NCBI GenBank assembly: GCA_963785235.1 | Contig: CAWAUM010000011.1 | Coordinates: 233,724-297,723 of the forward strand | Direction of reading: 5' to 3' | Source: an uncultured delta proteobacterium | GTDB taxonomy: Bacteria; Desulfobacterota; Desulfomonilia; UBA1062 | Length of the DNA: 64,000 bases | Shown here: piece after piece, positions 1 through 64,000 of the stretch | Numbering within the stretch: the first letter of the stretch is position 1 | How the letters are laid out: each line of letters opens with the position of its first letter | The notes under the pieces: generated by a model | What the model saw: the letters and a program-made list of their open reading frames with translations, nothing else | Databases searched by the model: none | Told to the model about the DNA's origin: nothing | Program-made: the position numbers and the translations under genes

Positions 1-520
1 TTATGATGTTGCTCTGGAACGGGGGTTCTTGGGACAGACCTTTGATATATGGTGTTTTGGATTCAGAGCTTTCCTGGTTCTGTATGGTAGCAGTCGTTGT
101 GCCCAGCGCCACGGTCTTTAACGGCTGAACCTTATTCTTGATATCCTCTGGGATATCGAAGTCCATGATAAGGAGCTTGTTGTCCTGGGACACAAAGTAG
201 GGGGTCATCTGCTTCATGGCAATATCAAAGACCACATCCTCTTTGTCCTGTCTGGGAAGGATCTCCTGAATGGCTGTTGCAAACTCGGAGGTGATATACG
301 GCCGTGCAAGGCTGTTTGGTATTTTCGCCTTGTTCACCCTCAGCACGATGCTGTTGCCTTCACGGTTCACGTCGTAGGCAGCCTGTCCGTCAAGGCCGAT
401 CTGGAGCCTTGATTTGTTCTCCACATTCATGAAGTCCACACTCTTGATGGTCAATCCGAATGCGGTCAGCGGCATGGCCAGCAAGCCGATTATGAGTACT
501 AGGATGGTATGTCTCTTCAT
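1..520 (-). CDS. pilQ: Type IV pilus secretin PilQ, N-terminal part (gene runs off the window start)
   Basis: Absent from the ORF track because it has no stop inside the window. Reverse-strand ATG at 518-520, 1 nt after the pilP stop. Hand translation MKRHTILVLIIGLLAMPLTAFGLTIKSVDFMNVENKSRLQIGLDGQAAYDVNREGNSIVLRV gives a signal peptide plus an AMIN-like N-domain. It follows pilMNOP. Confidence 0.75.
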   Translation of the reverse strand, partial: MKRHTILVLIIGLLAMPLTAFGLTIKSVDFMNVENKSRLQIGLDGQAAYDVNREGNSIVLRVNKAKIPNSLARPYITSEFATAIQEILPRQDKEDVVFDIAMKQMTPYFVSQDNKLLIMDFDIPEDIKNKVQPLKTVALGTTTATIQNQESSESKTPYIKGLSQEPPFQSNII

Positions 521-521
521 G

Positions 522-1046
522 CTACTTTACCCCCTCTTCCTTCTTGAGAGCCAATACAACTTCTCGGGTGGTTATGCGACCCATGTAGTCTTTGAAGTGT
601 TGTTTGATGGTAACGCCGTCTTTTGCAACCCTGGTGACAATTCCATTATTATCACCGATAAGTGTGCCTTCGGTGATAATGTATCCCATTCCTGATGAAT
701 CCTGGATAAGGGCACGGTTCTGTTTGGAGAGGATAACTCCAACGACATAGACCTGTGAAATGGAGAGCCTCTGGAGCGCATCCGGACCCTTATCGCTACC
801 CTGGCCTATCTCACCTGGGTTGATACCCGCGAAGGGCTGGAAAGGGTCGCGAATGCCTATTATTTGGTATTCCGGTTTTTTCTCTTCCTCCTGGACAAGC
901 ACCGGTGTAACCACTTCAGCCTTTTTCTGGGTTGCGGGATGCGGGGGCTGACCTGTTGTACCTGTTGACGGCTGCTTGCAACCTGGCAAGGCGAAGAGCA
1001 CTCCGGTCAAAAGCACGATCAGGAAGGAGTAGATAATTCTTTTCAT
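522..1046 (-). CDS. pilP: Type IV pilus assembly lipoprotein PilP
   Basis: 174 aa. Lipobox LFALPG-C, a Pro/Thr-rich linker, then a beta-domain (VYVVGVILSKQNRALIQDSSGMGYIITEGTLIG). 4-nt overlap with pilO. Sits in pilMNOPQ order. Confidence 0.85.
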   Translation of the reverse strand: MKRIIYSFLIVLLTGVLFALPGCKQPSTGTTGQPPHPATQKKAEVVTPVLVQEEEKKPEYQIIGIRDPFQPFAGINPGEIGQGSDKGPDALQRLSISQVYVVGVILSKQNRALIQDSSGMGYIITEGTLIGDNNGIVTRVAKDGVTIKQHFKDYMGRITTREVVLALKKEEGVK

Positions 1047-1660
1047 TTCTTCCCTCCTTTAGCTGCATCCGCAACTGGTGGTTCGGGCTTTGCCGTTTCA
1101 ATGAACTTATAGGTAACGGCCTTGCAGGACGTGGCCACCATCGTACCGCCCGCGGGGTCTTTTTTAGGGGTGCCTGTAGAGATGTCCACGATGTTGACTA
1201 TCCTGGGCATCCTGGAAACATTGTTAAAGAAGGTTACTATGTCGCGGTATTTCCCCTCAACCTGGATATCTACCGGGATCTCAGCAAAAAAGTTCTTGGC
1301 AACCTCGGGCAAGGGTTTGAAAAGTTTAAACTGCAACCCCGCTGCTGTCCCCAGCGAGGAGACATTTTCCAGCAGTGTCGGTATTTCACTTTTATCAGGG
1401 AGTTGTTTCAGGGCAATGTAGAGCTTGGCCCTTGTTTGTTCAAGTTCGGCAAGGTACCTGGCTTTTTCCTTTACGATCACCTTTTTGGCTGCAAGCTCGG
1501 ACTTGAGTTGATTCAACTCCGGCTCTATGGTCCTGATATCGGTGAGTACCGGTTTGTAGAATACCTGCCAGTAGACACCGAGGATTGCAGCCAGGATGAC
1601 CACGAGGACAAGCACCTTAATAAGCGCTTTCTGTCGTAAGAGTATATCGATTATATTCAT
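1043..1660 (-). CDS. pilO: Type IV pilus assembly protein PilO
   Basis: 205 aa. Single N-terminal TM helix, a coiled-coil segment and a C-terminal alpha/beta domain. Located between pilN and pilP. Confidence 0.8.
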   Translation of the reverse strand: MNIIDILLRQKALIKVLVLVVILAAILGVYWQVFYKPVLTDIRTIEPELNQLKSELAAKKVIVKEKARYLAELEQTRAKLYIALKQLPDKSEIPTLLENVSSLGTAAGLQFKLFKPLPEVAKNFFAEIPVDIQVEGKYRDIVTFFNNVSRMPRIVNIVDISTGTPKKDPAGGTMVATSCKAVTYKFIETAKPEPPVADAAKGGKK

Positions 1661-1668
1661 AATCTACC

Positions 1669-2202
1669 TCAGGCTGACAACTTAATCGTGCACGTGATGG
1701 AAAACTTCTGTTTGCCCCCTTCTTGTTGAGAGAGCACAAGGGTCACATTATCGAAATGCTTGGATGCCTGAAGCTGTTTCATGAATGTGGCAATGGTGGT
1801 ATTGTCCACTGCCTGACCTTCTATCACCATGCTGTCGCCCTTGTTGCTCAGAGAGGTGAGCCATGCCTTATCGGGGATTATTGTGCTCAATTCATCCAGT
1901 ACTTCCACCGGGCCGGTTTTCTTGGCATTGAGGTCTTGGATTACATCGAGCTTTTTTTCCAGCTCCTGTTTTTGTTGTTTGAACTTTTCGATCTCGCCGG
2001 CTTCAACGGTGAGCTTCTTGATCTCTATCTTTGTGGCTGCAACTTCCCTTATGAGGGATTCCCTCTGTGATACAATAGAGGCTTGGACGAACCATTCAAA
2101 GATGAGCGTGAGAACAACACAGAGGCCTATAAGGACTATATGCTCCACCAGGGCCTTTTTCCTCAGTTCCAGCCGGATGGGTAATAGATTTATCTTTACC
2201 AT
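1669..2202 (-). CDS. pilN: Type IV pilus assembly protein PilN
   Basis: 177 aa beginning MVKINLLPIR (canonical PilN N-terminal INLLP motif that binds PilM), followed by a single TM helix and a coiled coil. Confidence 0.85.
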   Translation of the reverse strand: MVKINLLPIRLELRKKALVEHIVLIGLCVVLTLIFEWFVQASIVSQRESLIREVAATKIEIKKLTVEAGEIEKFKQQKQELEKKLDVIQDLNAKKTGPVEVLDELSTIIPDKAWLTSLSNKGDSMVIEGQAVDNTTIATFMKQLQASKHFDNVTLVLSQQEGGKQKFSITCTIKLSA

Positions 2203-3254
2203 TTATAGTCGGCCCTCCTTAATGCAAGGCCCACGGCCACAGCCATCTGTGGTGCGATATAGGCCATATATTCCGGGTCAAACACCCTATCGTCCCATTT
2301 GATATTATTAAAGGGATTGACCACCTCAACCGGGATCTCCATCTGTTTCTCCAGCAGCTTGACAAGACCTGGTATCTTGCTGGATCCGCCACTCATGTAG
2401 ATCTTCTCGATATTCTCATTGACCATGGTGGACAGGAAAAAGTCCAGTGTCCGCCTGATTTCCTGGACATAGGTTTCTGATGCCATCTTAAAGATGTAGT
2501 TGATCTTCTCAAGGTCGATGCCCTCGATGTTCGCCCCGGTCTTAATGTTCTCAGCCCGTTCGTAACTCACGCTGAATTCGCGCTGGATCCTCTCTGTAAG
2601 CTGTCTGCCACCCATGGAGATGTCACGTGCAAAGATCGACATGCCGTCTTTAATGACATTGATGTTGATCATGGAGGCTCCGGCGTTCACGAGCGCCACA
2701 ATAGACTCCGTAGCATCCGGGTAGTTGACTTCATACATGCTCTCCAGGGAGAAGACGTCGATGTCCATGAGCATGGGCTTTAAGCCGGCATTCTTTACGG
2801 CTGAAGAGTAATCATCAACCAATTCCCTCTTGGCGGCTACGATGAGCACATCCATCATGTCTGTTCGCTCCAGGCTCTCGCCTAAGATGAAGGAGTCAAA
2901 ATAGACATCGTTAATATCAAAGGGTATATACTGCTCCGCCTCAACAGGGAGTGTCTGTCTGAGTTCAGCTTCGCTCTGGAGGGGGAGTTCGGCCTTTTTC
3001 ACAATAACGGAATGGCCGGATATTGCAGTGGCCGCGCCGCGGGACCTCACCTTCAGGTTTTCCCTGAGGTTCTTGATGGTATCCACCACGGTCTCAGAAT
3101 CCATAATATCCTTGTCTACGATACACTCGGCAGGGATCAGGCCAAGCCCTAAGGCCTTAAGCTGGTAGCCGCTTCGTGTCTTGGCTATATCCACCATCTT
3201 GATGGATTGTGAGCCGATATCCAAACCAAGCAGATTTTTTTCAAAAAACATCAC
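2196..3254 (-). CDS. pilM: Type IV pilus assembly ATPase-fold protein PilM
   Basis: 352 aa with an actin/FtsA-like fold. Has the LGLDIGSQSIKMV phosphate-binding motif. Its end overlaps the pilN start. Confidence 0.9.
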   Translation of the reverse strand: MMFFEKNLLGLDIGSQSIKMVDIAKTRSGYQLKALGLGLIPAECIVDKDIMDSETVVDTIKNLRENLKVRSRGAATAISGHSVIVKKAELPLQSEAELRQTLPVEAEQYIPFDINDVYFDSFILGESLERTDMMDVLIVAAKRELVDDYSSAVKNAGLKPMLMDIDVFSLESMYEVNYPDATESIVALVNAGASMININVIKDGMSIFARDISMGGRQLTERIQREFSVSYERAENIKTGANIEGIDLEKINYIFKMASETYVQEIRRTLDFFLSTMVNENIEKIYMSGGSSKIPGLVKLLEKQMEIPVEVVNPFNNIKWDDRVFDPEYMAYIAPQMAVAVGLALRRADYKW

Positions 3255-3266
3255 ACCACCCCGCGA

Positions 3267-3590
3267 TCAAGACTTTTTCTTTTTGAACACTACGATGGTA
3301 TCTCCGGATCTCACCAAGTTCAACTCCTTTACGATCACATGCTCGATGTATGCCATGTTGTCTTTGAGCATAGTGGCTTCCTGCATCAGCGAAGCATTTT
3401 CCTTTTCGAGCGCTGCAGTTCGATTTTTCAGAGTAGCAAGCTCGCGGTGGAGTTGATAACCTCGAATGATCCCCTTCTCGCCTGGAAGAGTGAACACGAG
3501 CAGTAACGCAATAACCAAGATCAAACCAAAGGTTAAGGAATGCGTAACTGTCATTGTGTTTACTATACTCCATTTGTATTGGGATCGCAT
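3267..3590 (-). CDS. ftsB: Septum formation initiator FtsB/DivIC family
   Basis: 107 aa with a single TM helix, then a leucine-zipper-like coiled coil (LATLKNRTAALEKENASLMQEATMLKDNMAYIEHV) and a KELNLVRSGDTIVVF tail typical of FtsB. Confidence 0.7.
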   Translation of the reverse strand: MRSQYKWSIVNTMTVTHSLTFGLILVIALLLVFTLPGEKGIIRGYQLHRELATLKNRTAALEKENASLMQEATMLKDNMAYIEHVIVKELNLVRSGDTIVVFKKKKS

Positions 3591-3743
3591 TAAAAATCAG
3601 TTCTTCCCTATGCATAGCCTATCTATCGGGAAGGGGAAAGTGAATCTTTAGGAAAATATCAAATTGGTAACAGAGGTTGTCGAGGGAATAGGAATTTGGC
3701 TTGCCGGGTTACGATGTCGTAATGATAGTTCCCATTGTGATGG

Positions 3744-4433
3744 TCATCTTGAGAACCGGTAATGGATCCCTGTGCCCAAACCCAGAAGAAAGCCGCCAAT
3801 ATGGGAAAACCACGCCACCGAACTTGCAGAGTGCATACTGAGGTACCCATGTACACCCTGGATGAAGAACCAGATGAGGATGAAGATAATGGAAGGGACC
3901 TCAATAATCTCAATCAGCAGAATCAATGGGATCAATGTAAGAATACGACCCTTGGGGTTCAGGATAAGATAGGCCCCCATGACGGCTGCAATGGCACCTG
4001 AGGCGCCCACCACAGGGACGGATGACTGGGGATTTATTATGGTGTGTGCATAGAAGGCTGCAAAGATTGCAACGATATAGAAGAGCATAAAGCGAATTAC
4101 TCCCAGATTCTTTTCCAAGGGCGGGCCGAAGACTGACAAGAAGATGAGATTACCGATGAGATGGATGTAGCCTGAATGGATGAACCCCGAGGCAAGAATG
4201 GCCGTATGTACCTTTAAAAAATTTGTATTGCCTACGATGAGGTACCCGGCAATATCAGCAGGGCTTACGCGAAACATATGAAATAGCTGTTCGCCGAGCC
4301 TGATCTCCTGAATGAACATAGCTAGGTTCAAGATTATAAGACAGGCGGTTGCTGGGGCAAAACCTCTGGGGGCGCTTGTGTCCCGGACGGGGATCATGGG
4401 TGAAGCAATACCATGAAAAGATCTATGGGGCAA
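3744..4433 (-). CDS. Rhomboid family intramembrane serine protease
   Basis: 229 aa polytopic membrane protein with the catalytic GASGAI (GxSG) and HIGGFLLG (His) motifs. Confidence 0.85.
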   Translation of the reverse strand: MPHRSFHGIASPMIPVRDTSAPRGFAPATACLIILNLAMFIQEIRLGEQLFHMFRVSPADIAGYLIVGNTNFLKVHTAILASGFIHSGYIHLIGNLIFLSVFGPPLEKNLGVIRFMLFYIVAIFAAFYAHTIINPQSSVPVVGASGAIAAVMGAYLILNPKGRILTLIPLILLIEIIEVPSIIFILIWFFIQGVHGYLSMHSASSVAWFSHIGGFLLGLGTGIHYRFSR

Positions 4434-4465
4434 GGTGATCGCATTATGGTATATATGTACTTGCC

Positions 4466-4684
4466 ATGAGACAACTCGGGACCCCGCTTATCTTTGCCGG
4501 TATCATAGTGATACTTCTGGGCATCTTTTTTAGTATGGGAGGCAGCTTATCCTGGCTGGGAAGGTTGCCCGGCGATATGAGGATTACAAGGCCGGGCTTC
4601 AATTTCTATTTCCCCATAACAACGTCCATATTTTTAAGCATCATAGTCAGCCTGGTGCTGTACCTTATCAGGCATTTCAGATGA
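4466..4684 (+). CDS. Small membrane protein, DUF2905-like
   Basis: 72 aa with two TM helices and the LGRLPGDMRI..GFNFYFPITTSI pattern I associate with DUF2905. ATGA overlap with the next gene. Confidence 0.55.
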   Translation: MRQLGTPLIFAGIIVILLGIFFSMGGSLSWLGRLPGDMRITRPGFNFYFPITTSIFLSIIVSLVLYLIRHFR

Positions 4685-5952
4685 GAGATGTGTCTTTAGA
4701 CAACTTCATTGCATGGTTTGTTCGCATGAACTCAAAGGCCAGCTTTACCTTTGATGAAGGGGGGAGAGCATTTCATCCGGTTGCACCTTCTCATCCGGTT
4801 AATCTTTACATCCACATTCCATTTTGCGTGCAGCTCTGCCCGTACTGCTCTTTCCACCGTTATCAATTTGAAGAGGGTGTGGCCAGGGAATATTTCCTGG
4901 CATTGAGACAGGAGTTGCAGCTCTATGCGCAGAAGGGTTTTTGTTTCTCATCGGTCTATATAGGGGGCGGAACCCCAACGGTCCTGATGGATGAGCTTTT
5001 TTGTACCATCGGGCTCATCAATACCCTGTTCTCTCCGGCAGAGATTTCTGTAGAGACAAACCCGGACCGTCTTGATAAAGGGCTCCTGGCTTCTCTTGCC
5101 AATGCGGGGGTGGGAAGGGTATCGGTGGGCATCCAGAGCTTTTCTGACGAGATCTTGAAGGCTATCGGGCGATATGAAAAGTACGGCAGCGGAGATGAAC
5201 TGGCCCACAAGGTCTCAGAGGCAATGGGTATTGTGGAAACCTTGAATGTGGACATGATATACAACTTCCCCATTCAGGACTCCTCTATGCTCGAACATGA
5301 CCTCAGGACACTTCTGAAGATTCTCCCGGACCAGGTCACCTTCTATCCTCTTATGATATCCCAGGCCACCCGTGCTCAGATGGAAGGTATCATGGGGAAA
5401 GGCAGCCCTGAGACAGGGAGGTTTTTTTATGCCATGATTACATCAGAGCTTGAATCTGTGTATACGCCAAATTCAGCGTGGTGCTTTTCCCGGGGCGGTG
5501 CACCCATGATCGATGAATACGTGGTTGGCGGCCAGGAGTACGCAGGAGCCGGTAGCGGTGCCTTTGGTCTGGTGAATGGGGTAATGTATGCGAATACCTT
5601 TTCACTACCAGAGTATGTGAAATCGATAAAATCCTCTAAGCTGCCCATCAAACATGCCAAGACCTTCTCGCGCCATGAAATGGCCCGCTACTGCCTTCTC
5701 ATGAACCTTTTCGGACTCAAGCTTGATCTCGGATTATTCAGACAACGTTTCGGGCATTCCGTGTGGAGGCTGCTCGGGCCGGAGATACTCTTTTTTATTC
5801 TGGCCGGGGCTTTTCGCATAACACCCGGACAGATAAGCCTGACCAAGCGTGGGCGATACTACTGGGTCATCATGATGAGAGAATTCTTTACCGGTGTGGA
5901 CAATTTTCGTGATGCAAGCAGGGAGGCTGTTCTCCTTAAAGCAGGCGATTGA
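4681..5952 (+). CDS. Radical SAM protein, HemN/HemW (oxygen-independent coproporphyrinogen III oxidase-like) family
   Basis: 423 aa. LYIHIPFCVQLCPYCSF contains the CxxxCxxC radical-SAM cluster motif in the HemN-family context. GGGTPT motif follows. Confidence 0.75.
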   Translation: MRDVSLDNFIAWFVRMNSKASFTFDEGGRAFHPVAPSHPVNLYIHIPFCVQLCPYCSFHRYQFEEGVAREYFLALRQELQLYAQKGFCFSSVYIGGGTPTVLMDELFCTIGLINTLFSPAEISVETNPDRLDKGLLASLANAGVGRVSVGIQSFSDEILKAIGRYEKYGSGDELAHKVSEAMGIVETLNVDMIYNFPIQDSSMLEHDLRTLLKILPDQVTFYPLMISQATRAQMEGIMGKGSPETGRFFYAMITSELESVYTPNSAWCFSRGGAPMIDEYVVGGQEYAGAGSGAFGLVNGVMYANTFSLPEYVKSIKSSKLPIKHAKTFSRHEMARYCLLMNLFGLKLDLGLFRQRFGHSVWRLLGPEILFFILAGAFRITPGQISLTKRGRYYWVIMMREFFTGVDNFRDASREAVLLKAGD

Positions 5953-6005
5953 AGTGACCCCTGCATAGCCTTCCAGACATTTTGTTGCGAGAGGAAAAAA
6001 CCTTA

Positions 6006-6056
6006 CCCGTTCAAAACATGCATCTTGGTGAAACCAAGATGCATGTTTTGAACGGG
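6006..6056. terminator. Perfect 24-bp palindrome with 3-nt loop; probable bidirectional intrinsic terminator and copy 1 of a repeat family
   Basis: cccgttcaaaacatgcatcttggt (6006-6029), gaa loop, accaagatgcatgttttgaacggg (6033-6056). An A6 run lies upstream and a T-rich run (aatttttggttt) downstream, so a T/U tract follows the hairpin on either strand. Sits between the convergent hemN-like and dnaA genes. Confidence 0.65.
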
Positions 6057-6122
6057 CCAATTTTTGGTTTGCATCTCAAGGATTCTTTTGTTGTGAAATG
6101 TTCTGATGAGGGTAAAAAGCCC

Positions 6123-7469
6123 TCAAGCCGACTCACTGTCAAGCTTCTCAATGAGGAAATCAATCTCCCGCTTCACCTTGAGGTTCTGTGTGTACTGGGC
6201 CTCGATTGTCTCTAGGGAGTGGATGACAGAGGAGTGCTTCCGGGAGAAGGCCTCGCCAATGATCTGCAGCGGCTCCTCAGTATAACGTCTGCACAGGAAG
6301 ATAGCCACCTGGCGTGGATATACGATGTCCTTCTTCCGTGAAGGTGAGACAATCTTGTCTTTGGGTATGGAAAAATTTTTCGAGATGAAATCAAGAATAT
6401 ACGGGATGTTTATCCGCTGCTGTTTTTCCAGGGTCCCTTCAAGGAGTTCCCGGGCAAGCTCCAGGGTGATCGTACGCTTCATGAGAGAGCTCATGGCGGA
6501 AATGGTCATCACCGCACTTTCCAAGTCCCTGATGCTGGTATGGATGGTATTGCTCATGAACTCCACCACCTCATCGGGCATGCTTACCCCGTTCTTTTTT
6601 GCCTTGTGGCGGACAATCTTGGCCCTCGTTGTCTTATCAGGGCGCTTGATATCGATAACGAGCCCAGAAGATAAGCGTGACCTGAGTCCCTTGTCGATCT
6701 GGGGTATGGAAGTGGGCGGACGGAAGCCCGAGAGGATCACCTGCTTGCCCGCACTGATGAGGTCGTCAAGCACATGGCATAATTCAACCTGGGTCTTTTC
6801 CTTATTTTTGAAGAGATGGACATCATCAATAAAAAAGATATCCATGTTTTGGCTTCGGTATGAGCTTTTGAAGGAACTGAGAAAATTGTTTCTCACCGAG
6901 TGGACATAATCCTGCGTAAAGTCCCTGGCTGTAGTGTACCGCACACTGGTCCCATTGCGTAATGAAACGAGCTTGTTCCCTATGGCATGGGAGATGTGGC
7001 TCTTTCCAAGACCCACATCGGAATAAAAGTACAGAGGGTTATACCGGCGCAGATCCCCTTCGGAGACCGCAAGTGCCGCCTCATAGGCAAAGGCATTGCA
7101 TTTGCCCACTACAAACTCGTCAAAGGTGAATTGGGCATTGAGTCCGGATGAGGCCGGCGTTGGAAGATGTGAGGGCAGGCTCATCTGAATGGGAAGGCTA
7201 TCAGCCTGCGCCGGCCTTTGTGCCTGATGCTCGCTGAGAGGATTTACGCAGAACTCAACATCTGCCGGTCTGCCGAGATGAGACCTGACAGATGAGATGA
7301 TAAGATCTTTATAAACCCGGGATATATGCCTCTGGGCAAAGACATTGGGACAGCGGACAAAGACAGTGCCATCCTCCTCACAGATATCGATCTGGTCTAT
7401 GAGCGCCCTGTCCGATGCGGCATGCGACATTGAGAGAATAGATTCTTTAATAATTGCAAAGTGATTCAC
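6123..7469 (-). CDS. dnaA: Chromosomal replication initiator protein DnaA
   Basis: 448 aa. AAA+ Walker A GLGKSHISHAIG, Walker B FFIDDVH, and C-terminal DNA-binding domain IV (VYPRQVAIFLCRRYTEEPLQIIGEAFSRKHSSVIHS). Confidence 0.95.
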   Translation of the reverse strand: MNHFAIIKESILSMSHAASDRALIDQIDICEEDGTVFVRCPNVFAQRHISRVYKDLIISSVRSHLGRPADVEFCVNPLSEHQAQRPAQADSLPIQMSLPSHLPTPASSGLNAQFTFDEFVVGKCNAFAYEAALAVSEGDLRRYNPLYFYSDVGLGKSHISHAIGNKLVSLRNGTSVRYTTARDFTQDYVHSVRNNFLSSFKSSYRSQNMDIFFIDDVHLFKNKEKTQVELCHVLDDLISAGKQVILSGFRPPTSIPQIDKGLRSRLSSGLVIDIKRPDKTTRAKIVRHKAKKNGVSMPDEVVEFMSNTIHTSIRDLESAVMTISAMSSLMKRTITLELARELLEGTLEKQQRINIPYILDFISKNFSIPKDKIVSPSRKKDIVYPRQVAIFLCRRYTEEPLQIIGEAFSRKHSSVIHSLETIEAQYTQNLKVKREIDFLIEKLDSESA

Positions 7470-7727
7470 AAAAAACCCCCACAGAGAGTAAATTCATAGT
7501 TAACGGGTGACATAATGGGTCTAGTGAAAAAAAAGGTCAAAGGTGAAACACCCCGGTTATAGGTAGACCGTGTTAATTTTGTGTAAAGGGAAATAACTAT
7601 AGTAATATTAATAACATGAATAGCGGATCGCGACATTCAGGGCATCTGGTGGCACCCGTTCAGGACTCTGGTCGTACCTGGTTCCGGAAGTCTTATCTAC
7701 ATTTTGTAGAAAACTGATGAGCTCTTA

Positions 7728-9162
7728 TTATCTTGATCTTTCTTTGAAAACTTTGAGATTACGATAGATGAGTGAATACTGCCCGGCAGGTTTTGCCCAG
7801 CTCACATCGAGTTCCATTGCATTGCTTATCATAGCATTAAGCAGGTCTCTCTCATCTTTAAAGATTCTGCATGCCTGTGAGACCGCATGCAGCAGTGCTT
7901 CCGTGTCTGGGGTAGGTCACCCGCAGGCCTGTGGGGTTATCGCCTTCGCCAAGGGCAGTGACCGTATCCCGTAAGCCCCCTACACCGGTAACGATGGGGA
8001 TGGTACCATAGCGCATGCTGATCAGCTGGTTTAGCCCGCACGGCTCGAACCGGGAAGGCATGAGAAAAAAATCAGATCCTGCCTCGATGGCATGGGCCTT
8101 TGTCTCATCGAACCCTATGAAGATACCGACCTGTCCGCCGAATTCCTGATGGAGTTCGGCGAGTTTGCGCTCAAAGGCAGGGTTCCCGTTTCCGAGAATG
8201 ACTAATTTGGCACCCATGGCCGCTATCTTCGGGATGGCATCCAGTACGCAATCGATGCCCTTCTGCTCAACGAGGCGGCTGATGAGCCCGAATACCGGGG
8301 CGTCGTCAAGGGCCAATGAGAACATCTCCAGTAGAGCCCTTTTGCACAAGGCCTTGCCCTTTAAATCCCTTGCAGAATACTGAGAAGCTATGAGGATGTC
8401 TTCAGCCGGATTCCATGTATCGATATCTATGCCGTTGGCAATACCGGTGAGCTTATATGAAATGGCTTTGAGGAGCCCATCGAGGCCGCTTCCGAACTCA
8501 CTTGTCTGGATCTCCTGGGCATAAGTGGGGCTCACGGTATTCACTGCATCGGCAAATATAAGCCCGGCCTTCATGATGTTTATCCTGCCATAATATTCCA
8601 TGGCATCAGGGTGGAATAACTCGTGCGGCAGGAAGAGCATGGACCAGAGTATGGCATCGAAGAGGCCCTGGTAGGCTAGGTTATGGATGGTGAACAGGCT
8701 GCCGACCTTCTCGATGCCTGCGTCTTTCATGTAGGCAAGCACCAGGGCTGTCTGCCAGTCATTGCAGTGGACGATATCCACATCACCCATGAGCCTGATC
8801 ATCTCCACACATGCCCGCGAGAAGAAGGCGAAGCGCTCGAGGTTATCCGGATAATCGTAGCCCGCAAAGGAATACAGACCTGTCCGGTCAGAGAACAGCG
8901 GATGCGAAATGAAGTAGGTCGTGCCATGCGAGAAGATCTTCGCTTCCGAAATCCCCGTTCCGGTGAGGACCGATATATCGCCATGGGGCTTCAGTGCAAG
9001 TCCCATGTTCATGACTTCACGGTACAGCGGCATCACCACGGAACAATCAATACCCTGCCGGTTAAGCTCGGCAGGCAGGGCCGCGCTTACATCCGCCAGT
9101 CCCCCGGTCTTTGCATACGGAGTGACCTCGGATGAACATACCAATACCTTCATAACAGCCAT
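7728..9162 (-). CDS. glgA: Glycogen synthase GlgA (reading frame interrupted near 7900 as assembled)
   Basis: N-terminus MKVLVCSSEVTPYAKTGGLADV is the GlgA signature. The track ORF 7858-9162 ends prematurely. The conserved C-terminus (EALLHAVSQACRIFKDERDLLNAMISNAMELDVSWAKPAGQYSLIY) continues in another frame to a TAA at 7728-7730. Confidence 0.85.
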
Positions 9163-9520
9163 AGTTTATACCATACACTAAGAATGGTCGGGCAGTAAAG
9201 ACAAGGGAGTACAAACCCGGATTTTACAGGTGGACATGTCCATGAATAGGTTCTGTACTTCAGAAGCACCTTAAACAGTAAACCAAAAGTGTCCATGGAT
9301 TGCTTTTAAAATAGGCCGTTCATCCTTCACTTGCAGCTCAGGACAGAAATTAGCATTCCCAAACTGCATGAATGCACAAAATCCATGGGATACAAGGGGT
9401 TCTTCCTATGGAAGTATCCTTTTATATCAGAGAAAAGATCCCTGCATAAAAATAAAAGATCACACATGACATCAGAACGTGAGGTTTACTTTTAGTGCGC
9501 TATCGGGTTAAGCTGAGTTC

Positions 9521-10117
9521 ATGACCAGGGAGGAGTTTGAAATATCGCTTAAGGAATTCGAGTCGCAGATCAAGAAGAAGCTCCCCTCCATGATCAACAG
9601 CTACCTCATGAATCGAGGGAACCGTGAGTTTGAAACGGCCTTCACCCATCTTGTGGAGATCCTGGGCAGACAGAGGAAGAATCTCCTGAAGGACCTGACC
9701 AGGGTGGCAAGGCTCGAACAGAAGACCCGGTACTTCAATGCCACCAATAATATGGATTCCCAGCTCAGGAGCATGGGAAACAGAGATGCCTTGAAACAAC
9801 AGACGAAATTGCGGCAGCATCGTGTCCATGCACCGCTTGTCTATGACCTCGGGGCAGGGCCTGAAGCGGGTGACCTCCTGAACGCCGATGATTTAGGCGT
9901 CTTGCTGGAGACTACGGAAAAGGTATCCATCGACCATGAGGTGAGGATAAGCCTCTCAGGGAAAAAGGCGCGCGGCAAGGCCATGTGGTCAATCCCTGAT
10001 GAGACAGGCCGCATGGAGACGGGGGTCAAACTGCTCAATCCATCTGAGGATTTCCTGGAAGAACTCAAGAAGATTATCAAGAAGCCTGCAAAAAAGCAGA
10101 AAAATCCTCATGATTGA
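9521..10117 (+). CDS. Hypothetical protein (198 aa, charged, Lys-rich C-terminal tail)
   Basis: Open frame with no competing ORF of better quality, 35 nt upstream of mtaB on the same strand. I recognise no motif. Confidence 0.4.
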   Translation: MTREEFEISLKEFESQIKKKLPSMINSYLMNRGNREFETAFTHLVEILGRQRKNLLKDLTRVARLEQKTRYFNATNNMDSQLRSMGNRDALKQQTKLRQHRVHAPLVYDLGAGPEAGDLLNADDLGVLLETTEKVSIDHEVRISLSGKKARGKAMWSIPDETGRMETGVKLLNPSEDFLEELKKIIKKPAKKQKNPHD

Positions 10118-10151
10118 CACCCCTACGGGTGCATAGTATTCCTTTATAAGT

Positions 10152-11357
10152 ATGAGATTCGCTATTCTCACCTTAGGATGCAAGGTCAACCAATATGAAA
10201 GCCAGCGGATCAGGCAGGGGCTTGTCACAGCAGGCCACACGGAGCAGTCCTTTGCTGAACCCGGCGCCGAGTGTTACATCATCAATACCTGTACCATCAC
10301 CCATAAGGCCGATGCTGAAACGCGCAGGGTAATCCGCAAGGCACTGAGCCTAGGCGGTAGGGTAATAGTAACAGGCTGCCAGGCTGTTGTAGATGCCAAA
10401 GGCATCAGGGAGGTCTCCGAGGCAATTGAGATAGCCACGCCGGATCATCTCTCCGAGATACTCCAGGTAGACCTGCCATCCATTATTACAGGCTTCGGCG
10501 ATCACCATCGGGCCTTTGTGAAGGTCCAGCAAGGATGTGACAAGTATTGCACGTACTGTATCGTCCCTTTTGCCAGAGGAAGGCCTGTGAGCAGGCCTTG
10601 GCAGGAGGTTGTCACTGAGGTGAGAACCCTTTATGATAAGGGTTTTCATGAGGTGGTGCTTACCGGGATCAATATCGGTCTGTATGAGGGAGGGCTTTCA
10701 AGGCTTGTGGAAAGGGTGCTTTCCCACACATCCATCCCAAGGATCAGGGTAAGCTCCATGGAACCCTGGACCGTTGAAGACGGGCTCATATCCATAATCA
10801 AGGACAACTCCAGGCTCTGCAAACACCTTCACCTGCCGTTGCAGCACGGAAGCGATTCCATTCTTCGAGTCATGGGAAGGCCGTATACGGCCTCATATTT
10901 CAGGTCACTCATAGACCGAATCAGGAATGCGCTACCTGAGGCTGCAATCGGCCTGGACGTTATCGTGGGATTCCCAGGTGAGGATGACAAATCTTTTGAG
11001 GAATCCTATAGCCTTATCGAAGACCTCTATGTAACCTATTTCCATGTCTTCCCCTTCTCGCCAAGGCAAGGCACTGCCGCCGCTCTACTGCCCGGACGCC
11101 CGGATGAGGCGGCTGTGAAGAAGAGGTCTTCCCACCTCAGGGCTTTATCCAGAGAAAAGAGGCATGCCTTTGCCTGTTCACGACAGGGCATGGTTGAGGA
11201 AGTGCTTGTCACCGGGATTTGTGAGGGGCATTTTCATGGAGTGACCTCGAATTATCTTACCGTTCAGGCCCAGGGTAGTGTAACGCCAGGAAACATTGTG
11301 AGCGTTCTTCTCAAAAGTATGGAAGGGCAAACCCTTACAGGAGAGCTCGTTGGATAA
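10152..11357 (+). CDS. mtaB: tRNA methylthiotransferase, MiaB-like MtaB family (radical SAM)
   Basis: 401 aa. N-terminal UPF0004 domain (MRFAILTLGCKVNQYESQ, INTCTIT), radical-SAM CDKYCTYCIVP, and a TRAM-like C-terminus. Confidence 0.8.
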   Translation: MRFAILTLGCKVNQYESQRIRQGLVTAGHTEQSFAEPGAECYIINTCTITHKADAETRRVIRKALSLGGRVIVTGCQAVVDAKGIREVSEAIEIATPDHLSEILQVDLPSIITGFGDHHRAFVKVQQGCDKYCTYCIVPFARGRPVSRPWQEVVTEVRTLYDKGFHEVVLTGINIGLYEGGLSRLVERVLSHTSIPRIRVSSMEPWTVEDGLISIIKDNSRLCKHLHLPLQHGSDSILRVMGRPYTASYFRSLIDRIRNALPEAAIGLDVIVGFPGEDDKSFEESYSLIEDLYVTYFHVFPFSPRQGTAAALLPGRPDEAAVKKRSSHLRALSREKRHAFACSRQGMVEEVLVTGICEGHFHGVTSNYLTVQAQGSVTPGNIVSVLLKSMEGQTLTGELVG

Positions 11358-13066
11358 CAGCACCCTGGTAGATTCCTTGCTTGAGATGGCATTCGCGTTA
11401 GAGTTCCTGGAAGAGAATCCTTTCAAGGCAAAGGCATATGAGAAGGCTGCCAGATCTCTGTCCGGAATTGCCACACCCATGGAAGAACTCATCGATACAG
11501 GCGCAATAAGCCATATAGAGGGAGTCGGAAAGACCATCGCCGCAACGCTTACGGCCTGGGTGAAGGATCATGATTTTTCTGCATTGAAAGATCTGCAAGC
11601 CAGGCTGCCAGGTGGATTCGATGAATTGATAAAGGTGCCGGGGCTCGGGATGAAGAGGCTGAAGCTCCTGTCTAAGGAGCTTAACATCTCTACACTTGAT
11701 GAGCTTCTTGAGGCAATAAATACGAGCAGGCTTTCATCCGTTAAGGGTTTCTCCGATAAAAGCATTGCCAAGCTCAGAGGCTCTGTGCAGGCTATCCTCG
11801 ATTACCGGGGATGGTTTCTGCTTGATGCCGGGTGGGACTGGGCAGCAACTTATATATCACTCCTTAAGGATAGCGGACTTAATGTGCAGGTCAGTGGTGT
11901 CTGCCGCAGGTCCATGGAGATTATCTCTGCCATCGACCTCCTCGTAGAAGATGGCCCCGGTATGCATGACGCACTTGTTCAGTGCATTACCGGCATCCCT
12001 GATATGCAGCTTGTCCACGATGGGGCCGTACTTGTGGCGACATATCCCGGCAAGCCCCCTGCAAGGATCCACACCGTATCTCAGGCCTTGGTTGTACCTG
12101 CCCTGTTTATCACAACCGGCTCGGATGCCCATGTGGAAATGGTGAACAGGCACGGGGCGCTGCGATCCGTCCGGGTCAGCTATGAAGGGGTCTTTAAAGA
12201 CGAGGTGCTTGTGCCTATTCAAGCCGAATGGGAGATTTATGATCTGTTCGGCATGCACTACCTCCCACCCGAGGTAAGGGAGGGCAGGCCCATGGAGATG
12301 GACCTTGCCTTGAACTGCAGTGTGCCTGAGCTTATTGTGCAAGAAGACCTGAAAGGTATCATCCATGTCCATTCCACCTATAGCGACGGCAAGGCTACGT
12401 CTGGCCGACATGGTGCAGGGCGCTCATGAGAGAGGTTATTCCTGGATAGGCATCTCTGATCACAGCAAGAGCGCCTATTATGCAGGTGGATTGAGCGTGA
12501 AGGACCTGAAGCGGCAGTTCGAGGAAATCCATGAGCTCTCCCACATATTCCCTGATATGACGATCTTCAAGGGGATCGAATCCGATATCCTGCCCGACGG
12601 CTCACTGGATTATCCTCAGGCCGTGCTCAAACAATTCGATTTTGTCATTGCCAGCATCCATTCCCACATGGATATGGACAGATCGACCATGACAGAGCGT
12701 ATCATAAAGGCCATCCGCAATCCCTTTACCACCATACTTGGCCACCCCACAGGCAGGGTACTGCTTGCCCGCAGGCCCTATGAGGTGGATATGGCCGCAG
12801 TTCTGGCAGAGGCGGCAGGCCTTGGTGTCATAGTGGAGCTCAATGCCAACCCCTTAAGGCTCGACCTGGACTGGCGACTTATGCCGGACTTCACTGCAAA
12901 GGGAGGGCGTGTTGTCATAGCACCTGATGCCCATAGCGTTTCCGGGCTTGATGATATGCGTTATGGCCTGGCCATTGCCAGGAAAGGCCTGCTCTTAAGG
13001 GACTCCTGCATGAATGCACTCAGTGCCCGGGAAGCGAGGGAGGCGTTTAAAATCAGGTGGTCATAG
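11350..13066 (+). CDS. polX: Family X DNA polymerase with C-terminal PHP phosphoesterase domain (frame interrupted near 12390)
   Basis: N-terminal HhH repeats (IEGVGKTIAATL, VPGLGMKRLKLL). The PHP motif IHVHSTYSDGK sits at the end of track ORF 11350-12429. The PHP domain continues (GAHERGYSWIGISDHS) in ORF 12365-13066 in another frame. Confidence 0.8.
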
Positions 13067-13963
13067 AGTGCGCCGGTGTTTCTTACTGCTATGAGGTCGC
13101 GCTGGCGATGAATGGGCGCTTGTTGATATGGACCTGAAGATCGGCCAGGGTGAAAAGGTCGTCATCGCAGGGCCGGCAGGATCAGGAAAGACCACCCTGC
13201 TGCAACTGCTGGATGCACTGATCCTGCCCACCAAAGGAGACATCCTCTATGACGGTATCAGTGTGCGTACACTCGCCAGGAAGAAGGGCCTTACAATGGT
13301 GCGCAGGCGTATGGGGGTCCTATTCCAGTTCCCTGAAGACCAGTTTTTCCAGGAGACTGCTTATGACGAGCTTGTCTTTGCCATGAGGAATTTTTATCGA
13401 CCTCACAAGGGGAGTTGGAAGAAAGGGCATACCATGTCACTGCGGGTTTCGGCCTTGAGCTTGAGCGGCTCAAAAACACGTCGCCATTTCGTTTGAGCTC
13501 AGGAGAGAAGCGAAAACTCGCCTTAGCATCCGCCCTCATGATAGGCCCTGAGATATTGATGCTGGATGAACCCACAGCAGGCCTCGATGCCTCAGGCAGG
13601 CGCGAACTTACGGGTATGATATCTTCACTTGCGGATACAACCGTCATCATTGTCACCCACAACCAGGAGGATTTCCTCTCTCTGAATGATCGTTTTATCG
13701 GTATCACTTCAGGCAGAAAGGTCATTGATGTGAGGAAGGAGGAACTTCTTGATAAGATCGAGGCCATGGATGCCTCCGGTATCGATGCCCCGCTTGTACT
13801 CCTGGTCCAGCACTGGCTAAAACGCTCAGGCCTTGCATTGGATCATACCTTTTATGAAATGGATGAACTCATTGGCTTTCTCAGGGAAAAAAGTGCTCAT
13901 GAAAAGTGCTTTAAGGAAGCCAATCATCCTCTACTTGTCGTTACCCTTTTGTGTATTGACTAA
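13057..13963 (+). CDS. ABC transporter ATP-binding protein, EcfA/CbiO-like (two frame interruptions, near 13115 and 13450)
   Basis: GTG at 13057 gives VVIECAGVSYCYE, a typical ABC N-terminus. Walker A GPAGSGKTT, signature LSSGEKRKL and Walker B ILMLDEPTAGLD are spread over three frames (track ORFs 13128-13496 and 13415-13963). No permease or S-component gene is adjacent. Confidence 0.75.
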
Positions 13964-13992
13964 TACCACCTTCAGTCTTAATCTATTGTTTC

Positions 13993-14524
13993 ATGGAGGA
14001 TACACCCATGTCGAGCTTTGTTGAAATGAAGGTGGCAGGCATTGCGCTTGACCCCACCAACAATGCCCCCATCGTGGTCCTGCGTGACCTTGATGGCAAG
14101 TTCATCCTCCCCATCTGGATCGGCATTATGGAGGCAAGCGCCATAGCTTCAGCACTTGAAGGGGTTCAGTATTCAAGGCCCATGACCCATGATCTTTTCA
14201 GGTCTTTCATCGAAACGTTAGGCGCCACCATTGAAAAGATAGAGGTAGTTGATATCAGGGACAATGTATTCTATGCACTTATCACCATCATCCATGGCGG
14301 AAACCGTCTTACCATTGATGCGAGGCCATCGGATGCCATAGCCATAGCGCTTCGCACCAAGTCCGCCATCTTTGTGGCAAGTCATGTGATAAAAGACGCC
14401 ATCCACCTGGACTCCAAGAGCAAGTGCCGGCAAGGTCATGGTGGGGTTCGAGCAGGATACCGAGAAGCTCAAGGAGATCCTTGAGAAGATGAATCCGGAG
14501 GACTTCGGTAAGTTCAAGGCTTAG
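13993..14524 (+). CDS. Bifunctional nuclease (DUF151/BFN) domain protein (frame interrupted near 14430)
   Basis: VAGIALDPTNNAPIVVLRD..ILPIWIG..EA.AI and IDARPSDAIAIALR motifs. A UVR-like tail EQDTEKLKEILEKMNPEDFGKFKA reads in a second frame and ends at TAG 14522-14524. Confidence 0.75.
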
Positions 14525-14582
14525 CCTCTTTCGGCATTTTGTATTGATAGACTTGGCTGCATCGTGTATTTCCCATTGATAT

Positions 14583-16898
14583 ATGCATGCCCATGACTCT
14601 GCTCATCAAAAGGCGAAAAAGATCAGCAAGGCCATCTTCGAGACCATTGTCGAGATGGCATATGAGGGCATCTTTGTATATCAGGGTCGCCGGTTTTTCT
14701 ATGTAAACACCGCATTTGAGCGCATGCTTGGATATTCTGCCGAGGAACTCGATGAAATGGGTTTCAAGGATGTATTGGATGCAAGCTCTTCCGCCCTTAT
14801 GGAACAGCGTTATCTTGCCCTGATCAGGGGTGAGGATATCCGCCCAAGGCGCGTGGACGTGATCTTCCGGACCAGGACCGGACATGAACGCATCATCTCG
14901 CTGTCCACATCGGCCATCACCCTGGTCGGCGGTATCAGGGCCACCCTGAATATCGCCCGCGACATCACCAGGCGCAAAGGTATGGAAAACAGCCTGGAGT
15001 CAACGAACAAATTTCTGGCCGGTCTCATTGCAAGTTCATCCGATGCCATCGTTGCCTCTGACCTGAAGGGAAGGGCACTAATCTTTAACAAGGCAGCCGA
15101 GGAGATCACGGGGTATAGCGCCGAGGACATGCTCAACCACAAAACCAACATAGCCGATTTCATGGTGCCGGGCGAGCGTGACCGGATCCTGGCCATCCTG
15201 GATGAGGGCACCGAGGAGGTCCCCAGGTGGGTCGTGGGCGAAGAGACCTCAATCTACCACAAGGACGGTACACTCGTCCCCATATCGATTTCCGTGTCCT
15301 ATCTGTATTCCGAAGAGAAACCCGTCGCAGCCATCAGCGTCTTCCGCGACCTCAGGCCCTTGAAGAAGGTGGAGAATAAGCTCCGGGAGTCGGTGCAGAA
15401 ATACCAGATGCTTGTGGAAAAGACCGCCGACGGTATCTTTGTCTACCAGGATCATTGCTTCAAATACACCAATCCTGCGTTCAGGGAGTTGCTTGGTTAT
15501 AATGAAGAGGAACTCCTGCACAAGGGTCTCAAAGATATCGTGAGGCCGGAGCTGGCCGGGATGATCGAGGCGCGTTATACCAAACGAATCCAGGGTGAAA
15601 AGGTGCCGGACCAGTACGAGATTGCCCTGTGCAGCAAAGACGGCAACTGGCGCGCCTTTGAGATCACTCCTTCGGTCATCGAGTATGAAGGCGGACTTGC
15701 GACCCAGAATGTAATAAGGGACATAACCCAAAAGAGAGAGGCCCAGAAGGCGCTTCGTGCCAGTGAGTCCAAGTACCGAGCCACCGTGGAGCATACCGGC
15801 ACGGCCATGATGATCCTGAATGAAGACTACACGATAACCTTTGCGAATAACCAGCTGGAAAAGCTCAGCGGTTACACCAAGGAGGAGATCGAAGGTAAGA
15901 TGCACTGGACCGATGTGGTGCATCCCGATGACGTGGAACGCATGAAGGGCTACCACATGGCCAGGAGGCAAGGGGATAAGGATGCTCCATCCCAGTATGA
16001 GTTCCGGTTCATAGACAAGGCAGGCAATGTCAGGGACTCCTTCCTCACCATAGGCATGATACCCGGCACCAGGCAGAGCATTGTCTCCATCATGGACATT
16101 ACCCAGATCAAGCAGATGCAGCGCGAGCTGGAGCAGACAAGGAAGATGGCCATCTTAGGCGAGATGTCCGCCCATGTGGCCCATGAGGTAAGAAACCCGC
16201 TGCAGAAGATTAAGACCGGTGTCGAGCTGCTGTCCAACTCATTATCGGTGGATGAGCGGCAGCGCAGACAACTCGACGGAGTGAAGCACGGGGTGGACAA
16301 CCTGGAAAAGTTCGTCACCCAGATCCTCGAATGGACGCGCTCGGGTGAACTCAGGCCCAGGCCTCACCGCATCAGCAATATCATTGATGGCCTGCTGTTC
16401 AACATTGAGGACGCCTTCAGTCTAAAAGAGGTTAAGGTCCAGACCTTCTATGACCCGGATGCCGACATTGTTGTCGTGGACGGCATCCAGCTCCGGCAGG
16501 TCTTTGGAAACATCATAGATAACGCCCTGGATGCCATGCCCCATGGAGGGTCGTTGAAAATCTCCTCAACCTTCGTTCCCAGGCACCCCTTTGCGGCAGG
16601 GAAAGAGGTTGTTGTCCTTGATGCCTCTGAGATACGCATTGAAGATACCGGCAGCGGCATTGCCAAGGAAGACCTGGAACGTATATTCCAGCCTTTCTTT
16701 ACAAAGAAGGCCAAGGGAACCGGGCTTGGTCTTGCCCTGGTGAAGAAGGTCATTGACATGCACCACGGCGAGGTTGAGGCCTTAAGCGCCAAAGGCAAGG
16801 GCTCTGAGTTTATTATCAGGATCCCCTGTGAAAAGGGTGGTTCCTTGCGGGCTTCAGACAGCCGGACAGTCGGGGCCCATAAAAAACACAAAGGCTAA
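14583..16898 (+). CDS. Multi-PAS sensor histidine kinase
   Basis: 771 aa with several PAS/PAC repeats. H-box MSAHVAHEVRNPL, N-box GNIIDNALDAM, G-boxes EDTGSGI and GTGLGLAL. Confidence 0.85.
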   Translation: MHAHDSAHQKAKKISKAIFETIVEMAYEGIFVYQGRRFFYVNTAFERMLGYSAEELDEMGFKDVLDASSSALMEQRYLALIRGEDIRPRRVDVIFRTRTGHERIISLSTSAITLVGGIRATLNIARDITRRKGMENSLESTNKFLAGLIASSSDAIVASDLKGRALIFNKAAEEITGYSAEDMLNHKTNIADFMVPGERDRILAILDEGTEEVPRWVVGEETSIYHKDGTLVPISISVSYLYSEEKPVAAISVFRDLRPLKKVENKLRESVQKYQMLVEKTADGIFVYQDHCFKYTNPAFRELLGYNEEELLHKGLKDIVRPELAGMIEARYTKRIQGEKVPDQYEIALCSKDGNWRAFEITPSVIEYEGGLATQNVIRDITQKREAQKALRASESKYRATVEHTGTAMMILNEDYTITFANNQLEKLSGYTKEEIEGKMHWTDVVHPDDVERMKGYHMARRQGDKDAPSQYEFRFIDKAGNVRDSFLTIGMIPGTRQSIVSIMDITQIKQMQRELEQTRKMAILGEMSAHVAHEVRNPLQKIKTGVELLSNSLSVDERQRRQLDGVKHGVDNLEKFVTQILEWTRSGELRPRPHRISNIIDGLLFNIEDAFSLKEVKVQTFYDPDADIVVVDGIQLRQVFGNIIDNALDAMPHGGSLKISSTFVPRHPFAAGKEVVVLDASEIRIEDTGSGIAKEDLERIFQPFFTKKAKGTGLGLALVKKVIDMHHGEVEALSAKGKGSEFIIRIPCEKGGSLRASDSRTVGAHKKHKG

Positions 16899-16906
16899 GG
16901 AGACGC

Positions 16907-18350
16907 GTGGAAGATAAAAAAAAGGTCCTGCTCGTGGATGATGAAGAGGTATTTCTTGAACAACTCAAGGACGCCCTTGAAAACTCGAGCCTTGACCTCC
17001 AGATAGATACCGCATCCGACGGTGTGGAGGCCCTGGAGAAGATAGAGGCGAATCACCATGACATCGTCATCACGGACGTCAAGATGCCCAGGATGGACGG
17101 GTATAGCCTCCTGAAAGAGATCCAGAACCGCTTCCCGTCCACCTATGTTGTGGTGATCACCGCATTCGGGAGCATATCCGGGGCGGTTGAGGCCATTAAG
17201 TACGGGGCGTATGACTTCCTGGAAAAACCTTTCAACATGGACTCGCTTGAGATATCGCTGACCAAGATCCTCAGGCAGCACGAGATCCTCAAAGAAAATA
17301 TCGTCCTCAAGGGTCAGATCCAGCAGCACACCGAGGGGCTGGACCAGCTTGTGGGGTCCCATCCCAAGATGCAGAGGCTCTATGAGCAGATACTGACCGC
17401 CTCAGAGACGGACCTCACCGTGCTCATTTTAGGTGAGACCGGCACCGGAAAGGAGCTCATCGCCCGTTCCATCCACTCCAGGAGTGACAGACGCTCCAAG
17501 CCCTTTGTGGTGATCAACTGCGCCGCCATACCCGAGAACCTTCTGGAATCGGAATTCTTCGGCCACGAGAAGGGGGCCTTCAGCGGCGCCATTTCCCAGA
17601 GGATAGGCAAGTTCGAAAAGGCCCATACCGGCACGCTCTTCCTCGATGAGATAGGCGACATCCCGCTGGACCTCCAGGCCAAGATCCTGCGCGTGATAGA
17701 AGACCACAAGATCACGCGCATCGGCAGCAACCGCGAGGTGGAGCTGGACTTCCGGGTGATCTGCGCCACGAACCGGCCCATCCAGGACATGATCAAGAAG
17801 GAGCTTTTCAGGGAAGACCTCTACTACCGCATCAGCGTTTTCCCCATCATCGTTCCGCCTCTGCGGGATCGGAAGGAAGATATCTCGCTGCTCTCCGGCC
17901 ATTTTATCGCCAAGAATCTCAAGAGGCTCAACTCCAGTGTAAAGGGGATCTCGCCAAAGGCCATGGATCAGCTTACCGCATATCCGTGGCCGGGCAATGT
18001 CCGGGAGCTGGAGAACAGTATCCAGCACGCCATGGTCTCTACCCGCGCCGAGCTCATCACCGGATTCTCCGAACTGCGCAATGTCGCGGTGGGCACACAG
18101 GCCAGCGCCGCCCATATCCATGACAGAGGAGCCCACCATATGGGTGGAGGCAGGCGAAGGGAACGACTATCATACCATCAAGCAGACCCTGCTTGAGCAG
18201 TTCGAACGGAAGTATCTTGCCCACCTGCTGGATAAGCACGGCGGCGTCATTGCCGAGGCGGCCAGGGAGTCGGGCCTGAATTACAAGACATTCTACCTGA
18301 AGGTGGAGAAGTATCAGCTCACCAGGAAGAGAGAAAGAATACCGCAGTGA
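16907..18350 (+). CDS. Sigma-54-dependent response regulator, NtrC family (frame interrupted near 18115)
   Basis: GTG start. REC domain (VITDVKMPRMDG), AAA+ domain (GETGTGKE, GAFSGA loop, RVICATN, VRELEN). A Fis-type HTH (GGVIAEAARESGLNYKTFYLKVEKY) follows in a second frame (track ORF 17997-18350). Confidence 0.85.
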
Positions 18351-18566
18351 TGCCAGAAAAATAGTATACACAAGATCGAGAAGTACCTTTTAATCTGGAG
18401 GTTGCAGTTGAAAGTGCCCATGAGCACTCCATGCCCTTCGTGAGCGGCTTAAGCATAAGACTCATGGTGGTGATCTATAATATTTTAACGGATTAAGTTT
18501 TAACACATCCTGAATGCAAAATCCGGGTTATTGTTGTCTCCCGGAGACAACATACCCACAAAGCTC

Positions 18567-18595
18567 TTGACAGACATACCCTGCCCATATATTAA
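18567..18595 (+). promoter_or_regulatory. Candidate sigma-70 promoter of rpsT
   Basis: TTGACA (18567-18572), 17-nt spacer, TATTAA (18590-18595), about 40 nt upstream of the rpsT ATG. Confidence 0.4.
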
Positions 18596-18637
18596 GATTC
18601 ACTTCGTAGCAGTGATACTAAGGAGGATACAGAGTTA

Positions 18638-18904
18638 ATGGCTAACCATGCTTCAGCCCTGAAGAGACAGCGCCAGAGTGAAAAACGGCGTTCAAGGAAT
18701 AGAGGTCACAAGTCCGCTATTAATACGACCGTCAAGAAGGTTCTCACTTCTATAAGCGCCAAAGAATCTGATAAGGCACGTGAATTATCCCGTGAGGCAG
18801 TGGCCCTAATGGACAGCGCCGTTACCAAGGGTGTGCTGCACAGGAAGACCGCTTCCCGGAAGATCTCACGCCTCACCAAGATGGTGAACGCCCAGGTTTC
18901 TTAA
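18638..18904 (+). CDS. rpsT: 30S ribosomal protein S20
   Basis: 88 aa, MANHASALKRQRQSEKRRSRNRGHKS. Basic composition and size are characteristic. AGGAGG RBS upstream. Confidence 0.95.
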   Translation: MANHASALKRQRQSEKRRSRNRGHKSAINTTVKKVLTSISAKESDKARELSREAVALMDSAVTKGVLHRKTASRKISRLTKMVNAQVS

Positions 18905-18907
18905 GGC

Positions 18908-19905
18908 TTAAGGCCTGCCGGATATCCTTCCCTCATTCCTGGGGGAAAGCACAAGCCGCCCGATCAATTCGGTCAGGGCCGCATATACGTGTATCAGTGA
19001 GCTCGATTTTATCTGTTGTTCTATCCCGCGGACATCTTTAAGCAGAGTGGTAAGTTGCGCAATGCTCCATGAGGACTTGCGCCTCATGGCCTTGTCTGCC
19101 ACGAAGTCGTGGATCTTCATCTTCTTCCAGTCGTGTGCCGGAAAGCACTACATAGTGGGTGATGATCTGGTTTTCTATCCTGCTGATTATCTCCAGCTCG
19201 GCGACACCTGAGAGCTCAAGTTCATAGAGGCGTGACAGGGCATCCTTTTTCCGGTCGAACAGCGCATCAAGGAATGCAAATATTACGGGTTCATGCGTGC
19301 GCATGACTGCCTCATGAACATCCTTGCCGGTTATGGAGGGGCTCTGGTGGGCGTACAGGCACAGTTTCTGAATCTCGCTGTCCAGATACCACATGCTGCT
19401 TCCCCCGGTCATGTCGGCAAGCAGCACGGCAGCATCCCTGTCAATCTTCTTCCCATGCAGCGGCGTCCTTTCCATGATCCAGTTGATTCGCTCGCCCCTG
19501 TTCTTGATGGACTCGAAACGGACTATCTCAGCCTTGCCATCGAATTTCTTGATAAGCTTGTTCAGTTCCTTATCCGTCTTCTCAATCTCCATGAATCAGG
19601 ATGAAGGTTGTGATTTCGCATGGATTATCAAGGTAGAGTATCACCTGGTCCAGCTGCTTGGCAGAAAGCTTCTGGCCGTTTTTGATGATGACGACCCTTT
19701 GCTCAGACAGGAAGGGCATGGTGTTGCACAGGCTTATGATCTCATTCATACTCAGGTCTTCTTCAGCGTTGAAGGTAGCCCAGTTCATGGATATGTTCTC
19801 GCCCAGCTGTTGTTTTAATCTTACGAGCTCCTCCTCAACAAGGAACGTCTCCTGGGCTATGAAAACGGAATTGGAAAGCGGGCTTTGAGGTTTCTTTGTG
19901 CTCAT
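18908..19905 (-). CDS. holA: DNA polymerase III delta subunit HolA (two frame interruptions, near 19100 and 19590)
   Basis: Three consecutive fragments (19582-19905, 19038-19592, 18908-19120) read as one delta subunit: N-domain FLVEEELVRLKQQL..MPFLSEQRVVIIKN, then the middle and C-terminal helical domains. Conserved leuS-lptE-holA order. Confidence 0.75.
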
Positions 19906-20378
19906 AGCTGCAGTACTGCAACGGCCCGGGCGATCTGCAGGGAGACCTGTCTGCAGGCCTCATCCAGGGCATCTTCGTCCTGGCCTCCTTCTGAGAAGGT
20001 CCCGGTATCGGAAAAGGTTGCCTGCCAGAGGGACTTACCCGAGGTATCGCTTAAGTTTGCAAGCACACTGATGGTAAGCCGGTAACGGTTCCCGCTCTTG
20101 AGTGAGTTGGAGGTGATGGTCTCGCGGGATGAAGATACCATGGAGCATGTGAGTCTGTATTTTGCGTCTTTGTTTGATATCATGCCCATGGAGGCGAATG
20201 ACTGCTCCAGGAATGAGTCCAGCACAATGGCGGCCTCACGAAGATGGGTCTTGTTCGTGCTCGGGTCCAGGGCGATCTTTCTGCCGCCCTCGGCCCCTTC
20301 CGGCAAAAATCCGTATCTGCAGGAGATAAGGCTACTTGCCAGCAGCAACAATAATATTAATGATCTTGTTCGGGACAT
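19902..20378 (-). CDS. lptE: LPS-assembly lipoprotein LptE
   Basis: 158 aa. Lipobox SSLIS-C followed by RYGFLPEG (LptE-like CGF.LRG start). Located between leuS and holA as in many diderms. Confidence 0.7.
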
Positions 20379-22815
20379 AGATGACCTTGCGTATGGATAC
20401 CCCTTCGATAAAGCGCTTCACGTTCGTGTCGGAATACGCAGCGGTTTCCACCTCAGCCTGAGGCGTATCCTTGGGCATTTCGATGGTGGCGCGCAGCTTG
20501 CCGTTCACCTGTACCGCGATTGTCACATTCGAGTCCTGGGCCCATGTGGGATCGAATTCGGGCCAGGGGTGCTCGAAGAGCCTGCCTGACAACCCTATGG
20601 TTTCCCACAGCTCATCGGCGATATGCGGGACAAAGGGCGAGAGCATGATGATCAGGTGCTCGATGGAATACTTCAGCACAGCCGCTTCTTCGGCGTCCTT
20701 TACCACTTCTTTTGTCTTATAGAGATCGTTTATGAGCTCCATCATGGCGGCTATGGCCGTATTGAACCGGAAGCGCTTGTCTATGTCCTCAGTGACCTTG
20801 CGGATGGTCTGGTGTGTCTTCCTCATGATGGGCTCTACGGATGCCGGTACCCGGGTAACCTTAGATGTCCCCTCCATTGCCTTGATGTCCATGGCAAGAC
20901 GCCAGAGCCGGGTCAGAAACCGGTAGGTCCCCTCAATACCCTGGTCGCTCCAGTCCATGTCCTTCTCGGGCGGGGCGGCAAAGAGGGTGAAGAGCCTGGT
21001 GGCGTCAGCGCCGTAGCGTGCTATCATGTCTTCGGGATCAATCACGTTACCCTTGGACTTACTCATCTTGGCGCCGTCTTTGATGACCATGCCCTGGGTC
21101 AGCAGCCTCTCAAACGGTTCATCAAATGCCACATAACCCAGGTCGCGCAGCACCATGGTAAAGAACCGTGAGTACATGAGGTGCAATATGGCATGCTCGA
21201 TGCCGCCGATGTACTGGTCCACCGGCATCCAGTACGCAACCTCCTTGGCGTCAAAGGCCTTGTCCTTGTGGTTGGGGCTGGTATAGCGGATGAAGTACCA
21301 GGAGGACTCCACAAAGGTGTCCATGGTGTCGGTCTCACGCTTGGCCTTGCCGCCGCATGAAGGGCACTTCGTGTTCACGAATGACTCCACCTGGGCTATG
21401 GGTGATTCGCCGGCGCCGGTGAGCTTTACGTCCTCGGGCAGGATAATGGGCAGGTCTTCTTTTTTTACCGGGACGGTTCCGCACTTTTCGCAGTGCACCA
21501 CCGGGATGGGTGCGCCCCAGTAACGCTGTCTCGATATGCCCCAGTCACGCAGTTTGAAGTTGATTGTGGGCTCACCCCTGCCAAGGGACTGGAGATGTTC
21601 GGTGATGCCCTTCATGGCGTCGGTATTCTTCATGCCGTTGAACTGCTGTGAATTCACCAGCACACCTTCACCCTCGTAGGCAGCTTCCATAGTCTCCGCC
21701 TTGAGTTCTTCGCCCTCAGGCTGGATGACCACTATGATGGTAAGGCCGTATTTCTTGGCAAACTCGAAGTCGCGCTGATCGTGCGAGGGCACGGCCATGA
21801 CTGCGCCGGTGCCGTAGTCATACAGCACGAAGTTGGCCACATAGATGGGCATCAGAAAGCCGGTGAGCGGATTTGTGCAGTATTTGCCCGTGAACACGCC
21901 CTCTTTCTCATAGGAATCCGAGGTACGGGTGATCTTGTCCTCCTTGAGGGTCTTGTCTATAAAGGCCTTCACTGCTCCTTCCTGGCCGGTCCCTTTGGGC
22001 AGGGTCTTGGCCAGGGGGTGCTCCGGCGCAATGCTCATGAAGGTGGCGCCATAGAGGGTATCGGGTCTGGTGGTGAAGACCTCGATGTCATCATTGGTGC
22101 CATCGATGGCAAACTTCAGGAGCGAGCCTGTGCTCCTGCCGATCCAGTTTCTCTGCATGGTCAGCACGCGCTCGGGCCAGCCTTCTTTGAGGCGCTCGGT
22201 ATTGTCTAGAAGCTCCTGGGCGTATTTGGTGATCTTGAAGAACCACTGGTCGTATTCCCTGAGGTACACCTGTGTGCCGCAGCGCCAGCATGCCCCTGCT
22301 TCCACCTGCTCGTTGGCCAGCACGGTCTTGCAGCTGTCGCACCAGTTCAGAAAGGTGCGGTCCTTGTAGACGAGGCCCTTCTCGAACATCTCTATGAAGA
22401 AGAGCTGCTCCCACTGGTAGTAGTTCGCATCACAGGTGGCGATCTCCCGGTCCCAGTCATAGCTGAATCCCATGCGTTTGAGCTGGACCTTCATGTATGC
22501 CATGTTCTCATAAGTCCATTTTTTGGGGTGCACACCGCTTGCAATGGCGGCGTTCTCAGCGGGCATGCCGAAGGCGTCCCATCCCATGGGATGCAGCACG
22601 TTAAAGCCTTTCATCTTCTTGTAGCGGGCCACCACGTCGCCGATGGTATAGTTGCGGACGTGGCCCATGTGGATACGGCCCGAGGGGTAGGGGAACATCT
22701 CCAGGAGATAGTATTTCTGTTTGGAATCATCGACCTCCACCTTGAAGAGCTTGCTGTCTTCCCAGCGCTTCTGCCATTTGGCCTCGATCTCCTGAGGTCT
22801 GTAGTCCGTCGTCAT
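20332..22815 (-). CDS. leuS: Leucyl-tRNA synthetase
   Basis: Class I aaRS with HMGH (HIGH-type) motif and KMSKSKGN. The start I prefer is the internal ATG at 22813-22815 ([18 protein letters not shown]), preceded by GGAGGA. The track ORF extends to 22902 without conserved sequence. Confidence 0.95.
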
Positions 22816-22954
22816 ACGTTCCTCCACATGAATGGTGAGAGCACAATTAACACAACACCTCCCCTTCGTCCAGTCCCCGTTCCCGCGTATCGAACCGTAC
22901 ATTCCAAGATGATATACATCTTAAATATTTCTTCAGATACAAACCAAAAATTGG

Positions 22955-23005
22955 CCCGTTAAAATCATGAATCTCGGTGAAGCCGAGATTCATGATTTTA
23001 ACGGG
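22955..23005. repeat. Perfect 23-bp palindrome, copy 2 of the palindromic element family (terminator-like, in a divergent promoter region)
   Basis: cccgttaaaatcatgaatctcgg (22955-22977), tgaag, ccgagattcatgattttaacggg (22983-23005), followed by gtaaggTTTTTTT. The flanks ccaaaaattggcccgtt and aacgggtaaggtttttt are identical to copy 1 in inverted orientation. Confidence 0.8.
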
Positions 23006-23141
23006 TAAGGTTTTTTTATCCGAGACCCTTTCCGGAATTGTGCAAAGCTCTTAACTTTTGTAACTGCATTGGTGTCCCTGAGGTCTCTTCAGGCTCTTTG
23101 CGCTTGCATTTCATGGCCATATTGATATGTAAGGGGACACT

Positions 23142-25547
23142 ATGAGGTGGCTCAAATTCATACTTCTTATCATGGTGATCATCATTGTCCTGTGTGGAGC
23201 AGCAATCTATGTATTCGTACTCAGGGGGCTTCCTTCCCTTGAAGAGCTCAAAGGCGATGAGGTGACCAAGCTCAGCAAGGTTACCGCTGCCGACGGTACA
23301 CCCATCGGCTACTTCCCGCCCGAAGGAAGGGTTGTCATGAACGGGCACAACATCCCCATTACCCTCAAGCAGGCCATCATCGCTGCAGAGGATTCCACCT
23401 TTTATGATCATGTGGGACTTGAACCGCGCAGGATCATAAGTGCATTGCTCGCTGATATCAGGGCAAACTCCTATGTCCAGGGCGCATCTACCATAACCCA
23501 GCAGGTTGTCAGGTCGTATCTGCTCACCAATGAAAAGACCCTTGCCAGGAAGGTCAGGGAGATCGTTCTGGCGCTGCGCATCGAACAGGCCCTGACCAAA
23601 GAGCAGATTTTAAACCTGTACCTTGACCGCATCTACCTGGGAAGCGGGGCCTATGGAGTACAGGCGGCCTCCTTTCGTTATTTCGGCAAGGAGTGCAGAG
23701 AGCTCGAGCTCTCGGAGATGGCACTGCTTGCAGGGCTTGCCCCTGCGCCTACGAGATATTCTCCGCTGAATGATTTCACTGCTGCAAAAAGAAGGCAGTG
23801 GTATGTCCTTTCCCGCATGGTGTCCGAAGGTTACATTACCGGAGACGAGGCCCGTGAGGCATACAAGGACCCTTTGAGGATCATAGCCAAGGATGTGGCC
23901 CAATTTTCCGAATACCCCTATATCACCGACTATGTGAAGACGCTCGTGACCAAGCAGTTCGGCGAAGATATCTTCAACAAAGGGATCATTATCCGCACTT
24001 CGATAATACCTGAGCTCCAGCGCTCGGCAATGCTCGCTGTCCGCAAGGGGGTTATCGAGCTGGAGATGAGACAGGGCAAGTATCGTGGCCCCATAAAGGA
24101 TGTACCCCAAAGCGATGGTACGCTCAAGCCATTGGCCCTGCCGACAAGGATCGCATCTTTGCATTGCAGTCAAACCAGCTTGCATGGAAAGGATACGAAC
24201 CCTATGAGCTCTATTGGGCAGAGGTGACAAGACTGGATCCATTAACGGTAAAACTCGGCACCAGAAGCCTGGAACTCGGCCCGGGCAGCTACGCCTGGAT
24301 CAACCCCAAGGGGAATTGGAATCCCGGCAGCGTGCTCAAGCCCGGCGATCTCATAGCAGCTCTGCTCTACGCCCGGCGGTTTTGTGATCTCGCAACACCC
24401 TCAGGTTCAGGGGGTGCTTGTAGCCTTTGATTTGGAAAAGGCCGGCATCCTTGCCATGGTTGGAGGGGTCGACTATGCCCAGAGCCAGTTCAACAGGGCC
24501 ATATACGCAAGGAGGCAGAGCGGTTCGGCAATAAAACCCTTCATCTATGCGGCAGCTATCGACAAGGGGCTGACCCCGGCCTCCATCATCTTCGACTCGC
24601 CGGTGACCTATAATGCCGGGGCGGATGAGGAAATGTGGCAACCTAAAAACTACGAAAACCGCTTCTATGGTGCAACCACATTGAGGACCGGCCTTGTCCT
24701 GTCAAGAAACGTGGTTACCATAAAGATTTTAAACCAGATCGGCCTTGATTTTGCCATCTCATATATCAGACGGTTCGACATGCAATCGGATCTGCCTCGG
24801 AACCTTTCCCTGGCCCTGGGTTCAGGTTCGGTAACCCCTATTAACCTCTTTAAGGGGTATGCCGAGCTGGCCATCTATGGTCAGAAGTTTGATCCCCATA
24901 TGATCGAGAGCATTGTCCAAAGCGGAAAGGGGACTATCTTTCGTGCCCCTGCAGGCCCGGCAGCACTTACTTCTCCTGTTGTACCTGCGGTAACCGCCGG
25001 AACCGAAGGCATTACGGCAGATACGGCCTCTTTGACCAATGTCTTGCAAGATGGTATTGATGCCATCACGTCTATACCGGACCGGGGAGTTATCTCATCT
25101 CAGACGGCCTTCATTATCACGAACATCCTCAAGGACGTGGTGCAGGCGGGAACAGGTTGGCGTGCAAAGGCGCTTATGAGGCCTATTGCGGGAAAGACAG
25201 GTACCAGCGATGACAGCAAGGATACCTGGTTTATCGGATACTCCCCTGATGTCTTATGCGGTGTATGGGTCGGCTATGACAGCATGACTTCGCTTGGCGC
25301 GAATGAGACAGGCGGTAAAACCGCATGCCCAATATTTGTCGACTTCATGACAACAGCGTTGCGTGACAGGCCTGTGCGCGACTTCAGGGTCCCTGCGGGT
25401 GTGGTATTCGCCAGGGTCAACTCCAATACGGGCAAAGGGGCTGGTGAGGATTCTCTGGAATCACGTTTTGAGGTCTTTAAGCAAGGCAGCGTACCTGCAG
25501 CCGAGAAGGCCGTTAATGATGATCAATTGTTAAAGGAGGTCTTCTGA
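23142..25547 (+). CDS. mrcA: Class A penicillin-binding protein (PBP1A: transglycosylase/transpeptidase), two frame interruptions near 24200 and 24400
   Basis: N-terminal TM helix. GT51 motifs EDSTFYDH, GASTITQQ, RKVRE. Transpeptidase motifs SGSAIKP (SxxK), SRN, KTGTS. Split over track ORFs 23142-24227, 24164-24430 and 24384-25547. Confidence 0.85.
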
Positions 25548-27334
25548 TGCATGTCCGTGCGGTCTTGCTTCTGGTTGCCCTGATCGCATATTCGCTGAGT
25601 GTTTTTGCTGCGGACATCACCCTTGTGAAACATGCAAGGAGGGCCAAGCCTCTTGGGGCGAGTCAGTATGTAGTGAAGGAAGGCGATACCTTGCGAAGGA
25701 TTCTGATGGAGGGATACAACGCAAAGGAGGAAGACCTTCCTACTCTCTATAAGAGATTCAGGCAGGAAAATCCCGGCATAGCAGATCTTGATTACATACC
25801 TTCAGGCACCAAGATCGTGGTCCCCATAAAAGGAGAGCCCGGCCTTGTTGCCGACCAGAAGAAACCCCCTGGCGAGCTTGAGGTGAGAGAGGCTTCTCCC
25901 AATGAATACGTCATAAAGCAGGGTGAGTATCTCGCCAGGATCATGAGGAAGGTGTACGGTGTCTCGGATGACCTCATCTTTCATGAGTACATGGCCCTGG
26001 TAAAGAAATTAAACCCCGGGATCAGCGATCCGAACCTTATCAAGGCGGGTCAAAAGCTTATTCTGCCGGACATCAAACGGGTAATGGCCAAGGCAAAGAA
26101 TTCCCAGGGGCCTGCTGCCGGAGTGTTATCGGTTTCAACCGCGGGCGTACCCCCACAAGATGTAAGCAATAATACCCCTCCTGCCCTGATAAGTGATGCA
26201 TCAGTCCCTCAGGCAAAGCAGGATACGGATGCATCCGAGCAGCTTCCCAAAACGGCCCCTGCAGCGCCCCCTGTGTTGCCCGGAGTGAAACAGGCAAGTA
26301 ATGGCAAATCGCCGGAACCCGGGAAAGCCAGGGATCTGAAGATGGTCAAAGGTGCAGTCCTGCCGGCCCTGAAGAACATGGGGGGTACGAAGAGGGACAA
26401 AGGGATATATTATATGCCGACCTCGGGAGGCACCGGGTTGTCCATCAACACCTCCGAGATCCCTGTCATGGAACTCGATACGGGGAAGAAGATAATTTTT
26501 GACATGAACGGGACCATCAGCACCGAGGTTAAAGGGTATATCGAGAAGGCCTTCCCATCTTTCACCGTTGTATCCGGTTCGCAAGGGGACCTAGAGGGCC
26601 TGATGGACAAGGTCTTAAGCGTTTCCGGCTATTTCTCCATCAATAAAGACTCAAGTCCTCTTCTCGTGGGAGCAGAAGAAAAACTAAGATTTTTCGGCAA
26701 GTGGATCGTATACAAGGACTTCTCCCGAAACAATGTGTTTGTCGTTAATCTCCTGGGCAATGAAGATCAGAAGACGCCCGGCGGCATTAGAAACTATGCT
26801 AAGCATTTTGGTATCGACCTCATTGAGATCGGCGGTAAAGACACAGGGAGTGCACTGAAAAAATCCGCACAAGTTGCTGACCTGAATCACTCGTATCCGG
26901 CCCTTTTGGGCCGTCTTAAGATCCCTCATGATACGAATAAGGAGATAGACCTGGTAAAAAGCGGCGTGGTGAAGATAACCTACAAGGCCCCGGTGCTTAC
27001 GGGTAAGGTCGTACTCACCGATGTCATGCCTGAAACGGATATGGCCTCACTGCTTCATGAGAAGTCATATGTGTTGCTGAATACCGGCACAGCTGGGCCT
27101 GTTGATGTGCTGGGCGCTCTCGGGCTGGAATTTGAAGGCCCCCCCCTGAAGATGACAATAGCCAAGGGAAGGACAGAACTGGAGATCCCTGGAATACGTC
27201 TTGGGAACAATATCATCCTCTTAAAGAAGATCGATAAAGATATAGCGGCCTATCTTGCAGATTTCGGGGATGAAGGTGATGGTGTGGTAAGGCCCCCGAT
27301 AGGGGGACAGGGTCACAATGAAAAGACTAGATAA
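25547..27334 (+). CDS. Secreted protein with two LysM domains, a Pro-rich linker and a C-terminal domain of unknown function
   Basis: 595 aa. Signal peptide MHVRAVLLLVALIAYSLSVFA. LysM-like YVVKEGDTLRRIL and YVIKQGEYLARIM. ATG overlaps the PBP1A TGA (tgATG at 25545-25549), with AAGGAGG just upstream. Confidence 0.7.
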   Translation: MHVRAVLLLVALIAYSLSVFAADITLVKHARRAKPLGASQYVVKEGDTLRRILMEGYNAKEEDLPTLYKRFRQENPGIADLDYIPSGTKIVVPIKGEPGLVADQKKPPGELEVREASPNEYVIKQGEYLARIMRKVYGVSDDLIFHEYMALVKKLNPGISDPNLIKAGQKLILPDIKRVMAKAKNSQGPAAGVLSVSTAGVPPQDVSNNTPPALISDASVPQAKQDTDASEQLPKTAPAAPPVLPGVKQASNGKSPEPGKARDLKMVKGAVLPALKNMGGTKRDKGIYYMPTSGGTGLSINTSEIPVMELDTGKKIIFDMNGTISTEVKGYIEKAFPSFTVVSGSQGDLEGLMDKVLSVSGYFSINKDSSPLLVGAEEKLRFFGKWIVYKDFSRNNVFVVNLLGNEDQKTPGGIRNYAKHFGIDLIEIGGKDTGSALKKSAQVADLNHSYPALLGRLKIPHDTNKEIDLVKSGVVKITYKAPVLTGKVVLTDVMPETDMASLLHEKSYVLLNTGTAGPVDVLGALGLEFEGPPLKMTIAKGRTELEIPGIRLGNNIILLKKIDKDIAAYLADFGDEGDGVVRPPIGGQGHNEKTR

Positions 27335-27352
27335 CTTTATGCCCTGGGTTAA

Positions 27353-28669
27353 TTATATTTTTGCCGTGGAGATGAAACATGTTCCCCCTGACCCACTGCC
27401 TTCATTAATTGGTTTATCCTCTGTTGTGAATGATACTGAATAATCTGATTTCATTGAATTTCCAGTAAGGTCTTTAACACCATTACTTCCACCCCTTAAG
27501 GTTATCGTATAGGGTGTGGAAAATGCATCTGCACCACTTACAGAGACGGCCATGCCATTAGGAGAGAGACTCAGCTTTGCGGGAACTGTTGTCGAACCAG
27601 ACGTCATAATTATTGTTGAACTGGTAATGGTTGCCGCATTGAGCTTCTCTGTAAATGAAAACTCTATGGGATTTGATACATAGGCCTTTCCGCCAGTACC
27701 CTCGATTCTGTCGTAATAGATCACGGGTGGTATTGAATCTGTTCTGCTGTAAGTAACCATCACGCCATTTTTGCATGCGAAGTAAACCTTTCCCGAGGTG
27801 CTTCCCCATATTGCATAAATGTCAACAAGAGAGGTATTTCCCAGCTTGGTCCATGAAATCCCGTCGTAATGATATACGGCACCGTAATCGCCTGCAGCAA
27901 AGACGTCAGTTGGACCACTTCCCCAGAGACTGTTGAATTTAATGCCGCTGGATGTAGCCGCGAGTTTCCATGTCCCATCATAGTGAAGTATGTCCCCATA
28001 TGAGCCCGCGGCATAGATATCTAAGGTAGATGATCCCCAGAGGGCACGGATATCCTGGCTGGTTCCTGAGCTTGCAGAACTCCATTCACTGCCGTTAAAA
28101 TGGAACAGCTTACCAAGTTCGCCACCAGTGTATACATCATTTGCAGAACTGCCCCAGATGCAATAAAGGTTGATCCCGGTTGTAATAGTAATGGGAGATG
28201 CCAGTTTAGAGGATGTCAGGTTGGTCCATGAGCTTCCGTTAAAGAACAGAATTGTGCCTAACGAACCAACGGCATAGGCGTTTGTGACCGATGCTCCCCA
28301 GATGGCATTAAGGCTAAGGCCATTCAATGATGGGTATTTAACCCACCTGAGGCTATCATTGAGAAAAATATTTCCAAAATTATCTGTAGTGATAATGACA
28401 ATGGGTGATATTCCCCACACTGCCATCAGATCATAGGGGGTATTGCTTTGTATCCATGCAGACTCTTGCCATGAGGTTCCATCATAACTCAAGAATGTAC
28501 CATTTGCTCCGGCAACATAGATATCCTCGTCCGTTGCGCCCCAAATGGCATTGAGATTCTGATCGACAAGGGTAGTTGCTTGCCAATCATCCGCGCAATA
28601 ACCAAAACAAGGCGAAAGAAGAATAAGGAATAATGCTGTGAGCACACCGTATAATACGTTTGTTCTCAT
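27353..28669 (-). CDS. Secreted seven-bladed beta-propeller protein with C-terminal SbsA-type Ig-like domain
   Basis: 438 aa with a signal peptide. Seven repeats of the form (I/L)WG.s..d(V/I)YaaG..G.i.hYDG..W, then an Ig-like segment (PIEFSFTEKLNAATITSSTIIM..YTITLRGGSNGVKDLTGNSM). Confidence 0.65.
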   Translation of the reverse strand: MRTNVLYGVLTALFLILLSPCFGYCADDWQATTLVDQNLNAIWGATDEDIYVAGANGTFLSYDGTSWQESAWIQSNTPYDLMAVWGISPIVIITTDNFGNIFLNDSLRWVKYPSLNGLSLNAIWGASVTNAYAVGSLGTILFFNGSSWTNLTSSKLASPITITTGINLYCIWGSSANDVYTGGELGKLFHFNGSEWSSASSGTSQDIRALWGSSTLDIYAAGSYGDILHYDGTWKLAATSSGIKFNSLWGSGPTDVFAAGDYGAVYHYDGISWTKLGNTSLVDIYAIWGSTSGKVYFACKNGVMVTYSRTDSIPPVIYYDRIEGTGGKAYVSNPIEFSFTEKLNAATITSSTIIMTSGSTTVPAKLSLSPNGMAVSVSGADAFSTPYTITLRGGSNGVKDLTGNSMKSDYSVSFTTEDKPINEGSGSGGTCFISTAKI

Positions 28670-28862
28670 AATGTATCCTTTCCAGAAATACCCAAGGATG
28701 GTTTATTTCAATATATATGTATAATTATAATAACGACGACCTTTGGTCTTTTCAATTCTTTTCTCGACAAAATCCTTTCTATGATCACATCCATAAAGAT
28801 ATGAGAGCAGGTAAAAGTACAGTATGGTATACATTGTCTGACAAACCACTAAGATTTTTGTA

Positions 28863-30302
28863 TTATTGATGATAAATGGTCAGTTTGTCGCCGGGTTTGA
28901 TCTGTGCAGTGGAGGTCAGCTGGTTCCACCGAAGGATGTCCACGGTGGAGACATAGAACTGTTTTGAGATCCCCCAGAGGGTATCGCCTTTCTTTACCTT
29001 ATACTTGGTAGACTTCACGTGTGCCTGTTTGCTTTGTGCCGAGGGGATGATAAGTGCTATTCCTAATTTCAGGCCCTGTTTTTTGGAGATCCGGTTCGCC
29101 TTGGTAATGGCATCTACACTTGAGGAATATTTCCTGGCAAGGGAATATAAGGTGTCGCCCTTACGCACGGTATGATTAACGTTTGTGGCGGATTCTTCGT
29201 TGGTATCCGGTTGGGCTGCAATACCTTTCTTTGATGATTTCGGCGTGTTTCTGCGGACCTTATCCCCGCCATTCTTTATTGACAAAGACTGGGCGTCAGT
29301 AAAGGATTCAGGGTTATTATCCGCCAAGGACACAGTAAGGCCGCTGTTTGATTTTGCGATTCTATCCAGATACTCCTGGCTATCCACTGTCTCGGGTGTC
29401 CCGGGGGCAGTGCCCGGCAAGGGATTCGGCAGCCCGTAGGCGTTACGGTTTTTAGCCAGGATGACAGTGGCGATATATTTCGGCACATAATCGATAGTCT
29501 CAGGCTTTATGTTCATGGAATTGTTTATGTCCCAGAATGTGTAAACCCCATGGTTTTTCATGAGACGGATGAGCGTCCCTTCTCCTGCGTTGTATGCAGC
29601 AATAGCCAAATACCAATCGCCGAAGATGGAATAGAGGTGTCTCAGGTACTGTGCTGCTGCTTGTGTGGATTTCTCCAGGTGTTTACGCTCATCCACATAT
29701 TTGTTCACTTGCAGGCCATATCTCTTTGCGGTATCCGGGATGAACTGCCAGTAACCAGTTGCTCCGGAGCTTGAGACTGCATGCGGGTTGGCATTACTCT
29801 CAACCAGGCATAAGTAGACGAGGTCCTTGGGGATGCCGTTTTGTTTGAATATCCGCTCCAATGTAGGGCGTATCTTATCAAGCCTGGACAGAGAGCCCTT
29901 GAATGCATCACGGTCTTTAACCGAGAGGCGTTCGATCCAGAGCTGCACTATGGCATTGACCTCATAGGTGCCGTCTGCAGTCTTTTTTTTCTGCGGTTTC
30001 CCCTTTTTCTGAACAAGCTCATCCTCCTTCATTTTTCCCGGGATTATTTCTTTGGATTCTTCCTGGATCTGGGGTAAATCGATTTCTTTGGGAGGCTGCT
30101 CTTTTAGTGTCATAGGTTCCTGGATTGAGCTAAGGTCCAGAACCTGACTAGGCGGATGTGTCGGCGGATAGTTGGAATGGAGGTCGTGCGCGCATCCAAG
30201 CAGTGCGAACACAAAGGTATACATGAGTGTTGCCCTGAACGAGTTCATTCTCATCAACCTCCGAATTGTTGTTTTTTTATCTGGATTGGATGAAACCTTC
30301 AA
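28863..30302 (-). CDS. Membrane-bound lytic murein transglycosylase (MltD-like) with two C-terminal LysM domains
   Basis: Lipobox FALLG-C. SLT catalytic region LCLVESNANPHAVSSSGATGYWQF. LysM-like HTVRKGDTLYSLA and YKVKKGDTLWGIS. Confidence 0.8.
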   Translation of the reverse strand: MKVSSNPDKKTTIRRLMRMNSFRATLMYTFVFALLGCAHDLHSNYPPTHPPSQVLDLSSIQEPMTLKEQPPKEIDLPQIQEESKEIIPGKMKEDELVQKKGKPQKKKTADGTYEVNAIVQLWIERLSVKDRDAFKGSLSRLDKIRPTLERIFKQNGIPKDLVYLCLVESNANPHAVSSSGATGYWQFIPDTAKRYGLQVNKYVDERKHLEKSTQAAAQYLRHLYSIFGDWYLAIAAYNAGEGTLIRLMKNHGVYTFWDINNSMNIKPETIDYVPKYIATVILAKNRNAYGLPNPLPGTAPGTPETVDSQEYLDRIAKSNSGLTVSLADNNPESFTDAQSLSIKNGGDKVRRNTPKSSKKGIAAQPDTNEESATNVNHTVRKGDTLYSLARKYSSSVDAITKANRISKKQGLKLGIALIIPSAQSKQAHVKSTKYKVKKGDTLWGISKQFYVSTVDILRWNQLTSTAQIKPGDKLTIYHQ

Positions 30303-30391
30303 CCCTTTTTTTCATCTAAAAATACGGATTGTTGGTACCGATAGATTTAATTAACTTTTAGGTCATATTTTATAAAGGAGATAAATGATAA

Positions 30392-31249
30392 ATGCAACTC
30401 CCAATTGTACACAATAATGCTGTTGCGGCGCTCATCAGTAAATTTGATCGATTACCCGCACTGACCAAAGAGGAAGAATCCAACCTGGCCTTGCGTTTAA
30501 AGGAAAAGGGCGATATCGATGCCGCCCAGAGGCTTATCACTGCCAACTTGCGCAACGTTGTCCGTATCGCCATGGATTATAGCGGTTATGGGCTCCCCAT
30601 GGAGGACATTATCCAGGAAGGCACTATCGGCTTGATGATAGCCGTGAAAAAGTTTGATCCCCATAAGGGATACAGGCTTATGACTTATGCCGTCTGGTGG
30701 GTCAAGGCCATGATTCACGATTATATACTCAGGTTCTACTCACAGGTGAAACTTGGCACTACCAAGCTGCAGAAGAGGCTCTTTTACGGTCTTAACCGTA
30801 TGTCGGCCGAGGAGGATGTAGTTGACGAACACATAACCGAGAAGTCCCATGCCCTTTCGGCCAGGCTCGATGCTGATCCCCAAGCCATCGAGGAGATCAT
30901 ATCACGTCTGACCAACAGAGATCAGTCCCTCGACAGCCCCATGACGGACGGAAGTGACTCCAGTTTTATGGATTTCCTGGTGGATACAAGGGCAACTCCC
31001 GAGGACAGGGTCATGGAGTCCCAGCGGGCGTCTTTTGTTAAGGGCCAGATTGACGCCGCCCTTGAAAAGCTATCGCCGCGCGAGCAGGAAATCGCCCGGC
31101 AGCGCCTCATGGCAGAGAACCCATTGACATTGGAGGATTTAGGAAGGCAATATGCCATTTCCAAAGAGAGGGTCAGGCAGATCGAGAATAACGTGAAGGT
31201 CAAACTCAAGAAGGCCCTTGCAGGTCATCTAGATCTCATGCTGCCATAA
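30392..31249 (+). CDS. rpoH: RNA polymerase sigma-32 factor RpoH
   Basis: 285 aa. Sigma-70 regions 2 and 4, plus an RpoH-box-like segment LGTTKLQKRLFYGLNR. Confidence 0.9.
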   Translation: MQLPIVHNNAVAALISKFDRLPALTKEEESNLALRLKEKGDIDAAQRLITANLRNVVRIAMDYSGYGLPMEDIIQEGTIGLMIAVKKFDPHKGYRLMTYAVWWVKAMIHDYILRFYSQVKLGTTKLQKRLFYGLNRMSAEEDVVDEHITEKSHALSARLDADPQAIEEIISRLTNRDQSLDSPMTDGSDSSFMDFLVDTRATPEDRVMESQRASFVKGQIDAALEKLSPREQEIARQRLMAENPLTLEDLGRQYAISKERVRQIENNVKVKLKKALAGHLDLMLP

Positions 31250-31267
31250 AAATTAAGGGGTATTTCC

Positions 31268-31714
31268 ATGATAACCCGCAAGAAGGCATTTGCAGAAGAT
31301 CTCCTGCTCCTTCAGGACAGGATGAACAGGGTTTTTGAGGAGAGTCTGAGGGAAACCGGTATTTCCCGGAATCCAGGACAGTGGATTCCCTACGTGGATA
31401 TGTTTGAGGATGATGTATCGCTTATACTCAAGGTCGAGCTTCCTGGTGTGAGGCGCGAGGATATTGGACTCGATATTACTGAGGGTATTCTCACCATCAG
31501 CGGCAAGAAGCCCTTTGAGCACGAGGAAACCTCTGAGAGTTTTCATGTCATGGAGCGGCAATACGGGCTTTTCAAGAGATCTTTCACCTTGCCCGGGTCG
31601 GTGGATGTTGAGAGCATTGAAGCCGGATATCATGCAGGTGTCCTGGAGGTGGTCCTTCCAAAACCCGCGGACACGAAGTCGAGAAGGATACCCATTATCA
31701 GGCAAGGCGATTAA
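31268..31714 (+). CDS. hsp20: Small heat-shock protein, Hsp20/alpha-crystallin family
   Basis: 148 aa. WIPYVDMFEDDVSLILKVELPGV..GILTISGKK and the AGYHAGVLEVVLPK alpha-crystallin core. Lies 18 nt downstream of rpoH. Confidence 0.9.
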   Translation: MITRKKAFAEDLLLLQDRMNRVFEESLRETGISRNPGQWIPYVDMFEDDVSLILKVELPGVRREDIGLDITEGILTISGKKPFEHEETSESFHVMERQYGLFKRSFTLPGSVDVESIEAGYHAGVLEVVLPKPADTKSRRIPIIRQGD

Positions 31715-32240
31715 AGATCGCAAGGTTCAGGGTATTCATCGCACTCTTTTTCGATATGATATCAACTAACTTAAAGGGATGGGGGAGTTCAGGCGTACTG
31801 AGGGTGAAAAGGTAATAAAGCCTCCCTCCCGGCATGAGGAGCTTCAAACAGACATCTTCCAAGGTGCTCAGTGGTGAAAATGACCTTGCGAGTACGGCAT
31901 CGAATTGCCCGACTTCATCATGGAAAGGGTCATGTGGGAGGATTTCCACATCAGATAGGTTAAGCAATTCGATTGTATGCTGCAAGAAGGTGCATTTTTT
32001 GACGCTCCGCTCAATCAGGCAGATATGCGAGTCAGGATGGAGGATTTTGTAAGGGATTGCAGGCAATCCTGATCCTGAGCCAAGATCGGCAAGAACAGGC
32101 TCTTCTATTTGCATTAGCAGGGGCAGCATTACTTCAAGCTCATCTTCAATACCTGTAAGCATAGAAGGCCCCATCAGGTGGAGCTTGCCGTTATAACGCC
32201 TCAGCTCCCGGATCCATGTTTTTAGCCTCTCGTCCATCAT
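31698..32240 (-). CDS. rsmG: 16S rRNA (guanine527-N7)-methyltransferase RsmG (GidB)
   Basis: 180 aa. SAM motif LADLGSGSGLPAIP. Follows mnmE with a 4-nt overlap. Confidence 0.85.
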   Translation of the reverse strand: MMDERLKTWIRELRRYNGKLHLMGPSMLTGIEDELEVMLPLLMQIEEPVLADLGSGSGLPAIPYKILHPDSHICLIERSVKKCTFLQHTIELLNLSDVEILPHDPFHDEVGQFDAVLARSFSPLSTLEDVCLKLLMPGGRLYYLFTLSTPELPHPFKLVDIISKKSAMNTLNLAIFNRLA

Positions 32241-33559
32241 TTTCCGACGCAGAAACGGGAGAATATCCGCTCAAGGATGTCCTCATCAGCGGTCTCGCCG
32301 GTCATTTGTCTGAGATGATCCATTGCATGCTTCAGATCAATAGTGAGTACGTCTGCGGTGAATCCTTCTAGGGTGGCCTTCAGGCAGGAGTTAAGGCTGT
32401 CAAGGGTCTTGCCAAGGAGGTATGTGTGCCTGTCCAGGAACACCAGCGGCTGGTCGTGTGGAAATGCCCGCCTCATGGCGGTTAATAACTCGTCAATGCC
32501 AAGAGCATATTTGGCCGAGATGCCAACCGTATCATACCCCGGGGCATCATTGACCTCTCCTTCAACCAGGTCCTTCTTATTCATTACCACAATAGTCTTT
32601 TCCGCCAGGTCCAGCCACTGTCTCTCATGGGATTTGATCCCCTCCCGGGCATCCACTACATAAAGGACAAGGTTGGATGCCTTCAAGGTCTCAATGGTCT
32701 TTTCCACCCCGATCCGCTCAGGTCCTGATGCAGTTTCCCTGATTCCGGCGGTGTCGTGGAATACAAAGTCCATACCGCCCAGGTACAAATGCTCCCTCAG
32801 GACATCCCGGGTCGTTCCTTCCTCATGGTGTACAATGGCCCTGTTATACCCTAAGATAGCGTTGAAGAGCGATGACTTGCCCACATTGGGCAGTCCTGCA
32901 ATGGTTGTAACAATACCTTCATATATCCCTTTGGCCTCTGTAGCGTCTTTGAGAAGCCCGGAGATTTGTGAAGTGATGTGGGTAAGCGTTTCGAGGAGTG
33001 TTTCTTGCCCGATGGGTTCATCCTCAATGATAAAGGATGCTTCAATATCGGCTAGTATCACCATGATAACTTCGATCATAGACTTGACCCTGCCTGAAAG
33101 CTCACCTTTCAGGAGTGCATGTGCCATCTCGCAGCCTATTGGACTTGAAGAGCCGATGAGTGCGCCAACGGCCTCGGCCTGGACCAGGTCCATCTTGTGG
33201 TTTAAAAAGGCCCTCCTGGTGAATTCTCCCTTGTGTGCCAGGCGTGCTAGGCCGGTGGATGAGATTGCTCCCATAATACGCTCCACCACCAGCGGGTTGC
33301 CGTGGCAGCTTATTTCGGCCAGGTCTTCTCCGGTATATGAGTCAGGGCCGGGGTGGAACACGAGCATAGTCTGGTCTATGATAGCGCCCTTGCTATCTTT
33401 AATGAGTTCGAGGAACTGAGTGTGGGGTGAGAGTTTATGGTTTGAGCTGATCCTTGAAATAATATCAAGCGTATGCACTCCGCTCATGCGGATAATGCTG
33501 ATAGCGCCGTGACCTCTCGGGGTCGACTCGGCATAGATGGTGTCTTTTACCGTCTCGAT
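32237..33559 (-). CDS. mnmE: tRNA modification GTPase MnmE (TrmE); start codon uncertain
   Basis: G-domain GLPNVGKSSLFN, DTAG, NKKD, and the C-terminal FCVGK. The conserved N-terminus KDTIYAESTPRGHGAISIIRMSG is encoded in frame upstream of the track ORF start (33487). No ATG/GTG/TTG lies before it (see findings). Confidence 0.9.
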   Translation of the reverse strand: METVKDTIYAESTPRGHGAISIIRMSGVHTLDIISRISSNHKLSPHTQFLELIKDSKGAIIDQTMLVFHPGPDSYTGEDLAEISCHGNPLVVERIMGAISSTGLARLAHKGEFTRRAFLNHKMDLVQAEAVGALIGSSSPIGCEMAHALLKGELSGRVKSMIEVIMVILADIEASFIIEDEPIGQETLLETLTHITSQISGLLKDATEAKGIYEGIVTTIAGLPNVGKSSLFNAILGYNRAIVHHEEGTTRDVLREHLYLGGMDFVFHDTAGIRETASGPERIGVEKTIETLKASNLVLYVVDAREGIKSHERQWLDLAEKTIVVMNKKDLVEGEVNDAPGYDTVGISAKYALGIDELLTAMRRAFPHDQPLVFLDRHTYLLGKTLDSLNSCLKATLEGFTADVLTIDLKHAMDHLRQMTGETADEDILERIFSRFCVGK

Positions 33560-34284
33560 GCCTTCCTCGGCACAATGATCACTTTTTTATAAATACCTTC
33601 GCCAATACTCTTGGTATTAAGCCCGTTCTCATTCTTGAGGGCAAGATGAATGATCCTGCGGTCATAAGGATTCATCTTTTCCAGAGAGATGGCCTGGCCG
33701 GTGCGCTTGGCCTTTTGCCCCATCTTCAACGCCATGGACTTGAGATAGCTCACATGCCTTTGTCGGTACCCTTCCGTGTCCAGGGTTATAAACACCGGTT
33801 CGGACCTCGATTTGTTGATGATCCGGTTGAGGATAAACTGTAAAGAATCCAGTGTCTGTCCTCGTTTGCCGATTATCAGACCGGAACCGTCACCCATGAT
33901 CTCAAGGAGACCTTCTTCACGGACCTTTACCTCTCCGGGCATGTTCAGCAGCCTTAAGAGGTCGCTGACAACCCCTTGTGCCTCTAGAAGCATTTCCGGC
34001 GTTGGTGCCTGGGATTCGCTGGGAGGCTCCGGTTTAGGTTCTGCAGAAGGGGCCGGGGTTGTCTTAATTACTTCTGCTTTGATTCTATCGGGTTTTAAGA
34101 CGGCCTTTTCATGCCTGACCAGTATCTTTGCAGTTTTGTTACCAATGATTCCGAACAGACCCTTGGAGCCCTCGGAAACGACCTTGACCTCGAGGTCGTC
34201 AAAATCAGCATGCAAGGTCTTCATGGCAAGGATGACTGCCTCGTCTACGGTCTTGGCTTCAAATTCTCGGAAATCCTCTTCCAT
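33547..34284 (-). CDS. jag: RNA-binding protein Jag (KH + R3H domains)
   Basis: 245 aa. Jag_N region, KH-like GKRGQTLDSLQFI, and R3H (MNPYDRRIIHLALK). Sits in the yidC-jag-mnmE order. Confidence 0.85.
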   Translation of the reverse strand: MEEDFREFEAKTVDEAVILAMKTLHADFDDLEVKVVSEGSKGLFGIIGNKTAKILVRHEKAVLKPDRIKAEVIKTTPAPSAEPKPEPPSESQAPTPEMLLEAQGVVSDLLRLLNMPGEVKVREEGLLEIMGDGSGLIIGKRGQTLDSLQFILNRIINKSRSEPVFITLDTEGYRQRHVSYLKSMALKMGQKAKRTGQAISLEKMNPYDRRIIHLALKNENGLNTKSIGEGIYKKVIIVPRKASRR

Positions 34285-34293
34285 TCTTCTCTC

Positions 34294-35887
34294 CTATGCG
34301 GTTTTCCTGTTTATGTAAGCCTGCTGGGCAATTGAGAGGATATTGCTCACGAGCCAGTATATGACCAGACCGGAGGGGAAGCTCAGGAACATGAAGGTAA
34401 AGACAACCGGCATGAAAAGCATGATCTTCTGCTGCATGGGATCACCCGTGGTAGGCGTCATTTTCTGCATGATAAACTGGCTCGCCCCCATGAGGATGGG
34501 AGTGATGTAGTAGGGATCGCTGGCTGAAAGATCCGGGAGCCAGGTGCCGAACATATGGAACGGGGTGTGTCTGAGCTCAATGGCCTGGTAGAACACCTTG
34601 TAGAGGGCAAAGAGAATGGGGATCTGCAGGAGCATGGGCAGGCAACCACCCATGGGGTTGATCTTGTGCTCCTTGTAGAGCCGCATGAGCTCCTGGTTCA
34701 TCTTCTGTTTGTCGTCCTTGTACTGCTGCTGGACCTCCTTCATGAGCGGCTGGATCTTCTGGAGCTCCTTCATGGAGGTGAAGCTCTTGAGGGTCAGAGG
34801 ATAGAGAAGGAACTTGATGATGATGGTCAGGATGATGATAGTCCACCCGTAGCTGCCCACGTATTTGTAAATCCAGTTCATGGACATGAGCAGCGGTTTG
34901 GCGATGATGTCGAAGAATCCGAAATCCAGGGCCTTGTTCAGCTTGTATCCCACAGCCTCCAGGGGTTTCAGCTCTTTGGGGCCTAAGAAGATGATATTGT
35001 CCTTGATCAGTGATGAACCGGCTGCAATAGTGGCTGGGGCAAAGGTGTAGTTGAGCTCCACAGTCTTGTCGCTGGTACGTTTTATGATGAGAGTGGTACT
35101 CGAAGGTGTCTTGGGAATGATGGTCTGGAGAAAGTACTTATCCTCAAACCCGAACCACTGGATCTCTCCGGTGAAATCCCTATAACTCCCGATATTCTTA
35201 ACCTTGTCGATCTTGAATTCTTCAAGGTGCTTGCCGTTCAGCAGAACAGGGCCTTCAAAGGCGTACCCGCTGCTCTTTTCATCAATCTTATAGGTATGGT
35301 TAAACACGATCCCGCCGGATACGGACATGGGTGAGGCGGTATGATTTTCAATAATAGCCTGGTATCCTATCTGATAGGTTTTGGGGTCTATGGTGAATAC
35401 TTTTTTCAGGGTGATGGCGGGCGATGCCTGGCTTCGGAATTCAATGACCTGTGGTATGTCGGCAAGTGTCACGGGACCCTGCTGGGATGATTCATAAACA
35501 AGGCCGACATCTGTGAACCCACCGGAAAGAACAAGGTTAGGCATTGGGGCTTTGATGATCTCAACCGGCTTTGCGTCCTTGTCCATGGAGGTAAGGTATT
35601 TCTTCAATTTTAAAGAGGTGATCTGGGCACCTTTCGTGCTGAAGGTGGCAGTATACAAGGGGGTATCTATGATGACATCGTTACCAGCAATACTGAGAGT
35701 TTGCGGGGCTGTGGTCGGGGCGACATCGATGGGTTGTACCTCCTGAGTCGGCTGGCTTGGCGCTGCAACAATGGGCTGCCGGCTTCGGCTCAGGTGCGGT
35801 TTTTATCTTTGTCTGGTCAAAAAGCAAGCCCCAGCCGAACAGAATGGCCATTGATAAAATGATGGCAAGCAGAGTCCTTTTTTCCAT
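34294..35887 (-). CDS. yidC: Membrane protein insertase YidC (frame interrupted near 35770)
   Basis: N-terminal TM fragment MEKRTLLAIILSMAILFGWGLLF (track ORF 35681-35887), then the periplasmic domain and 60-kDa insertase core (GGCLPMLLQIPILFALY) in ORF 34294-35658. The linking sequence PIVAAPSQPTQEVQPIDVAP..TPLYTATFSTKGAQ reads through in the second frame. Confidence 0.9.
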
Positions 35888-35911
35888 CTCGTCTTCATCT
35901 CCAGATAAGTA

Positions 35912-36121
35912 TTACACAGGGTCGAAGCCGCCTTTGTGAAGCGGGTTGCAGCGAAGCACCCTCCATGCCGCCTTCAGGAGACCTCGCACAGGACCGTACT
36001 TGGCAATGGCCTGGGCTGCATACTCAGAGCAGCTTGGATAAAATCTGCACGAAGGCCTGAGCAGCGGAGAGATAACCTTCTGGTAGAGACGTATCAGTGC
36101 GATGAGTAAGGCTTTTCCCAT
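35912..36121 (-). CDS. yidD: Membrane protein insertion efficiency factor YidD
   Basis: 69 aa. [27 protein letters not shown] is the family signature. Confidence 0.9.
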
Positions 36122-36462
36122 GTGTGTGATCCAATGGCCTTTGCTATCTCCTGGGTGAGTTCTTGGTAACCGGTATCCGCCATGCCGTGTTTTGCGATCA
36201 GGATATAATCATGGCCCTGAGGAAACAGATGTTTGTTTCTTCTGTATATCTCTCGCAAGAGCCTTTTTGCCCTGTTTCTAACGACAGCACCCCCGACTTT
36301 TTTGCTCGCAGTTAATCCAATACGAACGTGGGGCAGATCATTTGGAGCAGCGAGGATGACCAGGTGTTTGGTGACCAGTCTCGCAACCTTGTTTTTCTCA
36401 GCCCTTTTGAATTCAATGCGTTTCCTCAGCCGTTCAGCCTGGGGGAATTTCTCGTCCGGCAT
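36094..36462 (-). CDS. rnpA: Ribonuclease P protein component RnpA
   Basis: 122 aa, basic. [25 protein letters not shown] (RNR motif). ATGA overlap with rpmH. Confidence 0.85.
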
Positions 36463-36596
36463 CAGACCGACAGACGTTTCCGTCCCTTGGCCCTCCTCCG
36501 GTTGATGACGAGCCTTCCACCCTTGGTGCGCATACGAATCAGGAATCCGTGCGTACGTTTCCGCCTGGTATTGTGCGGTTGAAATGTGCGCTTCAT
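36462..36596 (-). CDS. rpmH: 50S ribosomal protein L34
   Basis: Absent from the track (44 aa). Hand translation [51 protein letters not shown] lies 6 nt upstream. Confidence 0.95.
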
Positions 36597-36632
36597 GAAT
36601 TACCTCAATTTCTTATAGTTTTGAGCGGTAAG

Positions 36633-36661
36633 TATTTACATGCAGGGTAGGCCATTGTCAA
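36633..36661 (-). promoter_or_regulatory. Candidate sigma-70 promoter of the rpmH-rnpA operon
   Basis: On the reverse strand: TTGACA (36661-36656), 17-nt spacer, TAAATA (36638-36633), about 35 nt upstream of the rpmH ATG. Confidence 0.45.
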
Positions 36662-36676
36662 GCAACAAAAGGCACT

Positions 36677-37393
36677 ATGGCTTCTCCTTGTCAGACACTG
36701 GCCTTGTACGCTATAGCTCACATCATGCAAAGGGTATTCTGCAAACGCGAGGTGACCCATGGTCTGGACAGGGGTCCTGATGCCGTATCCGCAAGGCTCG
36801 CTGAGCTCCTGCCGGGCAGCCGTATTGTCTGCCTGGCGCAGATTCATTCGGACAGGATCGTAAGGGCCGAGGATATCCCCCCCGGGGTGTTCCCGGAGGC
36901 GGACGGGGTCATTTCTCTGGACCCGTCCCTGGTGCTGTGCATCCGCACTGCCGACTGCGTACCGCTGCTCATGTGGGCGGAAAATACGCCAATAATCGCA
37001 GCGGTTCATGCCGGATGGAAAGGACTCGCGAAGAAGATTGTCTCCAAAACAATCGATCTCATGCGCGCACTAGGCGCGCATGAGATCCATGTAAGCATGG
37101 GGCCATCCATCGGGCCATGCTGCTATGCCGTGGGGACAGAGGTCATTGAGGCACTTCAGACCGGGCCTGACCGACACTTTGGTGGAAGGCTTTATGTGGA
37201 TCTGCACCGCATCTCGGCGCTGCAGGCCAAAAACGCCGGCGTATCGCCTGATATGATCCATCAGGTGCAGGCCTGCACCTACTGCAACAGTGACTCGTTT
37301 TTTTCCTACCGGAGAGAAGGGGAGCATACCGGCAGGAACATATCGCTCATCGGAGGACTCTCATGCTCGTTGCCGGGCTTACAGGCTCTATAG
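36677..37393 (+). CDS. pgeF: YfiH/PgeF family (laccase-domain, peptidoglycan editing factor) protein
   Basis: 238 aa. QIHSDRIV, TADCVPLL and AVHAGWKG motifs, and the C-terminal CTYC..FFSYRR. Confidence 0.8.
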   Translation: MASPCQTLALYAIAHIMQRVFCKREVTHGLDRGPDAVSARLAELLPGSRIVCLAQIHSDRIVRAEDIPPGVFPEADGVISLDPSLVLCIRTADCVPLLMWAENTPIIAAVHAGWKGLAKKIVSKTIDLMRALGAHEIHVSMGPSIGPCCYAVGTEVIEALQTGPDRHFGGRLYVDLHRISALQAKNAGVSPDMIHQVQACTYCNSDSFFSYRREGEHTGRNISLIGGLSCSLPGLQAL

Positions 37394-37980
37394 CCACCGG
37401 GAAATCCACGGTTTCGGGTATCCTGAAGGAACTTGGTGCATTCATCGTGGATGCAGACCGTGCAGCCCATGAGGTAGTTCTTCCGGGTACGAAGGCATGG
37501 AACGAGATAGTTCGGATCTTCGGTAAGAAAATATTGCAGAAATCCGGCGAGATAGATCGGGAACACTTGGGTCGTATCATATTCAACGATTCAGCCATGC
37601 GAAGCATCCTCGAGGAGGTCGTCCACCCCGAGGTTATGCACTCCATGGACGAGCAGATCAGATCCATCACGTCGGGTTTCCCCGATGCAGTAGTGATCCT
37701 TGACGTGCCGCTGCTCATTGAGACGGGCATGCATAAAGGGGTAAGCGAGGTCATCGTGGTATATTGCCCTGAAGACATGCAGATAACGCGGCTCATGATC
37801 AGGGACAATATCAGCAGGGAAGAGGCTCTCACAAAAGTCCGCGCCCAGATATCCATTGAGGAGAAGAGGAACTATGCCTCCTTGCTCATCGACAACAGCG
37901 CTTCAAGGGACAATACCAGGAAGCAGGTGAAGAACACCTATAATCGTATCAAAGAAAAGGCAGGAGATGCTCAAGGGTAA
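37363..37980 (+). CDS. coaE: Dephospho-CoA kinase
   Basis: 205 aa. MLVAGLTGSIATGKSTV P-loop and VLDVPLLIETG. Confidence 0.9.
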   Translation: MLVAGLTGSIATGKSTVSGILKELGAFIVDADRAAHEVVLPGTKAWNEIVRIFGKKILQKSGEIDREHLGRIIFNDSAMRSILEEVVHPEVMHSMDEQIRSITSGFPDAVVILDVPLLIETGMHKGVSEVIVVYCPEDMQITRLMIRDNISREEALTKVRAQISIEEKRNYASLLIDNSASRDNTRKQVKNTYNRIKEKAGDAQG

Positions 37981-38003
37981 AGGAAGCAATCGGGGCATGC
38001 CCT

Positions 38004-38906
38004 TTATCGCTTGATGGGCTGTTTGGCAGGGGGGGCTACGGTCTTTTTTATTACGATCGGAGGTTTTTCCGACAATCCGGCATCCAGGAGTTCTTTGTCA
38101 AGATCCGACAATTCATCTCCTTCCATGGCTTCGGCCACTGGCTCATCAGTATCCTCTGGGGTTATCCCCAGTGCTGCCATCTCTTTGCCGATGAGCGCTT
38201 GAAAACTCTTGGCGTCCCTGAAATGAGGGTTTATCTCAAGGGCTTTTTTCAGCCATACCAGGGCATTATTCCATTCCTTTATGTCATAATAGATCCGCGC
38301 GATATTGAAATAGAGGTGCTCGTCCTGGGGTGAGATGGTAATTGCCTTCTGATAGTTTGCCAGGGCCTCTTCCAGCATATTGGCCTTTCTCAGTTCTATT
38401 CCGAATTCATTGAAGATATGTTTGTTATCTTCTTCAAAGATGGCCTCGACCTCGGAGAGCTTTCTGAACACGTCCTTTGCTTTTGCGGTATCACCCATCT
38501 CCATGTACAGGGTCCCTATACCGAAGTTGGCCCTGATGCTTTCGGGGTCTATCTTCAATGCATTGGTATACTCGAACTCAGCCGAAAAGAGCTCGCCCCG
38601 TGCCCTTTGTTTTTCAGCCACGGCCACATGCCGGTCGTGCTCAGCCTCATTTTTTGTCTTTACCCGGTAGTTGGGGTCAAAGGTATATCGTTTCAGGAAC
38701 TCGTCATAGGCGATTTCTATGACAATGCCGGTGGGTTTTCCTTCGTTGCCCAGGAAGCTTAGTTTGACCTTTTCACTATCAATCTGTTCGGCCTGGCAAT
38801 AGTTCTTCATCTTCTGGTTCTTCTGAGTATGACCGGTCCCCAGGGTAATGGTGGATTCTTCGAAAAAAACTCCTTGAATTTTCTTGACGTATTTTGTTTG
38901 GTCCAT
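38004..38906 (-). CDS. TPR-repeat protein with acidic C-terminal tail
   Basis: 300 aa with several TPR-like units (ALANYQKAITISPQDEHLYFNIARIYYDIKEWNNALVWLKKALEINP). Confidence 0.6.
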   Translation of the reverse strand: MDQTKYVKKIQGVFFEESTITLGTGHTQKNQKMKNYCQAEQIDSEKVKLSFLGNEGKPTGIVIEIAYDEFLKRYTFDPNYRVKTKNEAEHDRHVAVAEKQRARGELFSAEFEYTNALKIDPESIRANFGIGTLYMEMGDTAKAKDVFRKLSEVEAIFEEDNKHIFNEFGIELRKANMLEEALANYQKAITISPQDEHLYFNIARIYYDIKEWNNALVWLKKALEINPHFRDAKSFQALIGKEMAALGITPEDTDEPVAEAMEGDELSDLDKELLDAGLSEKPPIVIKKTVAPPAKQPIKR

Positions 38907-39029
38907 ATTTTTTTATTATCGGTTCTTCATGCACAGAAGTTTACATAATATCATGACCAGAACCGGAGGTTGACGCATGAGCATGTAATATGGCAACCCT
39001 ATGAAGTATCACGTACATGGTAAGGGGGT

Positions 39030-39839
39030 GTGATGAAACCGATCGGCTTTATCGGCGCAGGGAATATGGCAGAGGCGATTATCTCAGGATTGATAAAGAA
39101 AGGCCTGATAAACCCCCAAGAAATCAAAGTATTCGACATCAAGCCGGAACGTATGGATCATTTGTGCAGCGTTTTGAGCATAGAATGTGCCGCATCCATG
39201 CAGGAGCTTGTCCGCTCGCGGGATATTGTAATACTCGCAACCAAGCCCGACCAGATATCGACCCTGCTGCAAGGCATTAAGGGATCTCTCGCCGGGAAGC
39301 TCATCATAAGCATAGCAGCCGGCGTAACATTGAAAAGCATGCTTGATGTACTAGGGCCACAGGCCAGGATAGTGAGGGTGATGCCCAACACGCCGGCCCT
39401 GGTGCTCGAAGGTGCCACAGTACTTGCGGCTTCATCATCATGCACAGAACAGGATAAAGAGATTGCAAAGGAGATCTTCTTTGCTGTGGGCATATGCCTT
39501 GAGATGGATGAGAAATTCATCAATGCGGTCACGGCCCTTTCAGGTTCGGGCCCGGCCTTCTGCTTCCTGTTCCTGGAGGCGATGTGCGATGGGGCGGTAA
39601 AGGCCGGTCTGCCGAGGGATGTAGCCCTACGGCTTGCAGCCGCAACCATGAAGGGGGCTGGTGCAATGGTCCTCGAACTCGGGAAGCACCCGGGCCAGCT
39701 CAAGGACATGGTAACCTCTCCTTCCGGCACAACCATTGAGGGGATATCCGTTCTTGAGTCAAAGGGTTTTCGCTCAGCCGTTATAGAGGCAATAACCGCA
39801 GCCTATAAGAGGGCAGAGATCATGTCGGGGAAGGGTTGA
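39030..39839 (+). CDS. proC: Pyrroline-5-carboxylate reductase
   Basis: 269 aa. IGFIGAGNMAEAI Rossmann motif, and the MPNTPALV and SPSGTTIEG motifs. Confidence 0.9.
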   Translation: MMKPIGFIGAGNMAEAIISGLIKKGLINPQEIKVFDIKPERMDHLCSVLSIECAASMQELVRSRDIVILATKPDQISTLLQGIKGSLAGKLIISIAAGVTLKSMLDVLGPQARIVRVMPNTPALVLEGATVLAASSSCTEQDKEIAKEIFFAVGICLEMDEKFINAVTALSGSGPAFCFLFLEAMCDGAVKAGLPRDVALRLAAATMKGAGAMVLELGKHPGQLKDMVTSPSGTTIEGISVLESKGFRSAVIEAITAAYKRAEIMSGKG

Positions 39840-39863
39840 TACCTTAAGACTCCTACCATGCTC

Positions 39864-39891
39864 TAAATCTCGGCTTGTAAATCTCGGCTTG
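39864..39891. repeat. Exact 14-nt tandem duplication (taaatctcggcttg x2)
   Basis: Units at 39864-39877 and 39878-39891, directly 5' of the 39902-39950 palindrome. Confidence 0.8.
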
Positions 39892-39901
39892 AAAAACCTG
39901 T

Positions 39902-39950
39902 CCTCTACAGAATGATCATCTCGCCATGCGAGATGATCATTCTGTAGAGG
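39902..39950. terminator. Perfect 23-bp palindrome with 3-nt loop; probable terminator between convergent proC and the LOG-family gene
   Basis: cctctacagaatgatcatctcgc (39902-39924), cat, gcgagatgatcattctgtagagg (39928-39950). On the reverse strand the hairpin is followed by acaggTTTTTc. On the forward strand no T-run follows. Confidence 0.6.
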
Positions 39951-39998
39951 CTAAATAAAGCTTACTTGCAGCAGACAACAGGGTATCTAAGGTTATTA

Positions 39999-40652
39999 TT
40001 AATACACCTTTGAATTCTTGATGATCTCCACGGCGTCTCTCGGCGAGTCCACCAGTGTATAGATGGACCTGTCTTCAGGCAGTATCATGCCGTCTTCCAG
40101 CATGGTGTCCTCGATCCATTCAAGCAGGCCGGCCCAGTACTGTGAACCTATCATGATCACCGGGAAGGGCTTGAGCTTGTCGGTCTGGATCAGGGTGAGG
40201 GCCTCGAAGAGTTCGTCCATGGTTCCGAATCCGCCGGGGAAAATGACATAGCTCATGGCATACTTGACAAACATGACCTTGCGCACGAAGAAGTAACGGA
40301 AATTGATGTGTATGGTGGTATAGGGGTTGGACTTCTGTTCAAAGGGCAGAACGATATTCAGCCCCACTGACTGTCCTCCTGCCTCATGGGCCCCTTTGTT
40401 TGCCGCCTCCATGATGCCCGGGCCGCCACCTGTTATTACCGAGAATCCTTCATTGGCCAGCATCCGTCCCAACTCTTCGGCCATGTTATAATACTTGTCT
40501 CCTGGTTTTGACCTGGCAGAGCCGAAGATTGTTACTGCCGGCTCCAGGGGGGACAATTGCTCGATGCCGTCAACGAACTCGGCCATGACCCTGAAGACCC
40601 TCCACGATTCCTGTGGTTTGATCTGGTCGATGATATATTTCTCGCTCTTCAT
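39999..40652 (-). CDS. LOG family protein (TIGR00730-type nucleotide phosphoribohydrolase; formerly 'lysine decarboxylase-like')
   Basis: 217 aa. GGGPGIMEAANKGA and PGGFGTMDELFE motifs. Confidence 0.85.
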   Translation of the reverse strand: MKSEKYIIDQIKPQESWRVFRVMAEFVDGIEQLSPLEPAVTIFGSARSKPGDKYYNMAEELGRMLANEGFSVITGGGPGIMEAANKGAHEAGGQSVGLNIVLPFEQKSNPYTTIHINFRYFFVRKVMFVKYAMSYVIFPGGFGTMDELFEALTLIQTDKLKPFPVIMIGSQYWAGLLEWIEDTMLEDGMILPEDRSIYTLVDSPRDAVEIIKNSKVY

Positions 40653-40722
40653 GGAAGCTCTCCTTAAAGAAACTCACAATCAATTGCCTTATCGGCATTG
40701 AGAGTGGTAGGATTTATCAGTC

Positions 40723-41583
40723 GTGTACGACCTCCACATCCATACATCACATTCTTCAGACGGGCAATACGGGCCTGGCGAAATCCTGCGTATGGCTAAG
40801 GCCTGCAATCTGAAAGGCCTGGCCTTTACCGATCATATGGACACCTCTGCCGTGGCTGAAGGTATACGCCTGGCCCCTGCATACGGACTGAACTTTATTT
40901 CCGGTGTGGAGCTCTCAACCGTACTCCATGACCGGGAATATCACCTCCTGCTCTATGGGTTCCACCCGGATAATAGGATAATAAAAGCCTTTCTTGATCA
41001 GCACTGCCGGGCCATCTGGGATAAGGCCCTTGAGGTACTCAATGTATTCAATCAGATGGGTTTTGATATCAGGAAGGACGATATCCCGTCATGGGGCCTC
41101 TCGGTGCCCACCGGGGTTACCTTTCTCAATGCGCTGATCAAGAGGAACCAAGGGGACAAGAGGCTTCAGGAATACCTCTGTGGGCACAAGGCGTCCTCTC
41201 CATATCTGAACTTCTATAAGGATTATGCCCTGACTGATATCGGAACCATGGTACGCTCCGCCTTGCCGGATCTCATAGAGACCATGCGGCTGCTTAAGGA
41301 CTCCGGCGTGTTCATCCTCGCCCATCCCGGCAATACAAGCAATACTATTTTGAAGGAATTGAAGGGTGAAGGTCTTTGCGGGATCGAGGTCTACAGCACT
41401 CATCACACAGCCCGGATAATGGAGCATCTAGTGGAAGAGGCCAGGTCGCTGAATCTTATGGTAAGTTCGGGATCCGATTTCCACGGAGAGTTTATCAAAC
41501 CGGGCATCGGTCTTGGTGATTCATCCGGGGAGCCTGATGATCAGCTCATCACTATGATTTTAGGCATGACCGCAAGAGGATAA
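40723..41583 (+). CDS. PHP-domain metal-dependent phosphoesterase
   Basis: GTG start. MYDLHIHTSHSSDG and AFTDHMD motifs, with later SGSDFHG. Confidence 0.75.
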   Translation: MYDLHIHTSHSSDGQYGPGEILRMAKACNLKGLAFTDHMDTSAVAEGIRLAPAYGLNFISGVELSTVLHDREYHLLLYGFHPDNRIIKAFLDQHCRAIWDKALEVLNVFNQMGFDIRKDDIPSWGLSVPTGVTFLNALIKRNQGDKRLQEYLCGHKASSPYLNFYKDYALTDIGTMVRSALPDLIETMRLLKDSGVFILAHPGNTSNTILKELKGEGLCGIEVYSTHHTARIMEHLVEEARSLNLMVSSGSDFHGEFIKPGIGLGDSSGEPDDQLITMILGMTARG

Positions 41584-41660
41584 TGAATAGGACCGCTTAT
41601 GCAATTCTGATGGTCTTAAGCAGAGTACTCATAGTGAACATGGAATTGTCTTTTCATAGG

Positions 41661-41746
41661 TCCGTTCAAAACCTGCATCTTGCAGCTTTGAAGGTCCGAC
41701 AGAATAAGCATAGAGAAAAGGCTGCAAGATGCAGGTTTTGAACGGA
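41661..41746. terminator. Perfect 26-bp palindrome with 34-nt loop; copy 3 of the palindromic element family
   Basis: tccgttcaaaacctgcatcttgcagc (41661-41686) pairs with gctgcaagatgcaggttttgaacgga (41721-41746), followed by taaggTTTTTa. Lies between the convergent PHP gene and the secretin gene. Confidence 0.6.
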
Positions 41747-41822
41747 TAAGGTTTTTACACCTCGTAACCGCAAAATCTGTCTTAAAGGCCTTGGAATGGT
41801 CGCAGCCATTCCCTACCATTCC

Positions 41823-43437
41823 CTACTGGGCCAGGATAATCGGTTCAAGCAGGATAACCAGCTCTGCGGTCTCAACGCTTTTTATCTGCTGGCTGAAGAG
41901 GTATCCAATACCGGGGATACTGCCCAGTATGGGTATACTCGTATTTTCCTGTTTCAGATTCTTGCTGATAAGCCCACCTAAGGCAATAATGTTTCCGCTT
42001 TTAACACGGATCTGGGTGGTGGCCTCTTCAAGCTGCACTGTGGGCAGCGTATAGACATTACCGCTGATGTCGCGTTCTTCAAGCTTCACTATCCGGCTCT
42101 TGATGGGGGTGATGCTCAGGTTTATCGAACCGGTATCCAGGTCGATATTGGGCACGACACCCAGCATGATGCCATCGAAGATAGAACCCACGGTCACCTC
42201 TGGTGTAGTGATTGTCGGGCCACCTTCTGTGGAAGTGGTTGTGAGCTTGATCTCCTGGATATATGAGGTGTTCGTGCCCACACTGATCAGCGCCGGCTGT
42301 CCGTTGGTCACCCTTATCCGGGGATTCGAGAGGACCTTTATGTCTCCGAATTCCTGCAGGGCGTTCATGGCTGCATTAAAGCCGTGAACGTCCGATTGTG
42401 CCTGGATCACCAGGGCAGGGGTGAGGTTAGTCGTTGAGAGCGCAAGGTTCTGCTGGATCGGATTGAAGACGATATCATTGATACTGAGGTGGGTGCTGGT
42501 CCAATCGATGCCGTACTGGCTTTTATCCTTCAGCGCGACCTCAATGATCTTTGCCGTGATGAGGATCTGTGAATTATAATAGGCCTTGATGGTCTTGATG
42601 TAGGCATCGATACGATCTATGGCGTCTCTCCTGTCATTTACCTCAAGGAAACCCAAGGCCCTGTTGAGGGAATACGACCCATCGCGGGTCAGGGTTGACT
42701 TCACATGATCCTCGATCTGTGTGCAGATGTCGCTGGTTGCTACAGGGATGGTGTCCTTGATGGAAAATTCACCGCTCAGGCCGTTATCACTTGATCCGCC
42801 ACTTGATCCGCCACCTGAGCCGCCACTTGAGGAGCCCGAAGAAGAACTGCTTGTAGAGCTGCTGATAACATCTCCTCCCACAGACATGGTGGTCTGTTTC
42901 TGGGAAGACAGGAAATTAAGGTGATAGGTTCTTGAGTCAGTACCCTTTACAGACAGTGCGCGTCCGTCCACCTTATAGAAAATGTGCAGTGCAGATGCTA
43001 CGTTCTCCAGGGCCTCTTCCAGTGGCGTCCTGTTAAATGCAATGGATACGGGCGGTAGAATAATGGGACCTTTGGCTGTTTGTTTATCTTTGGCCGCATC
43101 AGCTGTTTCTTCGGATAGATCGGTGCCGGTGCCCGCCTTAAGGCGTGAGTCAACCACCAGGTCCAGTCCCGCCCTTTCCGCAACGGCTGCAAATACATCG
43201 GTGAAAGCGGCATTGCTTGCGTTAAGGGTTATGGTCTTGCCTTTCAATGGATTCAGCTTGGCCACCTTTGCTTTGGGCAAAAGACTCTAAAGGTTTTGCC
43301 GCCTCAAGAGGTGTTGCAGCTTCCTTTTCTTTTTCAATGGAGAAATCCTCTTTCTTCATCAATTTGTCTGTGGTGCATCCGGAAAGGAAGACGCAACAGA
43401 TAACCGTGAGTAGTGAATACCTAATAAACTTTAACAT
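41823..43437 (-). CDS. Secretin, MshL-like lipoprotein secretin of a type IV filament system (frame interrupted near 43275)
   Basis: C-terminal secretin domain (GNIIALGGLISKN..IPILGSIPGIGYLFS..ELVILLEPIIL). N0/N1-like region (RTYHLNFL). The upstream fragment 43222-43437 encodes MLKFIRYSLLTVICCVFLSG-C (lipobox) and runs into the secretin frame after a 1-nt shift. Confidence 0.8.
42788..42835. repeat. Four tandem 12-nt units inside the secretin gene encoding a Ser/Gly-rich linker
   Basis: cacttgatccgc, cacttgatccgc, cacctgagccgc, cacttgaggagc (42788-42835). On the reverse strand these encode part of SSTSSSSSGSSSGGSGGGSSGGSSD. Confidence 0.8.
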
Positions 43438-43870
43438 GAAGGGTCTCCCTGGTACCGTTTTTGTTAGTAGTGATCACCTGGTCCGGTCCAATGGATGATA
43501 TTTGAAAGCTTTGTGTCTTGTCGCCAAGGCGCATTTTCTTTCCATTGATGATACAATAGCTTTGAGAACCTGCCTCAACAATCATACTTACCCTGACCGG
43601 TTCTGCTTCGGCCTTAACAGGAGGGTTTCCATATAAGGCATCCAAAGGCATGGTCCACTCGTGGCGAAAGACATCCCGGATGTCTTTGGCTGCAAGATCG
43701 GAATCGTCTTTAAGGGTGAAGATGCTCAGTTTATCAACATAGGTGAGGAACTCAGGTTGCTCGAGAGTAATGTTTTTGTTTTCGCGAAAAACATATGGAA
43801 CTGCGATGCACAATATAAGCGCAATGAGGGGCAGCATAAAGATCAGGATGAGGTTTTTGTCCAACTTCAT
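43421..43870 (-). CDS. PilP/MshK/GspC-like pilus assembly protein
   Basis: 149 aa. N-terminal TM helix and a C-terminal beta-domain (VSMIVEAGSQSYCIINGKKMRLGDKTQSFQISSIGPDQVIT). Immediately upstream of, and overlapping, the secretin gene. Confidence 0.5.
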   Translation of the reverse strand: MKLDKNLILIFMLPLIALILCIAVPYVFRENKNITLEQPEFLTYVDKLSIFTLKDDSDLAAKDIRDVFRHEWTMPLDALYGNPPVKAEAEPVRVSMIVEAGSQSYCIINGKKMRLGDKTQSFQISSIGPDQVITTNKNGTRETLHVKVY

Positions 43871-44281
43871 TCAGTTCCCGCCCCCAAGCTTGAAGCCTTT
43901 CATGCTGACCGTGATACCTGATGAAGTGCTTGTAACAATTGCCTTTTCAAGAAAGAACATGTCTTGTGCATAGGTCGAGGCAACCTCGGAAAACAGTTTT
44001 TTTACATCGTGGTCCGTCAGGGTGATTTCATAGTCCACGTTGATACCCCGTTCATGGGAAAGGGTGATCAGTTTGGCGCTGTATGCCTTGATGGACTCGA
44101 TCTTTTTTACATATTGTTTACGCTGCTCACTGGTCGCCAGGATCGCTCCCAGCTTGGCCTGGTTGAAGGTTATCTCCCTTGCTGCATGTACGTAATAGGC
44201 AAAGCCGGATATAACCAGCACGGCGCTGATGATGCCCATTATCAGGGCGAGGCGATAATACCTCATGGTTTTATCTCGCAA
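43871..44281 (-). CDS. PilO/MshJ-like pilus assembly protein
   Basis: 136 aa. Single TM helix, a coiled-coil segment and a small C-terminal domain. Abuts the previous gene with no gap. Confidence 0.45.
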   Translation of the reverse strand: MRDKTMRYYRLALIMGIISAVLVISGFAYYVHAAREITFNQAKLGAILATSEQRKQYVKKIESIKAYSAKLITLSHERGINVDYEITLTDHDVKKLFSEVASTYAQDMFFLEKAIVTSTSSGITVSMKGFKLGGGN

Positions 44282-45699
44282 TTCAGGCTGAATTCAGCAA
44301 GCTGTTCCTTGTGGTTGTAAGCGGCCTTTGAGACGGGAAAGACCTCCTGCATGGTCATGATGAAAGATGAGAAGATCTCTTTGGATTTCGGGTAGGGAGA
44401 GTTGATGATGCCTTCTATTGCTATCCCGAATGAATTTGCATGAGATGTGCGATGAGCTTCTGCAGCGACAGGCATGGCCCTGCCCTTGGGAATGTCTTCC
44501 TGCAGGGAGGACCTGTTGACCTCGATCCTTGTAATGAAGACATTGGCCGGTACTCCCTGGGTTATGGTTTGTACAATTGATTGCAACTTGGGCTCAGCCT
44601 GGAAATCTTTATAGGTATCGACGATGGTGTTGATATTCGTCAGGTCAAGATTTTTGCTCAGGGATGTATAATCGTCTTCAAGCTCTTTGAGCTGCTTGGA
44701 GCTCTTATAAATTGCCGAATTGGTCCTCTTCTCCAAGGCCTCGGCCTTTGTGGTGTTGCTCCACCCCAATGCAAAAAACACAAAGGCCATCAGGATCATT
44801 ACCAATGATATGGCGCAAGAGATTTTTGCATATCCCACAATCCTTCTGGTCCGGTGCAGTTTTTCAGGGGTGAAGTCATAGCAGGGTTTCATGGCGGTTC
44901 CGAAGAGCACGATTGCAGCGGCGTCCGGATCTCCGGTTTCACTCAGGCTGAAAGGGACTGTATGGATGTTATGCTTTTCGAGATCGGATATATTGATCTC
45001 TCCTTGTCCTATATAGTAGATCTTCTGGACCTTTTCCTGGTTGGAGCTCTGCAGCATGGAGGTCATTTCCCGAATGCCGGAAACCGTATCGGCCTGGGCA
45101 TCGAAGGACTCGGCATAGTTAACGGTTATGAGGTAATAGATGATCCCGGATTTTGCGCCGATGATCCGGATGAAACGGGTGTCTTCATAGACGATGATCA
45201 CCATGTTTTTGTCAATGGAACCCACTGCCGAGGCGATGGATGACTCGATGGGGCAGAACATGTCCACAAGGGCCTCATCCTCGTCAATGAGATCGGTCCT
45301 GGTCAGTTCATTTGAAGGGATGGCCAGGTAGGAATACCTGCCCTTGAGGTTGTCTATATCCTGAATCTTGGCAAAGGCGACATGGTAAGTGTCCTTGAAG
45401 AGACCGAGTTTATCAATGGTAGATCGGATATGGGCTGTTGTGGCCTCCTTGCTGATACGGGAAAACTCACCCACATCCGAGTAGATGCCTCTGGATGAGA
45501 AGCATATGGACATGCCGGGCGCCTTGCGCGAGATGTCTGTCAATGAAGTGGAATCGACCTTCTTCATGTCTTTAAGGACGATCTTCTGTCCGGCGCCGGA
45601 ATAGGATGCAATGCAATGCTCCTCTTCGCCCAGGATAACGGCAATGCCCTTTTTCGGCCCCATTTTCATCGAGATAAATTTAGTCAATATGTCATTCAT
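44263..45699 (-). CDS. MshI-like (PilM-PilN fusion-type) pilus assembly protein
   Basis: 478 aa. A roughly 290-aa cytoplasmic domain, one TM helix (ISCAISLVMILMAFVFFALGW), then a roughly 150-aa periplasmic PilN-like part. The size and the I-J-K-L gene order match MSHA clusters. I could not identify ATP-binding motifs. Confidence 0.45.
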   Translation of the reverse strand: MNDILTKFISMKMGPKKGIAVILGEEEHCIASYSGAGQKIVLKDMKKVDSTSLTDISRKAPGMSICFSSRGIYSDVGEFSRISKEATTAHIRSTIDKLGLFKDTYHVAFAKIQDIDNLKGRYSYLAIPSNELTRTDLIDEDEALVDMFCPIESSIASAVGSIDKNMVIIVYEDTRFIRIIGAKSGIIYYLITVNYAESFDAQADTVSGIREMTSMLQSSNQEKVQKIYYIGQGEINISDLEKHNIHTVPFSLSETGDPDAAAIVLFGTAMKPCYDFTPEKLHRTRRIVGYAKISCAISLVMILMAFVFFALGWSNTTKAEALEKRTNSAIYKSSKQLKELEDDYTSLSKNLDLTNINTIVDTYKDFQAEPKLQSIVQTITQGVPANVFITRIEVNRSSLQEDIPKGRAMPVAAEAHRTSHANSFGIAIEGIINSPYPKSKEIFSSFIMTMQEVFPVSKAAYNHKEQLAEFSLNCEIKP

Positions 45700-45773
45700 A
45701 TTTGTGAGTGTAGAGGATAAACCTCTCCACTTACTATGTTCTCGGAATTACGATTTGGTTTCTTTAGGATATT

Positions 45774-46442
45774 TTAAGGGAGTAATCCATGGAGATACGT
45801 GAGGCTCACAGTCTCGAGGATATCATCATAATTTGAGTTTATTAATGCAGAAGGAGAGGCGAATTGGTTATTATCACTGTTCGTGATACGCCCATCTCCG
45901 GTGTCGTCATTGGGAGTGTCTGCCCGCAGGTTTTCTCCCCCGGAAAGAACGACAAAGGCCACCTTCATGTTTCCATTGTCACAGAAGAGATCCGGAGCTG
46001 TTGTTCCATTGATAAGCTGACCGATTGTTGTTTTAAGCGTGGCGGGCGTAGTTGAGGTCAGATGTGATTCAACGGAATAAAAGAGGGTGGTCTGATAAGG
46101 GTCCTTGCCATTGATGCCGAGCGTTACCCAGGGCAGATAGCCATTTAGTCTGTTAGTAGTTTCAGCCCCATTGATGTTAGCGCTGGCAAACGGCAACCTT
46201 CCTGTGGCCAGGGCATACCCGATGATGGCGGTCCTGACTTCTTTGACAAACATCCGGTCATCCTTCAACTTGTTCTGCTTGATCAGCATGGGGAGGAGTT
46301 GTGCGCCAAGTCCCACAAGGATGCCGACTATCACGAGCACAAAGGCCATCTCGATGAGGGTAAACCCCTTTCGTGAAAAAGGCTTGCTCAGGCAGCAGCC
46401 TCTCCTTGTCATAAGGTCATTGTTCACCCTAGCCACCCCCAA
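45774..46442 (-). CDS. Prepilin-type (pseudo)pilin
   Basis: Class III signal KG/FTLIEMAFVLVIVGILVG with Glu at +5. The likely true start is the ATG at 46412 (MTRRGCCLSKPFSRKG-FTLIE). Confidence 0.75.
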   Translation of the reverse strand: MGVARVNNDLMTRRGCCLSKPFSRKGFTLIEMAFVLVIVGILVGLGAQLLPMLIKQNKLKDDRMFVKEVRTAIIGYALATGRLPFASANINGAETTNRLNGYLPWVTLGINGKDPYQTTLFYSVESHLTSTTPATLKTTIGQLINGTTAPDLFCDNGNMKVAFVVLSGGENLRADTPNDDTGDGRITNSDNNQFASPSALINSNYDDILETVSLTYLHGLLP

Positions 46443-47643
46443 GCTTGGACATGAGGTCGTAAACCGGACCGATAAGGGAAATGACGATGAAGACGAAGAT
46501 GCCGCCCGTTATGACTATGGCAATGGGCTCAATCATCTTGCCCAAGATGTCTACAAAACGCGATGTCTTCAATTCGTAGGTATCTGCAAGATATTTCAGC
46601 CTCTGATCCAGGGTACCGGTCTTCTCGCCCACGCTGACCATCTTCAACGTGATGGCATCAAAGAATTTCGTTACAGTGAAGGCCGTCAGCAACGAATTGC
46701 CCATGTTGGTTTCATTACGTATACGTATGATGACCGAGCGGATGAGGTCGTTGTGAAAGACCTTTTCAAGGATATCAAGCGCTTTTGTAAGTGTCACGCC
46801 GGACTGAAGCATGAGGGACATATTCGAGAATACCAGGGTAAGGGTTGAGCATTTCAGCAGATCGCCCACCACGGGAAGACTGAAGGCAACACGGCTCAGC
46901 ATCAATCGTGTTCTAGGAATTTTTCCCAGAATGACAAACCCTATGGTAATCAATCCGAGTGCAATGGGGTATAGCAACCAGTTATCTTTGGAGAATTGGA
47001 CGAAATTGACAAGGCTCAACGTGATATTGGGGAGCTGGACATTGATCTCCTTGAAGGTTGAAACAAGGCGGGGCAGCACGAAAAAGAGCCAGAAGATGAT
47101 GACGCACAGCATGGCAGCCACCACGAAGCCCGGATAGATCAGCGCCCTCTTCACCTGGGAAACAATACTGTCCACCTTTTTTAAATAATTCGCGGTATTG
47201 TCCAGGGCTGTTTGAATGGTACCGGTCTCTTCTCCGATATGGCAGAAAAATATGAGCATCTCGGGAAACACCTCGGGCCGGCGTGAAAATGCCCCTGATA
47301 AAGACTCTCCCTGGGCAATGCCCCCGATGACCTCATCGATTGCATCTCGCAGGCGTTTTACCCTGATGGTTTCCTTGATGCTTTCCATGGATTCCAGTAG
47401 GGGCAGGCCGCTGCCGAGCATGGAGGCAAGGGATTCACAGAATTCCGCTATCTCGATCTTCTTAACTGCCGGCTGGGTAAGGGTCTTGATGGTTTCAATT
47501 ATCTGATACCTCTGTTCGCTGTAACGGATAAGCGTCATTTCCTGAGAGGAAAGGTTCTCCATCAGATCCCGGATGCCCTCGAAATCGCCCTTGGAGGCAA
47601 AGATTGTTCCGTCTTTCTTCAGGGCATTGTACGAAAGGATCAT
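46429..47643 (-). CDS. Type IV filament platform protein (GspF/PilC/MshG family)
   Basis: 404 aa with two T2SSF repeats and three TM segments. ATGA-type overlap with the ATPase gene. Confidence 0.85.
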   Translation of the reverse strand: MILSYNALKKDGTIFASKGDFEGIRDLMENLSSQEMTLIRYSEQRYQIIETIKTLTQPAVKKIEIAEFCESLASMLGSGLPLLESMESIKETIRVKRLRDAIDEVIGGIAQGESLSGAFSRRPEVFPEMLIFFCHIGEETGTIQTALDNTANYLKKVDSIVSQVKRALIYPGFVVAAMLCVIIFWLFFVLPRLVSTFKEINVQLPNITLSLVNFVQFSKDNWLLYPIALGLITIGFVILGKIPRTRLMLSRVAFSLPVVGDLLKCSTLTLVFSNMSLMLQSGVTLTKALDILEKVFHNDLIRSVIIRIRNETNMGNSLLTAFTVTKFFDAITLKMVSVGEKTGTLDQRLKYLADTYELKTSRFVDILGKMIEPIAIVITGGIFVFIVISLIGPVYDLMSKLGGG

Positions 47644-49277
47644 TACCGCAAAACCCTCCAGATCTCTGCGAAGCTTGTCGTACCGTTAAGTATCTTGCGG
47701 ATGCCGTCACCCCGGAGCGTTACCATGCCTTCTTCCACAGCCTTGTCTTTGATCTCGAAGGGGTGTGACCCCACAGAGATGAGGCGCTCGATCTCTTTGG
47801 ATATAACCAGGATTTCCGCCACCATGATCCGGCCCAGGTAGCCGGTCTTTATGCACCTGGGGCATCCTACCGGGGCATACAGGGTTGTCCCTTTCTGGAT
47901 GCCGAATACACGGTGCTCTTCGTCGCCTGAATCATATGGCTGCTTGCAGCTCGGACAGAGTGCCCGGACGAGCCGCTGCGCTATGACGCAGATGAGTGAT
48001 GATGATATCATATAGTCCCTCATGCCAAGGTCTTTGAGCCTGGGTACGGCTCCGGAGGCATCGTTGGCATGCACCGTGGAAAGGACAAGGTGCCCTGTCT
48101 GCGCAGCGCGGAGCGCCATGGTCGCCGTATCGCCGTCCCGTATCTCACCGATAAGGATGACATCAGGGTCCTGCCGTAAAAAGGCCCTGACCGCGCTTGA
48201 GAAGATATACCCGGACTTCTCGTTAACCTGGGTCTGGCGGATCAGCGGGAACTGGTACTCAATGGGGTCTTCAACGGTCACGATATTTTTTTCAATGGAG
48301 CTGATCTCCCGCAAGGCCGCATATAAGGTTGTAGTTTTTCCTGACCCTGTGGGGCCGGAGACTAAGACCATGCCGTAGGGCTTGTGCAGAAGATCCCTGA
48401 GCTGGGTAATATCATCAGGATCCAGGCCAAGGCTCCGGATGTTATACAACTCCTCCGAGGAAGCCAGGATGCGCATGACCATGTTTTCCCCATTGGTAAC
48501 CTTTAAGGTAGAGACACGGATGTCATAGTGCTCATTTAAAAAATCAAAGGAGAGCCTTCCATCCTGGGGTTTGCGCTGTTCCGAGATGTCCATCTCGGCC
48601 TTTACCTTGATGCTGGAGATAACCCTGGAGTGCACCTCGATGGGAAAGGAGTAAAACGGGTAGAGTATGCCGTCGATGCGGTAGTGGATCTGTGTTGTCT
48701 TGTTCGTGGGGGTTACGTGGATGTCCGTTGCACGGGAGTTGATGGCGGACATGATCAGCAGCCTCACCAGTTTTTCTGTATCCACGTCGTGCGGATTATA
48801 CTTGGAATGTTCGAGCTGCTGCTCGATCTCTTCTTCTATGGGGTGTTCCAGGAGGTAATAGTCTTTTTCAATGTGCTTCTGTATCTGCGATGGCGATGCA
48901 GCCACAAACCGGATGCGTTTTTTCGAGATGCGTGAGGCAAGGTCTGACAGTTTCGTATTATCCGGTTCGCTCGTGGCTATGGTCAAGGTAGTGTCCTCGA
49001 CACTTATGGGAAGCAGGGAGTTCTCGCGTGCAAATTGCACGGGTAAAGCAGAGAGCGCTTCTTTCTGTGGTGAGAAATGACGCAGCTCTACAAACTCGAT
49101 GCTGAACTGTTTTGCAATGGACTGGGCAAGTTCCGTCTGGGTGACAAGGCCAAGACGGATCAGGATATCGCCGACCCGTTCCTTGGTGGCACGCTGTTCT
49201 ATAAGGGCAAGGCCGATTTCCTTATCGCTGATGATCCCTTCATCTTTGAGAAGATCACCAATGCGTTTTTTCTCCAT
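47643..49277 (-). CDS. Type IV filament extension ATPase (GspE/PilB/MshE family) with N-terminal MshEN c-di-GMP-binding domain
   Basis: 544 aa. Walker A GPTGSGKTTT, Asp box DPDVILIGEIRD, His box TGHLVLSTVHAND, and a tetra-Cys CPSC...CPRC motif. N-terminal tandem 24-residue RxGxx(L/I)...Q motifs separated by 5 residues. Confidence 0.9.
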   Translation of the reverse strand: MEKKRIGDLLKDEGIISDKEIGLALIEQRATKERVGDILIRLGLVTQTELAQSIAKQFSIEFVELRHFSPQKEALSALPVQFARENSLLPISVEDTTLTIATSEPDNTKLSDLASRISKKRIRFVAASPSQIQKHIEKDYYLLEHPIEEEIEQQLEHSKYNPHDVDTEKLVRLLIMSAINSRATDIHVTPTNKTTQIHYRIDGILYPFYSFPIEVHSRVISSIKVKAEMDISEQRKPQDGRLSFDFLNEHYDIRVSTLKVTNGENMVMRILASSEELYNIRSLGLDPDDITQLRDLLHKPYGMVLVSGPTGSGKTTTLYAALREISSIEKNIVTVEDPIEYQFPLIRQTQVNEKSGYIFSSAVRAFLRQDPDVILIGEIRDGDTATMALRAAQTGHLVLSTVHANDASGAVPRLKDLGMRDYMISSSLICVIAQRLVRALCPSCKQPYDSGDEEHRVFGIQKGTTLYAPVGCPRCIKTGYLGRIMVAEILVISKEIERLISVGSHPFEIKDKAVEEGMVTLRGDGIRKILNGTTSFAEIWRVLR

Positions 49278-49466
49278 AAGACCCGTTCCCGCTCCTTAAG
49301 CAGTGCAAATTGAGAAATCACTCAAAGATATGTCCCTGCAAGAATCTCCTGTTGGAGAGTAGCCTTTCGGGTTTGTCTTCCACCTTCCTATCACGAGTGG
49401 GTGCATGATGTGTCATGCCCCAAACAACGCACGTGTGGGCCGGAAGACACCATCCTCGTGATACGG

Positions 49467-50060
49467 CTACATTCTCCAGTAGACAGTCTTAACCGTTGTT
49501 GCCGTATAAACAGTGTTGGCCCTCATGGTCCCTGTGTTGTAAACCGCGTCATCATATTTTCTGTCCATTTCCTGGGCAACCTCATAGGGGATCTGGGTGT
49601 ACACGATACAGTTCGCGTTCAGCGGTGTTGCAGACCCTGGGGGAGTAGCCAAATACTGGATGTAGGCCTGGCCTCCAAAGGGGTTTGTAGGGTAATCGTT
49701 AGCCGCTCCGGTATAGCCCCCGTTGATGATCTGTGCCAAGACGAGGTCCTGGAAGAGAACAGAGCGCTCGGTATTCGCATTGATCTGGCCGTTTCCTGCA
49801 GTCGCAGCAGGATCTGTATGGCCCTGTGTCGGGATATTAGCTACAGGTGCATCACCCGGATAATAGTTATACCTGTCATAATAGGTATAGAAGGCCGCGG
49901 TGAGTGAATCCTTCTGGTTGACTAACTTCTTGACCTTTGCATTCTGAATGAGGGCCTCGCCCTTGAGTACGCCTGTAATGAGCAAGCCGATGATCACCAA
50001 CACCAGTGCAAGTTCAACAAGGGTAAAGCCGCCTTTTTGTCGATTTCTAAACCGTTCCAT
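49467..50060 (-). CDS. Prepilin-type major pilin candidate
   Basis: 197 aa. MERFRNRQKG/FTLVELALVLVIIGLLITG (short leader, Glu+5). It is its own transcription-unit-like gene, followed by a long hairpin and a 189-nt gap before the ATPase gene. Confidence 0.8.
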   Translation of the reverse strand: MERFRNRQKGGFTLVELALVLVIIGLLITGVLKGEALIQNAKVKKLVNQKDSLTAAFYTYYDRYNYYPGDAPVANIPTQGHTDPAATAGNGQINANTERSVLFQDLVLAQIINGGYTGAANDYPTNPFGGQAYIQYLATPPGSATPLNANCIVYTQIPYEVAQEMDRKYDDAVYNTGTMRANTVYTATTVKTVYWRM

Positions 50061-50180
50061 GCATACACCTCCTGATAGAGTAGCGCCTAGCTGTAAGCTC
50101 TAGTAAGCACCCAATCGGTATAATCCACATTCTTCTTTAGTAATTGCTCGATATGGCTTGAATTATGGAAAGGGAAGAGC

Positions 50181-52331
50181 TTATTCTTTATGCGTAATGA
50201 TTCGTCTCCCAAGTGTCAGGGGGGATATGCCCGGTATAGTGGAGATGTCCTTGTTATATACAGCTCCTGTTGAAGATATGAATTTCATGACACCATTGTC
50301 CAGATCAATGGAAGGACCAAAAGCGCTGCCCATAAACATGGCCTCTGACTTTGTTTGCCTTCCAGTGAGGGAATCATACTCTTGAAACATGGATATGCCG
50401 GTGTCAATACCTCCGCAGGGAGAATCTTCTTTCCAGGTGCTTAAGAATAACCTGTTATCCATGATTGTCATGCCTGAGGGTGAGCCTCCTTCAAGGGAGA
50501 CAGACCAAACGATATTCTCTTTGGTATAGCATTCAAGGCGTTTATTACTTGCCACGATGAGGTGAAGCTCCTTTCGCCAATGGAACGGACGTATCTCCAT
50601 AATGGGATTATTGGCGGTGGTGTTTATGATGCCCAAGAGTTCGAGCCTGTTGTTAAAAAGATAGACAAGTCCGTCGGATGTCCCTGCAAAAACCCCAGCT
50701 GTGCACGGATCATAGCGCACGACATTAATGGTATGATTAACTTCGAATTGAGCCGTCCCTATGCCGTTTCCAAGATTGTACGCATATATCGTGGAGCCGT
50801 TACTGATATAGGCCATGGATTCGGATGCGTCGATAAAAGACCCTTTATGCTGCCAGATTATCTGAGGTCCCTGGCCTATACACGAAATGATGCCCAGTCT
50901 GTTCGGGCCTGTTATGACCCGTTCGCCTCTCAGTCGCACCTCGCCCCCTATACCTGTCATGAGCCACGTCAGGCTGCCTTCGGGCATGGTGACATTGAGG
51001 AGCTGATCGCGGGATGTAGTGCAGTACAGGTCTGTCTGTGTGGCTGCAAGGTCATGGGCAAGGCCATTCAGGGAATAACCCGGGCAGGATACCAGGCTTA
51101 AAGGACTGACGACACTCGGTCTGTAAAACCGGCATTTGTCGGTTTTGAGCCATGGCGGATCGAGCCGTGCACGGAGGTTTTTCAGTATCATGTCCTGGTC
51201 GTTACGAACCACTATAGGCTGGGTAACCAGCATCTGTTCAGGAACGAGTATCTCCCGTGCCGGCATATACTGACCCCCGCCCTTTATAGCAACACTTCTC
51301 AGATACGCCGTATCAGGGCCGATAATGTGGACATTGATGCCCAGAGACTTCGCATAGGATGAGACATCATCAAGGCAGTGAGAGCCTTCCCCTTCAAAGG
51401 CAGCATCTTTGGCGTTTCCATCATGATCAAAGTCCTTCAGCCAGGAGGGGAGATGGCCGTCGTTTATGGGAACACCTGCAGTAACCAGAATGATATGTTT
51501 GCCGGATACACACTGCGAAGGGAACAGGGTTGTTGCATTATAAAGTGCCTCCGATAAAGGGGCTGAGCCCGATGCCGGATGAACGCCGTCAAGGCCCTGA
51601 AGGATCTGCTGCCATTCAATGGTAAAAGTTTGGATCAGGCCTTGTGACGTGCTCATAAGGGACACTTCACACAGATCCAGTGATTCAAAGAGCGACTTTG
51701 CGTAGGAGAAGGACTTTGTCCACACTGACATTGCACCTGTCAGGCTGCCGAGTGCCGGGGCCCTTTGATATGAGTTGCCCCAGCTTCCCTTGAAATAGGT
51801 GCCCTCAGCGTTCGTGTAGGTGTCTTCAAACTCACAGATATCACTGATGTGGGTTATGCCGCCTGTGGCCCATTTTGAGTAGAGCGCATCGTCTAAGAAA
51901 TCTTGGCCGGATGATGTAATCGTGCTTAATGAATCATCGATGATAATTATGATATGTGGTCTCTGGGCAATCCGGGTGGTGCCTTGTGGGATATCCGCAC
52001 TCTGTTCCCTTAGTGCCACACACCAGGAATATGACTGCATGGCGCTGGTTGCATGTTCGGTGAGCCTGGTGGAAAAACATATATGGTCCCACCCTTCAGG
52101 CGCCACAAGCAGTTTATGGGTTGCGGATGGCATAGTCCCGTTTTGGGGAGCAAAGAGCTGATCTTTAATAATACGATAGAAGGCGTTGCTCGATTTCATA
52201 TGGTACAAGGTTATGGAAGCGGACGCCATGGTAAGCCCCAGGATCACGGTAAGGAGTAGGAGTACAAAGGCAAGGATAAAACCTTGCTCATTGGATGGGG
52301 GATGATAAAGAGAGTTCCTTCTCTGTTCCAT
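50181..52331 (-). CDS. PilY1-like candidate tip adhesin: PilX_N-type anchor + vWA domain + beta-propeller
   Basis: 716 aa. N-terminus EQGFILAFVLLLLTVILGL (PilX_N-like hydrophobic helix). vWA beta-1 with DxSxS (HIIIIIDDSLS), HIILVTAG, INVHIIGP. The C-terminal roughly 300 aa holds PQQ-like propeller repeats (STIYAYNLGNG, GLVYLFNN). Confidence 0.6.
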   Translation of the reverse strand: MEQRRNSLYHPPSNEQGFILAFVLLLLTVILGLTMASASITLYHMKSSNAFYRIIKDQLFAPQNGTMPSATHKLLVAPEGWDHICFSTRLTEHATSAMQSYSWCVALREQSADIPQGTTRIAQRPHIIIIIDDSLSTITSSGQDFLDDALYSKWATGGITHISDICEFEDTYTNAEGTYFKGSWGNSYQRAPALGSLTGAMSVWTKSFSYAKSLFESLDLCEVSLMSTSQGLIQTFTIEWQQILQGLDGVHPASGSAPLSEALYNATTLFPSQCVSGKHIILVTAGVPINDGHLPSWLKDFDHDGNAKDAAFEGEGSHCLDDVSSYAKSLGINVHIIGPDTAYLRSVAIKGGGQYMPAREILVPEQMLVTQPIVVRNDQDMILKNLRARLDPPWLKTDKCRFYRPSVVSPLSLVSCPGYSLNGLAHDLAATQTDLYCTTSRDQLLNVTMPEGSLTWLMTGIGGEVRLRGERVITGPNRLGIISCIGQGPQIIWQHKGSFIDASESMAYISNGSTIYAYNLGNGIGTAQFEVNHTINVVRYDPCTAGVFAGTSDGLVYLFNNRLELLGIINTTANNPIMEIRPFHWRKELHLIVASNKRLECYTKENIVWSVSLEGGSPSGMTIMDNRLFLSTWKEDSPCGGIDTGISMFQEYDSLTGRQTKSEAMFMGSAFGPSIDLDNGVMKFISSTGAVYNKDISTIPGISPLTLGRRIITHKE

Positions 52332-52980
52332 GGTATCTTGACCTCATGCGAATTGTCAGATCATTGCCTGAAATCGTTGGATGAAAGAGGACTACTGCCT
52401 CTGCAAGCAGTTGGTTGTTCCGGTAGAGGCCGTCTCCCTTCAGTTCATAGTGGATAGCCGGGACCGCCCTGTTGCCTTGTACAGGCATTATGGCGCATGT
52501 CAGAGGGAGGGTTTTTTTATCCAGGCCCCGTGAATAGTTGTGGCCTACAACACAGGGGCCGTTCTCGGTTATTATTCCAAGGTCGGCCCAGAAGTCTGCG
52601 CGGCCGTCATTGTCGATATCTACGGTATCGAGTATTGCAACCCTTTCAGCTGAGGAATTGATGAGTGCATAGTAAGGTGCCGGATTGGTCAAGGATATGC
52701 TGATACCGGGATTTTCAGATGTGACAGGCACCCCTGCAATAAAAAGCTGGCTGCCTTCAATCGCAATCTTAAGGTCCTGCGGGAGCAATAATGCACACTG
52801 AACGAGATCTGCATTCAGCTGGATAGAGGCCTGGCGGAGCGACTGCATGCAATACCATGCCTCTCTCATTTCTTTATGCGTAACAGCCGAAACCTGGTAG
52901 AATTGATAGAGAGCGAGAAAAAGTATTGATGAGCATGCAAGCGCTATAAGCAACTCCACCATGCCCACACCTCTTTCCAT
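52288..52980 (-). CDS. Minor pilin, PilW-like prepilin-type protein
   Basis: 230 aa. MERG/VGMVELLIALACSSILFLAL (Glu+5). First gene of the cluster, overlapping the next gene by 44 nt. Confidence 0.65.
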   Translation of the reverse strand: MERGVGMVELLIALACSSILFLALYQFYQVSAVTHKEMREAWYCMQSLRQASIQLNADLVQCALLLPQDLKIAIEGSQLFIAGVPVTSENPGISISLTNPAPYYALINSSAERVAILDTVDIDNDGRADFWADLGIITENGPCVVGHNYSRGLDKKTLPLTCAIMPVQGNRAVPAIHYELKGDGLYRNNQLLAEAVVLFHPTISGNDLTIRMRSRYHGTEKELSLSSPIQ

Positions 52981-53200
52981 TGTATGCCCCTTCCACTATA
53001 AAATATACTTATATGAAAGGAGGGATAATTCTTGGGAATAGAGATTAAACAAGAGAGAGCAGCAAGCTCAACAACAATACAATAAATACAGTTTAATATA
53101 ATACTATGAACCCGGTGCTTGTCAAGGGATGAAAGTACGCCTTAGGAAAATGACAATGGACAACCTTAAGAGATATTGATAATAATCGCACCAAAACAAG

Positions 53201-54855
53201 ATGGAGCGCATGCAGAGCAGGGGAAATATACTTATCGCGGTTATTGTGGTGATCGCCATTGCCATGACCCTGTTCCTGATTGTACCCCTTGGCGGTAAGG
53301 TGGGGCAGCTCAGGGAAGCCACCATCTCGTTCATCTTCCGGAAGCCCCCGCAGTTCACCTCCATGGAGGTCGATGTGGAGGGGGCCCGCAAGGTGGTAAG
53401 AGCGGGTGAGTCACTCAAGATCAAGGGTGGTGAGACCATCATCATCACCAAGGTCCATGCAAATACGTTCTTCGATTCATACCTGTCTGCTGATGTTGTA
53501 GGCTTCAGTAAACCAAACGACATGAATGAACCCATCGATACGGTGGAGATCCGCAATCAGCTCATAGCCGCCGGCATCAAATCGGTCCCCATTGATATTT
53601 TCTACCTCGACCGGAAGATCGCCAAGGTCCCCCTTGAGTTGGATCTGAATGAGCAGGACTTTATCAATCAGATAAGATCAGCCAAGAGTGATGAGGAAAA
53701 GATCTCCCTTTTGCGCTCCGCACATGCAACATTTCCGAAGAATATGTCCTTTCTGGATGAGCTTGATAAGCTCTTGAGTGCTAAAGAAGATTACCAGGCA
53801 CTGGTGGGGATCTATAAGGGGGTTGTGGAAGCCGATCCTGCGAATTTGGCGGCATACTTGAATCTCTCAGCATATTACATAAAGCTGAAGAACTACGATG
53901 AGGCCCTTGCCATGTGCCGGAAAATTATCGATGCGGGCAAGGCGGATGCGGTCATTTACCGCCGCATGGCCTATATCGCAGGCGAAAAGGGTGATCTTGA
54001 AAACCGTGTTGTATACCTGAAAAAGGCCCTTGAACTTGATAAACAAAACGAAGCCGTGGTTGTCGACCTGGCCAAGACCTATGAACAGGCAGGCATGAAA
54101 CAGCAGGCCCTTGATGTGTACCAGTCTGCTTCGGATATTGCCAAGGACAGGGATATCCTTATCCCTCTGATTCAAAATGCGATGAAAAAAGAAGATTATA
54201 AAAAGGCGCTCGATCTTCTGAAGCGCTACATTCAGCGCTACCCCAATGATAAGAATGCCACTTGCTCAGCTTGCCATGGTCATGGGCAAGCTGGGTGATA
54301 CAAAGGCGCAGGTTATATATTACCAGAAGGCGGCTGAACTTTCGCCTTCAGACAGCGTGATCTGGTATAACCTCGGTGTTGCCCGCGAAAAACTCGGCGA
54401 TAACAAGGGCGCCCTTGACGCCTATGACAAAGGTGCTCCAGATGAAGCAGGCAGATATGGATTCCATGCAGGCTGCGGCAGGCCTGTCTTTGAAACTGGG
54501 CCAGTACAAGGATGCATACGCGTATTATTCATCCCTGGCGAAAAAGACATCCAAGAAGGAACACCTTAAGGGACTTGTGAGCGCCGCTGTCGGATTGAAG
54601 GACCAGGACAAGGTTATCGAGGCCGGTACCTTGTTCCTCAAGAACAACAAGGACCATGACGTGGCCATGGCACTCGGGTATGCCTATGAGTCCAGGGCTT
54701 CTACACGTGAGCCCCGGGCAAAGCTGGATGACCTGAATAAGGCCTTGGAGGCATATCAGACAGCCCGTAAGGTCAATCCCGCATCCAGGATTGCAGGCGA
54801 GAAGATACCCGAGCTTAAGATTGAGATCCTTAAGCTCAGGAAGGCAAGGCAGTAA
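53201..54855 (+). CDS. Membrane-anchored TPR-repeat protein (two frame interruptions near 54255 and 54430)
   Basis: N-terminal TM helix (ILIAVIVVIAIAMTLFLIV), a roughly 130-aa unknown domain, then many TPR units continuing through track ORFs 53201-54298, 54246-54569 and 54376-54855. Divergent from the pilus cluster, in a position analogous to MshN/PilF-type TPR proteins. Confidence 0.65.
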
Positions 54856-54863
54856 GGCCGCGT

Positions 54864-55553
54864 GTGTATATGAGCCCTGGGAGTCAAACACACGTCATGG
54901 ATAGGACGTTTGCCATCGGAGACATCCATGGATGTCTCGATAAACTCGAAGACCTCATAAAGCTCATCGATCCTGGCCCGAAGGACAGCCTGATTTTTCT
55001 GGGTGATTACGTCGACCGGGGCGAATCCGCCTCAGAGGTGATCGATTACCTTATAGATCTTGCGCGCAGGGTGCCCTGTGTTTTTTTGCGGGGCAACCAT
55101 GAGGATATGTTTATCACCTTCTTGGAGTTCGGCTCGAATAAGACGATCTTTTTTGCCAATGGCGGCCTTAAGACCATCGAGTCCTACATCAAGCCCGAAC
55201 GTTTTACCGGCAATGACCAGGTGGCCCGAAGGTTGCCCGAGGCACATAGAGATTTTCTCTCAAATCTCAAGCTGTATCATGAGGATGACGGGTATATTTA
55301 TGTGCATGCAGGCATCAAGCCCGGCAATCCCATGATAGAGCAGGACAGGTATGACCTTCTCTGGATCAGGGACGAGTTCATCTTTTCGCCCACCGGCATG
55401 GAGAAGAAGGTGATCTTCGGGCATACACCCTTTGCCAGGCCCATGGTGAAACCGGATAAGATCGGGATAGATACCGGGGCGGTCTATGGCGGGGTTCTCA
55501 CGGCCATAGAGATCCCGGGCGAAACATTCATCCAGTCCTTCAGGCAGGCATAG
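54864..55553 (+). CDS. PPP-family metallophosphoesterase (PrpE/ApaH-like Ser/Thr phosphatase)
   Basis: Motifs GDIHG, GDYVDRG and GNHE. The likely start is MDRTFAIGDIHG, slightly inside the track ORF. Confidence 0.8.
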   Translation: MYMSPGSQTHVMDRTFAIGDIHGCLDKLEDLIKLIDPGPKDSLIFLGDYVDRGESASEVIDYLIDLARRVPCVFLRGNHEDMFITFLEFGSNKTIFFANGGLKTIESYIKPERFTGNDQVARRLPEAHRDFLSNLKLYHEDDGYIYVHAGIKPGNPMIEQDRYDLLWIRDEFIFSPTGMEKKVIFGHTPFARPMVKPDKIGIDTGAVYGGVLTAIEIPGETFIQSFRQA

Positions 55554-55577
55554 GCCTTATAAACGAGAATAACAGCC

Positions 55578-56237
55578 ATGTCCAAGGATTATTACCGGAT
55601 TCTGGAAATATCCAAGGATGCAACGTCTTTAGAGATCAAGAAGACCTACCGCAGGCTCGCCCTTCAATATCACCCTGATCGTAACCCCGATAGACCCGGC
55701 CTATAGAGCATTTCAAGGAGATCACCGAGGCATACGGGGTGCTTATCGACCCGGACAAGCGGCGGAAATATGACATGCAGCGTGAGATTCTCCTTCAACC
55801 GGGAGACGGTGTTCGAAGATATCTTATCCAAATCAGAGTTCCGGGACGTCTTCGATGATCTGCCCATACGAAAAGAATGGATTGACCGCATATTGAACGT
55901 GAGCAAGGTCTTTGCCTATGAGGCCTTTGTGGTGGGAGGCACGCCCAGTGCAATCCTGAGGCGGTCCATGGTGCGCCTGGCATCGCAGGGATTGAACAGG
56001 ATGTTCCATGCAGTCATGGACATGCACGAAAAGGTTGCCATCCCTTCAAGCATTGCCGTGCTCGGGGGATACATAACCCTGGAGTACAGGCCGGGCTTTG
56101 TGAAACACAAGATCCGTGTGAAAATACCCAGGAACACGCAGCAAGGCACAATGCTCAGGGTCCTGGGGATGGGCAGGTCAAGCCCGTCAAGAAAGGCAGG
56201 GGACCTCTATTTGCAGGTGGACATCGAATCGTTGTAA
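55578..56237 (+). CDS. J-domain (DnaJ/CbpA-like) protein (two frame interruptions near 55700 and 55790)
   Basis: ATG at 55578. [38 protein letters not shown], then [21 protein letters not shown] in a second frame. The C-terminal fragment (track ORF 55770-56237) ends [10 protein letters not shown], like the DnaJ C-terminal domain. Confidence 0.7.
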
Positions 56238-57151
56238 ATGACGATCTGGTTCTTGCCGTGCGTCTTGCCCCAGTACATGGCCGCATCCGCCATTTTGATG
56301 ACCTCGTGCGGATCGCTGGAATCCTTCGGCAGGCTGGAAAGGCCTATGGTGACGCTGACCTCAAGCGTTGATTCAACCGTGCTGCAGATACGCTCTGACA
56401 CCACCACGGCCTCTTCAATGGAGGTTTCGGGGAAGAGGATAATGAACTCCTCGCCGCCATAACGGGCAAGGATGTCGCAGTTTCTCGTGTTATGCTTGAA
56501 CACATGGGACAGGCGCACGAGCATTTCGTTGCCCTATTCATGCCCTTTGGCGTCGTTGTACTTCTTGAAATCGTCGATATCGATCATGGCCAGAGACATT
56601 GTCCTGTTGTACCGCAGGTGTCTCGAAACCTCGTTCTTGAGTACGCTCATGAGGTGCCGGAAATTGTACATGCCCGTGAGTTCGTCGGTGCGGGAGAGGT
56701 TCCGGTAGTAGTCAGCCAGTTCGGCCTCCTCTTTGAGCCTGACCTCTTCGAGGATCCTTTGGATGGTGAGGTGGAGGTGGTCGAGCAGAATCGGTTTGGT
56801 AATAAAATCCGAGGCGCCGAGCTTCATGCATTCCACTGCATCACGAATGGTGCCGTACCCGGTAATCATGACAGCCTGGATATCGGACCTGATCTTTTTG
56901 ATGGATTTCAATAACTCCGAACCTGTCATGCCCGGCAGGTGAAGATCCACAATGGCTATATGAAAGAGGTCTTTCTGGACGAATGCAATTGCCTGCTCCC
57001 CACTCATGGCGGTTGTTACATCAAAATCGTGCCCTAAAAGATACTCTTCAATAAGATCAAGGGTCTCCTGTTCATCATCCACAATCAGGACCCGAGTTGT
57101 TTTCTTCACAAGCGTGGCACCCATCGTATCAGCCGTTCTCCTTGTCCTCAC
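56207..57151 (-). CDS. Response regulator-diguanylate cyclase (REC-GGDEF) with an in-frame TAG at 56534-56536
   Basis: REC domain (IAIVDLHLPGMTG). GGDEF domain split as ...YNDAKGHE-TAG-GNEMLVRLSHV...RYGGEEFIILF. Both halves are in the same frame (track ORFs 56534-57151 and 56207-56524). Confidence 0.8.
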
Positions 57152-57348
57152 ATAATAATTCCATGAAGAGAACTTACAACTATCTTCATACTAACGGATA
57201 ATTGTCTACAATTCATGAGAGTTATTTTCGTTTACCGTCAGGGGGTGCTAGTATTAGCGAAATAATTTCAAGTAGGTGTCTCATGAGCTTTTATGTATAA
57301 CAGAATTCCCTCTAAAGATATTTTAAAAAAAGTCCGTTAAAGGGTGGG

Positions 57349-58156
57349 ATGCAACAGGCTTGTCTTATCAAGAAGATTGAACAGCATATTGAGAGTATTC
57401 CGACGCTTGAGTCCAGCCGGATGAGGCTCTTTAATGTGCTCCAGGAGGAAGAATCCTCCATAGAGGGTATTGAGCAGGTAATATCCAGTGATCCTGCCCT
57501 TGTAGCCAAAGTGATCAAGCTGGCGAATTCGTCGTTCTACCGTCATGCCGACAGGCATGTGGGAATCCAGCAGGCATTACGCACCATCGGTCTTGACATG
57601 GTGAAATGCATCGCATTGTCCATGGCCGTGATGGAGACCTTCGGCACCCAGACCCCTTCAATGAAGCAGCTCTGGAGGCATTCCTATGCAGTGGCTTATA
57701 TATCAGGACTGCTCGGGAATTCCAAAGCCGAGAAGGAGTGTCTCTTCACCGGGGGGCTTCTCCATGATATCGGCAGGATGATACTGATCTGCAGAGACAC
57801 CTGAACACTATCTTCCCCTTTGCGAATTCACCGGTAGCTGGCCCGATCTGGCATTAGAGCGCGATGTTTTCTCCATGGACCACACAATAATCGGCGAAAT
57901 GATCGCGAAGCGCTGGCATTTTCCGCCGGAAGTCATAGCGCTGATAAGGTATCATCATGAACCAATGAGCCGAGCAACCGCCCTTGTTTATCTGACGGAT
58001 CAGGTCGTCATGCAGCATGAGAGGGGTTTGATCACAGAAGATTTTGAGCAGGAGGTCGGAATCAGAAACCATCTTGGTGATGAGTATAAAGATCTTGTAA
58101 ATACTATTAGACAAAGGTATAGAACGAACACGGTTATATTTGAAAATTTGGGGTAA
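57349..58156 (+). CDS. HDOD-domain signalling protein (frame interrupted near 57800)
   Basis: IESIPTLESSRMRLFNVLQEE..IEQVISSDPALVAKVIKLANSSFY, then GGLLHDIGRM. Continues as EHYLPLCEF..DHTIIGEMIAKRWHFP in a second frame. Confidence 0.75.
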
Positions 58157-58164
58157 GGGGCATT

Positions 58165-60292
58165 GTGTTTGCCGTGAAGGAGCTGCATATTCTACGGGGC
58201 GAATCCACAGAGCTTACCTCGACTCGTGAAGCGATCCTGCTTGATCTCCTCAGCAAGGCCTCTGATTTCTATGAACAAACGGTAGGGGTACTTTCTTCCA
58301 TCTTCGAGATCACCGAATTCGTCTCTAAAGGCTCTCCGGAGAGCGATTTTTTCGCTTATGTAACAGGCGTGCTCATCGAGGAGTCAAGGTGTGAAAACGC
58401 CTCAATCTTCATGGTGGAGAACGGCATGGTAGTACTCAAGGCCGCTTCCGGTATAACAATAAACAATGCCAATCCTCATGTGAGCATGGCACTCGGAGAG
58501 GGTGTTGCCGGAACCTGTGCACAAGATGGAAAGACCATCTTAGTTCATGATGTACAAGACTGTGAATTTTTCAAAAAGATGGATTCCGCCAAGGTAACCA
58601 TTGGTTCCATGCTGTGCGTGCCCATTAAGGAAGGAAACCGGACGCTCGGCGTCATGAACCTGTCCCACTCATGCAAGGGCTTATTTCAATGTCCATTATG
58701 TCCGGGTGTTTGAGCTCATGGGCCTGCTCATCGGCCAGATGCTTACCCTGGTGCAGCTCTATGAAGTCTTCCATCGGAAAAATTCAGATTTGACTGAACT
58801 CTTAAGCGAAAGAGACGAATCTTTACGAAGCGTTACCGAGAGGTATAAGGCGGTTGTCGATATTTCCGAGGAGATGATATTCATTATCGACATGGCAGGC
58901 CGTGTCCTGTTTCTCAACAGGGCCCTGCAGTTACTCCTGACAAGGCCGCCAGTGACCATTTCGGATATCTTCGATGAGAGGTGCGTTTCCTTGATCCTTG
59001 AAACCGTTTCTCAGGCAGATACCGGACATTCCACCGAGTTTGATCTCAATGTGAAGGTGGGAGATAAGGCCGATGTCATCGCTCAGTTCTTTGTCAAGCA
59101 TATCGATACCGACCAGATTCTCGTAATTATGCGTGACATCACTGCCAAGAAGCGCATGGAGCAGAAGACCATGCAGACAGAGAAGCTCACCTCGCTCGGG
59201 CTTCTTACCTCCGGGATAGCCCATGAGCTCAACAACAAGCTCACGCCTATCCTGGGATTTGCCGACCTCATGGACCCGGATCATCTGACCCCTCAGGACA
59301 AAAAGAGGCTTTCCATCATCATCAACTCGGCCTCGGCCGCCAAGGGCATTGTGGAATCCCTGCTCAAGTTTTCCCGGAACAAACCCCCGGAGAAGAACAT
59401 CTTCGACATGCGTGATGTTATCAAGAGGACTATGAACCTCTATAGCCCCATCATCAAGAAGCGCGGTATAGAAATCATCAACGAGGATCCTGAAGAGCCG
59501 CTGTACATTAAGGCAGACATGAATTGCATGGAGCAGGTGCTCGTGAACTTCATCAACAATTCCATCGATGCCATTGATGAGCACCCCGGCACCATCTGGA
59601 TCAGGTCGTTCATCAATGATGAATTTGTAAATGTCACTATTGAGGATACTGGTCCAGGCATTGCTGAAGGCGTCAAGACAAAGATATTTGATCCGTTTTT
59701 CACCACCAAGCCGAAGGACAAGGGAACAGGACTCGGGCTTTCCATATGCTACGGGATCATTTCCGACCACAAGGGCGAGGTGTTCATTGAAAATACAAGC
59801 AATGGCGCCATGGCGACCATGAAGATCCCTGCCATCATGGATATGGACGCCAAAGACAGGGATGCTGTCATAGATGATGAGCCCGCCTGCACGCCCTCTG
59901 ACAGCCGGAAGAGGCAGAGCCTGATCATGGTGGTGGAGGACGAGGCGGATCTCCTTGACCTCATGGTGGACACCTTGAGCCCGCACTACAAGGTCATCAC
60001 CTTCGAGAACGGCAGGAAGGCCTGTGATAACATCGAAGAGTATGCCTGGGAACTCATCATATCCGACCTGAGGATGCCGGTGATGAACGGCATGGAATTC
60101 TACCACGAGGCGATAAAGAAGAACCCGGGTTTAAAAAAGAGGTTCTTGTTCATTACCGGTGATACCTATGACTTCCAGGTTAAGGAATTTCTTGAGACCA
60201 CCGGTGTAACATTCCTGAGGAAGCCTTTCAGGATCAAGGAGTTGAGGGAATCCGTGCACAAGCACCTGCAATTGAGGATGATTAAGGAATGA
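58165..60292 (+). CDS. Hybrid sensor histidine kinase GAF-PAS-HisKA-HATPase-REC (frame interrupted near 58690)
   Basis: GAF domain (GEGVAGTCAQDGKTILVHDV), H-box SGIAHELNNKLTPILGF, N-box NFINNSIDAI, G-boxes EDTGPGI and GTGLGLS. C-terminal REC (LIISDLRMPVMNG). Confidence 0.85.
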
Positions 60293-60963
60293 GTATTAAG
60301 AGGATACTCGTTGTGGACGATGAAGAGATCGTCCGTTATTCACTGAAAAATATCCTTACAACCAATGGGTTTGAGGTGGATGAAGTAGGCTCTGCCGAGG
60401 AAGCGCTCAAACTCCTCTATACCAAGAGCTTTCATCTGGTGCTCACCGACCTTGTGCTGGAAGGCATGGGCGGGCTTGAGTTGCTGGAGAACATCAAGGT
60501 TATATCGCCCAGGACACTGGTGATCGTGATTACGGGCTATGGTTCCCTGAAGACCGCTGTGGCTGCCCTGAGGCTCGGGGTGTACGACTATCTCCTCAAG
60601 CCCTGTGACGAAAATGAACTCGTTTTGAGGGTGCGCAGGGCGCTTGAGATGCAGGGTTACGGCACGGAACAGAAAAAACTCCATGAATTAAGCGCCATTG
60701 CCAAGACCGCGGTGACACTCTCGGACAAGATCAATACCCCGCTCAACATCATCCTGGGCAACATCGAGATGCTCGAGCTCAGCCCGGAGCTTGAGAGGAA
60801 CACCAAGATACAAGAGACACTTCATGTCATGGAAACGCAGATATTCACCATCAAGAAGGTAATGGATAAGCTGGCCAGCCTCACGAACGCCGATACCAAA
60901 AGATACCCGGCTTTAAGGGATTATGAGATTATTGATTTGACAAGCGAGGGGGCCAATGATTAG
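60289..60963 (+). CDS. Response regulator receiver fused to a DHp/HisKA-like domain lacking the phospho-accepting His and any ATPase domain
   Basis: REC (LVLTDLVLEGMGG, KP). Residues around 125-200 align to a HisKA H-box, but as SDKINTPLNIILGNIEML (Asp146 where His is expected). ATGA overlap with the upstream kinase. Confidence 0.7.
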   Translation: MSIKRILVVDDEEIVRYSLKNILTTNGFEVDEVGSAEEALKLLYTKSFHLVLTDLVLEGMGGLELLENIKVISPRTLVIVITGYGSLKTAVAALRLGVYDYLLKPCDENELVLRVRRALEMQGYGTEQKKLHELSAIAKTAVTLSDKINTPLNIILGNIEMLELSPELERNTKIQETLHVMETQIFTIKKVMDKLASLTNADTKRYPALRDYEIIDLTSEGAND

Positions 60964-61435
60964 TTCAAAGCAGATCCTGATCGTTGATGATTCCCATGAC
61001 CTGACCCATGTGATAGCGGATTTCCTGGGCATGTACGGATACCAGGTTCATACGGCGCACAATGGGTACGATGCCTTGGAATGTATGCACTCGCAGCATA
61101 TCCAGGTCGTGGTGAGCGACATCCATATGCCTCGCATGGATGGATTCACGCTGATGGGAGAGATCAAGGCAAAGTACCCCGAGGTGCCCATTGTCCTGAT
61201 TACGGGATTTTCCGTTAGCGAGGCCCAGAAAATGGCCTTTGACCATGGGGCTAATGCCTTTGTTGCAAAGCCCTTCAAACTCAAGGAGCTCAAGAGTGTG
61301 ATAGAATCGGTTTCACAAGAAGATATACACAACAGCATTGAGGAGGTAGATAATGAAGAAGACGACCAAGGTGAAGAAACCCCAGAAGGTTCTCTGCTAC
61401 ATCGATTATGCAAAGTACAGCGCCTTTATTGTTGA
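60956..61435 (+). CDS. Single-domain response regulator (CheY-like) with acidic tail
   Basis: ILIVDDSHD, VVVSDIHMPRMDG and KPF motifs. The 3' end overlaps the well-supported USP start by 83 nt, so the true stop may be misplaced by an indel. Confidence 0.75.
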   Translation: MISSKQILIVDDSHDLTHVIADFLGMYGYQVHTAHNGYDALECMHSQHIQVVVSDIHMPRMDGFTLMGEIKAKYPEVPIVLITGFSVSEAQKMAFDHGANAFVAKPFKLKELKSVIESVSQEDIHNSIEEVDNEEDDQGEETPEGSLLHRLCKVQRLYC

Positions 61436-61813
61436 TTATGCATACCAGCTCTCTTGCCTTATTGATGCAGAGCTCTTTGTCCTTCATACCGTCACCGACA
61501 TCAAGAATGCTGCGGGTTTTTATGTCCCCCACATCAATACCGACAAGCTTGAAGAGGAAGTAATAAGGCAGCCAAAGACAAGATGTATTCCATCTGCAGC
61601 CAGGTGGGTGATGATGTGATCGATGCGAAGCACAGGCTTGTCATGAGGGGAATTCCCATCGATGTGATCAATAAGGTGATCAAGGACAAGGCAATTGAGC
61701 TGCTCATTATCGGCCATGAGGTCAGCAAGGGTGCCCTTGCCGGGTTCAGGAGCGATTATGCGGAGAAGTTCATGAAGAACCCGTCGATTCCTTTCCTGGT
61801 CTTGCCGGTTTAA
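61353..61813 (+). CDS. Universal stress protein family (frame interrupted near 61570)
   Basis: GGAGG lies 6 nt upstream of the ATG. KVLCYIDYAKYS..AELFVLHTV, then GDDVIDAKHRLVMRGIPIDVINKVIKDKAIELLIIGHE in a second frame. Confidence 0.7.
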
Positions 61814-61943
61814 TAAGGCTTATGGATGACATGATCCCAACTGTAGCCTGAGGCGGGATCTTTCCTTTTACGGACATCATCAAGTGGCGCCTGGTTTGAA
61901 CAAGAACCCCAGGGACTGCTCCGGGGTATAAAAGACAAGGCCT

Positions 61944-62715
61944 TTATCTTCTCTTAGCATCAGGATACGGGCACCCATGTGCATTTTTCATCCAGGGCGG
62001 GATGAGGGCAGCCTTAGCCCCCATCAGTGAAGGGTTATACCTGTGCTGCAGGATGGAGACCATGAGTTCATAGGTGTCCATTTTATCAATATCCCCGATA
62101 AAAACCCTCATGAAAGGACTCTTCAAGCGATGCCCTCCACTGACGCTCCAGGGGAAGGCCTTTTATGATTTCAATGGTCCCCGGAGCTGCTTCCTGGCGG
62201 AATAGAACTCAATTGCGTCCCCCCTGCCCGAGAAGTCGATACCGGCAGGGATGCATGCAGACAGGCTATCTGAACTCGCCAATGAACATGGAAGCTCGGT
62301 TGCCTTGATGGCTTCCGGCAGGAGGAACAGCTCAGGGGAGTTTCTCATGCTCGTGCCCATATAGTATGCATAGATCGACAGCGCGATGATGAAGATGCCG
62401 AAAAAGAAACGCAGGGGTTCCTTGTCTGGTTTCTTATTTAGAACCATTTGGGATGGATGGGTTTGTTGGAGAAAGTTTCCTTTTGTGTGCGTGTCGTAGT
62501 CATGCCCTATAGGGGGCTCTTCGAGGTATTCGTGCATGCGTTCTTCAGGCATGGGCCTCCCGGTCCTGTTCAGGCGGCCTGTCTGCATCCTTGCCGGCAG
62601 CCGTGTACTGCCCGAGGCGTTTCAGCAGCGCGGGAAGAACCAGGAAGAGGAGGAGGAGAATGATAGGCAGGAGTGAGTTAATGTCAATGGCAAAGGAGTT
62701 TCTTTCCATAATCAT
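61944..62715 (-). CDS. Hypothetical membrane protein(s); three fragments that may be one gene
   Basis: A 56-aa ORF at 62545-62715 ([33 protein letters not shown] helix). Then 62163-62588 (second TM helix FFFGIFIIALSIYAYYM). Then 61944-62126, in the same frame as the second fragment after an in-frame TAA at 62163-62165. No recognisable motif. Confidence 0.3.
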
Positions 62716-63352
62716 ATGATAATAACATAACGATCAAGTGAGTAAACACAAAAAATTTATCGTAGTACCTGGTCAGTCTCATGGAAGTTATGATCTGAGT
62801 CCAGAGTTCATCCATGCCGTCACCCTTGGCGGCAGAGGTTATAACCGGAGACAGCCCGCACTGCTTTGAAGCTCGGATGCACGCTTGAGCCGCTGGCCGT
62901 AGCTCAGCTTGTCGGTCTTGGTGGCAACGAGTACGACCTTGGCCGGGCTTTTCGCCATGAGTTCAATGAGCATACGCTCCTCATCCTTCAAGGTCCCTGC
63001 GTATGTCCACAAGCAGCATGACGAGCTTCAGTTCGTTGTTGTTCGAGAGATATGTGGCAATCAGCTCGTCCCAGTTCTGGCTTATGGTCCTTGGATACCT
63101 TGGCATAGCCATAGCCCGGCAGGTCCACCAGATAGATGGAGGGCTGGTCCACCAGGTCCACCCGGAAGAAGTTGACGGCCCTGGGTCTTGCCCGGCATCT
63201 TGCTTGTTTTTACCAGGGATTTGCGGTTCACCAGCGTGTTGATGAGCGAGGACTTGCCCACATTCGATCTGCCTGCAAAGGCGAACTGGGGAAGCCCGGC
63301 GCTTGATGGGGAAAGGGCCCGGCAAAGGTGCGTCGCGTATTTTCACCTTCAT
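62684..63352 (-). CDS. engB: Ribosome biogenesis GTPase EngB/YsxC (at least four frame interruptions)
   Basis: Pieces in different frames: [33 protein letters not shown] (G1), [14 protein letters not shown] (G3), [40 protein letters not shown] (G4), [12 protein letters not shown]. The ATG overlaps the aminotransferase stop (ATGA). Confidence 0.7.
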
Positions 63353-64000
63353 AGGCTTTTCAGATAGGAGGCCACCCGGGACACCCCCTCCACGATGTTT
63401 TTCTCCGAGTTGGCGTAGGAGAACCGGATATACCCTTCAGCCCCGGGCCCGAAATCGATGCCCGGGGTAACACCCACGCCCGTGTGCTCCAGGATATCCA
63501 TGGCAAACAGGCAGGGAGTCGGTGCAAAGATCGCCCATGTTCACCAGGACATAAAAGGCGCCGGTGGGCTCCACCTCCACGTTGAACCCGTGCCGGGACA
63601 TCTCGGCGAGCATGACCTTTCTCCGGCCGGCAAAGGTCTGACTGCATGTCCTCCACATCCGCACCCGCCTCGGTGAGTGCCGCGACCCCTCCCCACTGGG
63701 CGATGGAGGGCGCGCAGATCATGAGGTTCTGCTGGATCTTCTGGGCGGTACGGATCAGTGACGGGGGGAAGACGGCCCATCCCAGCCTCCAGCCGGTCAT
63801 GGCATAGGCCTTGGAGAAGCCGTTGATGACGATGGCATTGTCCGTGAATTCAAGGATGGTGTGCTGCTCGGATTCATAGACCAGCCCGTGGTAGATCTCG
63901 TCGGAGATAATGGGGATGCCGAGGTTGCCAAGGCCTTCAGGTGCTCCGTGTCCAGGCAGACGCCCGTGGGGTTTGCCGGCGAGTTGATGAGCAGGGTTTT
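63349..64000 (-). CDS. Class I/II (aspartate-type) aminotransferase, C-terminal part; gene runs off the window end; at least three frame interruptions
   Basis: Pieces: NGFSKAYAMTGWRLGW (PLP-Lys region), [86 protein letters not shown]-stop. Confidence 0.75.

Follow-up and report, generated by a model that had tools for sequence, protein, structure and literature searches.

Neisseria Correia elements are non-coding MITEs of ∼100–250 bp that carry terminal inverted repeats (TIRs) and short A/T-rich target duplications and occupy intergenic positions. The hairpin of Correia-type MITEs arises from pairing of these terminal repeats, and their copies are near-identical in sequence. Integron attC sites are recognized by their RYYYAAC…GTTRRRY core sites and extrahelical bases and occur in cassette arrays together with an integrase. 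REPINs combine conserved ends with an interior whose sole requirement is hairpin formation and in which compensatory changes are frequent (PMC3116915). Compensatory changes made in one step, as well as loop inversions, are documented products of template switching (PMC8794818).

Here we describe a family of repeats built around long palindromes, which was detected in a 64 kb window (the whole stretch of DNA that was analysed) and in related contigs, and which represents a new case within a known class of elements, not a new type of system. Like the REPINs of Pseudomonas and enterobacteria, its members are short multicopy extragenic repeats with conserved ends, two-sided compensation and some clusters; unlike REPINs, they have arms that are perfect over 23–36 bp and devoid of REP mini-hairpins, asymmetric flanks, no linked RAYT gene, and a long form with TIRs and a direct repeat. 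With Correia elements the family shares its size, lack of coding sequence, TIRs, short A/T-rich target duplications, filled/empty polymorphism between relatives, intergenic sites and potential RNA hairpins that could affect neighbouring transcripts, but its main feature is a long internal perfect palindrome that differs between copies. Quasi-palindrome correction accounts for perfect stems, for inverted loops and for changes that reach both sides in one step, all of which are present here; it is, however, a mutational mechanism and not an element family, and would here have acted repeatedly on a repeat family with unusually long stems. Integron attC sites were rejected as a match, as the base of the palindromes here reads RYYYGTT…AACRRRY, with the triplet order reversed, the stems are perfect and lack bulges, and the neighbours are housekeeping genes.

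Results

Palindromes in the window

The window is an origin-proximal stretch of chromosome containing dnaA (6123–7469), leuS, pil genes and an rnpA–yidC–mnmE block, and the closest named homologues of its DnaA and PHP proteins belong to Desulfomonilia/'Deltaproteobacteria' MAGs. The three inverted repeats reported in the initial annotation were all recovered, both by reading the sequence and by an inverted-repeat scan, as intergenic palindromes with perfect arms of 24, 23 and 26 bp (copies 1–3, Table 1); those of copy 3 extend to 29 bp at 97% and enclose 28–34 nt. Exact matches located in the window confirmed that copies 1 and 2 lie in opposite orientation and have both 17-nt flanks in common, AACGGGTAAGGTTTTTT at 5995–6011 (−) and 23000–23016 (+), and CCAAAAATTGGCCCGTT at 6051–6067 (−) and 22944–22960 (+). 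The former flank recurs with two mismatches at 41741–41757 (+); its matches have a chance expectation of 0.12, and three were reached in 0 of 100 shuffles. In an ungapped alignment the arms of copies 1 and 2 differed at positions 7, 11, 16 and 21, each difference being mirrored in the opposite arm, as had been claimed.

The inverted-repeat scan further revealed a fourth perfect palindrome of 23 bp (39902–39950), which is also a member of the family. The extended unit of copy 1 occupies essentially the entire spacer between dnaA and the radical-SAM gene, and shows homology at its right end to the terminal arm of type B described below (..CGCAACAAAATGTCTGG). Among copies 1–3, placement between convergent genes is limited to copies 1 and 3.

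Table 1. Members of the repeat family located in the window, with strand, structure and neighbouring genes.
Feature	Coordinates	Strand	Structure and basis	Gene context
Type A core, copy 1	5995..6067	−	CCAAAAATTGG, 24-bp-arm perfect palindrome 6006–6056 (3-nt loop, GAA/TTC), then TAAGGTTTTTT	HemN-like radical-SAM gene / dnaA, convergent
Extended type A unit, copy 1	5946..6110	−	∼150–165 nt (nhmmer profile match and flank alignment)	
Type A core, copy 2	22944..23016	+	palindrome 22955–23005, 23-bp perfect arms, 5-nt loop TGAAG; extended similarity 22894–23061	divergent starts of leuS (−, 22902) and a transglycosylase gene (+, 23142)
Type B element, copy 3	41537..41809	+	∼250-bp MITE-like unit, central palindrome 41661–41746, arms 26–29 bp, interior ∼30 nt; right flank TAAGGTTTTTAC, terminal arm ..CGTAACCGCAAAATCTGTC	PHP phosphoesterase gene / secretin gene, convergent
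Diverged member	39890..39962	−	perfect 23-bp-arm palindrome 39902–39950, flanks AAAAACCTGT / CTAAATAAAG	proC / LOG-family gene, convergent
Type B copy with central palindrome deleted	18375..18545	+	both outer parts kept, 11 nt apart; nhmmer matches to profile positions 5–67 and 166–257, plus alignment	
Degenerate type B copy	9208..9367	+	most of left arm lost (profile search, alignment)	divergent spacer upstream of glycogen synthase gene

Some further features of the window were recorded during the comparison with related contigs and loci, which are designated by L-numbers (L001 etc.). A 14-nt tandem duplication (two copies of TAAATCTCGGCTTG, ∼39866–39893) abuts the left side of the 39902 palindrome and is identical in L067 and absent in L068. 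A near-perfect palindrome with 17-bp arms (ATCGATCTCATGCGCGC / GCGCGCATGAGATCCAT) lies at 37052–37090 within ORF 36677–37393, which is of the Cu-oxidase_4 family according to the annotation of the syntenic L067; it is conserved in L067 (6333–6365) apart from one change and showed no relation to the repeat family by profile search. A PolX-like gene is split into ORFs 11350–12429 and 12365–13066, and an ABC ATPase gene into ORFs 13128–13496 and 13415–13963. In L060 and L061 each of them is one gene, of 571 and 280 aa, respectively, whereas the ENA contigs L001 and L002 show the same splits, which are probably long-read assembly frameshift errors or pseudogenes. Finally, ∼400 nt (24709–25107) inside ORF 24384–25547 had no blastn match in the ∼95% identical MAG contig L008, which has ∼100 nt at this place, representing either an indel or a hypervariable patch.

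Extent of the family and its two subtypes

Scanning of a genome collection with the pattern CCGTT…AACGGNTAAGGTTTTT without flanks, by which type B copies are missed, returned ∼45 chance matches lacking a stem and six true palindromes, all of them in two sister MAGs. All six bear the left flank AAAAATTGGC, which had not been part of the search pattern. The two element-bearing GTDB-representative MAGs carry the NCBI label 'uncultured Bacteriovoracaceae', and one is ∼95% identical to the window over the leuS region. A flank-based metagenome scan yielded four further copies, a palindrome finder together with nhmmer profiles applied to related loci yielded more members, including the two damaged copies in the window, and a profile search of a sister species detected five copies within 21 kb. 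The family thus comprises at least six members in the 64 kb window and ∼20 more in related metagenome contigs, and the additional copies that had been predicted exist in sister MAGs, metagenome contigs and a sister species. Viral contigs scanned for the flank pattern gave 0 matches, which leaves a phage origin unsupported.

Two subtypes were distinguished. The type A core of ∼73 nt consists of AAAAATTGG, CCCGTT[M]AAA…, a perfect stem of 23–36 bp, …TTT[K]AACGGG and TAAGGTTTTT, and is commonly nested in a unit of ∼150 nt that has one clear terminal arm and a weak opposite end. Type B is a unit of ∼250 bp with a central palindrome (arms of 26–31 bp, loop of ∼30 nt), a tail of ∼110 nt and TIRs of ∼20 bp, CCSGATTTTGCRTTTAAG… and …GCAAAATCYGGG. 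The two types have one terminal arm and, in diverged form, the core flanks in common, and all subtypes retain CATCTYG at the apex and CCGTTMAAA at the base. The terminal arm is borne directly by the type A cores of L038, L030 and L068-9181, while in L019 and L031 the core stands alone and the outer MITE arms are missing; in L056 and L059 two elements lie side by side. The asymmetric flanks of type A (9–11 nt) and its stem base do not vary among 13 copies, which represent several loci and species and include L019, whose 36-bp arms are otherwise unrelated to those of copy 1.

Unit sizes range from ∼73 to ∼270 nt, and no ORF is consistently present. A possible ORF of ∼30 codons (MSxMLKA...W.H.NAKSG) was seen in the type B tail, e.g. 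at 18375–18470 (−) of the window and 18851–18960 (−) of L001, and is in frame in four of six copies; interruptions in copy 3 and L056_36 make a coding role improbable.

Besides the sites in Table 1, the element in L031 lies between convergent genes, those in L041 and L060-8142 and the L056 pair (in the spacer between hrcA and argS) between divergent genes, and those in L001, L019 and L030 between tandem genes. The neighbours are housekeeping genes, e.g. trpA, argS/hrcA, rmuC, asparagine synthase and a sigma-54 regulator. Upstream of argS, where elements of both types are adjacent (L056 4448–4698, L059 41–202), the relative orientation of the type B element is reversed between L056 and L059 and its spacing is 111 and 20 nt, respectively, which indicates nested or repeated insertion, or rearrangement, at one spot.

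Filled and empty sites

A type B insertion of 232 bp was found in L068 (19534–19767) at a position where the window (∼50060–50181) is empty, the flanks being ∼90% identical. CTTATT(C)/CTTAAT(C) borders this insertion on both sides, and the copy L056_4448 is flanked by (G)ATTAA(C). On the basis of the filled/empty comparison a TTAA target duplication for type B, considered before, was replaced by an A/T-rich repeat of ∼6–7 bp. Clear target duplications were obtained for these two type B copies only, and none was definable for type A. The junction between coaE and a TPR gene is a second such site, filled in L068 and empty in the window and L067. At the dnaA–rSAM spacer the element is restricted to the species of the window; in relatives, whose DnaA proteins are 89, 88, 78 and 78% identical, this spacer measures 156, 19, 36 and 73 nt, respectively, and contains no palindrome. 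Downstream of pilQ, a type B copy is present in this lineage, in contrast to ordinary GC-rich, A/T-flanked terminator hairpins in relatives. In one of these relatives, L061, a solo sequence resembling the terminal repeat (CCGGATTTTGCGTTTGAAT, 19120–19138) stands beside the ordinary terminator hairpin and may be the remnant of a lost copy, as the element is otherwise absent there.

Copies were also lost or damaged by deletion. At the locus upstream of glycogen synthase, where the window has a degenerate copy, strain L001 shows a different deletion, by which the whole palindrome was lost, and species L060 has a perfect palindrome with 29-bp arms. Altogether three independent deletion derivatives document the instability of the palindromes, and such palindrome-associated deletions fit with a structure-prone sequence.

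The family shows features of MITEs, namely short (<∼500 bp), non-coding, dispersed copies, TIRs (in type B), and a target duplication with filled and empty sites. The identical flanks of 15–17 nt, the TIRs and the filled/empty sites together point to common descent and mobility and not to convergence. The view of the initial annotation that these are dispersed REP/MITE-like repeats, rather than independently drifting terminators, is supported. As read from the sequence, the type B TIRs and direct repeat are the signature expected of classical (DDE-type) transposition. The ∼400 kb of related sequence yielded neither an autonomous element nor a transposase with ends matching those of the family, no paired terminal repeats enclosing a transposase gene were present in the related loci searched, and no transposase, Y1/HUH enzymes included, adjoins any copy with annotated neighbour genes; the Pfam view of the window ORFs covered the best 25 of 80 families and so leaves room for a transposase inside the window.

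Symmetry of the arms

Alignment of 11 type A copies gave 23 stem pairs, of which 14 were invariant, seven showed two-sided changes and none a one-sided change, and 98.4% of all cells were paired. Among the 27 stem pairs of five type B copies, 16 were invariant and eight were changed on both sides, again with no one-sided change and with 97.8% of cells paired. Thus all 15 varying stem pairs of these 16 copies were altered on both sides, and the leftover pairs (two in type A and three in type B) deviate by isolated mismatches alone. When the partner column was slid by 1–3 positions, pairing fell to 24–47%. Many of the two-sided changes are transversions (C-G to A-T, A-T to T-A and C-G to G-C), for which no wobble intermediate is possible.

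Relative to the asymmetric flanks, loops occur either way round. In type A the loop reads TTTCA in copy 1, L003 and L030 versus TGAAA in L058, and TGAAG in copy 2, L008, L031, L056 and L059 versus CTTCA in L041, and the 32-nt loop of type B is inverted in L056_36 compared with the four other copies.

Orthologous sites were compared at two distances. At strain level, one mirrored pair distinguishes the window from L003 at the copy 1 site, and likewise L056_4448 from L059_41. One uncompensated T>C change separates copy 2 from its L008 ortholog, and one unmirrored transition separates copy 3 from its L067 ortholog. Single-arm transitions were observed in three cases in all (L008, L030 and L067), each as a singleton in one strain, producing a C·A mismatch on the strand that reads from AAAAATTGG to TAAGG and what would be a G·U pair on the opposite strand. 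At species level, copy 3 and its counterpart in L068 differ at four of 26 arm positions, all mirrored, and the 39902 palindrome and L068-9181 differ at eight of 23 arm positions, all mirrored, both palindromes being perfect; at this L068 site the type-A-like palindrome is attached to the terminal arm of the family. The arms diverge about as fast as the adjoining non-coding sequence, and the stems are still perfect.

Uncompensated mismatches in relatives, which the initial annotation had named as evidence against its reading, do occur, as three strain variants have one each and an arm has decayed in one copy. Such states appear to be transient or dead and do not overturn the claim; the strain- and species-level comparisons together indicate that single-arm mutations arise and then resolve to the perfect state.

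The surroundings of copy 1 were also compared with L003. Between 5953–6122 of the window and 2031–2184 of L003, the adjacent dnaA and rSAM genes are 98.4% and 97.1% identical, respectively, whereas the outer ∼100 nt of the spacer are ∼75–85% identical and the mirrored pair is the sole difference in the 73-nt core. A conserved core amid a diverged spacer points to gene conversion by other members of the family or to a hotspot of mutation at this place.

Discussion

We consider it probable that the palindromes are the cores of a lineage-specific, non-autonomous family of mobile repeats whose arms are kept complementary by copying from arm to arm at the DNA level. According to this proposal, the long form, type B (∼250 bp), would behave as a MITE that has TIRs of ∼20 bp and is flanked by a short A/T-rich direct repeat, type A would be its compact relative, and both would be moved by a trans-acting transposase encoded elsewhere. 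During replication or repair the palindrome would fold back and one arm would serve as template for the other, i.e. quasi-palindrome template switching, equivalent to gene conversion within the palindrome. A mutation in a single arm would then be either erased or copied into the opposite arm, and the same templated process could occasionally invert the loop.

The notion that one arm templates the other, already raised in the initial annotation, gains strength from the loop inversions, the exclusively two-sided changes including transversions, and the orthologous sites that differ at eight of 23 positions and yet are perfect. If one arm is copied from the other, changes on both sides, transversions and inverted loops are explained jointly, and these are exactly the kinds of change documented for replication template switching (PMC8794818), whereas purifying selection is a poor explanation, as stems of 23–36 bp would functionally tolerate a mismatch. 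Template switching as the cause of the symmetry is nevertheless inferred from patterns of change. Selection on hairpins in transcripts of both strands would likewise forbid G-U pairs, so that selection and templated copying are not fully separable by sequence. The combined pattern supports template switching at the DNA level over slow compensation at the RNA level.

The cores could instead be REPIN-like and move as single-stranded hairpins by means of a RAYT/IS200-type HUH tyrosine transposase encoded once elsewhere, with the flanks and the stem base as recognition and cleavage sites. Their architecture fits the conserved ends, the less conserved hairpin interior and the frequent compensatory changes of REPINs (PMC3116915), and conserved inverted ends with a compensating hairpin interior were indeed found. 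Although the stems vary, neither the flanks AAAAATTGG / TAAGGTTTTT nor the base CCCGTTMAAA change from locus to locus or from one species to the next; there are also core-only copies (L019 and L031), and clusters of paired elements occur in L056 and L059. We nevertheless regard this origin as unlikely. No Y1/HUH transposase gene, which in RAYT systems is usually flanked by REPINs, is near the copies with annotated neighbours, and the arms do not each carry a short imperfect REP hairpin, nor was a GTAG-like tetranucleotide identified. In other words, the short imperfect palindrome with a 5′ tetranucleotide that marks each end of a REP arrangement is missing, the sole weak self-complementarity outside the stem being that of CCAAAAATTGG in the left flank. 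Moreover, TIRs and a flanking direct repeat as in type B are typical of DDE transposition and are not made by IS200/IS605-type enzymes.

It is still less likely that the elements are primarily bidirectional intrinsic terminators selected by the host, in which the flanking A- and T-runs would be the terminator tracts and the hairpin would be required in transcripts of both strands. As in such terminators, the hairpin stands between an A-run and a T-run, and several copies (1, 3, the 39902 palindrome and L031) are located between convergent genes; at the site downstream of pilQ, type B takes the place of the ordinary terminator hairpins of relatives. The hairpins predicted by RNA folding are very stable on both strands (−44 to −58 kcal/mol, with z from about −7 to about −11); an outer AAACC/GGUUU helix, formed on one strand, draws the U-run to the stem base, and the two-strand constraint mentioned above would equally rule out G-U pairs. 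On the other hand, the stem is AT-rich and two to three times longer than in bidirectional terminators, far beyond what termination needs, so that selection against one mismatch should be negligible, and yet the stems are perfect. The T-run begins 4–5 nt past the stem, and no copy has the canonical combination of a GC-rich stem and a U-tract within 0–2 nt. A consensus terminator scan called none of the copies, and the terminator-like sites it found in the window were not above chance. Many copies lie in promoter-side spacers, with copy 2, L041, the L056 pair and L060-8142 between divergently transcribed genes. The shared flanks of 15–17 nt, the TIRs and the filled/empty sites show common descent, and the loop inversions are left unaccounted for. 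As a general function, the bidirectional termination that had been suggested for copy 1 is therefore weak, with copy 2 and at least three others between divergent genes, the T-runs set off from the stem and no call by the consensus scan. As a by-product, a hairpin with a T-run at gene ends may attenuate or stabilize transcripts, to judge from sequence.

Returning to mobility with arm-to-arm copying, the contrast between the invariant type A flanks and the varying stems and decayed outer arms suggests a sequence-specific constraint beyond selfish spread and neutral template switching, which is most plausibly recognition by the mobilizing enzyme. For the core, a hairpin-specific mechanism, REPIN/RAYT-like or other, is on this account still a rival. 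A further, improbable reading would be that the ∼73-nt core is mobile by itself and is transposed as a folded-back single strand, with a putative enzyme recognizing AAAAATTGG / TAAGGTTTTT and the stem base, and with the second arm rebuilt from the first at each transposition. If true, one mechanism would account for both the invariant flanks and the freely varying yet perfect stems, and it would represent hairpin-templated transposition distinct from REPIN/RAYT systems and TIR-based MITEs.

That the hairpins are small structured RNA genes, or binding sites or cruciforms for a DNA-binding protein, with a regulatory role is very improbable: although the CATCTYG apex and the CCGTTMAAA base are conserved across subtypes and two type A copies lie in the same orientation just upstream of the aminoacyl-tRNA synthetase genes leuS and argS, there were zero Rfam matches at the gathering threshold (E ≤ 1 gave generic miRNA-precursor hairpins on both strands), loops are unconserved and flip in orientation, copies are gained, lost and deleted among close relatives, and their position relative to genes is inconsistent. 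With 0 matches at the gathering threshold and the generic hairpins far below it, membership in a known Rfam RNA family was rejected, and no tRNA or tmRNA was present. The partition site parS was rejected on sequence, the loop GTTTCAC being a half-site only, and so were the resemblances to CIRCE and the LexA box.

Apart from the evolution of its hairpins, the family is an ordinary lineage-specific selfish repeat. Its ∼20 copies, however, document the evolution of long hairpins in nature with unusual clarity, as orthologs and paralogs can be compared and as single-arm intermediates, transversions mirrored in both arms and inverted loops all occur. The family is a good illustration of how template switching may maintain hairpins. 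Covariation in such elements is no proof of a functional RNA. For the uncultured Desulfomonilia-like lineage that carries them, the repeats are likely breakpoints of assemblies and likely hotspots of recombination and deletion.

Follow-up and report, generated by a model that had tools for sequence, protein, structure and literature searches.

The leuS/PBP1A spacer

In the window (i.e. the whole stretch of DNA analysed, 64,000 nt from an uncultured member of the Desulfomonilia), leuS and the gene for PBP1A are divergently transcribed from either side of a 326 nt spacer. A long hairpin lies about midway in this spacer, separated by 139 nt from the start codon of leuS and by 136 nt from that of PBP1A. 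The leuS gene begins with an ATG at nt 22815 (minus strand), is preceded by GGAGGA, and specifies a protein of 827 aa, the same length as its closest homologues. On the other side, the transglycosylase ORF of PBP1A begins with an ATG at nt 23142 (plus strand). The PBP1A gene is split in the window (nt 23142 – 25547) into this ORF (361 aa) and a transpeptidase ORF (387 aa); compared with three relatives in which the gene is intact (about 801 aa), it carries a 1-nt deletion near nt 24131 and a 1-nt insertion near nt 24356, with about 75 codons out of frame and a stop codon at nt 24227. The split would reflect either a sequencing error or a pseudogene.

The hairpin will be referred to as copy 2 of the repeat family described below. 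Its plus strand reads, from nt 22946 to nt 23017, AAAAATTGG - CCCGTTAAAATCATGAATCTCGG - TGAAG - CCGAGATTCATGATTTTAACGGG - TAAGG - TTTTTTT. The stem consists of 23 perfect Watson-Crick pairs (nt 22955 – 22977 with nt 22983 – 23005), and the loop, TGAAG, could be closed by a T.G pair, leaving GAA. The tract 3' of the hairpin is T7 on the plus strand and CCAATTTTTGG on the minus strand. The first-pass annotation had described a perfect 23-bp stem between divergent genes, with T7 on the plus side and a U-run on the minus side, and reading of the sequence confirmed each of these points. As RNA, either strand folds with a predicted free energy of -47 kcal/mol (z = -8.4 for the plus strand, -8.7 for the minus strand; equalled by none of 200 shuffled sequences), and the core as DNA gives -27.5 kcal/mol (z = -12.8). 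The chance expectation for the arm sequence in the window is 0.00. The features of the spacer are given below, with sequences from related genomes denoted by L numbers.

22842..22873, minus strand: leuS-proximal conserved block, CACAATTAACACAACACCTCCCCTTCGTCCAG; kept in close relatives with or without the element; putative leuS promoter or leader
22887..23093, no strand: whole extra segment, about 207 nt (ends +/-3 nt); absent from the L014, L016 and L017 spacers
22897..22910, plus strand: decayed left terminal inverted repeat, ..GTACATTCCAAGAT; intact (CACATTGCACAAT) in orthologues L012 and L020
22941..22954, plus strand: inner left flank, AAACC-AAAAA-TTGG; U-run CCAAUUUUUGG on the minus strand; near-invariant in the family
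22955..22977, no strand: left stem arm, CCCGTTAAAATCATGAATCTCGG
22978..22982, no strand: loop, TGAAG; both orientations occur among family members and orthologues
22983..23005, no strand: right stem arm, CCGAGATTCATGATTTTAACGGG
23006..23017, plus strand: inner right flank, TAAGG followed by T7; near-invariant in the family
23034..23049, plus strand: right terminal inverted repeat, GGAATTGTGCAAAGCT; family consensus GGTTGTGCAAgGGTC
23094..23141, plus strand: PBP1A-proximal conserved block, CTCTTTGCGCTTGCATTTCATGGCCATATTGATATGTAAGGGGACACT; kept in all relatives; putative promoter and ribosome-binding site

Filled and empty sites in related genomes

The divergent PBP1A/leuS arrangement is kept in every relative fetched. 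The state of the spacer in each sequence, together with its LeuS identity to the window, is as follows.

Window: LeuS reference; filled
L001: LeuS identity not determined (leuS ORF broken in this MAG); filled
L019: LeuS 96%; filled
L020: LeuS 95%; filled
L012: LeuS about 95% (inferred from its near-identity to L020); filled
L014: LeuS 94%; empty, complete spacer of 120 nt
L015: LeuS 90%; element absent, unrelated insert of about 230 nt at exactly the same junction (L015 nt ~9670 – 9900)
L016 and L017: LeuS 89%; junction empty, unrelated insert of about 115 nt nearer leuS (nt ~9790 – 9970)
L018: LeuS 85%; spacer short, element absent

Comparison of this spacer across relatives for presence or absence of the element had been proposed in the first-pass annotation, and it is informative: the site is filled in five genomes, and is empty or without the element in L014 – L018, that is, in L014 and in all four of the spacers at 85 – 90% LeuS identity. 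The junction in L014 reads ...GTTCCCGC-AG-TCTTTGCGCTTGC..., and it is exactly here that the window has its extra ~207 nt (nt 22887 – 23093). The distribution of filled and empty sites indicates that the ancestral spacer was empty and that the clade of the window gained the segment, and supports a recent landing of copy 2 in this clade. Among the explanations offered earlier for the hairpin was that a mobile or repeated element had landed between the two genes, and both the dispersed family described below and the empty orthologous spacer at 94% LeuS identity bear this out.

The sequences on either side of the insertion are conserved, the leuS-proximal block being recognisable in close relatives, and partly in L018, and the PBP1A-proximal block in every relative. 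As the insertion point lies between these gene-proximal blocks, the two putative promoter regions have been parted but neither has been interrupted. No target-site duplication was found at filled junctions (window, L012, L020) when compared with empty ones (L014, L016). The segment gained exceeds the element by about 40 nt, which prevents a clean reconstruction of the insertion event. An 11-nt insertion after the left terminal repeat of copy 2 occurs only in the window and L001.

Presence and absence also vary at a second site, the spacer between dnaA and a hemN-like gene, which is filled in the window and in L008, and is occupied by unrelated sequence, or is only 38 nt long, in L021 and L022. 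Conversely, L021 has a variant copy in another divergent spacer (the glgA site) that is absent from the window; the glgA spacers align too poorly to give clean junctions. The leuS/PBP1A spacer is itself a hotspot for indels, with unrelated inserts in L015, L016 and L017.

The MAG CAYMDG01 (L001 – L004), titled 'uncultured Bacteriovoracaceae bacterium', carries the near-identical orthologue, and its leuS is broken into two ORFs. Most named relatives of LeuS and DnaA are labelled Desulfomonilia, Desulfobacterota or Deltaproteobacteria, and the named LeuS matches at or below 89% identity bear the first of these labels, which puts the organism in the Desulfomonilia (Desulfobacterota); one LeuS match (76% identity) is also labelled Bacteriovoracaceae. 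The LeuS protein of the window, taken with either start, had no exact match in the collections. The taxonomic label of CAYMDG01 looks unreliable.

A dispersed family of intergenic fold-back elements

Three related copies are present in the window and more than 25 others in related Desulfomonilia contigs (more than 10 contigs). Besides copy 2, the window carries:

5956..6103 (core 6006 – 6056), minus strand: copy 1, same subfamily as copy 2, inverted; between the convergent hemN-like gene and dnaA
41639..41780, plus strand: copy 3, sister subfamily, with a 26-bp stem (41661 – 41686 / 41721 – 41746) and a 34-nt loop; between convergent PHP and secretin genes

A degenerate arm-plus-flank pattern search recovered four copies in one related MAG, and a flank-free pattern of the two arms recovered copies in nine sediment or wetland metagenome contigs, several of them with multiple copies. 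Further copies were found in loci fetched via LeuS and DnaA homologues, and contig L010, only 9 kb in length, carries five. Among the collections searched, no sequence relative was found outside this Desulfomonilia lineage. A phage or plasmid origin was also considered and is unsupported, since the 207-nt segment found no match in plasmids or phages and the two-arm pattern none in viral contigs.

The limits of the full element were taken from aligned independent copies with unrelated outer flanks. It is a non-coding fold-back of about 150 – 165 bp, made up of terminal inverted repeats, an A-tract, the hairpin and a T-tract, in the order GACCATTGCACAAC, ~30 nt, AAACCAAAAATTGG, the 23-bp stem and loop, TAAGGTTTTTT, ~30 nt, and the inverted terminal repeat. 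On the left-hand side of the stem, conservation extends for about 57 nt (aGACCATTGCACAAC...TCTCTTGAGATGCAAACCAAAAATTGG) and on the right-hand side for about 55 nt (TAAGGTTTTTTcCTCC.GCAACAAAATGT....GGTTATGCAGGGGTC), the right arm of the element being a diverged and shortened mirror of the left. The terminal repeats of independent copies (GACCATTGCACAAC on the left, GGTTGTGCAAgGGTC / GGyTATGCAGGGGTC on the right) are mutually inverted, and when the L020 copy is folded as a whole (-69.9 kcal/mol, z = -7.0) they are paired. The inner A-run and T-run vary no more than the stem does. In the L002 and L003 copies, nothing beyond the core (about 75 nt) remains.

A sister subfamily is distinguished by a 26-bp stem (TCCGTTNAAANCCT..ATCTCGCAGC) and by flanks of its own (CATGGAATTGTTTTTAAATAGG ... 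TCAAGTTTTTAC.C.TCTTAAACGCAAAATCTGG); the homologous loop, about 32 nt long, occurs in two orientations. Members of this subfamily, listed below, often lie 0.1 – 1 kb from a short-loop copy.

Window: 41639 – 41780 (copy 3)
L005: 2935 – 3021
L009: 85 – 169
L010: 1, 1596, 4744 and 7374
L013: 3852 – 3937
L020: 13203 – 13288

Every copy of the family is intergenic, and most are downstream of at least one gene. When orthologues are collapsed, about 16 independent sites remain, of which about five are between convergent genes, about nine between co-directional genes and two between divergent genes, in a sample that is small and was partly picked for carrying the element. In L010 the copies sit between functionally unrelated co-directional genes (neighbours are gap and genes for an M48 peptidase, an RF-1-domain protein, an enoyl-CoA hydratase, MatE and an ADP-ribosylglycohydrolase), and the tightly spaced gene pairs of this contig are without copies. 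The orientation of copies with respect to transcription is mixed. Placement at gene boundaries fits either a module that, once transcribed, terminates or is cleaved, or a selfish repeat that is tolerated only at the boundaries of transcription units.

Several other palindromes and resemblances were seen in these sequences. A second perfect 23-bp palindrome in the window (CCTCTACAGAATGATCATCTCGC, loop CAT, nt 39902 – 39950), between the convergent proC and LOG-family genes, has the stem length and the inner ATCTCG of the family, and no further copy of it was present in the sequences fetched. A 14-bp, G+C-rich perfect palindrome (GATCTCATGCGCGC, loop ACTAG, nt 37055 – 37087) lies inside an ORF of the Cu-oxidase_4 family (nt 36677 – 37393) and was flagged on the minus strand by the terminator scan. 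The sequence at nt 52505 – 52529 (GGGAGGGTTTTTTTATCCAGGCCCC) shares 80% identity with the inner flank on the right side of copy 2 and has no hairpin; the resemblance is probably due to chance. A perfect palindrome of about 470 bp at L013 nt 1 – 470 was rejected as a candidate. It is a fold-back centred on a copy of the element, with flanks that are exact reverse complements out to the contig end, and almost certainly an artefact that the palindrome induced during assembly.

Near copy 1, a small hairpin (GAGGGCTTTTTACCCTC, nt 6104 – 6122) lies directly after the dnaA stop codon, between dnaA and the element, and may be the original terminator of dnaA. The window carries origin-region genes (nt 6123 – 7857 and 31698 – 35658), namely dnaA, followed by an A+T-rich spacer of 388 nt (nt 7470 – 7857), and yidC-jag-mnmE-gidB; it probably adjoins oriC.

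Stem covariation and loop inversion

Across the 19 copies tabulated, the stem varies essentially at only four positions, and always in both arms: pairs 7 (A:T or C:G), 11 (T:A or A:T), 16 (A:T or C:G) and 21 (C:G or T:A). At three of these positions the swap is a transversion, which cannot pass through a wobble intermediate, and no G.U intermediate was seen. In a formal covariation count over 14 sequences, 99.1% of cells were paired and both sides had changed at four pairs (18 cells), a result reached by none of 500 shuffles. The five orthologous copies at leuS/PBP1A differ among themselves at stem positions 7, 11 and 16, yet four of the five are perfectly paired, the L001 copy having a single C.A mismatch at stem position 14.

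The loops, judged against the asymmetric flanks, occur as reverse-complement pairs: TGAAG/CTTCA, TGAAA/TTTCA and AGAAG/CTTCT. That the core is flipped relative to the flanks between copies 1 and 2 had been pointed out in the initial reading of the window, and it holds, as the flanks of copy 1 are inverted and yet its plus-strand loop is TGAAA; the same situation recurs across the family, and the longer loops of the sister subfamily likewise have two orientations. A very recent example is provided by L020 and L012, which are 99.8% identical over about 2.3 kb (1034/1035 nt in leuS, 126/126 nt in each half of the spacer and 1045/1048 nt in PBP1A). Within the spacer and hairpin core, their sole difference is the five bases of the loop, which are exactly reverse-complemented.

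Template switching at inverted repeats leads to homogenisation of the arms and inversion of the spacer (PMC8794818, PMC8604942). If the replication machinery were to switch templates between the arms of the element, the stem would be kept perfect and the loop would be flipped, both at the DNA level, and selection on an RNA specific to leuS or PBP1A would be unnecessary for a perfect stem. The signature is the same as that seen here, with arms that change together, transversions that have no wobble intermediate, and an inverted spacer (PMC8794818, PMC8604942). Since concerted change of the two arms combined with inversion of the spacer is the documented signature of template switching, the perfect stem is attributed to a DNA-level process in preference to compensatory selection on RNA, and we infer from the pattern of substitutions that template switching, rather than RNA-level selection, maintains it. 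Such quasipalindrome mutation is a mutational process and not a family of elements; it covers the upkeep of the hairpin but not its origin or spread. Nor does template switching alone explain why 19 of the 23 stem positions are invariant across species-level divergence, which hints at sequence-specific recognition.

Possible roles at leuS/PBP1A

We think it likely that copy 2 is a bystander, i.e. an insertion of a fold-back, terminator-shaped repeat between back-to-back promoter regions. The 120-nt spacer of L014 and the gene-proximal position of the conserved blocks argue that the promoters do not lie beyond the hairpin; most probably both are gene-proximal and the hairpin is in neither leader. 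Copy 2 would then be part of neither the leuS nor the PBP1A mRNA and would be close to neutral, at most stopping stray or antisense transcripts that cross between the promoters. The only local effects that seem plausible are the blocking of stray transcripts and a change in the spacing or supercoil coupling of the two promoters.

An attenuator in the leader of leuS or PBP1A had been suggested earlier, in which the promoter of one gene lies beyond the hairpin and the stem and U-run set the level of read-through. The T7 tract does point towards PBP1A and a U5 tract towards leuS, and no sigma-70-like promoter was detected between the hairpin and either gene. On the other hand, a complete spacer can do without the element (L014), the gene-proximal blocks are conserved and intact on both sides of the insertion, and the same element is found at unrelated 3' ends elsewhere. 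In addition, the hairpin gave no match in Rfam at gathering thresholds, whether to a T-box, another leader family or a small RNA. We regard an attenuator as very unlikely, the short empty spacer and the gene-proximal blocks being the main points in its disfavour.

The reading of the hairpin as the 3' end of a small RNA is unsupported. A terminator-like hairpin with no annotated gene upstream might terminate an unannotated small RNA or small ORF within the spacer, and ORFs of 48 aa and 144 aa in the ORF list do cross it. However, the sequence upstream of the hairpin on either strand is the element's own arm, common to other loci, no promoter-like site was found there, and the whole segment is absent from close relatives. 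When Rfam was searched with E-value thresholds, only eukaryotic microRNA-precursor models and similar were returned, at 17 – 25 bits against gathering thresholds of 60 – 200, and these were set aside as noise from models that merely score a long hairpin. A small-RNA or small-ORF terminator at this site is extremely improbable.

A canonical intrinsic terminator was taken to have a G+C-rich stem, a U-run within 0 – 2 nt of it, and a position downstream of a gene. Copy 2 is not of this kind, as its T-run lies 5 nt past the perfect stem and both neighbouring genes point away from it. Scans for terminators (nt 22600 – 23400) and for sigma-70 promoters returned no sites in the spacer; the terminator scan, which counts at most 20 stem pairs, does not call copy 2. 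In the RNA fold of copy 2, AAACC/GGUUU pairing lengthens the helix so that the U-run adjoins it, and copy 2 may therefore still behave like a terminator. Across the window the scan found 69 terminator-like sites where about 53 were expected, and canonical terminators are thus no useful baseline in this genome.

If transcribed, the module of A-tract, long stem and T-tract would terminate transcription irrespective of its orientation or be cut by a double-strand RNase, and either behaviour would account for copies being found almost only at gene 3' ends and transcription-unit boundaries. By analogy with SPRITE, Correia and ERIC elements, the module probably does one or the other at gene 3' ends, terminating transcripts from either direction or feeding a double-strand RNase.

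Co-option of copy 2 as an insulator between the divergent promoters, whether as a protein-bound site, a cruciform or a bidirectional block to antisense transcription, was also weighed. Its retention in five genomes of the clade, the near-central position in the spacer, the 19 invariant stem positions and the second divergent-spacer copy in L021 would all be in keeping with such a role. The nearest empty-site relatives, however, manage without the element, the flanks of copy 2 are decaying (a degraded left terminal repeat and the 11-nt insertion), and stem conservation characterises the family as a whole and not the leuS/PBP1A site. We therefore consider an insulator unlikely, and a bystander insertion remains the preferred reading of copy 2.

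Possible mobilisation and relationship to known repeats

The element resembles a bacterial MITE in that it is small (MITEs measure about 50 – 300 bp or less), non-coding, dispersed and multi-copy, has terminal inverted repeats and shows insertion polymorphism (at the leuS/PBP1A, dnaA/hemN-like and glgA sites), but it falls short of one in having no visible target-site duplication. A Pfam scan of about 50 proteins from the window and the element-bearing contigs found no transposase and no RAYT-type/Y1 domain, and in the 64 kb of the window plus about 250 kb of loci, as far as scanned and from an incomplete genome, no RAYT gene flanked by repeats was found. No full-length IS with the terminal repeats of the element was found in the window or the fetched loci. 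Outside the copies, the terminal-repeat motif has only two-mismatch matches in the window, at about the level of chance, and in the fetched loci it occurs only in copies of the element. It is only from the patterns of presence and absence that the element appears to be mobile.

The closest analogue is SPRITE, likewise a dispersed non-coding repeat of less than 200 bp. In both, the core is a duplex of unusual length (18 bp for SPRITE and 23 bp for the present element) flanked by an A-run and a T-run, and copies are located near gene 3' ends, often between convergent genes. The two share the architecture of a long duplex with a U-rich tail, and neither has a demonstrable target-site duplication or a matching IS. 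There is, however, no sequence relationship, and SPRITE belongs to another phylum. The element described here differs further in its outer terminal inverted repeats of about 15 nt, in a perfect stem that is kept much more strictly, in having both loop orientations, and in the availability of empty sites for comparison.

Correia (CREE) and ERIC MITEs are also imperfect palindromes of 100 – 200 bp with terminal inverted repeats and intergenic positions; they may adjoin promoters, and RNase-sensitive duplexes are expected when they are transcribed (PMC10969869). Correia elements generate a TA duplication and contain promoters as well as an IHF site (PMC10969869), whereas neither a duplication nor a promoter-like site was found for the present element. 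Readings of the hairpin as an attC site, a parS site or a DNA-uptake sequence were dropped, as the motifs and contexts that define these (cassette arrays, the 16-bp parS consensus) are absent.

The family also resembles REPINs. REP units are by definition short, imperfectly palindromic sequences in which a 5' tetranucleotide is conserved. Apart from an ATGCAT or CATG palindrome, the 23-nt arm (CCCGTTNAAANCATGNATCTNGG) contains no hairpin of its own and is not a REP unit in this sense. In REP/REPIN sequences, as here, two inverted conserved units form a long hairpin with compensatory changes, and the repeats are extragenic and vertically inherited with occasional gain or loss (PMC3116915, PMC3337134); an inverted doublet with compensatory changes, intergenic dispersal, lack of a target-site duplication and invariant arm positions are all described for REPINs (PMC3116915). 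The family might then be a REPIN-like population, mobilised or maintained by a single-copy HUH/Y1 enzyme (RAYT-type) or by another enzyme that recognises the arms, and the invariant arm positions would agree with this. The proteins scanned, however, include no Y1 transposase, the arms on inspection are not short palindromes with a conserved 5' tetranucleotide, and the spacer is 5 nt (about 32 nt in the sister subfamily). A REPIN-like population appears unlikely on this evidence. The broader proposal, prompted by the near-invariance of 19 of the 23 arm positions, that a dedicated sequence-specific protein (RAYT-like, an HUH enzyme or a recombinase) recognises and propagates these Desulfomonilia hairpins, is similarly doubtful. 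If true, it would place a REPIN-type, vertically inherited replicator in a phylum for which none has been described, and the rapid flip-flop of the loop would be an enzyme-driven or regulated switch and not a replication error.

The family is new, and of a known and ordinary kind, being a small repeat like SPRITE, REPIN and MITE-like elements. For annotation, the hairpin between leuS and PBP1A is best described as a repeat element, and not as a regulator or attenuator of these genes or as the terminator of a small RNA. Its most unusual features are the very recent inversion of the loop and the strictly double-sided changes of the stem, and the family offers a clear case in nature of correction between arms, and of inversion of the loop, at a perfect palindrome over a very short timescale. 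It may serve as a strain marker and as a test case for template-switch mutagenesis and for terminators supplied by repeats. For this uncultured lineage, it shows a terminator-shaped module spreading through intergenic DNA.

Follow-up and report, generated by a model that had tools for sequence, protein, structure and literature searches.

The 64-kb stretch of DNA analysed here (the window) carries on its minus strand, at 41823-52980, a ten-gene cluster that we read, with a probability of roughly 0.7, as encoding a complete, envelope-spanning type IV filament (TFF) machine of the MSHA-like kind, most likely an adhesive pilus controlled by c-di-GMP. That the genes are expressed and form a pilus, that it adheres and that c-di-GMP is bound are predictions from sequence. 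The cluster encodes a known machine in a lineage-specific variant and no new kind of system, the conclusion that the original prediction had also reached. It is self-contained and, as had been proposed, stands as a second pilus cluster beside a separate pilM-N-O-P(-Q) set at 522-3254 of the same window.

All ten ORFs, here called genes A to J in order of transcription, were found in the ORF list of the window as the original prediction had placed them, with the secretin gene last and ending at 41823. They are real genes; all ten are strictly collinear and intact in 28 species-level genomes assigned to the Desulfomonilia or 'Deltaproteobacteria', with protein identities of 26-93%. The genes had been described as overlapping or abutting throughout, which holds for most neighbours and gives the cluster the layout of an operon; the exceptions are three gaps, of 120 and 189 nt flanking the 197-aa pilin gene (gene C) and of 74 nt before the 478-aa gene (gene G). 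The orthologous loci come from syntrophic or anaerobic MAGs of Desulfomonilia type, among them Phox-21 and bins from peat and digesters. The flanks are syntenic as well, the whole neighbourhood being conserved across the class with housekeeping genes on both sides, and an origin as a mobile island was rejected for this reason. By this sequence comparison, the locus is inherited vertically and is a core feature of Desulfomonilia-type anaerobes.

Upstream of gene A, at a distance of approximately 120 nt, lies a sigma-70-like promoter candidate (53098-53125, minus strand; TTGACA-16-TATTAT), and its consensus match, at 11 of 12 positions, suggests that it may function as a promoter. The 189-nt spacer after gene C differs in length among loci and has a modestly stable fold (z = -2.3) that is not a canonical terminator. 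Scanning the window and the pilin-proximal region with Rfam revealed neither a c-di-GMP riboswitch nor any other RNA family, and a search for sigma-54 promoters upstream of gene C returned chance-level matches, none of them properly placed. The 64-kb window contains no prepilin peptidase (A24), no retraction ATPase and no second ATPase paralogue; the first two had already been reported as missing.

Pfam and NCBIfam searches of the ten proteins recovered T2SSE plus MshEN, T2SSF, Secretin and three N_methyl prepilins. Nothing above threshold was found in either database for the 716-, 478-, 136- and 149-aa proteins (B, G, H and I), in agreement with the earlier description of diverged components. 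Gene D (47643-49277, minus strand; 544 aa) encodes an extension ATPase (T2SSE, 420 bits) with an N-terminal MshEN domain (67 bits; NF053729, 47.8 bits against a cut-off of 38). Its two 24-residue c-di-GMP motifs (R5-Q28 and R34-Q57, with a 5-residue spacer) agree with the published definition of the double motif (PMC5013675) and are kept, spacer included, in 23 of 23 orthologues with occasional conservative substitutions. This conserved MshE-type motif bears out the earlier call of a GspE/MshE ATPase, and an MshE-type ATPase with MshEN, a mandatory feature of MSH, is thereby present. MshEN is not exclusive to MSH, since PilB, PilF and a part of the GspE proteins have the domain as well. Among solved structures, PilF and PilB are the closest and align over the full length, whereas GspE aligns over the catalytic part only; by profile, the protein is about equidistant from PilB (495 bits, cut-off 676) and GspE (485 bits, cut-off 630), and lies under both cut-offs. 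Gene E (46429-47643, minus strand; 404 aa) encodes the inner-membrane platform protein of the GspF/PilC/MshG family, with two T2SSF repeats (161 bits) and NCBIfam scores of 235 bits for GspF and 194 bits for PilC, each under its equivalog cut-off. The T2SSF match, like the N_methyl matches of the pilins, is generic and not MSH-specific.

For the secretin, encoded by gene J (41823-43437, minus strand), MshL (TIGR02519) is the best NCBIfam model by 90 bits, with 245.0 bits over the full model, 5 bits under the cut-off of 250.2. The other models lie much further below theirs, namely the type IVb pilus (T4bP) secretin PilN (TIGR02520; 155 bits, cut-off 287.65), GspD (104 bits, cut-off 351) and PilQ (99 bits, cut-off 284). 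The Pfam Secretin domain scored 114.7 bits, and the best solved relative is BfpB, a lipoprotein secretin, which is distant (62.6 bits). The gene is intact (525-546 aa) and its lipobox conserved in 21 orthologues. These results uphold the identification of an MshL-like lipoprotein secretin.

Three proteins encoded between the platform and the secretin would make up the alignment complex. Structure prediction was run on G and B. For gene G (44263-45699, minus strand; 478 aa), the predicted structure is that of a PilM-PilN fusion with MshI/GspL architecture, comprising a cytoplasmic actin-like domain (residues ~16-270), a membrane and coiled-coil helix (279-350) and a periplasmic ferredoxin-like domain (387-476); PilM is a better structural match than GspL. 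The model agrees with the earlier reading of this protein as an MshI-like PilM/N fusion. Gene H (43871-44281, minus strand; 136 aa, or 131 aa from its likely start, M6 at 44266) encodes a small bitopic protein in which a TM helix is combined with a coiled coil and a beta-alpha-beta-beta unit. The product of gene I (43421-43870, minus strand; 149 aa), also bitopic, has a TM helix at the N-terminus and a conserved beta domain of ~55 aa at the C-terminus, connected by a variable linker. Profiles built from the orthologue alignments of G, H and I found no meaningful match among PDB sequences. Protein H matched nothing in Pfam, NCBIfam or PDB sequences, and each of its orthologues was likewise without a match in Pfam; its profile was never significant in hhalign comparisons with the window's own PilN and PilO or with G. 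Searched against 1.84 billion protein representatives, the same profile detected only 14 relatives, none bridging to an annotated family and none outside the Desulfomonilia-type clade, and it brought up remote sister clusters. In the C-terminal domain of I, 14 of 26 orthologues match Pfam T2SSB (GspB) below threshold (best E 0.013), and an hhalign comparison with the window's PilP aligned the same C-terminal motif without reaching significance. We propose that H is a PilO/GspM/MshJ analogue, as judged from position, size and topology only, and that I may act as a PilP/GspC-HR/GspB/MshK analogue. The PilO/MshJ and PilP/MshK assignments made earlier stay tentative, going by topology and position, and neither gained a significant profile, PDB or hhalign match.

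Prepilins with G-1 and E+5 are encoded by three genes (A, C and F). Gene A (52288-52980, minus strand; 230 aa) encodes a minor pilin of the PilW/GspJ/MshO type with a class III signal (MERG↓VGMVE, E at +5), an N_methyl match (E 8e-4) and a weak match to the GspJ N-terminus; G-1 and E+5 are kept in 19 orthologues, each of 228 aa. Gene C (49467-50060, minus strand; 197 aa) encodes a prepilin with a leader of ~11 aa (G↓FTLVELALVLVIIGLL; N_methyl, 26.7 bits in Pfam), and the first ~40 mature residues are near-invariant in 21 orthologues. It is alone in the cluster in being bordered by non-coding DNA at either end, and its ribosome-binding site, AGGAGG, is a strong one. We regard gene C as the best candidate for the major pilin gene. 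Gene F (45774-46442, minus strand; 222 aa as annotated, with the true start probably at 46427 or 46412) encodes a prepilin with a long leader (...SRKG↓FTLIEMAFVLVIVG; N_methyl, 25.7 bits in Pfam; TIGR02532, 27.7 bits in NCBIfam), whose G↓FTLIE site is kept in 26 orthologues while the leader varies. The product is probably a minor pilin, and the position of its gene matches that of mshF, after mshG, in Vibrio.

Gene B (50181-52331, minus strand; 716 aa) encodes a putative tip adhesin that is pilin-like but lacks E5, its prepilin-like N-terminus reading G↓F/W-V/I-L-A; this N-terminus could instead be a Sec signal-anchor. In the predicted structure, a long N-terminal helix accompanied by a small beta-sheet is followed by a vWA domain (~125-355) and a beta-propeller (~400-711). 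PilY1/PilC tip adhesins have this domain set, a vWA domain and then a C-terminal beta-propeller, and are likewise encoded beside PilW/PilX-type minor pilin genes. The protein had been called PilX_N-vWA-propeller: the predicted structure supports the pilin-like helix and the two other domains, whereas Pfam PilX_N gave no match. Modular type IV pilins with a vWA module exist, for example Streptococcus sanguinis PilB, and B resembles them in that a vWA module is grafted on a pilin-like N-terminal helix, such that the filament can carry an adhesin. Unlike these, B belongs to a diderm system, adds a beta-propeller and lacks E5, and its prepilin-like signal is putative.

Set against the MSHA (MSH) locus of Vibrio cholerae, the cluster shares the single-locus layout without a prepilin peptidase or retraction ATPase, the MshE-type ATPase with its N-terminal double c-di-GMP motif, a GspF-family platform gene followed by a small pilin-like gene (E-G-F order), and the I-J-K-L order of a fused PilM/N protein, two small bitopic proteins and a lipoprotein secretin matched best by MshL. 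It also has a PilW/MshO-like minor pilin gene followed by a gene for a large, non-pilin-sized protein, comparable to MshO/P-MshQ. MshQ, encoded after MshO/P, has been proposed as a PilY1 analogue (PMC12918778). MSH loci are single loci that lack a prepilin peptidase (PMC6668835); here, too, all components are contiguous. The blocks are permuted, being (O-like, Q-like, pilin)(E, G, F)(I, J, K, L) in this cluster and (I...N)(E, G, F)(B, A, C, D, O, P, Q) in Vibrio. The large protein, at 716 aa with a pilin-like N-terminus, vWA and propeller, differs from MshQ (~1200 aa), and the proteins in the I, J and K positions match no curated profile. There are four pilin-like genes, fewer than the mshA-D, O and P set of Vibrio.

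MshM, an AAA_22/ExeA-like ATPase, is encoded neither in the cluster, as had been noted, nor within ~10 kb on either side. The MSH model of Denise et al. (2019; PMC6668835) lists MshM as mandatory, along with MshL, MshE, MshG and an MshA-type pilin, and is satisfied by three of five mandatory genes, and the absence of MshM does not by itself exclude MSH membership for that reason. For MshN, the cluster offers only a neighbour with generic TPR matches (PilW, 39 bits against a cut-off of 154). This divergent membrane TPR protein (53201-54855, plus strand; 550 aa when intact) is present where it had been reported, in a frameshifted form that had been missed, with two 1-bp insertions (54261 and 54426); the gene is intact in L001 and 15 orthologues. 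It is a possible MshN/PilW-like accessory candidate, and adjacency does not tie it to the cluster because the whole neighbourhood is syntenic. In L030, a remote sister cluster, the order is E-G-[MshM/ExeA-like AAA ATPase]-I-J-K-[MshL-like secretin]-TPR, a gene content that links the I-J-K-L module to that of MSH-type loci. Counting against the MSHA-like reading are the lack of MshM, the MshL score 5 bits under its curated cut-off, the equal distance of the ATPase from PilB and GspE, and the lack of any significant similarity of H and I to PilO, PilP, GspM or GspC.

It is possible, though we think it unlikely, that the cluster represents a Desulfomonilia-restricted TFF subtype outside the MSH, T2SS and T4aP clades. 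Such a subtype would have a single pilin-anchored vWA-propeller protein in place of PilX (or MshP) and PilY1 (or MshQ), two small homologue-less proteins in place of PilO and PilP, and a pilin gene where related clusters have the MshM ATPase, and its filament might serve syntrophic cell-to-cell contact instead of simple attachment to surfaces.

The likeness to T4aP (PilMNOPQ with minor pilins and PilY1) lies in the overall architecture, in the ATPase nearest to PilB/PilF, in the cytoplasmic domain of G nearest to PilM, and in B, which has the vWA and beta-propeller set of PilY1 and follows a PilW-like gene (compare pilW-X-Y1). The differences are a PilM-PilN fusion, analogues of PilO and PilP that cannot be recognised as such, a single-locus arrangement, a lipoprotein secretin, and a PilX-like anchor and PilY1-like domains joined in one polypeptide; the PilQ and PilB scores both lie far under their equivalog cut-offs. 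Type IVb pili (the BfpB and R64 PilN family) share the lipoprotein secretin, with BfpB as the best solved structure and TIGR02520 as the second-best NCBIfam model. That score stays well below its cut-off, the pilins have F at +1, that of C has a short leader, and T4bP-specific assembly genes are missing from the cluster.

A divergent T2SS was named in the original prediction as the alternative that would overturn it. In such a system, a short periplasmic pseudopilus of C, F, A and B would push folded exoproteins through the secretin, with G, H and I in the roles of GspL, GspM and GspC/GspB, respectively. The fused GspL-like protein (actin-like cytoplasmic domain, TM helix, ferredoxin-like periplasmic domain) with its small GspM-sized partner, the GspB/GspC-HR-like beta domain protein encoded before the secretin, with the weak T2SSB matches of its orthologues, the E5-less GspK-like N-terminus of B, the missing retraction ATPase, and the NCBIfam results in which Gsp models match the platform protein and the N-termini of the pilins best are all compatible with such a system. 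The equivalog scores are not: GspG, with a cut-off of 88.85 bits, reaches only 22.5 and 27.2, and GspD and GspE also fall far short, whereas the secretin, an MshL/BfpB-type lipoprotein, scores 245 with MshL. The GspE structures align to the catalytic part of the ATPase only, its N-terminus being MshEN and not the GspL-binding N1 domain, and G is structurally closer to PilM. The conserved locus holds four pilin-like genes against the five of GspG-K and no candidate exoprotein gene, and the 716-aa vWA-propeller protein is foreign to T2SSs and a hallmark of adhesive pilus tips. We consider a T2SS improbable; the equivalog scores, together with the presence of a PilY1-like protein, led us to reject it.

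The MSHA-like machine had been described with a secretin encoded by a single ORF, which proved incorrect for the window, where a frameshift had been missed. Gene J is split by a 1-bp insertion (G at 43271) into an ORF at 43437-43222, with the signal peptide and lipobox (MLKFIRYSLLTVICCVFLSG↓C), and the body at 43280-41823 in another frame. The extra G was found by comparison with a 98.7%-identical contig, in which gene J is an intact 537-aa gene. Were the insertion real, the secretin body would be cut off from its lipoprotein signal peptide, and the strain would have no pore and no functional secretin, leaving an inactivated remnant. The frameshift does stand in the given sequence and is missing from the sister contig and all 21 orthologues. 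However, the window contains many further single-base indels (those of the TPR gene, and others in a class A PBP gene around 24227-24384), and the sister contig has indels of its own that garble the C-terminus of gene G; indels that break different genes in the two contigs form a pattern of long-read assembly error and not of decay. The other nine genes of the cluster are intact and 96-100% identical to the relative. The insertion at 43271 is most likely an assembly error, since gene J is intact in every relative, and a remnant is accordingly improbable. A programmed frameshift was rejected on the same observation.

Geobacter-type e-pilins are short, far smaller than the mature product of gene C (~186 aa). 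It is very unlikely that the pilus has a mainly non-adhesive role, in DNA uptake or in extracellular electron or partner contact during syntrophy: the lifestyle of the hosts and the MSHA-type and other pili of Desulfuromonas and Pelobacter, which have been discussed with regard to attachment or electron transfer (PMC7762298), would suit such a role, but the major pilin candidate is large, the conserved locus has no ComEA/ComEC-like competence or cytochrome genes, and a vWA-propeller tip protein is typical of adhesins.

For the MSHA-like adhesive pilus, we propose the following assembly. Binding of c-di-GMP to the MshEN domain of the hexameric ATPase D, whose motifs are evident in the sequence, would trigger extension by analogy with Vibrio MshE. 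D would act on the platform protein E, tethered to the membrane through the predicted actin-like domain of G, and the periplasmic ferredoxin-like domain of G may pair with H in the PilO/GspM role. Protein I would form a bridge to the secretin's N-terminal domains, as PilP, GspC or GspB do, and J would form the outer-membrane pore as a self-piloting MshL-type lipoprotein. The four putative class III signal peptides would be processed by a prepilin peptidase encoded elsewhere, presumably that of the T4aP system. C is likely the major subunit and A and F minor pilins, and B, with its E5-less pilin-like helix and PilY1 domain set, could sit at the tip as initiator and adhesin. A retraction ATPase is not among the products of the cluster.

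The general picture of how such machines work is unchanged. With this locus, the MSHA-like branch of TFFs gains a conserved and well-defined variant, in uncultured anaerobes with unstudied surface structures; the Desulfomonilia concerned include phosphite-oxidising and syntrophic lineages. Two of the four proteins that lacked an above-threshold Pfam or NCBIfam match now have folds assigned by prediction, G as a fusion of PilM and PilN and B as a putative PilY1-like adhesin with a pilin-type anchor. The design of B is relevant to the current question of how filament assembly is licensed by tip complexes, and the conserved MshEN motif predicts that attachment would be under c-di-GMP control in these Desulfomonilia hosts.

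All ten minus-strand open reading frames (orfs) of the original prediction, designated A to J, were found between 52980 and 41823, in an arrangement compatible with one or two translationally coupled transcription units. Gene A (52980–52288), encoding a PilW/GspJ-like minor pilin, shares 44 nt with B (52331–50181), and a candidate sigma70-like site with a good match (TTGACA-16-TATTAT) lies upstream of A at 53125–53098. The pilin gene C (50060–49467) is alone among the ten in being flanked on either side by non-coding DNA (120 nt and 189 nt). The ATPase gene D (49277–47643) overlaps the platform gene E (47643–46429) by 1 nt, the prepilin gene F (46442–45774) starts inside the end of E, and G (45699–44263) follows 74 nt past F. 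H (44281 or 44266 to 43871) overlaps the stop codon of G, I (43870–43421) begins immediately past the stop codon of H, and the secretin gene J starts at 43437, overlapping I by 17 nt. The 189-nt spacer between C and D (49278–49466) contains neither a canonical terminator nor an Rfam match; its folding is somewhat above that of shuffled controls (z = −2.3), and its length ranges from ~30 to 355 nt across the orthologous loci. In one of these loci (L007, MAG JAKPQL010000012), the orthologue of the candidate major pilin (L007:5681–6259) carries an in-frame stop in its conserved N-terminal helix (GEALI*NAKVK), so that this gene is either wrongly sequenced or a pseudogene.

The ten proteins were searched against Pfam and NCBIfam; as anticipated, four of them (B, G, H, and I) have no match above threshold. 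D matches T2SSE (420 bits) and MshEN (67 bits) and exceeds the cut-off of the NCBIfam model "c-di-GMP-binding domain, MshE-related" (47.8 vs. 38 bits). It is similarly distant from the PilB (495 bits) and GspE (485 bits) equivalogs, falling under both cut-offs; among solved structures, PilF and PilB align along the whole of D (421–388 bits), and GspE along the catalytic part only (about 350 bits). Its motif agrees with the c-di-GMP-binding motif defined for the MshEN domain (PMC5013675), and the key residues are kept in 23 D orthologues with few conservative changes; judging from its sequence, D probably binds c-di-GMP. A few kb off, beyond the divergent TPR gene (~55600–59300; L001:1–3077 in a near-identical metagenome contig), are genes for a response regulator-GGDEF protein, an HDOD-HD protein, and a GAF hybrid histidine kinase, and these c-di-GMP signaling genes could feed the MshEN ATPase. 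E matches T2SSF, and A, C, and F carry prepilin N-methylation motifs, with C the probable major pilin. None of the pilins comes near the GspG equivalog (22–27 bits, cut-off 88.85).

The secretin had been read as one orf, which does not hold in the window: its lipoprotein signal peptide (MLKFIRYSLLTVICCVFLSG|C) is encoded by an orf at 43437–43222, and the remainder is encoded from 43280 in another frame. In L001 (ERZ25039527 contig_72265), which is 98.7% identical to the window across 21.6 kb, the gene is intact (537 aa); in the window, an additional G at 43271 accounts for the split. Altogether, 12 single-base indels separate the window from L001. Those at 54261 and 54426 break the divergent TPR gene in the window, and two surplus bases in L001 (L001:14793 and L001:14934, corresponding to window 44486 and 44346) fall in gene G, placing its C-terminal ~58 residues out of frame (472 aa called); the 478 aa of the window agree with all other relatives. 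Indels thus break conserved genes in the window and others garble G in L001, a distribution that favors assembly error over gene decay. A class A PBP gene in the window contains a compensated double frameshift (24227–24384), whereby the transglycosylase and transpeptidase parts are in the same frame and the intervening stretch is open in another. These observations suggest an error-prone, perhaps long-read, assembly, and other orf calls in the window should therefore be treated with caution. The secretin body matches Pfam Secretin (115 bits) and the full MshL model TIGR02519 (245 bits, 5 below cut-off), compared to 155 bits for the T4bP PilN family, 104 for GspD, and 99 for PilQ. Its closest solved relative is BfpB, likewise a lipoprotein secretin.

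The AlphaFold2 model of G (24 homologues, pLDDT 81) comprises two RNase-H-like subdomains (~16–270), a very long helix that includes a membrane segment (279–350), and a beta-beta-alpha-beta-beta domain (387–476). This predicted layout, together with a consistent Foldseek result, identifies G as a PilM-PilN fusion, the architecture common to MshI and GspL, in agreement with its proposed MshI-like nature. A search of 5.8 billion proteins found only 37 relatives, each of them unannotated and encoded in a Desulfomonilia or "Deltaproteobacteria" MAG. H consists of a TM helix, a predicted coiled coil, and one beta-alpha-beta-beta unit; it gave nothing significant against Pfam, NCBIfam, PDB sequences, or the window's own PilN and PilO, and its profile retrieved only 14 proteins from 1.84 billion representatives. 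In I, a variable linker connects a TM helix to a conserved ~55-residue beta domain, which matches Pfam T2SSB (GspB) in 14 of 26 orthologues, each time below threshold; hhalign aligned the same motif to PilP, not significantly. The proposed assignments, PilO/MshJ-like for H and PilP/MshK-like for I, fit position, size, and topology, and they stand as tentative roles with no significant profile match for either protein.

B, a 716-aa protein, had been described as a PilX_N-vWA-propeller protein. Its model (pLDDT 87, pTM 0.82) contains an N-terminal helix (16–59), a small sheet, an alpha/beta domain (125–355), and a propeller (400–711), and its profile matches a PQQ-type propeller among PDB sequences (E 1e-4); the domain description thus stands except for PilX_N, for which Pfam gave no match. 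The N-terminus (G|F/W-V/I-L-A, no Glu at +5), kept in 20 orthologues, resembles those of GspK/PilX-type minor pilins; it may instead be a Sec signal-anchor. On the pilin-like reading, B is, in terms of its modeled domains, a PilY1-like protein with a pilin-like anchor, an unusual fusion encoded directly past A. This placement after a PilW-type minor pilin is analogous to that in pilW-X-Y1 and mshO-P-Q (discussed in PMC12918778), and B may be processed as a prepilin and placed at the tip.

With the G alignment as query, 185,579 species-representative genomes yielded 28 loci, all from Desulfomonilia or "Deltaproteobacteria" MAGs, including Phox-21, UBA6087, and SPRUCE peat bins. All ten genes are intact, in the same order and orientation, in each locus long enough to judge, with identities to the window of 70–93% for D (full-length matches), 55–80% for J, 37–72% for G, 33–67% for B, and 26–78% for H and I. 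The flanking housekeeping genes (PHP, LOG, P5CR, TPR protein, and metallophosphoesterase) are also syntenic; a mobile-island origin is thus rejected, and the shared gene order and flanks indicate that the pilus locus belongs to the core of the lineage and has been inherited vertically. The flanks compared reach to about the metallophosphoesterase gene, short of the c-di-GMP signaling genes. Since the entire neighborhood is syntenic, adjacency of the 550-aa TPR gene, whose product has generic TPR matches only, is uninformative on function. The window is origin-proximal chromosome, as it contains dnaA, yidC, jag, and mnmE (listed at 6123–7469 and 32237–35658 with the 522–3254 region). It also carries a canonical pilM-N-O-P set (522–3254), the pilQ of which presumably lies beyond the window start, and a PAS histidine kinase with a sigma54 response regulator (14583–18196). 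It encodes no prepilin peptidase or retraction ATPase (none of PilT, PilD, or a second ATPase), in line with the original description of the cluster.

The weakest H-profile matches came from four remote clusters (L030–L033) that retain a four-gene module: a fused PilM/N protein (434–468 aa), a 127–129-aa protein, a 138–148-aa protein, and a secretin. The small proteins are unannotated here as well. A ~265-aa gene follows the module in L030, L032, and L033, whose contigs are long enough, with TPR matches in L032 and L033. L030 (3307–13472) has the order pilin, pilin, MshEN-ATPase, platform, AAA_22 ATPase, MshI-, MshJ-, and MshK-type genes, and secretin; its AAA protein is ExeA/MshM-like (TIGR03015, 243 bits vs. 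a 324.5-bit cut-off), and MshL is the best model for its secretin (241 bits). In the window, prepilin F fills the slot of this ATPase; in L033, the upstream partners are a 1707-aa and a 176-aa protein instead. Through its content, L030 links the I-J-K-L module with genes of MSH type.

The PilN-family model score speaks against T4bP membership, the PilQ and PilB scores and the fused PilM/N speak against T4aP, and the GspG, GspD, and GspE equivalogs, which all score under cut-off, speak against T2SS, the placement that would have contradicted the original prediction. The cluster resembles MSH systems (PMC6668835) in its single locus lacking a prepilin peptidase, MshE-type ATPase, platform protein, MshL-like lipoprotein secretin, I-J-K-L order, and PilW-like gene followed by a large protein. 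It differs in that three gene blocks are permuted, MshM is absent, MshN is not demonstrable, pilins are few, and the MshI-, MshJ-, and MshK-type proteins are beyond profile recognition. In the MSH model of Denise et al., MshM is mandatory, yet three of five mandatory genes suffice. There are earlier reports of MSHA-type clusters from other Desulfobacterota (PMC7762298). The predicted MSHA-like type IV filament operon is therefore largely upheld, while the roles of H and I and formal membership of the MSH clade are better regarded as plausible. Taken together, the operon most likely makes an adhesive pilus that is under c-di-GMP control and has a vWA-propeller protein at its tip; the machine is a lineage-specific variant and not of a new kind, and its overall logic is familiar despite the unrecognized parts.

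Follow-up and report, generated by a model that had tools for sequence, protein, structure and literature searches.

In a survey that reported more than 10,000 MshEN proteins, Wang et al. (2016; PMC5013675) defined MshEN by two tandem 24-residue motifs that are joined by a five-residue spacer into a 53-residue module. In MshE of Vibrio cholerae (PDB 5HTL; PMC5013675), a single N-terminal MshEN domain is fused to a T2SSE ATPase. PilF of Thermus thermophilus (8PDK; PMC11731258) has three such domains in tandem, termed GSPII, and the PilB proteins of Myxococcus xanthus, Geobacter, and Chloracidobacterium thermophilum (3JC8, 5TSG, and 5ZFR; PMC6957770) have an MshEN-T2SSE architecture; the M. xanthus and Geobacter hosts are (former) Deltaproteobacteria in which PilB is the type IVa pilus extension motor. 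The same two-subdomain fold is also found in domains that do not bind the ligand, namely, the N-domain of Xanthomonas XpsE (2D28) and GSPII-A of PilF (9G1W; PMC12002112), in which either key Gly, Arg, or Gln residues are lost or access to the site is prevented by a helix a1 that is extended and N-capped, together with contacts between the subdomains. Here we describe an assembly ATPase encoded in a 64,000-nucleotide stretch of DNA (the window) which, as in MshE and unlike PilF, carries one N-terminal MshEN domain. Its host, an uncultured relative of sulfate reducers, is an anaerobic member of the Desulfomonilia that is represented by a metagenome-assembled genome (MAG), which sets it apart from V. 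cholerae. The features of the locus are collected in Table 1.

Table 1. Features of the pilus operon and of the neighboring signaling genes (coordinates are those of the window)
Feature	Coordinates	Strand	Remarks
Secretin	41823..43433	-	MshL-type model best (TIGR02519, 243-245 bits versus cutoff of 250.2)
Prepilin-like protein, 222 aa, and proteins of 478, 136, and 149 aa	43421..46442	-	Order conserved in all relatives
Platform protein, T2SSF/GspF/PilC family, 404 aa	46429..47643	-	Start overlaps ATPase stop
MshEN-T2SSE assembly ATPase, 544 aa	47643..49277	-	ORF 49277->47643
T2SSE ATPase domain, residues 167-541	47655..48779	-	PF00437, 420 bits
MshEN C-terminal alpha/beta subdomain, residues 58-140	48858..49106	-	Pfam PF05157; PDB alignment; AF2/Foldseek
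MshEN motif II, residues 34-57, RVGDILIRLGLVTQTELAQSIAKQ	49107..49178	-	Translation; NF053729
Spacer RATKE, five residues (29-33)	49179..49193	-	Translation
MshEN motif I, residues 5-28, RIGDLLKDEGIISDKEIGLALIEQ	49194..49265	-	Translation; NF053729 covers residues 5-57
Prepilin-type protein, 197 aa, leader ...QKGG/FTLVE	49467..50060	-	N_methyl/TIGR02532
716-aa protein and GspJ-like minor pilin, 230 aa	50181..52980	-	Genes overlapping
REC-GGDEF response regulator	56207..57151	-	GGEEF; I-site RNCD; Asn at PleD-D344 position
HDOD/HD protein	57349..58156	+	1-nt insertion near 57796 splits gene in window
GAF-PAS-HisKA-HATPase-REC hybrid histidine kinase	58165..60292	+	1-nt insertion at 58680 splits gene

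Inspection of the reading frame indicated that no in-frame start upstream of position 49277 is possible for the ATPase gene. Upon translation of the minus strand, residue 5 begins at 49265 and residue 57 finishes at 49107, so the coordinates and strand given for the motifs in the earlier note were correct. A match to PF00437, together with a Walker A sequence (GPTGSGKTT, residues 308 to 316), an Asp box, a His box, and a CPSC...CPRC tetracysteine, places the protein in the T2SSE superfamily; a Walker B-type sequence, DVILIGEIRD, could also be read off the translation. Its scores fell below the cutoffs of both the PilB equivalog model (TIGR02538, 495.5 versus 675.65) and the GspE equivalog model (TIGR02533, 485.2 versus 630.25), and on these profile scores it is classed as a PilB/GspE family protein assignable to neither equivalog. 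An identical protein is present on ENA contig ERZ25039527:contig_72265, orthologs with 76 to 99% identity occur in Desulfomonilia MAGs, and one ortholog cluster alone was found on more than 150 contigs. The protein is identical to that of locus L006 despite four nucleotide differences in the gene, a pattern that points to purifying selection. Two antisense open reading frames (49077-49313 and 49099-49299, both on the plus strand) lie opposite this strongly conserved gene and were rejected as unsupported.

Both 24-residue motifs are present in tandem at the N terminus, as had been claimed, and with the RATKE spacer, the length of which agrees with that given by Wang et al. (2016; PMC5013675), the 53-residue module is complete (residues 5 to 28, 29 to 33, and 34 to 57). 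The likeness of this spacing to that of V. cholerae MshE was thereby confirmed, but the deviations from the published consensus had been undercounted. Motif I departs from it not only at positions 2 (Ile) and 7 (Lys) but also at position 17, where Ile replaces Leu; motif II, said to match everywhere once Val was allowed at position 2, has Ile for Leu at position 21 as well. The strict consensus regular expression was matched by neither motif, and the authors' relaxed pattern was passed by motif II and failed by motif I because of K11 at motif position 7. The ligand-contacting Arg, Gly, and Gln residues are all present in both motifs, with Arg at position 1 (R5 and R34; Lys, Leu, or Pro is also admitted here, and the extended consensus is R/K/L [PMC11731258]), Gly at position 3 (G7 and G36, with Asp next in line in each case, which is also the arrangement in MshE), and Gln at position 24 (Q28 and Q57). 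Apart from K11, the bundle-core and turn positions fit (G14, G43, L10, I15-I16, L39-I40, and L44-V45). Positions 2, 17, and 21 (I6, I21, and L25 in motif I; V35, L50, and I54 in motif II) are all aliphatic and fall within the relaxed "h" class; only two of the six are Leu, short of the strict Leu pattern. In all, 5 of 12 key hydrophobic or consensus positions are Ile or Val rather than Leu, which should weaken affinity somewhat. When the pattern was loosened to admit both copies, these two sites were the only matches when all six reading frames of the window were translated, and 200 shuffles gave none; the number of tandem pairs expected by chance is about 3e-13, and the motif match is far beyond chance.

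The Pfam T2SSE_N/MshEN search that the earlier note had proposed did return PF05157, at residues 58 to 140 (67 bits versus a cutoff of 23.1), but the motifs lie outside the model; the supplement of Wang et al. (2016) likewise states that PF05157 does not cover the motif part. Because the Pfam model covers residues 58 to 140 only, the motifs were tested instead with NCBIfam model NF053729 ("cyclic di-GMP-binding domain, MshE-related"), a sequence search against the PDB, and a predicted structure. NF053729 matched residues 5 to 57 over its full length (model positions 1 to 53 of 53) with 47.8 bits versus a cutoff of 38 (profile E value, 9e-13), and a further match of the N-domain (E = 7e-13) was to the MshEN part of NfrB, a glycosyltransferase that is activated by c-di-GMP. 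With V. cholerae MshEN (5HTL; 32% identity), the phmmer alignment was gap-free across the motif region (E = 1.2e-15) and placed R5/I6/G7/D8, I21, L25, and Q28 opposite R9/L10/G11/D12, L25, L29, and Q32 in motif I and R34/V35/G36/D37, L50, I54, and Q57 opposite R38/L39/G40/D41, L54, L58, and Q61 in motif II; the roles of the V. cholerae residues were taken from PMC5013675. The two proteins agree in their R, G, Q, and turn-Gly residues and differ by Ile or Val for Leu at five positions, by the Lys in motif I, and by E104 for D108.

Structure prediction gave the same picture. The AF2 model (pLDDT, 93.6) has helices at residues 6 to 12 and 18 to 31 (a1-a2, motif I) and at residues 35 to 41 and 47 to 57 (a3-a4, motif II), followed by an alpha/beta subdomain, an order that matches the four-helix bundle of MshEN_N and the alpha/beta subdomain of MshEN_C. 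In Foldseek searches the best matches were 5HTL (TM, 0.76 to 0.83; root mean square deviation [rmsd], 2.3 Å) and c-di-GMP-bound PilF GSPII-B (8PDK), whereas the nonbinding GSPII-A fitted worse (rmsd, 5.6 Å). Among solved structures, the full-length sequence matched those of PilF, PilB, and GspE proteins; PilF, whose GSPII-B and GSPII-C domains have the same fold and binding module, scored best (E = 5e-125), compared with 1e-113 to 1e-116 for the PilB structures 3JC8, 5TSG, and 5ZFR. In the alignments shown, Geobacter PilB differs by a seven-residue spacer and an Asn at the turn position, and GSPII-B of PilF differs by Lys or Leu at motif position 1, where both motifs here have Arg.

Conservation was assessed in 49 nonredundant homologs, down to about 48% identity. 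G7, G36, Q28, Q57, L10, and L39 are invariant (49 of 49), G14 and G43 are each kept in 48, and the triad positions are aliphatic throughout; the contact positions are conserved in the same way in 79 genomic loci. K11 is retained in 41 of the 49 homologs and is therefore a clade trait rather than a sign of decay. Spacer residues A30, T31, and E33 are conserved within the clade as well, and K11, E27, R41, and the spacer pair T31/E33 are clade-specific invariant MshEN residues. The profile match, the 5HTL alignment, the fold, and the conservation of the contact positions together back the proposal of an MshEN-type c-di-GMP-binding module at the N terminus of the ATPase.

We therefore favor, with moderate confidence, the reading that residues 1 to ~145 are a genuine MshEN (GSPII) c-di-GMP module, that the ATPase is the motor of an MSHA-like pilus, and that c-di-GMP favors extension. 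The identity of the domain, the integrity of its motifs, its predicted fold, its conservation, and its operon context are shown by the present analysis. By homology, binding of c-di-GMP by the N-domain is likely, and from the same homology we infer the gating of pilus assembly, the ligand specificity, and how, and in which direction, the motor is affected. A single monomeric c-di-GMP would lie across the four-helix bundle with one guanine per motif, R5 and R34 stacking on the bases, the triads I21/L25/V35 and I6/L50/I54 packing beneath them, and Q28 and Q57 contacting ribose and phosphate. Guanine would be recognized at its Hoogsteen edge (O6/N7) by backbone amides, those of G7-D8 in one motif and of G36-D37 in the other, and adenine would thereby be excluded. 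In MshEN, binding is abolished or strongly reduced when the position 3 Gly is replaced, as in the G11L and G40I mutants. Aliphatic substitutions were tolerated in characterized domains, at a cost of 4-fold for L29V in MshEN and only 2.4-fold for Leu to Ile at motif positions 17 and 21 in PilF (PMC12002112), and the KD, given the Leu to Ile or Val substitutions here, is probably sub-micromolar to low micromolar. Two features count against the favored reading, namely, Lys at motif I position 7, where both the strict and the relaxed patterns want a hydrophobic residue, and E104, which is aligned with V. cholerae D108 and takes the place of the guanine-contacting Asp of MshE and PilF; in GSPII-B the nanomolar affinity is helped by a D266-R268 pair, whereas E104 is without the Arg. 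Acting on the assembly motor of the MSHA-like type IV pilus operon, raised c-di-GMP would be expected to promote the extension of pili and attachment to surfaces, the outcome known for MshE of V. cholerae and for PilF of T. thermophilus.

The operon comprises genes for minor pilins, a pilin, the ATPase, the platform protein, a pilin-like protein, three unassigned proteins, and an MshL-like secretin. The 197-residue prepilin encoded just upstream of the ATPase is a candidate major pilin. The 716-residue protein contains IIIIIDDSLS, a DxSxS-like motif, and neither it nor the 478-residue protein had a Pfam, NCBIfam, or PDB sequence match. For the secretin, the first ~50 codons of which are removed in the window by a 1-nt insertion at 43271, MshL (TIGR02519) was by far the best secretin model though below its cutoff, which is a further likeness to V. 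cholerae MSHA. Order and content nevertheless differ from those of mshHIJKLMNEGF-BACDOPQ, and no AAA_22 (MshM-like) gene was found in the operon in this clade; the clusters of distant homologs do have the AAA_22 gene, and in one of them the secretin gene is followed by a TPR gene as well. Compared with the PilB systems, the operon is without pilMNOPQ and pilT and has an MshL-type secretin. Because the ATPase and secretin scores fall below the equivalog and MshL cutoffs, the choice of "pilus" over "secretion" rests on gene content, and the system is best termed MSHA-like, a description that falls short of demonstrated membership in the MSHA family.

The REC-GGDEF and HDOD genes had been offered as further support for c-di-GMP. 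They do lie 7 to 9 kb away, but both are interrupted in the window. The REC-GGDEF gene has an in-frame TAG at 56534-56536. An alternative genetic code was considered for this codon and rejected, as L001 has TCG and L002 has GAG in its place and the window differs from a near-identical contig by 12 single-base indels; the TAG is more simply explained by a point error or a mutation. In L006 the HDOD gene is intact (290 residues) and the hybrid histidine kinase has 708 residues. To our knowledge, HDOD proteins are not among the known c-di-GMP enzymes. In a neighborhood survey of 85 loci from a jackhmmer scan, a GGDEF gene was linked in 19 of 22 close-clade loci versus 1 of 25 distant-homolog loci, and the linkage was therefore taken as clade synteny and not general functional coupling. 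In view of the interrupted genes, the status of HDOD, the linkage confined to the close clade, and the Asn that the cyclase family has in place of the guanine-reading Asp, the neighborhood argument for c-di-GMP is weak. When the entire window was scanned against Rfam, no c-di-GMP or cGAMP riboswitch appeared at gathering thresholds.

Three other readings were weighed against binding of c-di-GMP by a pilus motor that it gates. [quoted passage not shown] Nonbinders do share the fold and appeared in the Foldseek results (2D28, XpsE; 7LKM, X. citri PilB-PilZ; 9G1W, GSPII-A), the Lys in motif I breaks the published patterns, and a perfect consensus motif did not guarantee binding in PilF GSPII-A, since inter-subdomain contacts can block the site (PMC12002112). 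XpsE, however, has lost key residues (G11V, R38G, G40L, and Q61V, among others; PMC5013675), and GSPII-A has H33, S39, A41, and R62 (PMC12002112), whereas the positions lost in these nonbinders are all canonical and clade invariant in the present protein. A blocking helix extension like that of GSPII-A should moreover be unable to form because only four residues, the basic stretch MEKK, precede R5 (the N terminus of MshE is basic as well), and residues 1 to 5 are nonhelical in the model, which fits ligand-bound binders better than it fits GSPII-A. Loss of binding is thus unlikely. We give somewhat more weight, while still doubting it, to the view that c-di-GMP is bound and that the output is partner switching, an exopolysaccharide-type process, or some pilus functions only. 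Partner switching or exopolysaccharide control has been proposed for PilB of M. xanthus and C. thermophilum, and when PilF GSPII-B lost binding, twitching and attachment were reduced, whereas DNA uptake was not (PMC11731258). The nonbinding triple-Leu mutant of MshE is constitutively active (PMC5013675), and coupling is therefore not simple. Against this view, the ATPase gene sits between the pilin and platform genes in one operon, and V. cholerae MshE, the closest characterized system with a lone N-domain, controls pilus production (PMC5013675).

The remaining reading concerns the ligand, which might be a cyclic dinucleotide other than c-di-GMP, for example, 3',3'-cGAMP made by the neighboring REC-GGDEF protein. 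The position that corresponds to PleD D344 and GacA S348 determines which substrate Hypr GGDEFs use (PMC6456294) and is Asn in 22 of 22 syntenic orthologs and in all 116 best homologs with a readable motif, and V. cholerae MshEN binds cGAMP weakly (PMC5013675). Its affinity for cGAMP is, however, ~660-fold below that for c-di-GMP (PMC5013675), both half-sites here retain the Gly-Asp pair whose backbone recognizes O6/N7 of guanine and would clash with adenine N6, and the GGDEF linkage is missing in distant homologs that retain the motif. Our literature search found no work on Asn-type GGDEFs. A cGAMP receptor is accordingly barely credible. A broader proposal, which we regard as highly improbable, is that the pilus operon, hybrid kinase, HDOD protein, and Asn-type REC-GGDEF form one conserved clade cassette in which the cyclase makes a product other than or besides c-di-GMP and K11, E27, R41, and T31/E33 adapt the receptor either to this product or to direct contact with the cyclase.

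The preferred reading, in which c-di-GMP binds the N-domain and favors extension, adds one example to a mechanism for which Vibrio, Thermus, Myxococcus, and other genera already provide evidence, and it opens no new question; if anything here is new, it may be the neighboring REC-GGDEF family of Asn type, the product specificity of which is apparently unstudied. If the preferred reading is true, pilus-mediated attachment in an uncultured and widely detected Desulfomonilia lineage would be under the control of a cyclic dinucleotide through a receptor that is built into the motor.

The N-terminus of the ATPase, a 544-aa PilB/GspE-family protein, was close to certainly identified as an MshEN domain. 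The dedicated 53-position NCBIfam model NF053729 ([quoted passage not shown]) matched residues 5 to 57 end to end, with 47.8 bits against a cutoff of 38. [quoted passage not shown] 2016 (PMC5013675), that check would not have put the motif claim to the test. Residues 167 to 541 matched Pfam T2SSE (420 bits). A further match of the N-terminal region (E, 7e-13) was to the MshEN portion of NfrB, a glycosyltransferase activated by c-di-GMP, and when the first 161 residues were compared with PDB sequences, the MshEN domain of Vibrio cholerae MshE (5HTL) was recovered at an E value of 1.2e-15, gap-free over the motif region, together with PilF and the Geobacter and Myxococcus PilB proteins.

Translation confirmed the coordinates, with 49265 as the start of residue 5 and 49107 as the end of residue 57. 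The start codon of the ORF is the earliest one possible past the upstream stop, leaving four residues (MEKK) ahead of motif I, RIGDLLKDEGIISDKEIGLALIEQ, which is followed by the spacer RATKE and motif II, RVGDILIRLGLVTQTELAQSIAKQ. The published definition comprises two copies of RLGxx(L/V/I)(L/V/I)xxG(L/V/I)(L/V/I)xxxxLxxxLxxQ joined by five nonconserved residues, a 53-residue module (PMC5013675), and the five-residue spacing proposed for the ATPase agrees with it. The deviations had been undercounted: motif I departs from the consensus at three positions rather than two (I at 2, K at 7, and I at 17) and motif II at two rather than one (V at 2 and I at 21). Both copies fail the strict expression; the relaxed search pattern of the same authors accepts motif II and rejects motif I because of K11, the only deviation that is not aliphatic for aliphatic. 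When all six frames of the 64-kb window were translated, a pattern loosened to fit both copies found only these two sites; it gave 0 matches in 200 shuffled windows, and about 3e-13 tandem pairs would be expected by chance. The match thus lies far outside chance expectation, a conclusion to which the profile E values also lead.

Coordinates of the features discussed (window positions unless a locus is named)
Feature	Position	Strand	Remarks
MshEN module	49107-49265	minus	within 544-aa ORF 49277->47643; captured by NF053729
Adjoining PF05157 match	48858-49106
716-aa operon protein	50181-52331	minus	N-terminal hydrophobic segment; IIIIIDDSLS (DxSxS, MIDAS-like motif)
Strong promoter-like site	53125-53098	minus	11/12 sigma-70-like, upstream of first pilin-like gene; consensus match only
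Terminator-like hairpin	41734-41722	minus	past secretin; consensus match only
222-aa prepilin-like gene	45774-46442
REC-GGDEF gene	56207-57151	minus
In-frame TAG in REC-GGDEF gene	56534-56536	minus	between GHE and GNEML
HDOD gene	57349-58156
Single-base indels versus L006	43271, 44347, 44487, 54261, 54426, 55554, 55691, 55703, 55783, 57273, 57796, 58680
Intact REC-GGDEF gene	L006:2160-3077		305 aa
AAA_16/AAA_22 genes	L004:12849-14051; L005:12828-13658		distant clusters

Orthologs of the ATPase with 76 to 99% identity were found in many metagenomes, the named ones in Desulfomonilia or "Deltaproteobacteria" MAGs, and homologs of about 50% identity in Dissulfuribacter, Thermodesulfobacteria, and related groups. 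Among 49 nonredundant homologs, G7, G36, Q28, Q57, L10, and L39 were invariant, G14 and G43 were each kept in 48, the R34 position was R or K in 47, and the triad positions were all aliphatic; 79 genomic loci gave the same picture. Position 1 of motif I varied (R, P, Q, K, or L). The relaxed class [RKPN] (PMC5013675) takes in R, K, and P, and a later extension to R/K/L (PMC11731258) takes in L, leaving the Q of some homologs outside both. K11, which breaks even the relaxed pattern, was kept in 41/49 homologs and is therefore a clade trait and not decay. E27 (49/49), R41 (49/49), E33 (48/49), and T31 (46/49), all at sites that the published motif leaves as "x" or spacer, were near-invariant as well.

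Published mutational data suggest that the deviations cost little. In a PilF construct, L-to-I changes at positions 17 and 21 of motif II changed the KD 2.4-fold (PMC12002112); among MshEN mutants, L29V cost 4-fold and L-to-A changes 28- to 38-fold, and G11L abolished binding. A perfect consensus is not sufficient, as in GSPII-A of PilF, where binding is blocked by intersubdomain contacts and by an extension of helix a1 that is N-capped (PMC12002112); with just four residues ahead of R5, such an extension cannot exist in the ATPase. The structure predicted for residues 1 to 152 from an alignment of 33 homologs (mean pLDDT, 93.6; pTM, 0.84) has helices at 6 to 12, 18 to 31, 35 to 41, and 47 to 57, followed by an alpha/beta subdomain. 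Its top Foldseek match in the PDB was 5HTL, "MshE with cdg" (TM, 0.76 to 0.83; rmsd, 2.3 A; 32% identity), with c-di-GMP-bound PilF GSPII-B structures as runners-up. The nonbinder PilF GSPII-A fitted clearly less well (rmsd, 5.6 A; TM, 0.63), and the nonbinder XpsE (2D28) fitted somewhat less well than the binders (TM, 0.71 to 0.74; rmsd, 3.2 A). The N-domain probably binds c-di-GMP.

Residue equivalences from the alignment with V. cholerae MshE (offset, four residues; Vibrio residue roles from PMC5013675)
ATPase	MshE
R5 / I6 / G7 / D8	R9 / L10 / G11 / D12
G14	G18
I21	L25
L25	L29
Q28	Q32
R34 / V35 / G36 / D37	R38 / L39 / G40 / D41
G43	G47
L50	L54
I54	L58
Q57	Q61
E104	D108

Homology with MshE and PilF suggests that a single monomeric c-di-GMP would span the four-helix bundle. 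In this model, R5 and R34 would stack on both guanine bases, whose O6/N7 would be read by backbone amides (G7-D8 and G36-D37) in a way that excludes adenine. Two triads, I21/L25/V35 and I6/L50/I54, would pack beneath the bases, and Q28 and Q57 would hold ribose and phosphate. Occupancy would be expected to favor pilus extension.

The remainder of the ATPase carries Walker A (GPTGSGKTT), a Walker B-type sequence (DVILIGEIRD), Asp and His boxes, and a tetracysteine motif, and its scores fall short of the PilB (495 versus 676) and GspE (485 versus 630) equivalog cutoffs alike. The genes on the same strand encode, in order, a GspJ-like minor pilin (230 aa), the 716-aa protein, a prepilin of 197 aa, the ATPase, a T2SSF platform protein (its start overlapping the stop of the ATPase gene), a prepilin-like protein of 222 aa, three unassigned proteins, and a secretin; promoter-like and terminator-like sites bracket this cluster of about 11.4 kb. 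The 716-aa protein, which had no match in Pfam, NCBIfam, or PDB sequences, may be a PilY1-like tip or adhesin protein. By a wide margin, the best model for the secretin was MSHA-type MshL (243 to 245 bits, below the cutoff of 250.2). In distant homologous clusters an AAA_16/AAA_22 gene follows the platform gene, its place being taken by the 222-aa prepilin-like gene in the clade of the window, and in Dissulfuribacter (L004) a TPR gene follows the secretin gene. By comparison with the V. cholerae order mshHIJKLMNEGF (supplement of PMC5013675), we read these genes as MshM-like (MshM/ExeA-like) and MshN-like, respectively, and therefore the lineage looks MSHA related. We describe the system as MSHA-like rather than as a proven MSHA member.

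The REC-GGDEF and HDOD genes lie where the earlier note placed them, but as an argument for c-di-GMP control they are weaker than they look, since the genes are interrupted and the GGDEF linkage is clade limited. The in-frame TAG of the REC-GGDEF gene is TCG (Ser) and GAG (Glu) in the related loci L001 and L002, and the gene is intact in L006, a contig 98.7% identical to the window with an identical ATPase protein and all genes intact. Relative to L006, twelve single-base indels (10 insertions and 2 deletions, in nonhomopolymer contexts) split the HDOD, DnaJ, TPR, hybrid kinase, secretin, and 478-aa genes and spare those for the ATPase, platform protein, and major pilin; they may represent assembly error or real decay. 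HDOD is not known as a c-di-GMP-metabolizing domain. REC-GGDEF occupied the same place in 19 of the 22 close-clade loci with enough flank, but of 25 distant loci keeping the motif, only 1 had a GGDEF gene within 10 kb, L004 having in addition one at its edge; the pattern resembles clade synteny. The window contained no riboswitch for c-di-GMP or cGAMP.

The conserved REC-GGDEF protein has GGEEF, an RxxD I-site (RNCD), and Asn at the nucleobase-reading position, equivalent to Asp344 of PleD and to Ser348 of GacA, a Hypr enzyme that makes cGAMP (PMC6456294). This Asn was present in all 22 syntenic orthologs and in 116/116 homologs with a readable motif among the best 120 (P0121-P0240), down to 59% identity, and a literature search found no paper on an Asn-variant GGDEF.

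We lean, by a modest margin of confidence, toward gating of pilus output by c-di-GMP. V. cholerae MshE has the same architecture, with one MshEN domain attached to a T2SSE ATPase, and even there the coupling of binding to the motor is without a settled mechanism (PMC5013675); in other systems, the binding of c-di-GMP by PilB influences EPS or just a subset of pilus functions. The module type is already known, since a curated NCBI model recognizes it, and more than 10,000 proteins with MshEN domains, deltaproteobacterial ATPases among them, have been catalogued (PMC5013675). The MAG records annotate the ATPase only as "GspE/PulE family protein," and the finding is a correct functional refinement of that annotation. 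Some novelty lies only in the Asn-type REC-GGDEF family and in those residues of the receptor module that are invariant and clade specific.
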